DNA of 63,347 nt, the filler included, from Kipferlia bialata (taxonomy: Eukaryota): the NCBI GenBank assembly GCA_003568945.1. It is 6 parts of 6 records of this genome, joined end to end, with 100 filler letters (N's around TTAATTAATTAA, not from the genome) between each part and the next. Parts side by side here need not be neighbours in the genome. Positions count along the whole stretch, not along the records: positions 39,721 to 56,804 come from BDIP01000546.1; 5 more parts are not named here. One strand, 5' to 3'. Shown one piece after another: positions 1 to 63,347 of the stretch. Both the position numbers and the translations under genes were made by a program. Positions within the stretch are counted from its first letter, which is position 1. Each line of letters starts with the position of its first letter. The notes beneath the pieces were generated by a model. It had not been told where the DNA came from, searched no databases, and was given only the letters and a program-made list of their open reading frames with translations.

Positions 1-143
1 CCCCGAAATATCCCCCCCCCCCCCCCCCCACGAGATCCTTCTATCTATCCCTCTCCTCCTTCTCACTAAGTCATCACCAATACCACCTGTCTCCTACCAG
101 TTACATCTATCTCCTCTCTCTCTGTCTTACCCACTGATGGTAG

Positions 144-3100
144 GGTCAGCCATGTGCGTACTGCAAGACGGTGTCAGACATCCTCTATGAGTACCAGGAG
201 GAGACTGAAGAGTGGGAGGCCACCAAGTGGGGCTGGCCAGCTAGGAAGGCAGGTGTGTTAGTGGTACATATGCAAATGTCTAATATCCTCAGTATGGATG
301 GGTCAGTTGTTAATGTAATTGTCCTCTTTTGTCCGGCTTTATGTCTGGTGGCAACTGAAAGGTCTTCTACTAATATGTATGCCTATATTTCCTAATGGGG
401 TTCGCTTCTGTATTGAGACCCTGCTTAGGCACTCTTCCATGGACCTGACCCTAGCCGCCACCCATGGCTCAGACTCCAACCTGATGTGCGTGAGGGACTA
501 CAGGCTGCTGATGGATCCAGGTGGTGTCATATCGTGTTATGATACTGTCATCGTAGATTGAACTACTAGTGCGCTCTCTATACTGATTTCAGCGTACAAA
601 AGTGGCGCACAGAGGGGTAGAGAGCACAGAGTCACGCTACCCCCAGGTAAGGGAGGGGGTGTGCATGATTAGTATTGTCTCTTCCTCTCTCGATCTCCCA
701 TTTAGGCAAGACCATTGTGAATGTGTCTGCAGACTACTTGAGGTTCATGGTCGCAGACATCAGAGAGGTACGGCGAGTATGATTCTCTATATTATAGTAT
801 CAAGATATATGCGTAAGTTCTTTCTATATGTTAAATAGTTGTAAGGTGTCATAGGAGTGTGTGTCTATAGTTTCCTGGAGAGTCGACGGCTCACCTCCTT
901 AGAAGATCTCCAGCCAGTATGGTGATGCCCTGACCCTCGACCATGTCCAGTGGTGCATGGGGGTGCCAGCCAGGGTGAGTCAGACGTGGCTGTACATATA
1001 CAGCGCCAGTTTTAATCTTATACCAGTGGTCATACCAAGCGAGAATCCAGATGAGACTTGCGGCCGTTGAGGCAGGTACGAGTCCCCTTTGTGGAGCCTA
1101 CTCTGAAAGCATATCCTCTATGGGTCACCAATGCAAGCGTCGTTCCCTCTGTGGGTCTTCGATCATTACGCATTGTATCTTCAACGAAGTCATAGTATTA
1201 GGGACCAAAGAGAGAATGGTATTGATCAACTATAACTAATAGTCAGGCGTTGTAGATGTGTTGGATAGTCCCAGACTGCTTCTTGTCCCAGAGGCAGAGG
1301 CCGCAATCACTACCTTGAAGTCAAAGGTATAGTTGGAACATTAGTATTGTTCAACATTATTCTTACACACGTGAATGGACAGAATTATGACTCAACTTTA
1401 AGTAATATATACATATATCATGTAGTGCAAGCTCATATCCAGGTCCCAGCTATGAGGTTCACTGATGGAGAGGTCATAATGGTGGTTGATGCAGGTACCC
1501 TGAGCATGCTCAGGATATCTAATAGTTGGGTGTTGATAATCACAGTTCTCTTTCACATATGTTCTCATCCACAGGGAGTCAGACACTAGATCTAACAACC
1601 CACCGACTTAGTAAAGAGGACATGACTCATCACTCACTGGTTGAGGTACGGAATCATAGATAGCTCTTTCACTGGCCAGTGTTAACAGTACCTATCTATC
1701 TTATCTCAGGTCAGCAGAGCTGTTAGCAGCTTCGATGAGGGAGTGGGAAGTGTCGCCACTGACTCTGCCTTCAAGGTATACTTGACGGATCTTAGCTAAA
1801 GATACTTTGGACTCTATTTCCCCCTTACGCAGGACTGGGTGAGCTCCAAGCTCACAGACACCGTGTTCGAGAGGATGATGCTAGAACGTCCACAGTAAGT
1901 TCCCTATCACACCAATAGCTAACACTGCTCTGATTGAACATTCTGATATGTGTGACACATAGTAGAGTGCATATATCACATTCCATTCTCACCCACTTAG
2001 AGATGTGTCCCAGCTGTTGAGATGTTGGCAAGACATCAAGCAAGTCGTAGGGACATCCTCTATGGTATGGTTGTGTGACTGATGATTGTATACCGGTAGG
2101 TAAAGGGTGAATTGTGGGCCACATTCACTCTACACGTGCAAGCGTATTTCGCTGCCTCTCAATTCGACTTCCTACCTTCTCTGACAAATAGGATATCGAG
2201 TACCTTTGCATTCCAACGGGTGTCTATATGTCTCTGCCTGAGAGCGTTCTGCAGTCACTCGAAGCCGAGGTACGTCGTATATAGTTTGCTGCTCCTCAAG
2301 TAATCAAGTACTTACCCCTCCAGTTCAAGGATGTTGAGGATGAAACCAATGTTGAGCTTGTTCTGACAGCCGATGAGGCAGAGAAGCTGTTCGACCCCTC
2401 TGTGGAGAGAGTTATAGGTAGGTTCCGTACACTGCTTGCCATGCTATTTTCAGTCTCTACCTATCTACAGAGATGCAAATGATTTGTTTAGAGTACACCT
2501 TTGACTTGGGTATTTGGGATCGCTAACGATAGGTTGCATTCGGGGAGAGGTTGCCAAGTTGCAAAGAGAGGATGACACGAGGTAGAATCATGGCTGGTAA
2601 ACCATATCTCTTCCTATCTTCCTAGCCACCATCTTACCGTAGGGTGGGCAGTATGGTTGTTGTTGGAGGGTTCGCAGGAAGCCAATACCTCAGTGATAGG
2701 TATGCAGTAGACTATTTGTGGTGTGGCCTATCCTACGTGTTGAGTGTTAGACGCAGAGGAGTACTTAGTTCTCAATTTGATTTTGAGACGCAATTGTCTT
2801 GCATTCATACGTTCATTGCTTTCTTTGTTTGATCAAGTGTTGTTCTTGATACTAGTACTGACCTCCAGAATCAAAGCAGTCTTTGGAGCCAGTACCCCCA
2901 TTCATTGCATCAGCGAGCCAGGTAACAGCATATATATGTAGTGCCCCTTCCCTTCCCTTCGTTCCAGTTGATAATCTCACACTTTAGGTTCTGCTGTTCT
3001 GTACGGATCTGTTCTGGAGGGACTAAATACAATGGTAAAAGTGTTGATATCCTACGAGAGTGGTTACATTGTGATACACAAACTGAAACAGAACCAATTG

Positions 3101-6100
3101 AATCATCATCTCTCTCACAAATATCTCTCATCCCAGAGTTCGCCATCGAAGCATACCACAGCTCAGAGATCCACCCTGCCTAGGAATCCCCGGAAACACA
3201 CAGCCACAGAAGCTGAGAGGGCTCGCCTAGGTAAATTTCTTTCCATTGCGAAAGAATCCCCTACGTCGAGAATTGTATTTGAGTGGAGACCTAGTGTTGC
3301 ATTTCTTCTCACCCCAGAGAAGGAGAGAATTCACCGCATTCTTGCACCTCCAGAGCGGGGTTTCCGGTCGTTCTCCTCCTCTGCTGCTCTAAAGGCGAGT
3401 GATGTCCTCAAGTCTCTGCGAGGCATGGATACGTCCCAAGTCGAGTTCATTCTGTCGCAGCTGGGGAAGCATGTGAAGGCAGTCAGGCGCATTGCCGGAG
3501 TCCTGGGTCCTCTTGCTACGTTCTTGGAGACACACAACCCCAACACCCTTGATAGAGTCAGAGTGGACCCTCTGGTGGCCGAGTTCTACCCCCTCTTTAG
3601 AGTGTACCAGTCTGGCATCGGGGACCTCAGAGACGTTAGAGTCGACGTGCCCGAGGTGACTTCCCTGGTTACCGAGTGGGTTGACATAGTTGAGCAGGTG
3701 GCCAGTCTTACCCTGTTCTCTACCCCTGCAAGCATGGTAGATCTGTCGTATCAAGACGTGTTGCAGATGTGGGATGTGGAGGAGTACACAGCAGTGGTGG
3801 ACGATGTCTACCTAGAGGCACGTGACCTTATTGGCCGCCGAGACAATCTCGCTGCCACTCAGATAGCACTTAGGGGTATCACTGCCCGAAGGGATCTGCA
3901 CAGAGCCAACCGCATGCAGACCCAGGTCACACACATGAACCAGCAGCTGCGCTTCAGAATACAGGAGGAGGCGAGCATGAGGGGTATCATAGCCAGTCTC
4001 ACAGCAGTGCCTGCTACTTCTCAAAGGAGGTGGGTAGTACTGTACATGTAGAGAGAGCTATCTGGTGACTTTGCCTCTCTATATAATTATTCAGCACTCC
4101 ATATTACCATCTCTCCTCCTAACCGTTCAGGCGTGGTGAGGTTTCCACTCGTCTTCAGGCCGCCGAGGTTGAGGTTCTTATGAACCCCGACCCAGGTAGG
4201 AGGAGAGATCAGTGCATAGCCGTGAGGGACAGACTGCTAGCACAGCAGCAAGCGGTGCAGAAGAATGAAGCAGAGAGAGCTAGCCTTCTGGAGCAGCTCC
4301 AGGTGCACGAGAATCACCCTGAGGCTGCCGAGGTATCGATGTCTAATCATCTCGTTACGCATTATTCACATATCTCTCCACTTTCCCGCTGAGTTCATGT
4401 TTGCCCATACATACATCCAAACTTTACTCACTTCCAATCGCAGGTATTATTTATGGGTGCACTCGACGTCGACATGGAGGACTTAGGGTTCATTGATGAT
4501 CCTAATGGCCTTCCGGAGGAGGAGGTGTCTCTACCATTGGGGGGCGTATACCCTCATGTACCATTCATAGCAGTGGTCTCCCCAGAGCGGCACAGAGTCA
4601 TTAAGGAGTCCATTGATACCTCAAGGTGATGGTTCATTTATTAACTCTTCCCTTGTCATTCCTCCCTCATGTGTAGGAGAATGTCTCTCTCCTCTGTGTT
4701 CGAGCCATTCAACACAGAGGCGGATAAGGATATCGACAACCCAGACAGACTGGGAGCAGGAGACTTTGGCGCCGTATTCAGGGTATATTATAGTTGAATA
4801 TGCATCCACTTGCTTGAGTTAATTTCTGGGCACAATCTTCCTTTGGGCGCTTATTACCATTTGGGGTATTACTTCATGTCTCTTATCAATAGGCCAGGAA
4901 GCGAGACGACACCGGCTACCCCAGGGGTGTATATGCTGTCAAGCTACAAGACATGAACATGTTCCGCCCTAACCTATCCACCAGAGAGGTTAAGGTTGGA
5001 GGACATATTTTGACTACATTTACATACAATCTTGCTTCAATTGTAACTCCAGAGGAACGTCGACCGTGAGATCCTCGCCGGTGAGTTCAGGGTTGCCAAT
5101 TCTCCATACGTCGTGAAGTACGTTCCACCACTGAATTTGATAGTAGATGACGACGTCATCATGACGTTATGTGGCATATATAAGGGTGATAACAATTACA
5201 CACTCATGGTGCAGATGCTACGACCACTTCATTAACAGTGACCGCCCTCAGACAGAGACAGAGATGGTGATTGTAATGGATCTGCTCAGCGGTAAGTGCT
5301 GGGTCTAAGAATTGTACCAGTACTCTTTGGTATATGACGTAATCTCTTTCACCTAACTCTGCAGGACAGCCGTTTGATGACGTTCTGAATGTCTCTTACC
5401 CGGACCGCTGTGCTGAGAGACCCCTACCCCACATGCTATCCATCATGGAGAAGGTACGCAGAGAGATTTAGTGTATTGTATGTAGCACTAGTTGTTGCAA
5501 ATGTATTGACACCTCGCACCTGTGCCTCCTGTGGAGTAACGTAGTAAATATTGTGCGTAGCAGATACTGATACAGTTCATAAACCTACCTCATCACAGCT
5601 CCTCCTCGGTCTTAGAGACCTTGAGATCCAGAAGGTCATCCACAGGGACCTTAAGGTATAGGTGGTCCCATTGTCACTAGATGCAATCTCTAAATCAGTT
5701 TACCGTGTTTCTACGAGTGCTGGACGCAATCAACCGTGTTACTGACACTCTAGCCTGAGAACATCATGGTGGACGTGTCAGGAGAGGACGCAGACGTCCA
5801 CATTATCGATCTGGGCCTCTGCAAGCCCCTCAGTTGTCAGGTGGGTGTCTCTATTCATATTCACTTCATTGTAGGATACTCCCAAACCGTGTTTTGTATT
5901 GGTCCACGTCTCATATATATGTCTGCTCCTTTTGGGGAACCTAACATCTATCTTACTGCAGGAAGACCTGACCCATAGTGTGAATGTTGGCAACATACTC
6001 TACCGTGCACCCGAGGTAAGCCACTTCCTTCAATGCTGTGTCTTTGTTCGAGTATGCCATCAGTGGTGATAAATTGGATATCCCATCCACAGTATGTTTG

Positions 6101-7345
6101 TGTTCTTCTCTCACGTGAAGTGTTATCCTAAGAGTGCTCACTGTTCCTATGGTTCTGTGCCGACGGCTGATAATAAGCCGCAGTATGGTACCAAGGCAGA
6201 CCATTTCTCTGCTGGCCTGATATTCAACGAGGTACTGGGGGGGCGATAGTGATGGGCATTCATCATGACCCTTTGTGAATGATACCTGCTACTATTCATG
6301 TTCTTACTCTTATACTCTAGATGGTACAGAGAGACTGGGTCTTGTCCACCGTCAGATCGGAGATGGATCTTCATGGGATGTACTCTGCTGGAATCGCGTA
6401 CGTTATGAAAACCTTCATAAGGGTCTTAGGTCTATTCCAATTCCACTTCGTTTCTCTTATTATTAGCAACCTGACGGACGACGAGACCGGTATCCCAGGC
6501 TTGGCCAGCATCATCAACTCTATGGTCCAGGTACACATGTACTATGCATGTTCATCACTCAGAGATGCCCTCTCACTCAGATCGACCCCCGGCAGAGACG
6601 AAGTCTCGACAGGCTCCTGGGCGAGATGGGCAATGTGGTGAGTACATGGATATGTATATATATGTACGGTCAGGGGATAAGACGTGTGGGTGTGGCATGT
6701 GCAAATGACCCTTCCTATGTTGCTTTGTAACAATTGCTTTGATACTGCTTTGATACCCTTTCTGGATGAGAACAATTGCAATAAATTCAATATTCATGTC
6801 TGACCCTAGCGATCTGTGGTAGAAGGCGGTCACACACAGCCGAGGGTGCAAGAACACAGGTGAACACTACCCATACACGTAACGAGTTCTACCACTGAAT
6901 GTATAGTCATACGATCATAGACTTGTTCACACAGGTCACTCGTGAGCCTCACCACTGCTACACTAGCCCCCAGTATCCATGCACAGACTGAGCTGGACTC
7001 CTCGATCACCAGTGGCCGCCAGGACACGCTGTCGGGAGAGACTGAGGTAGGACGTATACATGTATGGACAGTGGTTACGGTGAATATGTTGAGTGAATAT
7101 TGTGTCTTACCACCCAGGTAGCATTGGCTGAGTCCTCCATGCCCCCTGGCCGCTTGAGTGTATACTCCATGGACATGAGTGGAGAGGACTCAGAGGTGCT
7201 GATACACTACATGAAGACACTGCAGAAGCTCGACAGGGGAAGTATGGGTCCCCAGGAGAGGGGTCTATATGAAGGGGCTGTGGAGAGACTGGGGCAGCAG
7301 GAGATGTCGAGCAGTGCCAAGATACAGTTCATGCAGTTCCTCTAG
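144..7345 (+). CDS. Multi-exon fusion protein, 5'-partial: HSPA12-like Hsp70/actin-fold domain + helical/coiled-coil linker + Ser/Thr protein kinase
   Basis: Spliced exons give Hsp70-12-type motifs: GQPCAYCKT..LY..WGW, QWCMGVPARW..MRLAAVEAG, LVPEAEAA, VVDAGSQTLD, LFDPSVERVI, VVGGFAGSQYL, GSAVLYG. The frame stays open into ORF 3032-4051, then gives kinase motifs LGAGDFGAVF (~4750-4781), YAVK, REI, HRDLK|PEN (5641-5762), IDLG, YRAPE, ADHFSAG. Stop at 7343-7345. Confidence 0.8.
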
Positions 7346-7516
7346 ACCTAAGGTGATAGGGGCCCACAGTCTCCACTTTAGCCAAACTGTATTCAATGTT
7401 GGTGGTAAACTCAATGGGTATCACGATGATACTATCATCACAATAGATATATGTATCTTTAGGGTTCAACGCTGACGCTATCTGATTTGTATTGTATATT
7501 GGATCCTTCAGTCCGT

Positions 7517-8888
7517 TCACCGAATCCCCGCTCCCTCTGTCTCATCTCTCTCTGCCACTTCACCCCTCTTGGCCAAGACCCTGTCTCTCTCCCTCTCATG
7601 TGCTTCTATCACAGCATGCTCTCTCTCACTCTCCCTGGCCCTGTACATCTCGACCTCTGCCTCCTGTGCTGCCTCTCTGTCCTCAGTGTGTGGTGACACA
7701 ACAGATGCTGGGGTGGCGGCAGTGCGGTATGTCTCCATGGCTGAGGTGGCTAAGGATGAGAGATTCAGTCTGATAGATGGATTGTTGTCTTCCCAGCACC
7801 CATACCTGCTGCCAATACGTCTCCTATGGCCTCCTCTGTGGGCATGCCTCTTTGGGGTTAGGTGCAGATGTTAGATCTACAGTAACAATCATACTCTAAC
7901 GCTTTCAGATGACCACATATTAGGCGTGTTTCACAGGCTGTCAATTCCTATTGTATACCTGTAACAGCGCAACACTGTCCCGGTGCCTGCTAACAGCAGA
8001 AGATATGGCTCAGACTGAGGTGAGAACCAAAACAGTGGCCACAGAGGAGTGATAGAGTCCACTACCTGGCTGTGTGTGAGCCCCAGTCTGTCCAGGTACC
8101 CATTGACAGAGGAGGCAGACTGGTACATAGTAGTGATGTGGGGGTGGGCTGCAACTGGAATGCCACTTCTCATGCCTAGATGGTTGGTTGCAGATATCCG
8201 GTAATCACATGTATAGAATTAGAGTTTTTGTCATAGCATCCTCACCGTTGTCTATCCAGTTGTGAATGGGGGTGGGACGCCACATGACCCCAGTGATGGT
8301 GGGGATCTCTGGGGTGGGACTTTATAGTGGTGTTCCTTACATACACATTCGTAGTTCTTAGTACTGGCTGTTGTGACAACTATGAACTGGTTACCACTAA
8401 ATGTGACGTACCATACCAGTCCATGTCAAGTTGTCTCCCAGATGTATGGTCAATGAGGCCAGCCTGAATGTGAGTGGATCTCACCAACAACTTCGCAGAG
8501 TCTAGACTCTAGACTCTAGAGTGGTTACATGTATAATGAAGATTGAGTCAGTGTGTGTTCTAGAGTCTACTAGACTCGGTCTAGCAGCTGGCCCCACCTT
8601 CCATGCGTCACACTGCTTCTGATGCCCCATCCGGAACGGCCACAGCAACACATACGGTGGGCATGTGCCTGTCGTTATACTGGTGAGTGTGACATGCTAG
8701 AATATACATAGTGTCATTGTTGAGTGAAACCCCTAAGACATATCATATCCATGCCAAAATGAACATGCAGATATATTTTGATACGTAAACCCACCGCCCT
8801 TGGGCAGCTTGACAGTGGTGTTGGCTAGGCTCTGAAGCTCAATGCTCGGGAACTGCCTCCCCTCTGCTTCTCGGTGGCGCTCTAGCAT
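7517..8888 (-). CDS. ATP10-like thioredoxin-fold protein (about 7 exons) with a charged C-terminal tail
   Basis: Spliced: MLERHREAEGRQFPSIELQSLANTTVKLPKG|GTCPPYVLLWPFRMGHQKQCDAWK|AGLIDHTSGRQLDMDWY|EIPTITGVMWRPTPIHNWIDN|GMRSGIPVAAHPHITTMY..YLLLLAGTGTVLRCYR|GMPTEEAIGDV.. The FP..L....LP / Q...D.W / YEIPTI / IDNGMRSGIP / L+..G.V pattern is recalled from ATP10-related prokaryotic proteins. Confidence 0.7.
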
Positions 8889-9261
8889 GGTATGGTATTC
8901 AATGTAAGAAGAAGGGCCGAGTACTACGAACTGTCTTGGTATGTATCACCCATTACGAACCCTATTGTATGCGAACCTTCAAGTGACAGAGGGGCATATG
9001 TTGGGGAAATGTGGGTGTTGGTACTTGATTCAGTGTACACTGAGACAACATCTCTGCTGTATGTACCCCAACTATCACGGAGCCAAGACCCCCAGAACCA
9101 ACAGCAACGTAGAGATACAACGTCAATTCCTTAGCGTATTCTGCGCTAAGAATTGTACTTTGGACGCGTGGGTTCGAATCCCGCGGTGGTTGTTTTGCCA
9201 TCACTTCGGATATCCGACTGAGGTTCTGTGCTGGACCGCCTCTTTTGCATCAATATAGTCA

Positions 9262-9773
9262 ATGAGCGACGAGGAGAGACAGTCTGAGGTAAATAGTGGT
9301 CCTTGGTGCTACAGTACTACGTTTTGTAATTTCTGGTGTGTTTTTATGCTCGTGGGGTTGCTACTAGAGAAGGTTGCTGATGTTAGGTTGTTCAGGAGCT
9401 TCTGGCTGCCCAGAAGTCTGTTGAGGAGTACAAGTCTCAGCTTGCTATGGTTAGCAACAGGTTGTCCGAGGGTATCCGTGAGTCTAGGCGCGCTGAGCTC
9501 ACCCTTGGCTCCCTCGCTGATGTTGGTGATGCCGAGACCTTCATCTCTGTTGGCAAGGCCTACTACGGAAAGGCCAAGCCCGATGTGGAGCAGGTGCTGA
9601 CTGACAGGGTCAACCGCCTCCAGAAGGAGCGCAAGAAGCTGGTTGGAACCAAGCAGTACGTCGAGCTCCAGCTCCAGAGTGCCGAGAAGAGGCTGACTGA
9701 CATCATCGACATTGTGCAGAGGGCCAGGGCCACCGAGATGGCCGGTGCCGCAGAGCTCGAGGCCCAGGACTAA
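9262..9773 (+). CDS. PFDN1: Prefoldin beta-type subunit (most like subunit 1), 2 exons
   Basis: Exon 1 9262-9288 (MSDEERQSE) and GT at 9289. Acceptor at 9386 or 9395, both in frame. Coiled coil - FISVGKAYY hairpin - coiled coil with KQYVE, about 135 aa. Confidence 0.8.
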
Positions 9774-9938
9774 TGAGGGGGGAGCTGTGTATGGGAGAGT
9801 AGGAGGTGTGGGCAGTAAGCAACGTGCTGTCTGGCGCCATTCGTTTGTGTATCATCATTCAAGGATAAATAGTTGTAGAACCACTCGCAGGTGTAATCCC
9901 GCGGGGGCATAGTGGTTTCCCTCTTTTAGTCTATCTCC

Positions 9939-9988
<50 letters not shown>

Positions 9989-10088
9989 NNNNNNNNNNNN
10001 NNNNNNNNNNNNNNNNNNNNNNNNNNNNNNNNTTAATTAATTAANNNNNNNNNNNNNNNNNNNNNNNNNNNNNNNNNNNNNNNNNNNN
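9989..10088. other. Artificial contig linker (N44-TTAATTAATTAA-N44)
   Basis: Identical 100-nt linker with six-frame stop codons recurs five times. Confidence 0.97.
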
Positions 10089-10132
<44 letters not shown>

Positions 10133-10688
10133 ATATATACATACATACTCATATATGACCCCAGACCCAGCCTGAGGTTGAGTACATCCCCACACATAAC
10201 CTCTCTCTCTTTATACCTATATGTATGTCTCTTTCACACATATGCATGTGTATAACCCCAGACTCAGCCTGAGGTTGAGTACATCCCCACCCCCAAGCAG
10301 GCCCCAAGCCTATGGGACGCTGTCGCATCCATGGGTATGTATCTCTCTCTCTCTCTGTCTGTACTCTTCCCAAGTCCCCCTCCCCCCATCTCTGTTTCTC
10401 TCACATACTCACTTGCACAGTCTCTGCCTTTCTTCCTGTCAATATATATATGGGTAGATATTGTACCTGTGAACCACCCTCTCATACTAAGGATTCCCCT
10501 GACCCACAATGTAAGGGTACCTACTTCCTCTCTCTCTCTCTGTATATATATGTATACTCCTACTCGCCTTCTCTTACCCGGCGATGGTAGGGGACTCATC
10601 ATCCAACGGTTCCTACTCTCTCTCTCTCTCTCTCTCTATGTATACATATGTGTATATGTAGAAACCTGCTCTCTTTCTCAGACCAGCG

Positions 10689-13600
10689 ATGCCAGGTGAC
10701 CCAACGTCCAAGGCCGCACAGGAGATCTCTGCTCTTATGGACGAGCTTGGGAAGTCAGGCTTCATGACGGGAAAGAGTGAGTATTGACTTATTTACATGT
10801 CATATTCTCCCTGGCTTACGCTTCTCTGTGACACATATCTGAGTCGTTGAAGCTCTATACACAGTCATATTCAAACTGCAGTATCAAAATTGTACTCATG
10901 CAAAAACACCTGTCACTCATCCCTGGTATCCTAATATATATATATATATCTATATATATATATATGTGTGTGTGTACATCTGTCTCATATACTAATATCA
11001 GCTGTGAGGTTTGTGAGTCACAAATTGTGACCAAGAGTGATATAGTTATATGTGTGTATGTGTGTATACATGTGTATATGTATATGTATATGTCTCATAT
11101 CAGCTCCATCCCCTGAGTCCATAAGGTCTGTCACCAAGAGAGCACTCACAACTATGGAGAAGAACCCCAAGGATTCGGTATGTATTCTGTATGAGATGAT
11201 TTCAGCACAATGGCTATGTATCCCCTCATCCTAGTATGTCCTGAGGCAGTTATTATTATTCTATTCTAGAATACACTTGCATGTTATCATATACATTACT
11301 TTTCTAATTGACCCCAGTATGTAGCCAGTATGTCCTGTGGCCTCATCGAGTTGGTGTCCGAGATGGGTACGTGGCGTGTAAATATACATACTCTCTCCAT
11401 CTAAAATAACTGGAGTGTACTATTCAATGTGGTTATTATTTGTGCCTCTCACTCACTTAAGGCGTCCTCTCTGATGGGTTTGCGGCTGTGGCTGTGTCGA
11501 AGAAGCAAGCCAAGGCCCTGCTCTCACAGATGGGCATGAAGGGACAGACACCCCTGGTGGTGTACTCAGTCCTGCACACGATAAAGGCACTCATTGAGGA
11601 TGGTATGTGACACTACATTTACCTTTTCATTCACACACATATACATATCCATGTGGATATGGGGAACTATAGCAGTACCTAAGTATGTACACCATAAGGT
11701 CCTTCTTTGACGATAGAATGCAGGTTATATGACCACGCAATGTCGTATACACTATATGTCCAATTCTGGGTGTGTATACATACAAATACCCTTGACACTA
11801 ATGGTAGAGATGAACTGTGGCCTCCTAGTGTCCTGTGGCCTCGTCAAGGGCACACTAGCAGCCCTCAACGCATGTAGAGAGGTACTATCTGTGAGAACTT
11901 CACAGTAGTATATATGATATACATATTTCCAGGTTAGTGCCTGTAATTGGGAGGTCTCGATGTTGGATGGTCTATGGTAACATGCAGAGTTGTTACTTCT
12001 CGTTGTGAGTGCACTCACACCAGGACAGCAAGTGTGTGGCCGTCGCATGTTGCCTCATCACAACCATGGCAAACAAGGGTGAGACAGACTACCACACTTG
12101 ATACAATACCCATAGATATACGTAAACATTCGCTATACAATCTATGTCTCTATTCTTTTACGGGGGTGTTGTTAAGAGTACTTGACACTCACCCCAGACA
12201 TTACCATCGGCACCACTGTCCTTGAGACTAAGGGCCTTCCTGCCATAGTGAGTGGCCTCAGCACACACCTAGGAAGTGCATCTGTGGCCAACGAGGTGTT
12301 TCAGACGCTCATGACACTGGCAGCTGTCGAGGGTACCATGACAATTGAATATACATATGATACTAGTGATAGCTAGTTTTATTGATACTTATGAGAATTT
12401 GGTCTACATATTACTATTGACACTGATACAGGTGGTGGGTCAGCACTGTATGACCTCAAGGTGGACGAGCTAGCCATCCAAGCAATGGAGAGACACAAGG
12501 ACAATAAGGTTTGTTATCTACTTTACATAGTGTATAATATGGAGTCTATATAAGAGTGTTGTGGGACAACAAGGTCCCGTAGTCTTGGCACCATATATGA
12601 AATTCCTCATTTACATTGCTACCTTGCTACCTTGCCTGACCCCAGAAGTTGGTGATCTCTGGCCTGAACGTCATTAGGAACATGAGCTCTGTAGGTATGG
12701 AATCTACTAGTAACCTACTCATTGGTACCATATTCTTGGTATACCATAACCAGGTGCATACTTACACTCCAGCCCGTACTGTGAAGACTGGCATTCTCAA
12801 CAGCGCCGGGGCCTACACGATTGTCAGGACCATCAAGAACCTCATTGGAGATGCTGAGGTTGTGGCAAACGGCCTCGCAGCTATCCATCAATTGACATAT
12901 GTGATTGGGCCTTCTCTAGGTAATCAAAATTTCGCATCATGTCGTTGCTTTAGATGTATCTTCTTAGGGCTCGCCGAAACAAGATGAGTATCTATCTTCT
13001 TACTGCCCTACATTCTTAGTGTTGTATCATGCATTATCGTAAGACATATGTACTGACTGTCAGCACAGTGCCAGGGCAGGGCCATCGAGTTGCGGGTCCA
13101 CACACTCATCGTCAAGGTATGTATATGGACATCCCTCCTCTATGTTGTTGCTTCACGTTACACACATATCCATTTTGGTCTTTCTATCTCAACTCTATTT
13201 TGAGCTTCAATTTTGATTTGTTCATGGTACTAAAGGATTAGACCTTGTCTAAACCCAGGCACTCACCAAACACTCCCGTTCCACCATGGTGATCGACTCC
13301 AGTATCTCCCTCCTCAACAGCTGCATCAACAAGACCACCCAGCCTCTGCTAGAGAAGGCTAGGGTGACGCCTCTGGTAGTTAAGGTGGGGATGTGCACCT
13401 ACTATGGACCTCTCAATGATGTTGCATTGGGAGTATTGGATTCGTATACTATTCATTTATATGATACTAACCGTAGGCTCTGGGTGTCGTATCACTCCGA
13501 GAGGAGGTGGTCCTCTGCTTGAACTGCCTCTCTAACCTCGGCCTCCACTCGTCAGGTGTGATATCCGTATATCACTAACGTAGTGCATACCATGGTACTT

Positions 13601-16600
13601 TGCTCCTCATTTACCTGGTCTCACCCTCTAGACCTGGGTGCAGAGTCCTTGTGTTTGACAGAGCGTACACACCTGCACTTGCTGCCATGGAGAAGTATGG
13701 GGTGGGTATCCTTTACGGTACTACTACTGTAGTCTGAGTACTGAATCGCCTTCCCCTCACTATGAACTTTGACTCAGAGTCTGAGTCCCTGCCCTCTCAC
13801 CCCAGGCAGATGCAGAGGTTCAGAAGAACGCAGCGTATGTTCTAGCTCTCACTCTCGGCCATGTAGGTATGGTATAGTGTCAATATACTCTAATCAATGT
13901 GATACCAGCTATTGCTGGAGTTTTCCTTCTCATTCGCAGGTGACGCTCGCACACTGCGCCAGGCCTGTATCGCCCTACTGAAGACGGGACAGAGACACAT
14001 GAAGAACCTGGAACTGCTGGAGATGGTCGGAAAGGCACTCGCAAAGCTCTGCTCTAGTGGTATGTGCACCCGTCAATGTCAAAATCAATTATGAGCGTCA
14101 ATATTACATTAATACTTACTGGTATTGAGTGTATCTGTATCGTGCTAACCCAGCTGCTGGCATGCAGGTACTAGGAGATGTCAAGGCCCACGAGACTGTG
14201 CTCCAGATGCTCAACAAGAACCCCGATGACCGCTCTATAGTGCTGTCCTGCCTCACAGTGCTGACCAACATGTCTCTGCCCACTTCAAACGGTATGTATA
14301 GTTCAAAATATATCCCATTGTCACCTCATGCTATTTTACTGATATGTATATGCTAACCCCTTAGCTCCTAGTGCCACCCAGGTCCTACTCTGCAAGGCAG
14401 GGGCAGTACAGGCGGCTATCAGGTATGGATAACTGGAATGGTAAATGGCAGGCATTGAGTTCTGTGTCTTGCGTTGTCACTCTCACCACTCTTCACTGTG
14501 GAGACAGACCAATTTGATGTAAGGTGTCTGAAGACATACTGGGAGGACGTCAGTGTTGTCAGGCAGAGCCTTGCTCTACTCATGAACATCACAGGGTCAG
14601 GTATTGTCTCTGGTGCCTACACAGCGTTATACTCACCAGACTCTATGGTGGTTTCCGTTTCCGTGTATGTCTCATACTACCCACTTACCAACCAGACGAG
14701 AACGAGGAGATGATGCTCAAGCTCAAGGTCCATGTGCACGCCTCCAACGCCCTCAAGAAGTACACATCAGATGACAAGGTCGCAGCGTCAGCCGTGGCCG
14801 TTATCAAGAACCTCAGTGCCACAAGTACGTATCCAACATCATATATATTATTCTAGATATATGGATATCTTTAATGATAGCATTGCATCCTCCCTACTCA
14901 CATCCAGCCACAGAGCGTGGTGTCCTAGTGCAGAAGGGCGGTGCCTTCAGTGGCCTCAAGGCGTGTATGGAGGGACACTCCAAGGACCCAATCACACTTG
15001 ACATTGTCCTGGCATGCATAGTCAACATGACTGTGGCAGGTGGATGTCCCATGTATACTAAGCTTTCCGTCTATATTAGCATATGTATTGTCTCACCCTA
15101 GTTGGCAACCACATCCCCCTCCTCAACAGTGGCCTGGCCCAACTGGTCCTGAAGGCCATGACAGACTACCCACACAATGAACCGATTGCAATCAGTGGGT
15201 GCTGGCTCCTGGCCAATACCTGCAGTGGAGGTTCGTAATATTGACACTATAGAAAGATTAGTATTACGTGCAGATTTGAGTGCAACTACTCACTCCAGAC
15301 CAGACTGCTATTGCAAGATGCATTGACCTAGGAGTAGTGAAGCAACTGATGGCTACCCTAAAGGATCACCCGGGGTCAGCTGTCATTGTCTACAGAGTCT
15401 TCAGTGCTCTCCAGAACATAGGCCTCCTGTCAGGTATTGCATCTATATCAATCAGATGTTAGTTCATCTACTAATTTAGGTACTGTACCCAAGATCCACG
15501 CAGTTCTCTTGGCCGCTGATGTCCATATCCATGCTGTGTCTGCTATGCAGAGGTTCATGAAGGTGGTCGATCCCCTTACCAACGCCGCACAGGTCATAAC
15601 ATGCATGTGTCAGAGTGACAGACTAGGTATGACTGCCTTACAAAGACATTACTTCCTCATTCGTGTCGTTTGTCATATCTCTCTCACTTTAGGTGAGCCT
15701 GTGATCAAGGCTGCCGTTGAGGCAGGGGTTCTCCCCCTTGCCTGCCAGGCTATAGAGCTCCACAAGCGCAACTTCCACACGTGGGGTGCATGTGGCAACA
15801 TCTTGACAATAGCAGCGCGCACAGGTACTCGCTGATCTGGTTGTTGCTACCAGTACATTATTATCATGACACCTGTTGACCTCTCATTCTCAGAGTGCAC
15901 CCAGCTGCCCTTCCTTGAGACCAATTGCCACACTGTACTGTCATCCCTCCTTGTGGAGCCTGCCTTCCGCCCATTCTGCATCCAGAGCTACAAGGGACTG
16001 CTCAGTGCCGCCATGAGTATTGACACGAAGGGTAAGTGCACACGTAGTACAATATGAATCATGTGTGTCTAGACACATTCACGGGCTGATTGCAGAGTCC
16101 CAGAAGCGGGGGATCCGGTGGGACAAGATGTTCGGCTACCTGCTGAAGTGGATGCCACGTGATGATGCGGATGCCGCATTCACCGTGCTCTCAGTGTTCA
16201 ACATGCATTACATGGGTAAGTGTCACTGTGTTGAGTAATATATGCGGTCAATGGATATCTCTTTGTCCGTCTTAAACTTGGTTGTGTTTTCTCGATAACC
16301 TGTTCACTCCAGAGATGGAACCTGCCACAATAGCAACCTTCTACACACTGGCTGTGGACTGCGCCCGTCAGTTCCATGTCAAGTACCCTATGATGGTTGC
16401 TAACATCGCCAATGTCTTCTTTGCCCAGTCTGCAGGTTATTGTGGTGTATGTATAATTCTGATGATACCCTGTCTGAGTTATAGTTATAAAAGGATATAT
16501 ACACAAGAACCCATTCTAATTCCAGACTTCCCAATGGGGAAAGAGTTCCAGGAGGCCGTTGTTAAGAGCCTTGATGTTATGGACAGCCGGCTCGCCGAGG

Positions 16601-19600
16601 ACATCCTTCTTGTGGTGTCAGGGGTCGTGGAGAGAGGTAACTCCTCATTTGATTTTGTTAAGCATTTCAATACTTACAGTCTATGATCAACAGATGTCTT
16701 GCCCCTCACATCCATTGTCTCTAACAGATCAGGTTCACTCACCAAGAAGCAGCAGCAGAAGTGTCACAATGAGTCCATCTTAGCCCTGCAACGCTACACG
16801 GACCAGCCCAAGCTATACGTGATAGTTAGCAGGATACTGCACCACATGCACATACGGGGTAAGTATGCATGAGTGAAGTGTCATCCATTCTCTTTAGACT
16901 GTATATGCGTATTGTGATAATTAACCTTTCATCCTCTCCTTAGGAATAATAATGAATATGCGAGTGTGTGATTACTAACCGTCAGACAAGGTCAAGCTCA
17001 GCGTGACCAAGGCCCAGGTGGACACTCTCACTGACACTGTGATGAAGATGGAGCACAGCAGCTTCAGTGTCAACCTAGCATCTGTGGTGGTCCTGCTTAG
17101 CCAGAGGCTCGGCATAGAGTGTAACATTGGTGTCATCAGGGTGGAGAGAGGGGAGGCAGCCCAGCCTGAGCCTGTGACCACACCTAAGCCGCAGTATCCG
17201 GTGGAGGAGCCTCCTGAGGTGGTCGTACAGACTCTTGAGGAGGCGGAGGTGGAAGTGCCTGTGGACACAGAGAGTGTTGTGACACCTCACCTAAAGGGTG
17301 CAGAGGAGGAGACACCCGTGGGTCGGGGCTGGGGGCTGCCGGCTAAGGGTCCCAAGGCTACCACCCAGGAGGCGTCCCCCATGGCAGCTGGATTTGGGGC
17401 TGCTCCAACGGCTCCCAGTGCCGCCTTCCAGTTTTCACCACCACCGAACGGTGAGAAGAAGACTTCTGGGCCAGAGGAGACTCAGAGAGAGGAAGAGCCT
17501 GGGGCTCCAGGCACTCCAGCAGTACCACCTGTCGCACCGGCTCCTGTGTCTCTACCATCTCCACCCACCAGAGAGCCAGAGGTCACACTTGAGTCCCCTC
17601 TGGATACAACAGTGACATGTGGGGATATGGAGGTAGAGAGTGACAGTGAGGCAGAGTATGAGGACGCCAAGAGTGTCCCTCCTCCAGCAGTGACGACTGA
17701 GGCTCAGGAACTCCCTGGCAAACAGAGTCTACCCACAGAGGGTGACAGACCTCCAGCTTCTCTGGTAGATACAGTTATACCGCCTCACACTGCACCTCTG
17801 GACCCACAGACCCAGACTCCCACACCACAGAGAGCACCCATAACCCAAGGTACATACTTGATATGATATTGGTTTCTCATATACCGCTCGCTTCCTCACA
17901 CGCAGACTACCGCAGTGAGATAGCCGTCCGTGCTCTCCAGTCCCACCCTGGGTGTCCTTATGTAGCAGCACTGGCGGCAGAAGCCTTTATGGGAGAGAGA
18001 CAGATAGGTATTGGTTTGCAGTTCTTTCTCTCTGTTTGCTAGTGTCTTTAGGTCGGAGTGGTTAATTTGTCTGACCTTTAGGTCCACTTCTCGGGTATGT
18101 GCCCGTAGAGCAGGTGCTTAACCTCTTGGCTGAGGGGTTGGCACACACAGACCCAGGCGCAGTTCAGACATCCATCACCAGGTGCATAGAGCACATCAAG
18201 GGGTCAGGTACTCTAAATCTCTATGTGAGACTGCTATGTATCGGACTGTGGGCATTCTCTCACCCTCAGTAGTATCAGTGAGCGACTCAGAGCCTAGTGT
18301 ACTCGCCGAGCACATCTGCACGTTGCTCTCTCAGGAGGTAGTCTCAAGTGACACCTTCCTGTGGGTGACAGAGGCCGTCCTGTCAAGAGCTGTTGATGGT
18401 GAGTGTTATAACTACTCAAGGAATATGTATGCTGGTAGTTGACTCGTTACGTTCTCACCCCAGACTCTAATGTCCGGGCTCTCTTTGTGGATGCTGGGAT
18501 ACACCTGGCCATTGCGAAGCATGAAGTGAGTCTGGCTATTACCAAGGATGCAGAGGCCAGTGGGTACAGAGACACACAGAGGACACTGGTCACACAGTGG
18601 CTGCGGGCCCTCTACTGTCTGGTGGAGTCTGGTGAGTATACATACAGTATATACTAATTCCATTATGTAGCGCCTGAATTACGAAGCAATTTGTTCCATC
18701 AACCCTCATTTGTTCAATAGTATGTTCCCTCTTACAGATAGACGAGGCCAGACTCCAGCTAGTGAATACTGGCAGATACAGCGTGGCAGTGGATGTACTG
18801 AGTGAGTATCCGTTGGAGGAGTCCTCTCTTGAGCTGCACACTGTAGCTGTTCAGCTACTAGACTGTCTCTCAGGTAGTGGCACGATTCTACACTGTATAC
18901 ATATCAAATCCCAACATAGAGTTCGTGTACTGATTCCCTCCTATCTGATACAGACGTTCCCCTTGATGGCGAGGAGCCTTCTACACTGCTCAAGAGCGTG
19001 CAAGAACCAGGCTGTGTGGAGTCCCTGTGCAAGTGCCTAGCTGCTTACCCCCACAGTGAGGATATCGTAGACAGCGCCCTTGGAGTGCTCTCCCAAATAG
19101 TGGAAGAAGGAGAAGGTTAGTAACTGTGACCTGACTCCACTCAATCTGCACTGATATTTCCTTCTAATTCCAGCCAGTGTCCTTCAGAGTGTGTTTGCCG
19201 CAGATGGCTGCACGGCCACCCTCTCTGCTCTAGCTGCCCATCCAGAGGCCGAGGGCTTACAACTCTCAGGGCTCTCAGTAGTTTCCGCACTTTGCAACGG
19301 AGGTACCAGTTCGAGCAGTGATTTCCATTCCAATTCTCACTCACTCCAGACACCCCTATGGTTACCACTCTGCTAGAGCAGCATGTGGCAGAGGGGATAC
19401 TGAATGTGCTAGAGTCACACACAGGCAACGCAGAGATTGCCTTACTCTGCATAGCTGCACTGACAGGACTCGTGCAAGGTGCGAGTTGATCATACTACTA
19501 TATTCCTTCTTCACGTCTATCTCACCTTCCAGTCGGCGATCCCGCTCTCTCTTCCCTGCTGAAGGCCTCCACTCAGCTGAGGGCCGTTAAGAAGAGACAC

Positions 19601-19654
19601 GCAAGGCACAGGGGGGTACAGAGGAGTCTCAAGGCCCTTGCAACCAAGATGTGA
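10689..19654 (+). CDS. Large armadillo (ARM)-repeat protein, more than 35 exons, with a Pro/Glu-rich disordered insert (16986-17849)
   Basis: Repeated ~42-aa helical units such as LNSAGAYTIVRTIKNLIGDAEVVANGLAAIHQL, VQKGGAFSGLKACMEGHSKDPITLDIVLACIVNM, IDLGVVKQLMATLKDHPGSAVIVYRVFSALQNI. Stop TGA 19652-19654. Start codon uncertain. Confidence 0.8.
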
Positions 19655-19787
19655 TTCTCATCACACACTACCAGACAACAATAGACAATATGTTGTGGAA
19701 TGATATATTCTCTTTGTTTATTGGTATGGTAGGGGACACAACAAGGACTCCACATCAATACCAATCCCCACACTCAACAACTCTGCA

Positions 19788-22700
19788 TCAATAGCGTAGT
19801 GCTTCGTTCTTCATCCACCCTGCTGGATCAATCATGTCTTCCATCATAGCCTTAGCTGGCATGAGGAGAGACTGACTACACATATACTCAACATGCAACT
19901 ATACAAAACCCACCTGGTATCGCAGGAGTAGTCGGACCCTGTGCCTTAGTGGGAGTGTCCCTCACCATAACTGGATGGAGGGGGCGCATTCCGAGCCGCA
20001 CAACGTGCTTATGTAGCTTCTACACATGAGACTAGTATACGTAAGTGTAAATATACTTGGAGTGTCTGAATGGACTTACCGCTGGGACGTGCTTCTTAAT
20101 GGCAGGGTGTACAGGTGCATCCACCGTATTCCTGGGGTCACAAAACGAGACTTGTTATATACACTATTATAGAGTCAATCTGCAATATCTAGAGTGTCAT
20201 ACCTCTTCATGAGGTTCAGAGACTGGGCAAGGAGAGTCATGCTCTCGTCAGATAAGGATATGGGTATGGGACGGGTACCAGCTGCAGCAGTCATTCCCTT
20301 GAGAATGGGCTTGGCTACCTCGGGGGGTACGCCACTCCTAAGCACAACAGATACATCCAACACACACGAGTTGTCACAGAGGTAGAAGTCGTGGATGAAG
20401 ACAGCAGCGACAACACCTGGGGTCAGGGTACGTGTATTGGGAGAGTATGATATCAAGGAAGACTCATGCAACTAAGTGTTCCACCTGAAGGTACTTTGAT
20501 GGGAAAGAGCCGAGAGCCAAACTGGAGATAGGCACTCATCATGTTGCCAAGGTGGAAACCAAGTGGGACAAGCGCTTTCTCTCCTCTCTCCCGAGCTTCC
20601 TTGCTCATTCCCAGAGACTCACTCGTTCTGCTCTGGTGTGAGGTTAATGAATCAGTCACATCACTAACATCTCTTCCATACAAGGCAATGGATTTCTGCT
20701 TGTATTACCTCGCCAGAGAGGCTCTTTGGCAGCTGTGTCTTCTTCTTCTCACTGTGTTGCTGAATAAGATAAGCCGTCATACAGTCACCATACGCAAAAA
20801 TTACCTGGAGTTAGGAGAACAACAGGGTATACGTAACTGTGTAGGTCTATAGTAACTGTGTGTACATACATCGGAATCCTCTAGGCTCTGACTCCCAGCA
20901 GGAATAGGTGTATCCTCCAGCTTGAGTGAGACTACACCCCCCGGGATGTGGGCAGGCACCGTGTAGGGGGCAGCCCGCACTGACACCAGGATGAGACGGC
21001 GCTTACGCGATATCTGGATCGACACTCCGTAGTGGCAGTGAACAGGAACAGGGGAGATGATAGTGGCTACAAGACGTTCACCAAGGTGGAGTGTGAATGT
21101 GTACACGTCGACACAGGTTGTAGAGGGGTTAGCCTTGGCGGTGCCAGCCTCTAGATACTGATCCATCTCACTGGGAAGAGAGTACATCTCCTCCACCACA
21201 GGTCTCAACACAGGCTGCATCCCTCTGTCTTGCACATAGCTGAGAATGAGTTGTCGAGCATCAGTCAAGTAAACACCAATATACAATAGGTCTCCCTACC
21301 TGTCAGGGATACTATCTGGTATGTCACACTCGCACTTGAGTATGCGGGACCCGTCCCCTGCTCTGACCCACTCCACAACAGGCTCAGTCAGGTCTACCCC
21401 TCTGTCACCCCCTATTGGTGCAGCTGTCATGACCCCAGAGATACCAGTTGACACACAACTAGACGGGATGTTCATCACTGGGCCTGGGGTGTGAGTATGT
21501 GAGTATTGACATTGTAGGGAAGAAGAGAGAATATAGAAGATCACCTGAAATAGGCCGCAGAGCCCCTGGGATTGCATATGCCTTCTCGTCCTCTCTAAGG
21601 GGCGACCAAGTGCTGAGATATATCTGAGCATGCATACTCTCCAAGGGCTCAAGGGTCTGCTGGACACCGTGAAGGGCTAGAGTAACCGCACTGCCGTCTT
21701 CACTTGATGCCAGAACCAGGCAGGACCCAAGAGTAGCTGCACCCCTAGAGGGACCTCCTAGTACCCTCCCCAGGACAGTAGGAGTGCTAAGTGCGAATAT
21801 GCCTGGCATGCGGTCGAGAGTTGACATTACCTCCAAGAACACCTTTGCAGACATTGAGACACCCTCTCCTCTCTTGAGAGCATCTGATGTGGGTAGCAGG
21901 CCGGGTGAGGAGAGGTCAATACGGGAGCACACTAGATGCCGGGGTATAATGGTGACACCCCCACAGATGGTACCAATATCGAGAGGACTATATCCCTCAG
22001 GGTCGGGGATAGCTGTGTCAACTCTGACGGATAGGCTGCCGGCTGACCTGTGGGGTGAGTAATAGAGGATAGTGCATGTCGTGGAAGGAGAGTATAGTAT
22101 CATAGTAATGTATTTGTTGCACTACCTGGTATCGATGCCATACTCAGTCAGACACGCTAGGAGGGGGGGTAGGATGTCACCATCCAGTTTCTGAACCATC
22201 TTGGTCAGACGGTGAGTTCCCTGTAATCAGCGAATATTGATAATATAGTCAATATAAATGTTGATATATAGTAGCTATTATCAGGAAATTGTACCATACC
22301 GTGCCGCATAGAGTCGCTAGGAGGTGTGGGAACGGACATGCAAGGTCCACTGGGTAGAGGGCGAGTAGGTGGGGACGGCCTCTCTTGAAGCTCTTCCCCC
22401 CGCAGGTACCAGTGCCATGGCAGTGTGTGAGTGTACCACCAAGCATCATGGGTGGGGTTGAGTCACCACTTGACTTGAGGGGGACACCGATATATTGCTG
22501 GCCTAGTAAGGTTAGGATACAAATCGTGTAGTTAGAGAGGAGAGAACTAGATGAAGTCGCAAACACTCACCCTCTATGCACCCCTCGAGCTCTGCAGTGA
22601 GGTACAGACCCCTGCGGCAGCCAACGGCTACCACTGCTGCAAAAGAGGCCATAGTTGGGACGATGTGACTGCTAGTGAGACTCAGAGCACAGAATTGACA

Positions 22701-25700
22701 TAGGATAAGTAGTCATTTACATGGTCCACATATGTTAATATGAAGAGATTAGTATCGTGCCCAATGAGGTGGTTGGGTGCATGGGGCAGGCACTTGTGAA
22801 GGATGCCCATGAGACATTGGTGCACGTGGCTCTATGGTTAGACAGAAATACAGCATGTGTATACGATAGACTAATCCAGAACACCCTCGAGTATCTTCTG
22901 CTAGTCTCCTTTCACGTTCAAATAGTTGTAGTTTCAAACACTGCTGTTGGGCTGGAGTGTTGGGTACGTATGGTATTGGCAATGTATAAGTACGCGATAC
23001 CTGCTGCTCCCCCTCCTCAAGGTCTATACATGGTGCTGGGGAGGGGGAAGGTGTGGAGGTGAACACAAGGTGGGTGTAGCTACCAGAGTCACTACCACCC
23101 ATAGTGTTCTGGCAGTTAGAGTGTGACAATCGTTTAACATGTTATTCATATGGGTAGGAGTATACTAATACTGAACCCACCTGTTGTCCTCTGCCAACTC
23201 TGTTGCACTTGTATGGCAGTACGGATGTTGCCATTATTGCAGACCCCCTGTCGATCTCTTGTTAGTAATCAATTAATCATAGGTATGCAGTCCTGATTAA
23301 TAATAGTAGGAGCTAGGTACTAAATACTAAATACAAATATTACCCTACCTCTTCCTCCTCACCCACACACCGCACACCAAGAACATGGGGGAGATCGCGG
23401 ACCCTGTGGGTAAGGGACACCACAAAAAACTGCAAATTGTGAAACGGCATGTATCGCTGACTATACCTGACCCCTGTCGCGTCCTGCAGGTACTCTCCCA
23501 CAGAGAGGAATGATGCTCTGTCGTTAACAACGGTATTGAAGAGCCTATGAGTATAATGATGATACAAAGTCTTGGAATAGGGTACCGAGAAACACAAACA
23601 TGATAATCATGAGCACAAGGGCGATGCAAGAATACATACACAAATTCTGATAGCACAGGAGTATCATGTTATCCAAAGGGAGACATGATGGAATAGCGTA
23701 ACCCGCACCTGACAACATACTATTCTATCTATATATACCTGATAATCATGAGCACAAGTGTGATGCATGACACCCCTGGGGTCCGTAGGAAGGCTGGTGT
23801 GAGAAGACGTGTTAGGTATGTGCCAAGAGTAAGTAATACATAGTGGGGGAATTTACACACCCGGTGCCACTGTCAGCAGCATCAGTATCATAATAATTGA
23901 AGACATATATGTACTAAGTGCTTGTACATACCAGGTGCCACTGTCAGTACGCTAAGGAGTCCCACGTAGTCTGCAATGTTGGAGCACTCAATGTGGTCAA
24001 AGAGGAAGGGTCGAGGGGAAGTGCCAGCTTTACACACAGGGTAGGAATGGGGTGTTGGTCCAAGAACTCTCTCTGAAGGGTAAGTATATATCAGAAGCAC
24101 ACACAAAACAAAGAGAAAGAGAAATAGATTTCGGTGGGGATTGTTACATACCTAAGAGAATCTGGATACAGTCTCCAAAGAGAAGGGTGAAGTCAGCGCG
24201 TCCACTCTCCATGGATGTGTAGAGAGAGCGCATCCAGTCCCGGAAGATGATCTATGAGTAAGCATTCAAAGATATGAAACTTCAATGAAACGATTATCCT
24301 GTCAATTTGGAGAAGAGTACATATGCACAGATACCACCTTGCCTTACACTTAGGGAAGGAGAAGAGTATGGAGAAGAGTATATATGACAGCAGATAGTAT
24401 AAATATCAGAATGTTACTTACCTTGCACTTGGGGAAGGGAGGCACCGTGCCGTTTACCCTGAGGTGAGATGAATTGAGAAAATCAGGTTGCAAACAATGA
24501 AACATATTCGTATAGACAGCTACATACCCCTCTCATGACATCCCCATCAGTGGCTGAATATATGTATATAACTATATATACTCTTTACCAATAGAACCTA
24601 GAACTACATACCCCTCTCCTGGCATACCCATCAGGGGCTGTGTGCCATACTGGACAGACCACAGGGGACAGTGGGTAGGGTCAGTGAGACAGGGCCTGGG
24701 GTCAGCCATATACCATAGAGGCATCAATATATAGATGCATTAACAGGCATAGTAGCATATACGCAGACACTGCGACAATATATATACTATGGCTCCATAC
24801 ACAAATACATACACAAACCTCAGGTCGCACCCCCTGTACATAGTGGGGTTGCACACAGAGGCACTGTCGGCTGGGCCGCTGAAGGATCCGTGGACAATGC
24901 AGTCTAGATGCCTGTGATGTGAGAACATATAAAGTATTGGATAGTATTGGATAGTGTTGTATAGTATTGGATAGTATTGGATTATGATTGACAGAGAGAA
25001 TATTCATATCCTGGTGGAAACCGAAATGGTGTTGCACTTACTTTTCCATTGACTCTGTGAATCGTGCCGTGGTATTGGTTCCACCATACACGGTCCTAGC
25101 CACCTACTGTCAGAATAGTATCCTTCAAAATCAGTATTGTTACACTATTTCCAATAACACGGTAGTGTATGCGACTTGATATCTGCTACTTCGATACCTT
25201 CCTCACAGCCTTCTCCAGGTCTGGTAGAGGATCATGGGAGACTGGTCGTGTGAAGATCTCTAGCTGCTCTGGAGTAAGAGAGCACACTGAAACATTATAC
25301 AATCTGGTACATACTGTGCTATACATGATATTGAGGGAGATAGTGTGAACCAGTATAGTTTCCTGAGAGATATGGAGGGAGAGAGAGAGTCCCTCATGTC
25401 ACCTGACGCAGGAGTATAGTACCGAGCAAATGAATATGGATATGTGTATACATATAGTATATATATATATAGTGTACAGATGGAGTGCCTTATACATATA
25501 TGATAATGTGGTCATATGATATATACCTGGCGCACTGGCACTGAATCCCTCTAGTCTCTTGTGGTGTCTGTCCAGTCTTAGTCTCTGACACCTCTTGGTG
25601 TAGTTGATGGGGTCCAACTGAAGATAAGGCAATTGAATATACTGGTACTAGCGTTATACAAACACTATTATAATTAAATACTATTGTATAATAGTAGTAG

Positions 25701-25903
25701 TGCCTCTTGGTGTAGTTGATGTGGTCAAGCTAGAGATGAGACCTTCAATAGAGGTACGTGGGAATACATATACACACACATATATGCTTTAGGTAGTTGG
25801 TGGGGGGGGTCCAGCGATATGTTAGGTACCTTGAAGGGATACATATACATTGAAGGGTATACTTGATATATGTATTGGTGTGTATATACAATATGGTACA
25901 CAT

Positions 25904-25938
<35 letters not shown>

Positions 25939-27035
25939 TGGTGTACCTGGGCCCAGAGGGTCAGGACGGACACGAGGGCATCTGGGGTCAAAGCATTTAT
26001 GAACCACATACACAGGGAGTATGAGTGCACCATATTCCCACTGGTGTTGTGTATCAAATACATCCTCCCCCCTTGAACCTGGTCCGACACAAAACATTTA
26101 CATGTGTGTCAATTGTAGTATTCAACTCCACCCTCGCCCCCTGTAGCTAATTCAAATATAGTGTATAGTATACTATGCATTGTGTATATATACCAATGTG
26201 GCCTCACCGGTAATATAATACATAAGTACTAATGTATATAGAATTATATGCAATGATAATAAATGAATATACATATATCGCCTGACCCCTTGTTGCTGGC
26301 CCAACACTGTATGCAGGGACAGATGGAACAGGGAGGGGGGCATGGTGTGTGTCAGAGACGTGCTCTCTCTCCCCCCCTCTCTCTCCTCTTGTGCTCCCAT
26401 ACTCCAATGCGTCTAACTCCCTGACAAGAACTCTACATGTACCCCTGAGTCTCTCTAGGTCACTGGGAGATAGATATGCCTCATGGTGAGATATAGGTAT
26501 ATATACATGTATATTAACCTGTGGCATAGTAGTGACATAGATACATGCCTCATAGTGGACCCTCCACAGATACTCCTCTGTCTCCCTATCCCACTTTCCA
26601 CTCTTATCCTTCTGTCTGTTCCACACAGTGTGTCCTATGACAAGTAGGCGGCCCATAACCTAGGGTTGGGAGATATGCTTCAATGGTCCAACACGTATAT
26701 ATAGTAAGTGGAGGATGTAGAGAAGGTGGGGTATATTAGCTGTGCTCATCCCCAAAACATATATATTATTACTATACAATGTACACACATATATTCTCAT
26801 GTAATACTATTACTATTGTAGCAATTGATTGGTATGTCTATATGTATACTCTCCCCATATGGTCTTTTACTCTCTCTCTCTCTCTCTCGCTGTATACACA
26901 CATATATATATACTATCTTGGTGAATATACTTATATATAGCCATCCGTGTAAGTGTATGTACCTCTGGCGAGTAGTCATTGAGACTGAAGCTGTACTGTC
27001 CGGTTGGGTCACGAAGGAGTGTCTCGTATACATGC
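19788..27035 (-). CDS. DUF4470-family protein (fungal DUF4470/MYND-type architecture), 5'-partial
   Basis: RHVYETL..FSLNDYSPE|VMGRLLV..LWRVHY (DUF4470-like N-domain), NPTM, FGDCIQ, FDHIECSNIADYVGLLSVL, VFIHDFYL..VLDVSV, VRLGMRPLH. Stop at 19788-19790. No MYND finger seen at the C-terminus. Confidence 0.65.
24933..24980. repeat. Intronic 10-bp tandem repeat (AGTATTGGAT) x about 5
   Basis: agtattggatagtattggatagtgttgtatagtattggatagtattgg. Confidence 0.8.
25904..25937. repeat. (ATCA)n microsatellite
   Basis: About 8 perfect ATCA units in an intron. Confidence 0.9.
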
Positions 27036-27143
27036 CTGGGTAAGCAAAGATAGGATAGAGAGAGAGAGACAGAACACATATATACAATACATGAGCTATG
27101 CAAGTGGAGATGGTCTGGAATATAACCGGAATGGATTGGAGAG

Positions 27144-27184
<41 letters not shown>

Positions 27185-27200
27185 GGGGGGGGGGGGGGGG

Positions 27201-27300
27201 NNNNNNNNNNNNNNNNNNNNNNNNNNNNNNNNNNNNNNNNNNNNTTAATTAATTAANNNNNNNNNNNNNNNNNNNNNNNNNNNNNNNNNNNNNNNNNNNN
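27201..27300. other. Artificial contig linker
   Basis: N-TTAATTAATTAA-N. Confidence 0.97.
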
Positions 27301-27376
27301 CCTTTTTTTTTTCTCCCCCCCCCCCCCCCCCCCCACCCCCTCACTTCCATTATTACTCTTTCTGACCCACACTCAG

Positions 27377-30063
27377 GTTTCTTCAATTCATGGAATGACT
27401 TAGCACCCTACTATGTACCCCTTGGTGTTGTATTGGACTGTCTCCATGCCGGTACTCTCTCGATGCAGGTACAGAGAAGTCCATTTACATTTACACACTC
27501 ACACACACACACACATATGTGTATATATACATATTTATATATATATATATATGCATATGTCCACGGTCAGAGGCTCTGGACATAATCACACACACACCCC
27601 TCTTTTTCTCACTCTATTTTACCTCCCATGTCTAGTTGTCTACTGACTACTTGTGGATACACTCTTACTGGTTCCTACCCACTCATGCTAGGTGGAAGGC
27701 TTCTCTCTCCTCGACAGCTACTGCCCAGAAGGGGACCCAATGCTCTATCTCGCGGATGAGAACATCCCAGAGTCATTTGTCTCTGCTATTGGCACACGGG
27801 TCCTGTCACAGGTATATCTCTTGTCACAGAAGAATCTTCTGAGAAGATAGTCTACATAGTATTTGCAGTATACCTGGAACTACCAGTATCATTGTCAAGT
27901 AGACACTATATGTCTGATACCCCAGTTCTTGGTATCAGTATCAGTAACATCATCAGTATCTATATAATACCAGTTCTCGGGTATGCACATCAAGCACCAC
28001 GTGGCAGTATCTGTACAATCTATCATTATCAGTATCTAAATATCCCCCAGTTATACATATATCTATCTATCTGATATCAGTTCTCTGGTATGCATGTCAA
28101 GCACCACGTGGCAGCAGCCAAGAAGGAGAAGTTATTCTCTGGGCTGTCTCTGATAAAGGCATTCCACGCACTAGGAGGTATCAGTTGTATATTCTAAAAG
28201 TTTTACTCTAATGAATATCTAAAAGTCCTTCACTAAGGAGAGGTTGACTCCAGGTTTCAGCGTACTGGATAGCTCGTTTTACGTGGATCACGTCTACAGG
28301 GAGACAGGTGTGGTATCTGTCTCCATCAAAGACAGACTATACGACTCTCTACATATATAGACTCTCTCTATAATACATTATATAGTACATTATGTATATA
28401 TGTGGACCACTTCTACGAGGGGACAGGCGAGGTCTCTCTGGGTCTATGAATGGCACTCTCTCTCATATCCCAGGCTTGTCTCTGGCCACCCTTGGACCTG
28501 TCTCTCTCTCTCTCTCTCTGACTCTCTTCACACCCACTCCCCCCCATCCCAGGCCTTTCCCTTGCCACCCATGGACTTGTCTCTGTCACCCCTGGCAAGG
28601 TGGCAGACACAGTTACGATGACACAGAGGTACTATCCATGCACTATTCGGTGTACATAGACTATATGGGTATACATTATATATATACTCCAGTCTAGTAG
28701 TTAGCAGATGTGAGACACAGTCACGATGACTCAGAGGTAAACCTATAGTAGTCAAATATATATATCATATATATCATAGGCACTGTGCTCACGCATATAC
28801 ACTCTGAGTACTTAGCAGATATTGGATACAGTCAAGATGAGACCTTGAATGATACAGTAGTATCTAGTGTATATACAGCCTGACACTCTGCGGTGTCTCA
28901 ATCCTCTATTACCGTCACTCTCATCCACAAGACAACCGTACTCTCTTATACCTATACTCCACTCTAACCCAGTGGCCATGACCTGCGTTATCTCTCTCTC
29001 TCTCTCTCCTCTCTCACCCAGTGGCCATGACCTGCGTCTGTACCTCCTAGAGTGCATGCGCGTGACCCTCTCTCCCCCATCCACCCTCCTAGGTGACACA
29101 CACGGAGGGCTCCCTCCCTTCCCTGCCTCTCTTCCCGCCAGCCTCAGGCCCCAGCCTTACCAGATCCTGGCACTTGCCACCGTGTTTGGAAAGTCACCTG
29201 GGTGTATCGTGAAGGTATAGACTCTGTAGCTTACACTCTTGGAGAGAGTGTTCGATATAGTATTGTCAGTATGACAACTCTCGTGGTCGTGATATGTATA
29301 TATATATGCACTGTGTGCTCTCTGTAGTGTCCACTTTCCTCAATCTAACCAGCAGGCCCTTGGTTTCCCCAAGAGTAAGGTCGATGCCATCAAGGGCATG
29401 GCAAGGGACATGCAGAGGAGGTTCGGTAACCACAATTCATCCCACCGTTAATACTTAATACTCTCTTATACCAACCTGCTCTTGTTGAACTCATCAAGGG
29501 CATGGCAAGGGACATGCAGAGGAGGTAAATCTAGTGAACATAACTATATCCTACCCTATATACTCAATACTCTCTTATATCAACCTGCTCTTGTTGAACT
29601 GTGTGTACCCAGAGTATCTACCGAATGCAACGTTCACACAGACGAGTTACTACACCCCACTCACCCTCAAGACACATCACCCTCCTCCCGCTAGCCAGAA
29701 CGCTATACGATACAGAGGTATCCATGAGTAAAGAACCAGTAGTATTATGAATCTATACATGAGTGGTACACAGACTTATCTAGGTTCCCACCCCAGGTAG
29801 ACCCCTCTGTCTCCTCCATCCCTCATATACATATATGGTATACATATATATATGCCTGGTTGTGGTATACCCACTTAGTCTCTAGGTTCCCACCCCAGGT
29901 CGACCCCTCTGTCTCGTCCATCCCCCTCTGCATAGGAGATGATACTGTCGTGTCCCTATCGGATGTCATCCACCTTGGGTACCTAACTGCGACACTCAAG
30001 AGGTGTGTAAGGCAGGTGGAGGCGGCTAGGAAGGGGGGGCACACAAACCCATTCCACCAATAG
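27377..30063 (+). CDS. Hypothetical multi-exon protein, 5'-partial
   Basis: GC-rich AG..GT-bounded exons: FFNSWNDLAPYYVPLG.., VEGFSLLDSYCPEGDP.., FSGMHVKHH.., GHDLRLYLLECMRV.., VDPSVSSIPLCIGDD..NPFHQ*. No family recognised. Confidence 0.6.
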
Positions 30064-30307
30064 AGTCGTATTACCACACTACTTATGTTGAGAATAGCAA
30101 TATGACAGAAGAGGGAACGATTCCTTAATCCCATCTCTTCTTGAAAGGACAGCGTGCACTATGGCTGTGCCACTATTTGTGGAACTGGGTGGCACAGTAA
30201 ATATACAGTTGCGTCAATATTAGTTCAATGCTCTGTGAATAGGCGGACATGTCAGTACACAGCAGAACATATACTAAGGTTGCAGTAATCTATTTGATGT
30301 CCAGTCA

Positions 30308-33300
30308 TCACTTACTGGCCTCTGCGACCAGTGCAGCATACTGCAGAGTGTTGACTGTCTTCTGTAGATTAGACTGCATGTATATATATAAATTCTTATG
30401 GATATAGATATGTATATGCATACATTGACTGTGTTCTGTAGATCAGACAGTAGTATCTACGTATGCAAGTTTGTATCTATATACTTGTATTGACTGTGTT
30501 CTGTACCTGCAGGTGCTGGGCCGATGGGGATATGTTGGCAACCATGATGGTGCGGCTGTGCTCGGCCTGGGGTGTTAAAGAATATCAGGACACCAAATTC
30601 TGTGATTACATATCTCTCGTCCCATTGAATTGTGGGTTTCTATCTAACTATGTATATGATACCTGCAGGTGCTGTCTGAGTACCATCGTTAGTTTGCTGT
30701 TGCGGAAGGGTATGTGCTTTGCGCCGCTGCGGTTAGAGTGAGTAAGAGTGACATGGAAGAGATATATATACTGCTTTCATACTCTAATAATGTTTAGAAG
30801 CACTCAGAAGTAACACCTCATGTTCATGCCTGACACACTCCTTATGAGTGCTTACATTAACCCTTATCTACCAAATCTCATAATATATTTTGGGGCAAAA
30901 ATATATAGGTAGATTACCGCTCTATACCTGCTCATGCCCCTGACACACTCCTTGAGTGCCAGCAGTGTCTTGTTGATCTCCTGGCCCTCCCTCCTCTGCT
31001 TGGGACTGACCTAGACAGTAAGACATAGAAATACACTGCAAGCATATGAACTTCTATGATATGCACCTACTTCCAAGCGGTATCCCTGGACATATCCTGG
31101 GAATGGTGGTATATATACTATAGACATTGATATATATACATGTGTGTGTGGGTGTGTATATACAATGTACTTCATACCGGCTTCCAAGATGTGGCACCAT
31201 AGTCTGCCCCCTTATACAATAGACACAACACATGCAAATGTAGTCTATTGTATATACATATTGACACTGCCACTGCGTATTTTAATACTACATACCTGCT
31301 TACCACCTGTAGCACCGTACTCTGCCCCGTTATACTATACACACTACAGATGTGTATATAGTATACATGTATAAATATATATATTAGTCTGCATCAGACG
31401 TACATACCTGCTTCCCAGCTGTGGCCCCGTACTCTGCCCCAGCCAGGTCTACTAGCACTAGGGTACCACCTATGCAGCCACCGGAGGCACGGCACTCCTG
31501 GGGGTGGGAGAAGCATACCACTCGTATGCATTTACTATATGTGTATATCCAATATAGTCAGATATCCTGGGGTGGGAATAGTATTCATACAAATAGCGTG
31601 GACAGAGAGGGTGAATACCGTATATATACAGGATACGGCACTCCTGGGTGAGTACATCCCAAAAGTATGTCTGCAGGATACAGTATATGAACTGAGCACT
31701 AATAAGCAACACCAACCCTAGTCAGTGCCCTCTATCAATATATATCAATACAAAAATAGGAGAGCACTAGGACTTAATATATATGTATATATTGACATGA
31801 ATATGTATATGTAAAGATATATATACATGTATACCTTGGTGAGTGCCCCCTCCTGTGCCCTGAGGTCATCGAGTAGGCACTGCTCGTGGTCACGGGCCTC
31901 CTGGGGGTAAGGTGGAGGAAGGACTAGTCCCACAGGTAACTAGAGTAGTTTGTATAAGTATGCGTTACATTCTTGGATATCGAGACTCCTCCTCGGGCTT
32001 CTCAACAGGTAAGAGAACACTGAGTAGGTAATGACACTAGTATTCATATACATAACCCCCACCCTCAGCCTGTCCAGCCCGTCCCAGTCCACCCCGGACT
32101 CCTCTCTAGGCACAACCAGCAGCTGGGATAAGTCTCAGTATAAGCAGTAGATATACAATTGTCTATTGTAACAATAGATACTGAATCCTCCCTCGGCACT
32201 ACCAGCAGCTGTGATAAGTACCAAGAACAGAGTGTCAAAGCAGTTGGGATGAGCTATCAGTATCTGACCATTCTGAGTGGATTGCTGTCTCAGAGTGCCA
32301 AGTAGGTGAATAGATGACCTATGTCACCTCAGACATGTATCTGCAGTTCTCACTGATAGCTAGCCACACTCCATCTCTTCTCACCTTCCCGTGCTCATCC
32401 TTCTTGACAACCTATGTCGACTCCTACATGTAGCTGCACTAGAGGGTGCTAACCACTCCATCATTTCATATATCAGCTACATACCTTCCCGTGTTCATCC
32501 TTCTTGTACACCTTGGCCATCTCTATGCCGTTGCGGTCCTCGTACAACTTGCCTATAGGTGAGGACGGACACACACTATATTACTAGCACTCAATAGTTG
32601 TAATAAGCGAGTGATAATTAGTGACAATATATCTGCCCATACCTACTCTGGTGAGCTCCCCCTCCTGTCTAATGATGGCATCTCTGATGGATATGATGTC
32701 CCGGTTCACAATCTATGGGTCGGTATATGATTGAACCGAGTGTACATTGAGATGTTCACTGCTGACGTATTGATTTGACGTAGGACTATATACACAACAA
32801 GACGAAAGAAATACATGATAGCCACGTATACCTCGATGTAGAGCAGGGCGTGTGACCTGCTTGACTCGTCGTGTAGGGAGGAGGACCCGACCTGTCTGAC
32901 CTGCATGCCCTGGGAGACAATGGCATCCAGGCCTTGGATGAGGTATATACACTGACAGACTGAATGGTATATGTGTACTGTACTTGATAGTCTCAACTGG
33001 CACATACTCTCCTGCGTGTCTGTAACCAGTGTGTGTAGGGGATGCACAGTCGATAGACTACACATATATACTACATATACTACATGACATATAGAACATA
33101 TAGTCTCTACATCCACATACCCTCCTGTGTGTCTGTGTCTAATGCATGCAGGGGATGCACAGTCACAGCACCCCTCTCATCCTTGACAGTGCCAGCCCGG
33201 ATGTGAACCTGGGGGGTCAGAGAGTAGAGAGAGGGAGAAATAGAAACAGTAGTTGTATATCTACACACACCTTCCCGTCGCTGCCCTGTCTGACTGTGCA

Positions 33301-35074
33301 CTCTGCCCTGTGGTTCAACAGATCATAGACCTGGGGGTCAGAGGGAGATATACGTAGATATAGATTCAAATACATATATATGTAGAGAGAGAGGGGCACT
33401 CTGCCCTGTGGTTCAACAGGTCACAGACCTAGTGGGAGAGGGAGAAAGAGATACAGACAGAGCGAGACAGAAGCAGCCACGCAAAAGGCTAGCTTATCAG
33501 GGCGAACCAACGAAAGGCATATTTATCTATGAACTGAATAGACAGAGGCCCACTGATGATACCTCCGAAGAGAGACATATATGTATAGTAGTGAGTGAAT
33601 CCAATGATACCTTTCCGTTGTATATCTCGGCAAAACGGATCTGGAGCATAAGACCCGCATCCTGTGGTGAGTGCATGAATGAACGAATATATCGATATAT
33701 ATGTGTATACATGAAGTTGTGCCAGTGACAGTATGTATAGGAGTACCCTGAGGGTATCACCCAGATACTAGGCCTAGTATGCATCTACGAGTATCTCTGT
33801 GATATGTATTGAACACTGTATAATATTCTGAATACATCACCTTCTGCCTGATTGCATCACAAAGACAATATTTATATATAATGACATGTATTATATATCA
33901 CATGCATATACCACCTTCTGCCTGATCGCACAGAACCTATTGAATACACTCTATACAATATGCTACCTTAATACTATACAACATATCCTATATATGTTCT
34001 GCATATGCCTTACATACCTTCTGTCTGATTGCATCGCATAGTGCAGCTGCTGCCAGGGAGTAGAGACCGGCCTCACCCCTGTAGCCCATGATGGTGTGGG
34101 TCTTGCCAGCACCTGAATGTTAGGTCTTTAGCACATATCCCTGTATATATGGTTCATATACATCTCTTCTATATATGAATCTGAAACGGATGACTGATTT
34201 CACCGTTCTGGTGTGGGTCTTAACCTTAACAGCACCTGGAGGTGTGAGAGTATATATATGAATGTATTGTGTATGAATGCATACAGATTGCTAAGAGAGA
34301 GTGTATCAACATGCATAAGTATACTCCGTACTATACATAAGGATGGTGTGACATTGTTGTATATGACTGATACGGCGTGGGTCTTGCTTGTACATGAATC
34401 ATGTGGTCTTCTAGGCATACATATGTATATAGATGCAGGTATACTCAGCAAACATTGGAGGAACATATTAGAGAGAGAGCAAACACACACTTGTAAGACC
34501 TGCACAAGCAGGATATATATACGTATATATATATGTATGTATATGAGAGCATACATAGCATATATATATTCACTACCTGTGTGACCGTAGCAGAAGCAGC
34601 ATCCTGCCATGTATAATATACATGTGTATACATGTATATATATTCAATTGTGTATATGCACTACCTGTGTGCCCGTAGCAGAAGCAGCATGCGGTTGTGC
34701 CATTGTCCACTATACCCTGGACAAGGGGGGACACAGAGGCAGAGTAGACCTGGTGTCAGTGTATACATATATGTATATATGGTGTATATACTATATACTA
34801 TGCCCTGGACAAGGGGGGAGACAGAGGCATGGTATACCTAGTCTCAGTGTATATATATGTATATATGTAAATATGTGTGGGGTAAATACAAGGGGAGAGA
34901 CAGAGGCATCATAGACATGGTATAGGGAGACTATATTCATGTATGTTCAGAGAGAAAGGGGGGGGGGGGCAGGGGAGAGAGATACAGACGTACATCCTTG
35001 TTCATGGCTGTCTGTAGCATCACCCGTGTCATGCCCCTCATCCGCCATGTCTTGGGTCGGGTCCGGAGGGTGCC
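30308..35074 (-). CDS. Kinesin motor-domain protein (divergent family with a long insert), 5'-partial
   Basis: NKD|VYSASVSPLV, P-loop CFCYGHT|GAGKTHT, RFAEIYNGK|VYDLLN, switch I HDESSRSHALL, switch II LVLVDLAGAEYG, EINKTLLALKECV, HIPFRNSKLTMVLR, TIMVANISPS, TVNTLQYA. Stop at 30308-30310. Confidence 0.92.
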
Positions 35075-35373
35075 CTGGAGATAAGAGGATATAGGATACA
35101 CTAATACACATATAGTATATATATATGCGGAGGGTGCCCTAGATATGAGAGAGAATATGGATGTATATAGGAGAGTGTAGTGATACATGTGCCATGTATT
35201 GAGACGGGTACGGAGGGTGCCCTGGAGATAAGAGGGTATGTATATGCTTGTGTATACATTTGATACACAGATAATGACACTTGGTGCGAAGGATCCCAGA
35301 AGATCCTCGATGTATGAGGAGCAGTTGAGAGGAAGGGAGGGTGGGGGGGGGGGGGGGGGGGGGGGAGAGATAC

Positions 35374-37127
35374 CTGATGGATGTAGGTAGCACTGCGCAC
35401 TGTGTGGCATAGCCTGGGACATGCCTCAGCTCAGGGGTCAGGGGGAGGAGACCACTCTCGTCAATGTACCTGAGGTGAGAGAGGATAATACGTAGAGAGA
35501 GAGGGAGAAAGAGGGAGGAGGTGGAACTGACCTCAGGGCCCTCTGGGGGTCCTCGGGGAGAGAGATCCTGGCCCTGCACAGAGAGAGCAGGGTGTGTGTG
35601 GACGAGACATCCTGAAGGATTAGAGAGAGAGAGAGAGATACCACATATGCTGATCGACAACAAGTCAAGGGCACATAATAACACACACACACGCATATTT
35701 ATATATATATCTATATATGAATATATATGTATACACACCTGCACTTGTGCGGAGGGGTCATTGAGCAGGGCCTCCACGTGGTTGACAGAGTCAGCGTCAG
35801 TGCCCTCGATACCTGGGTATAAATAGGAGACGCTCAAACGTCTAAACGTTCAGAGGACTATAGAGAGACTATAATCTTACCTGAGAGCAGGAGTGCGTTA
35901 CCGGCTGCCAGGGCCTTCTCGTACTCTCCCCCTGCGAGATAGAGGCCTAGACCCAGGGCAGGGCGGCCACCCTCAACGGCAGCAAGGCCTGGTGTAAGCT
36001 ACTATGCTCCATATATGTATATACTACACTGCTGAAGTACAATACAATATAGAATACGCACACATAAATATATAGGGGGAGAGAGAGATACCTGCAGTAC
36101 ACAGGGCAACACGCTCTTATATACATGGAGAGAGGGATACATAGTTGGACATACCTGCGGCACACAGGGCGGCATTGGCATGGGGTCCCAGCACACGCTT
36201 GACCTATAGATGAGGGGGTATCTAGTGTGGCTAGAGAGAGACAGAGAGAATAGAGAAATACCCTGACTATAATGCTATTTGCATATTTCTACTGGGGTCC
36301 ACTCTATACATGCATTCTACTGTATGCATACCTGGTCCACAGCAGAGTGTATGAATACATAATTGTAGTGTATATAATATATACGTATACATATTGATAC
36401 ACTGTCCATACCTGGTCCACGGCAGATGTGATGTCCCCTACCCTGAGGAGCACATCGGCAGTGACGGCGGCAGTCTGAGTGTCAGGGTCATCATGTATAT
36501 ATTAGTATATATATATATATGTATGTATATATATAGAGAGAGAAGAGTACACTCAGCAGCACATCGGCAGTGACAGCGGCAGTCTGGGTATGAGCATATA
36601 GTCAATTGAATACACAAAGATACATCATGTGTATCCAGATCTATATACATACTGCTAATAAGAGTACCTCGTTGGATGTCATGCCTGCACAGAGACCCAG
36701 GGAGGCAGGGCTCCAGCCACTGGCACCACAGCACCTGGGGTGTGAGGGAGACACAAGAGATGGTATAGAATATTGAGTAGTAGCATCCACACCTAGACAC
36801 GAGTGCCCTACACTAGGAGGGGCAGACCCACTACATATATATATATATATACACTATAAACACTATATAAGTACCTTGATACAAGGGCACCGTGGTTGAG
36901 CCTGCCATCCACCAGGAGGGGCAGACCAACTATATACTATACTTACTATTTATGTACTATATAATATATATAGTCTATACACACCTTGATACAAGGGCAC
37001 CGTGGTTGAGTCTGCCGTCCACCAGCAGTGGCAGCCCAACAGTGGGGGCAGCCCTACCAACCACAAGCTCAACAGCCACACGGAGGAGACCTAGAGGTAA
37101 GTAAGTACTATATATATATATATATAC

Positions 37128-37172
<45 letters not shown>

Positions 37173-38284
37173 TGCCTAGGGGGTGAGGGGGTGACTTTGT
37201 ACATATATACACATATACTATACATATACAGGATGGCCTGGGTGTATGTACAACATGTATGTAGGACGGAGTGTGCAATGTCTCTATGTGCACTACAATC
37301 AGGGTGTCATCAATCCACAAGTCCCTACCTGCAGCACGCAGGGCAATACAGTATGTAATATATATATACATATACATTCAATACATAAGTCCCCACCTGC
37401 AGCACGCAGGGCAGCAGCAACGGCAGCGGCCTCGAACAGAAGGCCTGGTGGTGAGGAGAAGAGTGGATTGGTATATTGTATACAAGAGCACATACATCAG
37501 CACTGTATGTTGTTTATACCTGGAGCCTCTAATGCTGCCACTGCCCTCTCTGGCTGTGCTGTCACTATCAGACACAGGGACCACAGGAGACGGGCACTCC
37601 TGGGGGTAAGATATCCAAACACACATGTATATATATATATATAGATACACTCACTTGGTGTCTGCTGCGTTGAAGTGTGCCAGACCAAAGGAGTCCAGGT
37701 GGGTCTGGAGGTCGGACAGAGAGGTGCCACCTGCGGCACCAGCCTCACGAAGGTCTATGGTGAGGGGGAGAATGAGTGCACACAAACACACACACACACA
37801 CACACACACGTACACATATAACTCTCTCTATATATATCTATATATATCTATACTAATACACATCAGTACCTGTGAGCATGGCGAGGTTAGTCCACAGGAA
37901 GTCGTGGAGGGAGGGGCACACGCTGGGGATGTGGAGTCCTGGGGTAAGGGGGGAAGAGATAAGGAGAGAGAGAGAGAGAGAGAGAGAGTACTTCAGTACC
38001 TGGGTCTGCTCCGCATATGACGTTGTACAGTGACACCATGTAGGGGTCCCTGGGTGCATCAGTGATGCCGACATTGAGGGAGTACTCCTCGGTCAGCCTC
38101 TCCCTGGCACCTGGGGGTGAGTACAAGTATATATACATTCTTTGTGTGTAATCGAAAATATATAGAGAGAGAGAGAGAGTGAGAGAGAGAGAGACTCGTA
38201 CTTGATGTGAGCTGGCAGGGGTGTGCTGCATACTGCATAGAGAGAGAGAGAAAATGTATATATACATACATACATCCATACATC

Positions 38285-38315
<31 letters not shown>

Positions 38316-38776
38316 CTCACTTGATGTGAGCTGGCAAGGGTGTGCCGCATACTGCAGGGCAGCTGTGACAAAGGCATCGGACAGGAGGTACTGCCTGCGC
38401 TGCACAGCGGCGGCAAACTCCTGGTGGTGAATATATATATATACAAATATACATGAGAGGGGGGGGCTCTAAACACATTTATGCTACTTGGTACCTGGTA
38501 GGCACCTGCCCTCAGCAGCAGGTAGAGCACAGGCCAGAGGGGCACATTGCTCTCAAGGACATCGCTGGGGGTGAGGAAGGGTGGGGGGAGAGGGGGAGAG
38601 AGAGAGACAGAAACAGGGAACACTCTACATGTCTACCATTCTCAAAATACGCTATATGTACACCTGTACTGCTCTTGGTATCCCCCCACATCTCTCTCTC
38701 TATATATATATATACATCTATACCTGTACTGCTCTGGGTATCCCCCCACATCTTCCCTTGTCTGGTGCTGGAAGTA

Positions 38777-38818
<42 letters not shown>

Positions 38819-39560
38819 AATATGAACATACCTGTACTGCTCTGGGTATCCCCCTACATCAGCCCTTGTCTGGTGCTGGAAGTATCTCTCAATCTCACCC
38901 ACAAGGCCTAGGGTGAGAGGAGAGCCTCAAAGTGAAGGTATATCCAGAACTGGACAGGTATGAATCTATGTGTGTGTGTACCTGACCCAGCTCCCCCTGT
39001 CTGCACATTACGGAGTGTGGCTCTGACATGTGCTAGGAAGTGCCTCTCCAGGTATGTTCTGGCACTACAGAGGTAGGCAACCTGAATCTACGCGGTGAGG
39101 GGCATAGCGTACATAGATACACTGTCTATATACACAATATACTGACTGCATATACCTATTCATAGCAACCTGAATCTAGGCGGTTAGAGAGAGAAACACG
39201 GAGAGAGAGACATAATAATGAGGTATACACAACACACTACTGATACATACTTGCACTGTCCAGCCATACTGTATGTATATGAATGTATATCGATGCTTAC
39301 CTCTGGGCTAGGGGGCTCTTCTGACACAGCCCATCCGCTCTTCCAGCGTCCACCTCCCTCGCTGAAGGGTGAGAGGTAGATGGAAAGACTAGATCCAGCA
39401 TATACATAGACAGTACACATATAATTAATCTTACACTGTGTGTGACCTCCACCAGATTCATACAAATATAATAGTATACAGATATATACATGTATATATA
39501 TCTTACACTGTACCTGTGCATGACCTCCACCAGATCTAGTAGGTCCAGACATACACATAT
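35374..39560 (-). CDS. NUP93: Nucleoporin Nup93/Nic96 homolog, partial at both ends
   Basis: ARTYLERHF..ELGQ, PLWPVLYLLLRAG, DPYMVSLYNVICGAD, SVCPSLHDFLWTNL, SLSDLQTHLDSFGLAHFN, ALRYIDESGLLPL follow the order of conserved Nic96/Nup93 blocks. Confidence 0.8.
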
Positions 39561-39581
39561 ATATCCCCCCCTCGCCCTCTC

Positions 39582-39614
<33 letters not shown>

Positions 39615-39620
39615 TACATA

Positions 39621-39720
39621 NNNNNNNNNNNNNNNNNNNNNNNNNNNNNNNNNNNNNNNNNNNNTTAATTAATTAANNNNNNNNNNNNNNNNNNNNNNNN
39701 NNNNNNNNNNNNNNNNNNNN
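39621..39720. other. Artificial contig linker
   Basis: N-TTAATTAATTAA-N. Confidence 0.97.
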
Positions 39721-39764
<44 letters not shown>

Positions 39765-39825
39765 CATATATATACTTACCCTCCACCAGCTCTGTGAGTG
39801 TGTATCCCATCACTGTGTCTGCATA

Positions 39826-39862
<37 letters not shown>

Positions 39863-39910
39863 CTTACCCTCTACTAGTTCTGTGAGTGTGTACCCCATCA
39901 CTGTGTCTGC

Positions 39911-39952
<42 letters not shown>

Positions 39953-39965
39953 CCATATACCCTAC

Positions 39966-41807
39966 CCTCTACTAGTTCTGTGAGCGTGTACCCCATGACT
40001 GTGTCTGCATATGCCTGGGCAGCAGTGCTGGCAAAGGAAGAGTCAGAGGCGGCCTAGGTGTAAGAGTGATGCAGTAACATATATACAAGTAGAAATAGGA
40101 AGGGACAGAGAGAGAGAGAGATTGGACATAAAGGAGGACTCAGAGGCAGCCTAGATTGAGTATATGTAAATACACTCTATATTCAAAATATGTAAACTGC
40201 ATACGCGCCACATACCTGTATTTGTATTTAGGATATTCATAAATACTCTATAATCGATCCATACATGTGCGCATGGCCATGCCACTACACATATACGAAT
40301 TTGATAGTCATATACATATACATGTATATAAATGCAATATCGATATATATATCGGTATATATATATAGAAGAATATAAACTCACCTGTGCACATGGGCAT
40401 GCCACGTACTCTGCCGAGTGATACTCACAAAAATGTTACTATATATATATATATATATATATATACTTATTAATACATATAAATATGCGTGTGTATAACA
40501 CATACATACCTGTGCACATGGACATGCCACGTGCCGAGTCATACCCATGTGTGCATATATATACATACATTTACTATACATACACAAGTATATGTGTGTA
40601 TAACACATAATCACCTGCGCACATGGGCATGCCACGTACTCTGCCGAGTGACAGTCAGAGTGCAGGGAGCACTGGATGTCCTGGGGTGAGACGTAGTATA
40701 CATAATACACAAAAGAGGTAGTCTAATAAATACTTAAATATGAACAGATACATATAGTGTATGTATTTATGTATTGTATACTGGTGACAGTCAGAGTGCA
40801 GGGAGCACTGGATGTCCTATGGTGAAAACACCATACAGACATATATATATATATATGTGTACATAGTATGTGTGTAGAATAGTATATATAATAGTATACA
40901 GGTGACAGGGTCAGAGTGCAGGGAGCACTGGATGTCCTAGGGTGTATGGAGTACTAAATACACANNNNNNNNNNNNNNNNNNNNNNNNNNNNNNNNNNNN
41001 NNNNNNNNNNNNNNNNNNNNNNNNNNNNNNNNNNNNNNNNNNNNNNNNNNNNNNNNNNNNNNNNNNNNNNNNNNNNNNNNNNNNNNNNNNNNNNNNNNNN
41101 NNNNNNNNNNNNNNNNNNNNNNNNNNNNNNNNNNNNNNNNNNNNNNNNNNNNNNNNNNNNNNNNNNNNNNNNNNNNNNNNNNNNNNNNNNNNNNNNNNNN
41201 NNNNNNNNNNNNNNNNNNNNNNNNNNNNNNNNNNNNNNNNNNNNNNNNNNNNNNNNNNNNNNNNNNNNNNNNNNNNNNNNNNNNNNNNNNNNNNNNNNNN
41301 NNNNNNNNNNNNNNNNNNNNNNNNNNNNNNNNNNNNNNNNNNNNNNNNNNNNNNNNNNNNNNNNNNNNNNNNNNNNNNNNNNNNNNNNNNNNNNNNNNNN
41401 NNNNNNNNNNNNNNNNNNNNNNNNNNNNNNNNNNNNNNNNNNNNNNNNNNNNNNNNNNNNNNNNNNNNNNNNNNNNNNNNNNNNNNNNNNNNNNNNNNNN
41501 NNNNNNNNNNNNNNNNNNNNNNNNNNNNNNNNNNNNNNNNNNNNNNNNNNNNNNNNNNNNNNNNNNNNNNNNNNNNNNNNNNNNNNNNNNNNNNNNNNNN
41601 NNNNNNNNNNNNNNNNNNNNNNNNNNNNNNNNNNNNNNNNNNNNNNATATATACATAGTACCTGCATGTACCCGACCCCATCCTCTAGGTATGCACTGAC
41701 TGTATATAGACACATACACACATATACATATAGTAATATGTATATATATATTTACATATAGGCATGTACCTGCATGTACCCGACCCCATCCTCTAGGTAT
41801 GCACTGA

Positions 41808-41846
<39 letters not shown>

Positions 41847-44800
41847 GAAATACATATATGCATCTTCCAATATACACCTGCATGTACCCGACCCCATCCT
41901 CTAAGTATGCACTGACTATATACAAAAACAGATGTATATGTATATATATTCCATACTATATATATATATATATAGGTATACCACAGGATATACCTGCATG
42001 AACCCGACCCCATCCTCTAGGTATGCACTGACTGCCTTGAAGAAGGGGGTGCACTGGTCAGTCAGCCTGGGGTTGGAATACATGAGTATAGTGGGAGAAA
42101 GCGTATACTGACGCTACAATTCATACTATATAGAAAAAACATTAACATGCGTATGACTATTTGCATAATGTGACGTTAAATAGGGGTGTAATGGTCAGTA
42201 AGCTTGAGGTTAGTAATTTATGTATCATTGTATTGCTTATATGGATATATGTATCTCTATATCGTGTCATCAGAAATAGAGAATTTACATGTCAGACAAG
42301 TCGTCTTCCAATAGTGTGTCATGTAGTATAATACTAGTATATATGTATACCTCTCTCTATCATCATCACTCCTCACTTGCACCGTGACTGTGTCTGACTC
42401 CTGCCACAGATACTGCTCTCCATAGGGGTCACAGGCTAAGGTGAGTGTGCATTATACACACGTACATCTAGATATAGGGAGAGAGAGAAAGATGTACATG
42501 TGTGTAGATAATATATAGGATAGAGAGAAAGAGATCCCGACCAGACCATTCCCACCAAACATACACATAACAGAATGAATGTAAAAGCATACATGTGTAT
42601 ACATGTATTTGAATATATGAATACATGCGTATCCCCATACGTTTACCTGTATTTGAATATATGGATATATACATGTGCCCAGTTGAGCAGAACATGCCGA
42701 CTACACATGGTCACGTATATACAAATACACACACTACCACTATACACACACATATATACTTTTCTATATGCATGTGCCCACCTGATAAACATATATACAA
42801 ACACACACCCATATATATATACACATACATATATATATATCTATATATATCTATATGCATGTGCCCGCCTGATATATACACACACACATATATATATCTA
42901 ATACCGTTCACCATAATATGGAGAATGGAGAGAGAGAGAGAGAGATCCCCACCTGAGCAGAACATGCCGACCACATACTCGTACACGGCATCATAGCAGG
43001 AGACGGCCTGATGATTAGATATGTGTATATCTATATAGACTCAGGTGAATATATATCTAGTAATTGTCACCATCATAGCAGGAGACGGCCTGGGGGTAAG
43101 TAAGCAGGTATGAATAGTAACCAGTACATTCAATAGATACAATGAATGGGTGAGTATATATATATATCATAGCAGGAGACGGCCTGATGATTTGATATCT
43201 ATATATATCTAGTTTATGGACTAAAATGAATGTGTTTCTCAATTGAGGACGATACTAAAACGGCCTGGGGAAAATGAAAAGAAGCAAACTACTTAACAAA
43301 TATACACATAATGTATACAGACATACACAAGTTATGCAAACACACACAAATAATTACATTAACAATATATGTGCCTAGCACTATAAGAATACTCTATACC
43401 GCATGAGCTGTGTATGTGACTCTGGGACGACTATTCATATGACATACTAAATATTCTGAATACAATGAAATATATAAATACAAACATCCTCATCCTATAC
43501 CTGGTACCCCATGAGCTGTGTGTGTGACTCCAGGACATATATACATTTCACATACTACATATCTGAACACAATATATACATAACATAAATATATATATAT
43601 ATATATATGTATATATCCTATACCTGGTACCCCATGAGCTGTGTGTGTGACTCCATCATAGTACATACAAATCCTTGTCATATGTATGCCAAACCTTAAA
43701 TCAATGATATAATCAATATATATTATACCCATAATTACTATGATGTGCCTGATATCCCATGAGCTGTGTGTGTGACTCTAGGACAGAGTTGAGGGCATTG
43801 GCAGGGGTGGTATAACTGTGGTCAGTATCATATTTGCATATATATATATATATTCATATATATAGTAGTACGAATACACTAATGAATACAGAGTTGAGGG
43901 CATTGGCTGGGGTGGTGTAGCTGTGGTCAATAATATACATGTATGTATTTACATATATAGTAGTACGAATACACTAATGAATACAGAGTTGAGGGCACTG
44001 GCTGGGGTGGTGTAACTGTATGTGAGTTAGGTGTGTGTATATATATATTAATGTATATAAATATATATATATATATATATGCACACATAGTACATACATG
44101 TATATTTAGTGTTGAGGGCATTGGCAGGGGTGGTATAACTGTGGTTAGCACATACCATATGACTAACAAGTCCTAAATGACTTACCACTATATAAGTAAG
44201 TGATCATATACGTACTCGTCTGAACCCACTCTATATATGGAGACATCCACAGTGTGATACACTATATACTATATACATATGCATTTATACAGTATCATTG
44301 TAATCGGTATATATATATATATATATGTATCATTCTGTACGTACTCGTCTGTACCCACTATATACTACATACACATTCATATTCACAGTTACACTACCAT
44401 TGCTATGGATATATATCAATATGTACGTACTCGTCCGTGCCCACTCTGTATATGGAGTCACTGCGCTGGGATATGTACGACGGGGCCTGGATGTGAGAGA
44501 TACTCTTTCGGTCCCACATACATAGAGTTATGGGAGAATTCCCTGGTAGTGTACCCATGCCTACTTGCCTGCATCAATGCTATCTCCTGTTGCATGCCCA
44601 GCAGCATGGAGGGGATATATATATATATACAGAGAGAGAGAGTGTGTGTACTACATACATATACTATATACATATGTATATATATATATCAATACATACC
44701 TGCATGAGTGATATCTCCTGTTGCATATCCAGTAGCATGGAGGGGAGATAGGTGGACAGCATGGACTGTGGGTCAGGTATATCTATTACAGACACCACTG

Positions 44801-45969
44801 TGTATATAGTCTACATAATACAATATATGTATATATGAGTGTGCAAGGCATGGAGGGGAGATGGGTGGACAGCATGGACTGGGGGTAAGAGATAGAGTAT
44901 ACATAGATAAAGAGAGAGAGAGAATGAGTATACAATCAATATTCAAGAAATATATATACAGGAGACAAATCGGAGTTGCTAGGATACACTTATGGATATA
45001 CCTCATAGAGTGTGCTGGAGCAGCAGGATACGTCGTTGTCATACATGGGACACACTGGGATGAGGATAAGTACATATCCAGAGAGGAGGGAGAGAGAGAG
45101 GGAGAGAGAGAGAGAGTTGTCACACATCGGACACATTGGGGTGAATATATATAGGAAGGAACAAATCCAGAGAGATGAAGGGAGAGAAAGACAGACTTCT
45201 CACATATACATATCTATACCTGTTGACTGTGTTGGCTGTGTGAGTGCCACTGGGTACATGCCATATATATATATGTATATATATATATGTACACATACTA
45301 TATATATATACCATATATATATATACCTGTTGACTGTGTCTGCTGTGTGAGTGCCACTGGGTACATGCCATATATGATATAAGTACATAAGTATATACAC
45401 ATACTATATATATACACCATATATACCATATATCTATACCTGTTGACTGTGTCTGCTGTGTGAGTGCCACAGGGTACATGCCAGACACGGAGTGGCAGGT
45501 GGGGGAGAGCTAGGGTGAGATACATTGTATGCACATGTAGTATATAGATGAGTACGAGTGTATTACTATCTATTACTCTGGTAATTTGCATGCCAGACAC
45601 GGAGTAGCAGGTGGAGGACAACTGAGGTGAGAGAGGATATATATATGACAGAGAGAGTTCTATATGGTACATATGTGGTGTGATTGTTAATTGCATAGGA
45701 TATATATGAGAGACACGGAGTGGCAGGTGGGGGACAACTGGCATAAGAGAGAGAGTCAGTGGTTTGCAGGAAAGGGGGGGGGGGGGGGGGGGAAGGGGGA
45801 GAGGGGGGGAGAGAGGAGGGGGGGGGGGGGGGGGGGGGGGGGACTATACAGTAACACACTATACACATCCTATACATCCGCAATGCAAACCAGAGCCAAA
45901 AGGGAGGATAATGAATATCCTGTAATAGAGGCATACCTTGTCCGTCAATAGGTCAGGGGGGCTGGACAT
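39966..45969 (-). CDS. Cys-rich protein, possibly folate-receptor/NPC1-N-like, 3'-partial; tiny exons embedded in echo arrays
   Basis: MSSPPDLLTDK|LSPTCHSVSGMYPVAL..|VCPMYDNDVSCCSS..|..AVSCYDAVYEYVVGMFCS|..DQCTPFFKAV..|DIQCSLHSDCHSAEYVACPCAQ|..AYADTVMGYTLTELVE. The CP..SCC and C....FCS spacing is reminiscent only; family call is weak. Confidence 0.55.
40965..41646. other. Scaffold gap (N run) inside an echo-rich intron
   Basis: About 680 N with no linker motif. Confidence 0.95.
41660..42033. repeat. Four-copy ~40-nt direct repeat with dissimilar TA-rich spacers (exon 3'-end echo array)
   Basis: ACCTGCATGWACCCGACCCCATCCTCTARGTATGCACTGA at 41660, 41768, 41876 and 41992. The last copy is the real exon end. 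Confidence 0.92.
43398..44150. repeat. Double echo array: four copies of each half of one exon
   Basis: CATGAGCTGTGTRTGTGACTC at ~43402, 43510, 43633, 43758 and GTTGAGGGCAYTGGCWGGGGTGGT at ~43788, 43892, 43988, 44111. Confidence 0.9.
45218..45742. repeat. Echo arrays on both sides of exon 45440-45510
   Basis: ACCTGTTGACTGTGT..GTGAGTGCCAC.GGGTACATGCCA at 45218, 45325, 45438; AGACACGGAGTRGCAGGTGG at ~45483, 45595, 45711. Confidence 0.9.
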
Positions 45970-46319
45970 TGTAACAGACAGTGATTCACTGTCAGTGAAT
46001 AGAGTGGAGAGAACCAACTTAGTTATTGATCAAACTTAGACCTGAAGGTCAATCAAACTTGTGTCTTTGCTAATTCATAACTCATACTTCTATACACGCT
46101 TCCTAACTCATATCTCGTCGCTGCCTTTAACCGAGGTCAACACATGGCCAGGTAAGTGAGTTGTACGGATACGTGGGGATGTATATTGTATCGCTATCTG
46201 TGTATGTAGAAATTGTCTCACTCTGTTGTGATGGATGTCTATTGGTCTATATAGCTATGTCGTGGAACTTGTGATAGGTGGTTGTGAGACGGGGTACTTG
46301 TGACATCGCAAGTTGACCC

Positions 46320-47316
46320 CTACTCCTCCCTGGGACATAGATCCTCGAATACATCTCCATCAGACTGGATGGTGATGATGTCGGGACCACCTAGTGTCAG
46401 TAACACGACATACACAGTACTGACTTCGGCAGAGTAACACAGCATAGAATTTCTGTGTTTCTACCACTATCCTACAGAAGGCCTAGCTCTCCTCGCTACT
46501 ATATTCCTGACAGTGACAGTGTTTTACTGTACAAAGTATGAACTGCAGACACCAACCTGCAATGAATGCCGCTCTCAGTGTTGCCACGACAGCTGCGTCG
46601 TAGGGTTCACGGCTGGTCTTGCAGAAGTAGAAGAGACCCCTGACGTGAGTAATACTCATCGCGTTTGAAGTGTTCACACCATTATACGCGGTGCTAAGTG
46701 AATGTGTTTGCGAAAGGTATCATCTCTTGGAGAAGTAGGAGAGTCTTCTGTGGTATTATCTGCCAATTTCTGTATCTCAATGGAGTCCATATATACCCAC
46801 ACTATTCTTCCCAAGAACTTCTTCGATGTCCACACCACTCACTTGTCTGGGCACAGTGGGTTGAACCTTAGCGATGTGAGGGAACTGTCCTGTGTCAGAT
46901 GGACATTCACACACCTACGCAGAGAGAGAGAGAGAGAGATTGAGCTGCCAGGTTAGCTTGTTCTACAGTTCCTTGTCAGGCGCACATCGCGACAGTCCCC
47001 ATCGGTAGTGACCTATAGTTTGGCTCAAACCCACCTGAATCTGAGGCCGCTCAGGGTCCCTGGTGAGGCAGAATGGCTCTCCTGTCTCATTGGACAGACA
47101 GATGTGGTCGGCAGATACAGTGTGCTCAAAAGCGGTAGGATCACGTGCAATGACCTCCTCTACTGCCTTCACTGTTAGAACACTACATTGACCAATACCA
47201 GATACATAGTATACCATATAGTAATGTATATACTATACTATGTATACCTTTACAACACTCTCCCACTGCTCGGGAGTGAGGGGACCCTTGCGGTACCAGT
47301 AGTGTGTGTAGCCCAT
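46320..47316 (-). CDS. Small uncharacterised 'MGYTHYW...FCKT.R.PYD...SDGD' family protein, 5 exons
   Basis: MGYTHYWYRKGPLTPEQWESVVK|..GEPFCLTRD..|..|GLFYFCKTSREPYDAAVVATLRAAFIA|GGPDIITIQSDGDVFEDLCPREE*. Confidence 0.8.
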
Positions 47317-47849
47317 ATCCTGCTGTGTATGTGAGAGGGAGAGCGACGCCATCAGTAGAAGGTATCACCATTTGAGTTTACTGTAGAGTGCTCAGTGAAG
47401 GCATTAGACTCTGGGGACGACTAATCGTGGCAAGGCGATCTGTTGGCATCTAGTTTACTCCCCTAGACTGAGGACTGTATAGACTATACAGGCTGTATAG
47501 TCTATTAGGTTAGACTCAGTTTATGGTTCCCTTCGTTTGGTTCAACATGACTCAAGGGGTGACAGAGGTACAGGACATACGTTGTGCGCTGACAATGCAA
47601 CGAATACATCAACAATTCTCGTTAAACAATACCACATTAGACACGTATCAAGTTGATAATCAACATACTAGGAGACGTAAGTCTCGGTACATGGACCAAG
47701 ATACACAATATTGGTGTCTACGCAAAGACATTGAAATATAGAATTATTGTCTTTCTATATCTATTCAATATCTACATTATTGAGAGCATATACATACACC
47801 ATGACCACCAGATGGACACAAAGTCCTAGCTCTACTATATGCCTTCGTG

Positions 47850-50739
47850 TTACTGTGGGAGTGTTAAGTTGATGTCAGATGGAGTCTCCTCGAGGAAAGA
47901 GATTGGCACCTTGGCCCCCTCTACCACACACTGTGACAGCATGCAGCACTGACACACCTTGGGGGTCTGACTCCTCAGCTTGACAGCGTTGTAGCACGTG
48001 TGGTGGACCTGCAGTTAGAATGAGTTATTGTCTTCCTATCATGTATAGGAGGTGTTATTACTGTATATGCATAATACTACCTGCTTAGCGTGGTGGATAC
48101 AGGAGACATATACATATAGATGTATATGTAAACATGTCGAGAGAGAGAGTTACTGTGCATGCATAGATGTATATATACTATATACAGTATATAGTACCTG
48201 CTTAGCGTGGTGGATGCAGGAGCATGACCCCCTGGCTGCTGCACTCTCTCCCTCTCCGACCCTCTCAGTACAGAGGAGGCATGCAGATCTGTCTAGCCTA
48301 CCAGCTGTGATCTTGAGACTGACATAGTCACACATCCCACACTCCTGAGGGTCGTAGCGTCTGTATATGTCGACAGGGGCCGAGAGAGGGGGGACCTTGA
48401 CTGCGGAGGGTGGGTATCTTCCACCACCCTTGATGCCTGGGGTGAGAGAGGGAGAGGGGGAGGGGGAGGGGGAACAGGTAGAATACCTGTTGGTGGAATA
48501 CTATATGAGGTGAAACACCAGTAGAGTCAAATATGGAGTACACACCTGTGAAGCTGAGTGTGCAACCGATGAACCCCAGGGTAGTGGCCTCCACCCACTC
48601 ATTACACACAGGACACTTGACCTATGGTAAGAGAGGAGTTAGGACAGATGATGATGGATTGATGAACGTATATATGTACTCAGGGCACTTCACCTGGGGC
48701 GGTGGAGTTTGTTGCAATACAACCGATATATAAATGAACGAGTAATCGCGCGATAAGGCAAGTATATATATATATATACTCGGGGTACTTGACCTGGGGT
48801 GAGGAAGAGTGTGCATGATGTAGAGTTCCTTACAAAACACAGTAATATATATTAGCAAGGGACTTATACTGGGGTGGGGAAGACGAATGTGTGTATCAAG
48901 TGTGTGTTGATTGTAAGGACGAGCAGTCGGGACAATAATCAACAGGAATGAGAGTGTGTTAGTGACCTCGCTGTAAGAATAGTTTCATACAGAGTTGTAT
49001 ACACATATATATATAGACCCATACCTTGTAGGAGTCCATCTGGAGATCAAATGTCCCCATCCAGCACTTGTGTATCACCATGTGTCCGCATGCCGCACAC
49101 TCCTTGTTGGTGCATACTCCCTCTAGGTTGAGACCATAGGTGGCACTCCGCCAGCTGGGGCACTTCCCAGACCTGGCGGGTGAGGTGTTTATATACACTA
49201 ACATATACCAGTATAAATACAATATAACAATAATATTGTGTATTAATATGATATGTACATATGACAGATACACTCATACCTGTCGAGGGGGATGTTGCCC
49301 AGACCCTCAGTCTCCTCCACGTCCACAAACCCAGCACGGCACCCACCGCCCCTGGGCTCTACCCAGAGACCCAGTGTGTCCCCAGCTGTGACGCCATAGG
49401 AAGCAAGGGTGCGGCTCTCGTCCTGCAGGGTAGGAATGCATATGTATTAGGCGGCTTTTAGGTCCGTATCAAACTTTGATTCAAAGATGTTGTACATTAT
49501 ACGAGTATAAAAGTATACGAGTATTCGTATTCCCCAATAGTATATACGTGCAGTATATACACAATATATATATACATCACAATATAGTATAATAATATAT
49601 GTGTGTGTATATGTGTGTATACATACCTGCCTTTGCCCATTAGGCAGGTCCCTCAATTGCTTGGCCTATATACATTAAAGTATATGTAAATAATGTATAT
49701 ATATGTATATATATATATGTATATGCCGGCATCTGACCTTTGGGCAAATCACCTATATAGTCATAATACTATATATGTATATGTGTATATACACCTGCAT
49801 CTGCCCCTTGGGTGCCCCATCTACGTAGTCCTCATAGTCAGCAAAGGGATCACACGTATCGCTGACATAGAGGGTGATGGAGCGGCGCCTGAGGGACTCC
49901 GATACCGCAACCTTATCCAACAGCTCAGCTACTGTGGTGTCAGGCTGGACAGAGACGGTCATGGAGGTGCCTCTCACCATGTGATACAGGCTGATCACGA
50001 TATCAGTGGGAGGGGCCAGTTTGACACCCCACACTGAGCCGAGGACAAGGTCTGCAGACAGCTGTCCGTAGTACTTCTCTCCGTCACAGTAGACAGCGAG
50101 GACACGCCTCCCAGCCTCTGCCTCGATGGCCTGAATGAGAGAGAGAGAGAGAGAGAGGAGAGAGACTGTATGTATATCTGATGGTATATATATATATATA
50201 TATTATATACTAATATATACGCCTGCCAGCCTCGGCCTCGATGGCCTGTGTGAGAGTGGAAGAAGTAGAGAAAAACGCACAAGAGGGTATGTATCATGTA
50301 CCACATATGCATATATGCAGAGTCTGCCAATAGCCTAGAGGCCCTCTAGGGCCTGATATGTGTGTGCTAAACATAAGAACGGGTGGGGGGGGGGGGGGGG
50401 GGGGAAAAAAAAATAAATTATAAAGAGACTCTGTCAGTGCTCCTTCCATCTAGTACGAAGCACAAATATGCTAGAGAATAGGATAAACCCTGCTCAGACA
50501 CAAGAATAAGCACAGACAGAGACTATAAGTAGCCAGAGAGAGAGAGAGAGATACATGCATACCTGCTCCTTCAGTTCCTTGAGTTTGTCTCTCTTAGGCG
50601 GTAGGGGATGCCGTTTGAGACTCATTCTCGCTTGGGCACCACTGATGTAAGAGGGGGGGGGGGGGCAAAGAGACAGAGAGATAGAGAGAGAGTGATACTA
50701 AGAAGGGTAGTCGTGTGCTCACCTTTCATGGCAACCCAT
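47850..50739 (-). CDS. Ubiquitin-like domain + Cys-rich 'WR..GLNLEG.C.N..C' domain + RINGv (C4HC3) protein
   Basis: MGCHES start; UBL (..TVSVQPDTTVAELLDKV..DESRTLASYGVTAGDTLGLWVEPRGG); PSWRSATYGLNLEGVCTNKECAAC..VKCPVC..GFIGC; CLLC-x15-CSC-x7-H-x2-C-x13-CQCC. Stop at 47850-47852. A probable 5'-UTR donor (AG|GTAAGT) lies at ~51060. Confidence 0.8.
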
Positions 50740-51599
50740 CCCTCTCTCTCTTTCCCCCTCTCTTCTGCTCTCACCAGTCAGCCCGTCCTGCCTCACCCGT
50801 ATCTGACTGACTCTACCTAGAGAGATAGATAAGGAGTTGAGGACCCAGTTGAAAATCAGAAACTCTGAACCCTTTTCTAGTCTGACCCTAGCAACTCAGT
50901 AATCAACACGTCTCATGCACGATATGGATAAGACCTGTGCAACATATGCAGCAGTGGGCAGAACTGGGGACGAATAATCCTTGAGACGGGGTCTCCAGGC
51001 CAACGCCGGTAGAACGACTTGGCAATGAGGCATACTCATAAAAGGGAAGTGGTACTTACCTTTTATAATAGTGGTGCTTCCCGGAAGTACCACTGTTTGT
51101 TACCTGATAGAGTCAAGACTCTTGACTCAATATCGTGAATCGTTGTAATATAGTAGATACGACTCGAGAGTATAGGACACCTGAATAGAGAACAGTATTC
51201 ATCATACGTAGTACGTATTGTACGTATTACGTACAATATGCACTTGTACAGATCTACAAGGCGGGAATCCCGCAGCGGTATTCATGTTGAATCATACAAT
51301 AGACGTATCATTGCCTGAAACATCGACGTGTTTCATTCTAAAGCAAGTGCCAAAAGCCTAATGGTGCGGTTGATTCGTGATCTTGTCATTCGAGAACCAC
51401 CATTCTATGGCTCAAGTAGACATGAATTAGTAATGGGGATCAAGGTTTGGGCCAAGACAGAAGACATGAAAATAGTCCATTTAACAGTCGTTCTAGCTGT
51501 AACGGGTATTCTTCTATTACGTTGCACCAGCCTATATCTAATACACATTGTATCATTGGTCATCAGTTGAGGACCTCTACACTCTCTCTCTCTCTCTCT

Positions 51600-53057
51600 C
51601 TACTGCGTAACCGCCTTGGCCTCCCTCCCTCTCCACCTTAGTGCCTCCTCTCTAGATAGGTACATGTCCCTCTCTCCCTTGCAGGCCTCTATCCAGTTAG
51701 CCTGACAGCCTCTGAGGGTCAATGGTGGTGTATTGGTACACAAGCAAACATGCATATATATGTGTATGAACACATCATACTAAGTTTCACTCCTATACAC
51801 TAAACCAAGTACATTGAACCCCCCCATACCTGTCAAATGGGTTGTCCGGCCCATGGGGTCCATTGAGATAGGTATACCTGGGGATGAGAGAGAATGATCC
51901 AATAAAATCAACTCTGTGTGAACATGAATGCATATATGTATCCACCCTTCACCCCCACCCCTACACCCCACCCTCAAACATACCTAAACCCATTGAGCGT
52001 CTCGTTGGTGGTTGTGTTGCTAGTCAGCTGTTTGGAGTGAAGACCCACTAAGCCAATAACGTTGATGAGCTGAGGATGAGAGAGAGAGAGAGAACAGGGA
52101 TAATTGGAAGTCAACCGTACAACTAAGCAGCTACTTCGATTCCTCCACACAATCCTCAATACGCACTACACTTGACAACATACCATACTGCTTCCTATCA
52201 GAGCCCCTATCATCCAGGGTGCCTTTACACAGAGTGTCAGGATCTGACGCAATACACTGTCCTAGTGGTAAGATGAAATATCAAAGTCTCTATCATTGAG
52301 TACACATACCTGACTACTTGCCCCCAGTCAATCCAGCACCAGATATATACAGATATATAGAGGCAGAGAATCAATAGTAACACTGTATACACAACATACC
52401 CCAGCCTTGGCCCCCAGTCCCTCTCTGTCCAGTACAAGTGAGTACACTATCAGGCCATCATAGACTATGAATAGTCCCATTGACAGCCATAACAGGACAT
52501 AGAAGGCAGCTAGGTTCCTCTTTCCAATGCAGTTGTTGAGCCAAAGGCAGTCTGAACGGTCAGGGAATAGGCCAAGAGAGAGAGTCACTACACATAACTA
52601 GTCCTATATAGAACAAAAATGGGTGTTCTACTATACAAATGTGAACGTACGGTGATCGAACCGAGAGACGCATCTGCCGCACTGCGAACAGTGTTTGGAC
52701 CTGAGGGGTCTGGGGGTGAGGGATGTAACACATTGGGATACAAATGGCTACCGTGTATACACACTCATATATGTAACATATCTACACTGTACCTAATCAT
52801 TAGGCATGTGGCGCAGTGTCTGGACGGGTGCTGCAGACTGTTAACGTCAACAGCAGGGGCCTCACCTCCACTGTTGCCTGGGGGTGAGGGTGGATACTTG
52901 TAAATACACATATACTGCTACTTGTATATACATATATACTACTGCTATATTATAGAGAGAGAGGGGGGGGAGAGAGTACCTAGATGGAGTCCCAGTGTGA
53001 CAGGCACAGGTACCACAGGGGGTAGGTCGAGACTGGGCTTGTCCGGCTGGGTCAGAC

Positions 53058-53088
<31 letters not shown>

Positions 53089-53679
53089 CATCCAAAGGTA
53101 GACACAGTTGTATCCAGGAGCACCCGTACCTGTATGAATCCAGGGTCACACTGTGATGTGAACACTACCAGACCCAGCTGTACTACAGACAATACAATCA
53201 GTACCCAGCACAAGGGTACCAGTGTGTGGTTGGGTATGTACAGCTGGACCAGGGTGGCTATACAGGCCAGAGGGTATATCAGGAACCCTAAGAGAGGCAG
53301 GTTGACGTATCTCTTGACTGCTATGGACAGCCTCTTCCTCACAGTGCTGTGGGACTTGATAAGGGTAGCTATACCCATGTTGACTGGGGGGTTAGGGACA
53401 TGCAAGGTTGAAGACAATATATATATATATATATATATAATACATATTGCAATCTATTGCAGTGCTACAAAGTGAGGGTGTCTATGCCCATGTTGACTGG
53501 GGGGTTAGGCAAATTATATATACATACATTGTATATTAAAAATGAAATAGTACAGAGTAATAGTAGGGTGGCTAGGTCCATGTTGACTGGGGGGTATCTG
53601 CACCATACCCTCAGCCCTGTCTCCAGTGAAACAATATACAATTAGATATGTATATGGAATACTAATATAATATACATAC

Positions 53680-53711
<32 letters not shown>

Positions 53712-63347: not shown

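What the first reader, a model, noticed from the sequence alone, without database searches (positions are those of the whole stretch)
39775..40012. Echo copies diverge almost only at synonymous sites (6 of 6 changes here)
Seen on the minus strand. Exon tail: tat gca gac aca gtC atg ggG tac acG ctc aca gaA ctA gtA gag g|gt. Distal echo: tat gca gac aca gtG atg ggA tac acA ctc aca gaG ctG gtG gag g|gt. Both encode YADTVMGYTLTELVE, and the middle copy is intermediate (2 silent changes). A dead intronic copy should pick up mostly amino-acid-changing differences. Inference: either echoes are translated (alternative part-exons; each begins right after a (GA)n AG), or they cycle into the coding position by unequal crossover/gene conversion, or they derive from diverged alleles.
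Basis: partly seen in the sequence, partly recalled or inferred. Interest (0 to 1): 0.85.

Follow-up and report, generated by a model that had tools for sequence, protein, structure and literature searches.

The report
Introns keep fossil exon-end alleles
In the protist Kipferlia, introns hold partial copies of neighbouring exon ends that lack the signals to be spliced in, yet differ from the working exon mostly at silent letters, likely because they were copied from other, strongly diverged working versions of the gene, which would make them a fossil record of past genetic exchange.

Summary
Observation confirmed. A Kipferlia bialata exon tail and two intronic copies all read YADTVMGYTLTELVE, with 2 and 6 silent differences. 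All three occur as separate DNA contigs at the depth of their unique neighbours, so they are not merged haplotypes. The pattern holds across the window: 85 junction-anchored copies at 52 of 178 exons, dN/dS 0.21 (bootstrap 0.16-0.28) without this pair. A dead copy should give about 0.5, not 1.

The copies do not look translated. Their (GA)n AG scores below all 177 real acceptors, the one spliced contig seen uses only the exon, 15 of 85 copies are broken, and tail copies with no usable acceptor still show 72 silent to 29 replacement changes. Simulated cycling or conversion within one lineage gave 0.47-0.64; copying from other alleles gave 0.14-0.26. The copied splice sites have also changed the way working sites do.

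Best reading (0.6): the copies are scars of repair or recombination between diverged alleles or lineages. No second strain was found, so the donor alleles are inferred. The scan earlier noted similar copies in a sea urchin, with no silent-site bias mentioned.

The parts
39966..40053 (-). Working exon 11 of KIPB_003015 (AASDSSFASTAAQAYADTVMGYTLTELVE G); its last 46 nt (40011-39966) are copy A1
   Evidence: a spliced contig of run X2 covers it with 0 other letters
39868..39913 (-). Tail copy A2 in the intron: 2 silent differences from A1, followed by GTAAGT, preceded by (TA)n(GA)n, no branch motif
   Evidence: own DNA contig at depth 306
39780..39825 (-). Tail copy A3: 6 silent differences from A1, followed by GTAAGT, preceded by (TA)n(GA)n
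   Evidence: own DNA contig at depth 325
40130..40154 (-). Head copy of the same exon in the upstream intron (AG + 21 nt; 2 silent and 1 replacement change)
40054..40614 (-). 561-nt GT-AG intron, skipped by the X2 contig; holds two tail copies of exon 10 and the head copy of exon 11
40615..40680 (-). Working exon 10 (DIQCSLHSDCHSAEYVACPCAQ), with head copies at 40825 and 40944 and tail copies at 40532 and 40427
39966..45969 (-). Gene KIPB_003015 (partial, 237 aa, 11 exons, 29 copies of exon ends in its introns). No Pfam match; NPC1 N-terminal domain is a weak lead only (Atlas score 0.75)
30308..35074 (-). Kinesin-motor gene, 12 anchored copies, 28 silent : 16 replacement
51603..56587 (-). Ankyrin-DHHC gene, 12 anchored copies, 21 silent : 5 replacement

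Best explanation
The copies are real, junction-spanning partial duplications lying in introns, likely unexpressed, whose sequence likely came from other working alleles or sister lineages of the same gene rather than from today's exon. Shown: each copy is an exon head with its acceptor upstream of the exon, or an exon tail with its donor downstream (85 of 85 anchored copies); copies differ from the exon about five times more at silent than at replacement sites; their splice sites differ at degenerate positions but keep the consensus. Inferred mechanism: a break near a (TA)n run is repaired by homologous recombination on a diverged homologue. The homologue's exon end and intron start are copied in; the strand cannot re-anneal cleanly in the fast-changing intron and rejoins at microsatellite; the old exon end is pushed into the intron. 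Only events that leave one whole exon survive, hence head-upstream and tail-downstream. The copy starts out different at sites where working alleles differ (silent head start about 0.14-0.2) and then decays neutrally (dN about 0.045, lost GT/AG, stops, indels). Later copy-to-copy duplications and exchanges also occur. This would need past contact between diverged alleles: sex, parasex or hybridisation.
For: Pooled exon-versus-copy dN/dS is 0.21 without A2/A3 (83 copies, 129 silent: 77 replacement, P 8e-10 against 0.5; family bootstrap 0.16-0.28). It holds leaving out any one gene (0.16-0.20) and reverses in the wrong frames (2.15, 1.88). It survives conditioning on base and 3-mer context (88 of 146 silent against about 59 expected, first copy set). 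Copy-versus-copy is 0.31 (P 1e-5 against 1). Where the exon equals the farthest copy and nearer copies differ, 12 changes are silent and 6 replacement. 6 of 20 two-letter codon changes are Leu-to-Leu. A frame-independent line: 89 of 204 donor and 80 of 272 acceptor positions differ, and the copy's bases score like draws from working sites (-0.10 and 0.06, expected -0.04 and 0.01), not like neutral mutation (-0.53, -0.62). A dead-copy model has AIC 494 against 447. In simulation allele templates give 0.14-0.26 and every single-lineage setting 0.47-0.64. All 47 copy-bearing introns contain (TA)3+, against 46 of 121 others. Metamonads lack NHEJ proteins and fornicates have Dmc1 paralogues instead of Rad51A (PMC8516963, passages).
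Against: No donor allele was seen: only one version of the exon-11 head lies in the DNA run, P0001 has no relative or cluster mate, and a degenerate pattern found nothing in metagenome contigs. The model needs silent diversity of about 0.15-0.2, which is high. Silent differences are evenly spread (dispersion 0.73). That rejects a simple non-recombining coalescent (0 of 400 runs) and fits a fixed divergence; strong recombination within 30 bp could also give it, but I did not simulate that. The intron flank is more diverged (44% mismatch at donor +3..+6) than the allele simulation gave (0.21); conversion-only runs gave 0.35-0.44. 'Head start' and 'constant ratio' models tie. Broken copies alone are not significantly below 0.5 (23:21, P 0.06). 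Exon models other than KIPB_003015 are my own curation. The donor-site test can be inflated by (TA)n resembling the consensus.
Confidence: 0.6

Rival explanations
1. The copies are, or until recently were, used in cis as alternative part-exons at low level or in another life stage, so purifying selection acts on them directly.
For: dN/dS 0.2 and conserved splice consensus are what selection on used sequence gives. GT is kept in 43 of 51 and AG in 31 of 34 copies. Replacement changes are slightly conservative (BLOSUM, P 0.04). A2 and A3 are in frame.
Against: The A2/A3 acceptor scores -9.7, below all 177 real ones, and lacks the branch motif found at 168 of 178 exons. Only 10 copies could swap for their exon, and 40 tail copies with no usable acceptor still give 72:29. 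Only 1 of 85 has an in-register internal donor/acceptor pair. 15 of 85 are broken. One unbroken 1166-nt X2 contig uses the exon with 0 differences and no X2 contig carries copy letters; contigs drop rare variants, so this is not proof of absence.
Confidence: 0.13
2. One hybridisation or allopolyploidy between two lineages about 20% apart at silent sites, followed by loss of one set; the copies are scars of exchange between the two sets in a single episode. This is a special case of the best explanation.
For: Even spread of both silent and replacement differences (dispersion 0.73 and 1.01) fits fixed D = 0.2, t = 0.05.
Against: Families show three or more distinct haplotypes: A2 would need three switches in 30 bp to be a two-parent mosaic, and three-state codons occur. 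Copy-copy silent divergence (0.18) is as large as exon-copy. Ten identical copies exceed the 1-9 of that model. No second version of the exon-11 head in the DNA run.
Confidence: 0.14
3. Dead self-copies that cycle into the coding position by unequal sister exchange or conversion within one lineage, or dead copies next to an exon that mutates faster.
For: Copy-to-copy duplication and hybrids are visible (43932 and 44019 share a downstream flank but not the acceptor side). Exon-limited conversion reproduces the high flank divergence.
Against: Six such settings pooled to 0.47-0.64 (single runs ranged 0.05-1.82, so only the pooled value counts). Dead copies under my detection filter stay above 0.40 in 97.5% of runs. 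A faster exon would need about 4 times the intron rate, yet intron flanks diverge most.
Confidence: 0.09
4. Assembly artefact: haplotypes of a mixed or heterozygous culture stitched in tandem at microsatellites.
For: Short-read assembly; the contig ends in the same (TA)n(GA)n; no listed piece spans A1-A2-A3, so their adjacency rests on the original assembly.
Against: In run X1 the three copies are separate contigs at depth 337, 306 and 325, like unique neighbours (314-381). A2 and A3 are preceded by (GA)n, not by an exon head. The bin depth of 921.1 is exactly these three records. Copies carry stops and frameshifts.
Confidence: 0.04

Closest known systems
Human F7 IVS7 37-bp minisatellite spanning the exon 7 / intron 7 border (PMC1557585, abstract read)
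   Same: A repeat unit straddles the exon-intron border; downstream pseudo-donors stay silent and the most upstream donor is used.
   Different: F7 pseudo-sites are identical in sequence and lie in one gene. Here 52 of 178 exons are affected, both ends are copied, units are separated by microsatellite, and they diverge with a silent-site bias.
Intron gain by tandem genomic duplication / internal gene duplication (PMC4974935 and others, search listing only)
   Same: Short intragenic tandem duplications that reshape introns.
   Different: No new intron is made: existing introns grow (median 284 against 97 nt), and only 1 of 85 copies has an in-register internal donor/acceptor pair.
Heterogeneous gene duplications that join two alleles on one chromosome (PMC6121789, abstract read)
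   Same: The duplicate is inferred to start out different because it comes from another allele.
   Different: Those are whole, working, selected gene copies. These are 15-65 nt dead fragments, many per gene, with no sign of benefit.
Tandemly duplicated mutually exclusive exons (recalled)
   Same: Neighbouring copies with low dN/dS.
   Different: Copies are partial (median 41% of the exon), have only one splice site, and are absent from the spliced contig.
Pseudogene versus working parent, expected dN/dS near 0.5 (recalled; reproduced by simulation)
   Same: A dead copy beside a constrained original.
   Different: The observed 0.21 lies well below it.

Membership tests
Alternative / mutually exclusive duplicated exons | Usable splice sites at both ends | tested here: not met
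   A2/A3 acceptor -9.7, below all 177 real acceptors; 10 of 83 other copies could swap
Alternative / mutually exclusive duplicated exons | Whole exon duplicated | tested here: not met
   median 29 nt, 41% of the exon; 85 of 85 anchored copies are head-upstream or tail-downstream
Alternative / mutually exclusive duplicated exons | Found in spliced transcripts | tested here: inconclusive
   the one spliced X2 contig uses A1 only; contigs drop rare forms and raw reads were not available
Alternative / mutually exclusive duplicated exons | dN/dS well below neutral | tested here: met
   0.21
Junction-spanning tandem repeats (F7 IVS7 type) | Unit spans an exon-intron border and carries pseudo splice sites | tested here: met
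   GT 43 and GC 3 of 51; AG 31 of 34
Junction-spanning tandem repeats (F7 IVS7 type) | The first donor is the one used | tested here: met
   X2 record 9 leaves the window at the end of A1 (39965) and runs on for 382 letters; one junction only
Junction-spanning tandem repeats (F7 IVS7 type) | Regular, near-identical minisatellite units | tested here: not met
   1-3 copies, uneven spacing, flanks 44% mismatched
Intron gain by tandem duplication | Duplicated AG|GT used as new donor and acceptor | tested here: not met
   1 of 85 passes
Heterogeneous (two-allele) duplication | The two copies match two alleles of a population | not testable with these tools
   no second strain found; indirect support only
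Heterogeneous (two-allele) duplication | Both copies work | tested here: not met
Haplotype-merge assembly artefact | Copies at fractional depth | tested here: not met
   337, 306, 325 against 314-381

The most novel reading that the evidence does not exclude
K. bialata introns are a genome-wide archive of extinct alleles. Recombinational repair between strongly diverged homologues, in a cell without NHEJ, leaves the displaced exon end in the intron thousands of times. One genome would then give the species' past silent diversity (about 0.15-0.2) and direct evidence of genetic exchange in a group where sex has not been observed.
Probability: 0.45. Interest if true: 0.8.

Novelty: new variant of a known kind. 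Interest (0 to 1): 0.63.

Why it matters
Unexpressed intron sequence is not expected to carry a coding signature stronger than about 0.5. Here it does, at nearly a third of the exons examined and in every gene with enough copies to count. If the copies are captured alleles, a single short-read genome becomes a population sample, and sex or parasex in a free-living fornicate becomes testable; PMC8516963 states that neither has been directly observed in Metamonada. It also offers a route of intron growth tied to the loss of NHEJ. It is a warning for gene prediction and for reading low dN/dS as proof of translation: my own gene finder called many of the copies as exons.

Tried and rejected
No whole genome is held, so all counts are for this window only.

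Reads were laid only on 39775-40964, and only as contigs. RNA use of the other copies is untested, and molecule-level phasing of A1-A2-A3 is open. No listed holder is on record as RNA; X2 is a guess, supported by its skipping a GT-AG intron. X1 may be the source of the assembly and is not independent of it.

No relative of P0001, no Pfam family, Atlas lead only; no structure was predicted because it does not bear on the question. A degenerate pattern in metagenome contigs gave 0 matches. Rfam and ARAGORN found nothing in the window.

Mutation context as the cause was rejected. GC-to-AT direction of silent versus replacement changes was not significant (P 0.30). Silent and replacement divergence per copy correlate weakly (rho 0.19, P 0.09). 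Polarity within arrays is mixed and cannot order births.

Three of 88 hits not anchored at a junction were dropped; about 3 false hits were expected from the control (41 in 873 kb). A first copy set (75) lost long copies to a complexity filter and was replaced; both give about 0.2. Genes at about 19.7-23.3, 46.3-47.3 and 62.6-63.3 kb were not curated. A search for a paper on the 0.5 expectation found none, so it rests on my simulations and recall. Supplements of papers were not read.

Full report
Setting. The window is six contigs joined by N-TTAATTAATTAA-N linkers. The finding lies at the end of the 17,084-nt contig 39721-56804, on the minus strand. A search with a 40-codon window reference from exon 9 returned one protein, KIPB_003015 of Kipferlia bialata, on a contig of 17,084 nt. 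My 11-exon model translates to it exactly. It has no Pfam match and only a weak Atlas lead to the NPC1 N-terminal domain (0.75). The genome paper reports 124,912 introns and a short-read assembly; its main text has no occurrence of 'duplicat', 'heteroz', 'ploid' or 'alternative' (PMC5874029, passages and methods section).

Observation. The exon tail (40011) and two intronic copies (39913, 39825) all read YADTVMGYTLTELVE and end G|GT, with 2 and 6 silent differences from the exon. Against a constrained exon, a dead copy collects silent changes on both lineages and replacement changes on one, so about 0.5 is expected (0.47; 0.51-0.52 with my detection filter, lower 2.5% limit 0.40). Six of six has P 0.0056 under that null.

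Are the copies real? On 39775-40964 run X1 has three contigs over the tail with 0, 2 and 6 other letters at depth 337, 306 and 325; listed unique neighbours are at 314-381 (one record at 704). The bin depth of 921.1 equals these three records exactly (my arithmetic), so no fourth copy was laid. Only one record covers the exon head. The tool warns that contig depth is not a copy number, 72 pieces were not shown, and no piece spans the array. Still, fractional haplotypes are not what is seen.

Are they translated? Run X2 has one 1166-nt contig that joins exon 10 to exon 11 across the 561-nt GT-AG intron with no difference from the exon and carries the exon-9 letters upstream. The only other X2 record laid is an unrelated 37-nt match. 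No X2 record has copy letters; rare forms could have been dropped. The (GA)n AG before A2 and A3 scores -9.7, below all 177 real acceptors, and lacks the branch motif present at 168 of 178 exons.

Is the bias general? I curated 178 exons in 10 gene models; single exons of the kinesin, ankyrin and DHHC genes match Pfam in the chosen frame, mostly below the curated cut-off. Aligning each exon to its flanking introns gave 88 hits in 66 kb, against 41 in 873 kb of control. 85 are anchored at a junction, at 52 exons; three were dropped. All 85 are a head upstream or a tail downstream; median 29 nt, 41% of the exon. Without A2/A3: 129 silent and 77 replacement differences, pS 0.217, pN 0.046, dN/dS 0.21, family bootstrap 0.16-0.28, P 8e-10 against 0.5; by codon position 36, 33, 137. 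A simpler count gives 0.19; wrong frames give 2.15 and 1.88; leaving out any gene gives 0.16-0.20; single-copy families give 0.16. Base and 3-mer context do not explain it. The long ARM-repeat gene has one anchored copy in 42 exons and the kinase gene none in 30. All 47 copy-bearing introns contain (TA)3+, against 46 of 121 others (31 of 51 in the copy-rich genes), and they are longer.

The copies decay and cannot mostly be exons. Fifteen of 85 have lost GT/AG (3 of these now read GC), gained a stop or carry a frameshift; these give 23:21 (0.30, P 0.06). Ten could in principle swap for their exon (16:11), while 40 tail copies with no usable acceptor give 72:29. One of 85 has an in-register internal donor/acceptor pair.

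What made them silent-biased? With dS 0.26 and dN 0.047, a copy has been non-coding for at most about a third of the time since it parted from today's exon (inference: dN divided by dS/2). Copy-versus-copy is also biased (0.31, P 1e-5 against 1). Changes private to the exon are 13 silent: 2 replacement; to nearer copies where exon and farthest copy agree, 12: 6; to the farthest copy, 15: 17. Six of 20 two-letter codon changes are Leu-to-Leu. Independently of frame, the copied splice sites differ from the exon's at 89 of 204 donor and 80 of 272 acceptor positions, and the new bases score like working sites, not like neutral mutation; 27 of 34 head copies keep a branch motif, against 161 of 945 other intronic AGs. 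In forward simulation, unequal sister exchange (three rates), conversion (two rates) and both together pooled to 0.47-0.64, while templates from other alleles gave 0.14 and allelic replacement of the exon 0.26 (ten runs each, single runs noisy). So the copies spent most of their separate history as working exon ends, most simply in other alleles or lineages.

Mechanism (inferred). Metamonads lack NHEJ proteins and fornicates have lost Rad51A and carry two Dmc1 paralogues (PMC8516963, passages); that Dmc1 tolerates mismatches is recalled, not checked. A break near (TA)n, repaired on a diverged homologue whose exon still pairs but whose intron does not, would install the homologue's exon end and intron start and push the old end into the intron. 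Selection keeps only products with one whole exon. Templated insertions and tandem duplications are known outcomes of error-prone break repair (PMC7407515, passages).

What does not fit. No donor allele was seen. The needed silent diversity, 0.14-0.2, is high, though protists have the largest effective sizes in one survey (PMC12895298, passages). Silent differences are evenly spread (0.73), which rejects a non-recombining coalescent and fits a fixed divergence; free recombination among sites would also give it but was not simulated. Intron flanks are more diverged than the allele runs predict, and some junctions may lie close to the splice site. Head-start and constant-ratio models tie.

Novelty. 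Junction-spanning repeats (F7 IVS7, PMC1557585, abstract), internal duplications (listing) and two-allele duplications (PMC6121789, abstract) are known, and this scan noted copies of exon ends in a sea-urchin gene (e1-7787398). In ten searches no listed title or abstract start described this pattern in Kipferlia or a silent-site bias in dead intronic copies; the library lacks most subscription papers and I read no supplements. Verdict: a real, general and surprising pattern; a new variant of a known kind; mechanism likely but not shown. Interest 0.63.

Noticed in passing
window 43749 (minus): The annotated protein implies a GC donor at the end of exon 6 of KIPB_003015, while its two nearer tail copies (43653, 43537) carry GT donors. 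On both sides of this exon the farthest copy matches the exon where the two nearer copies share silent changes.
   Followed up: partly
window 41662-41917 (minus): All three tail copies of exon 9 read Tyr (TAC) where the exon and the X2 contig read Phe (TTC): a conservative change private to the working exon.
   Followed up: partly
window 29388-29422 and 29492-29526 (plus): A 35-nt tail copy identical to its exon but with a different donor flank (GTAAAT against GTTCGG); likewise the head copy at 43092 has an identical exon part behind a different, strong acceptor.
   Followed up: partly
window 1-19650: The kinase gene and the long ARM-repeat gene have short, (TA)n-poor introns and almost no copies, so copy density differs strongly between genes or regions.
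   Followed up: partly
window 9989, 27201, 39621, 56805, 62053: Contig linkers of 44 N + TTAATTAATTAA + 44 N; contigs end in poly-C/G or (GA)n runs. A 682-N gap at 40965-41646 sits between copy arrays.
   Followed up: yes
window 45286-45425, 56354-56496, 57831-57960, 61006-61124, 29451-29600: Intron-only local duplications also occur, so duplication is not confined to exon ends.
   Followed up: no
window 47910-50130 (minus): Gene with a weak ubiquitin-like match and Cys-rich motifs; a stretch at 49665-49627 may be an old, diverged tail copy or a small exon.
   Followed up: no
window 35374-39361 (minus): An 18-exon helical-looking protein directly upstream of the kinesin exons, with no Pfam hit on five exons; whether it is one gene with the kinesin is unresolved.
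   Followed up: partly
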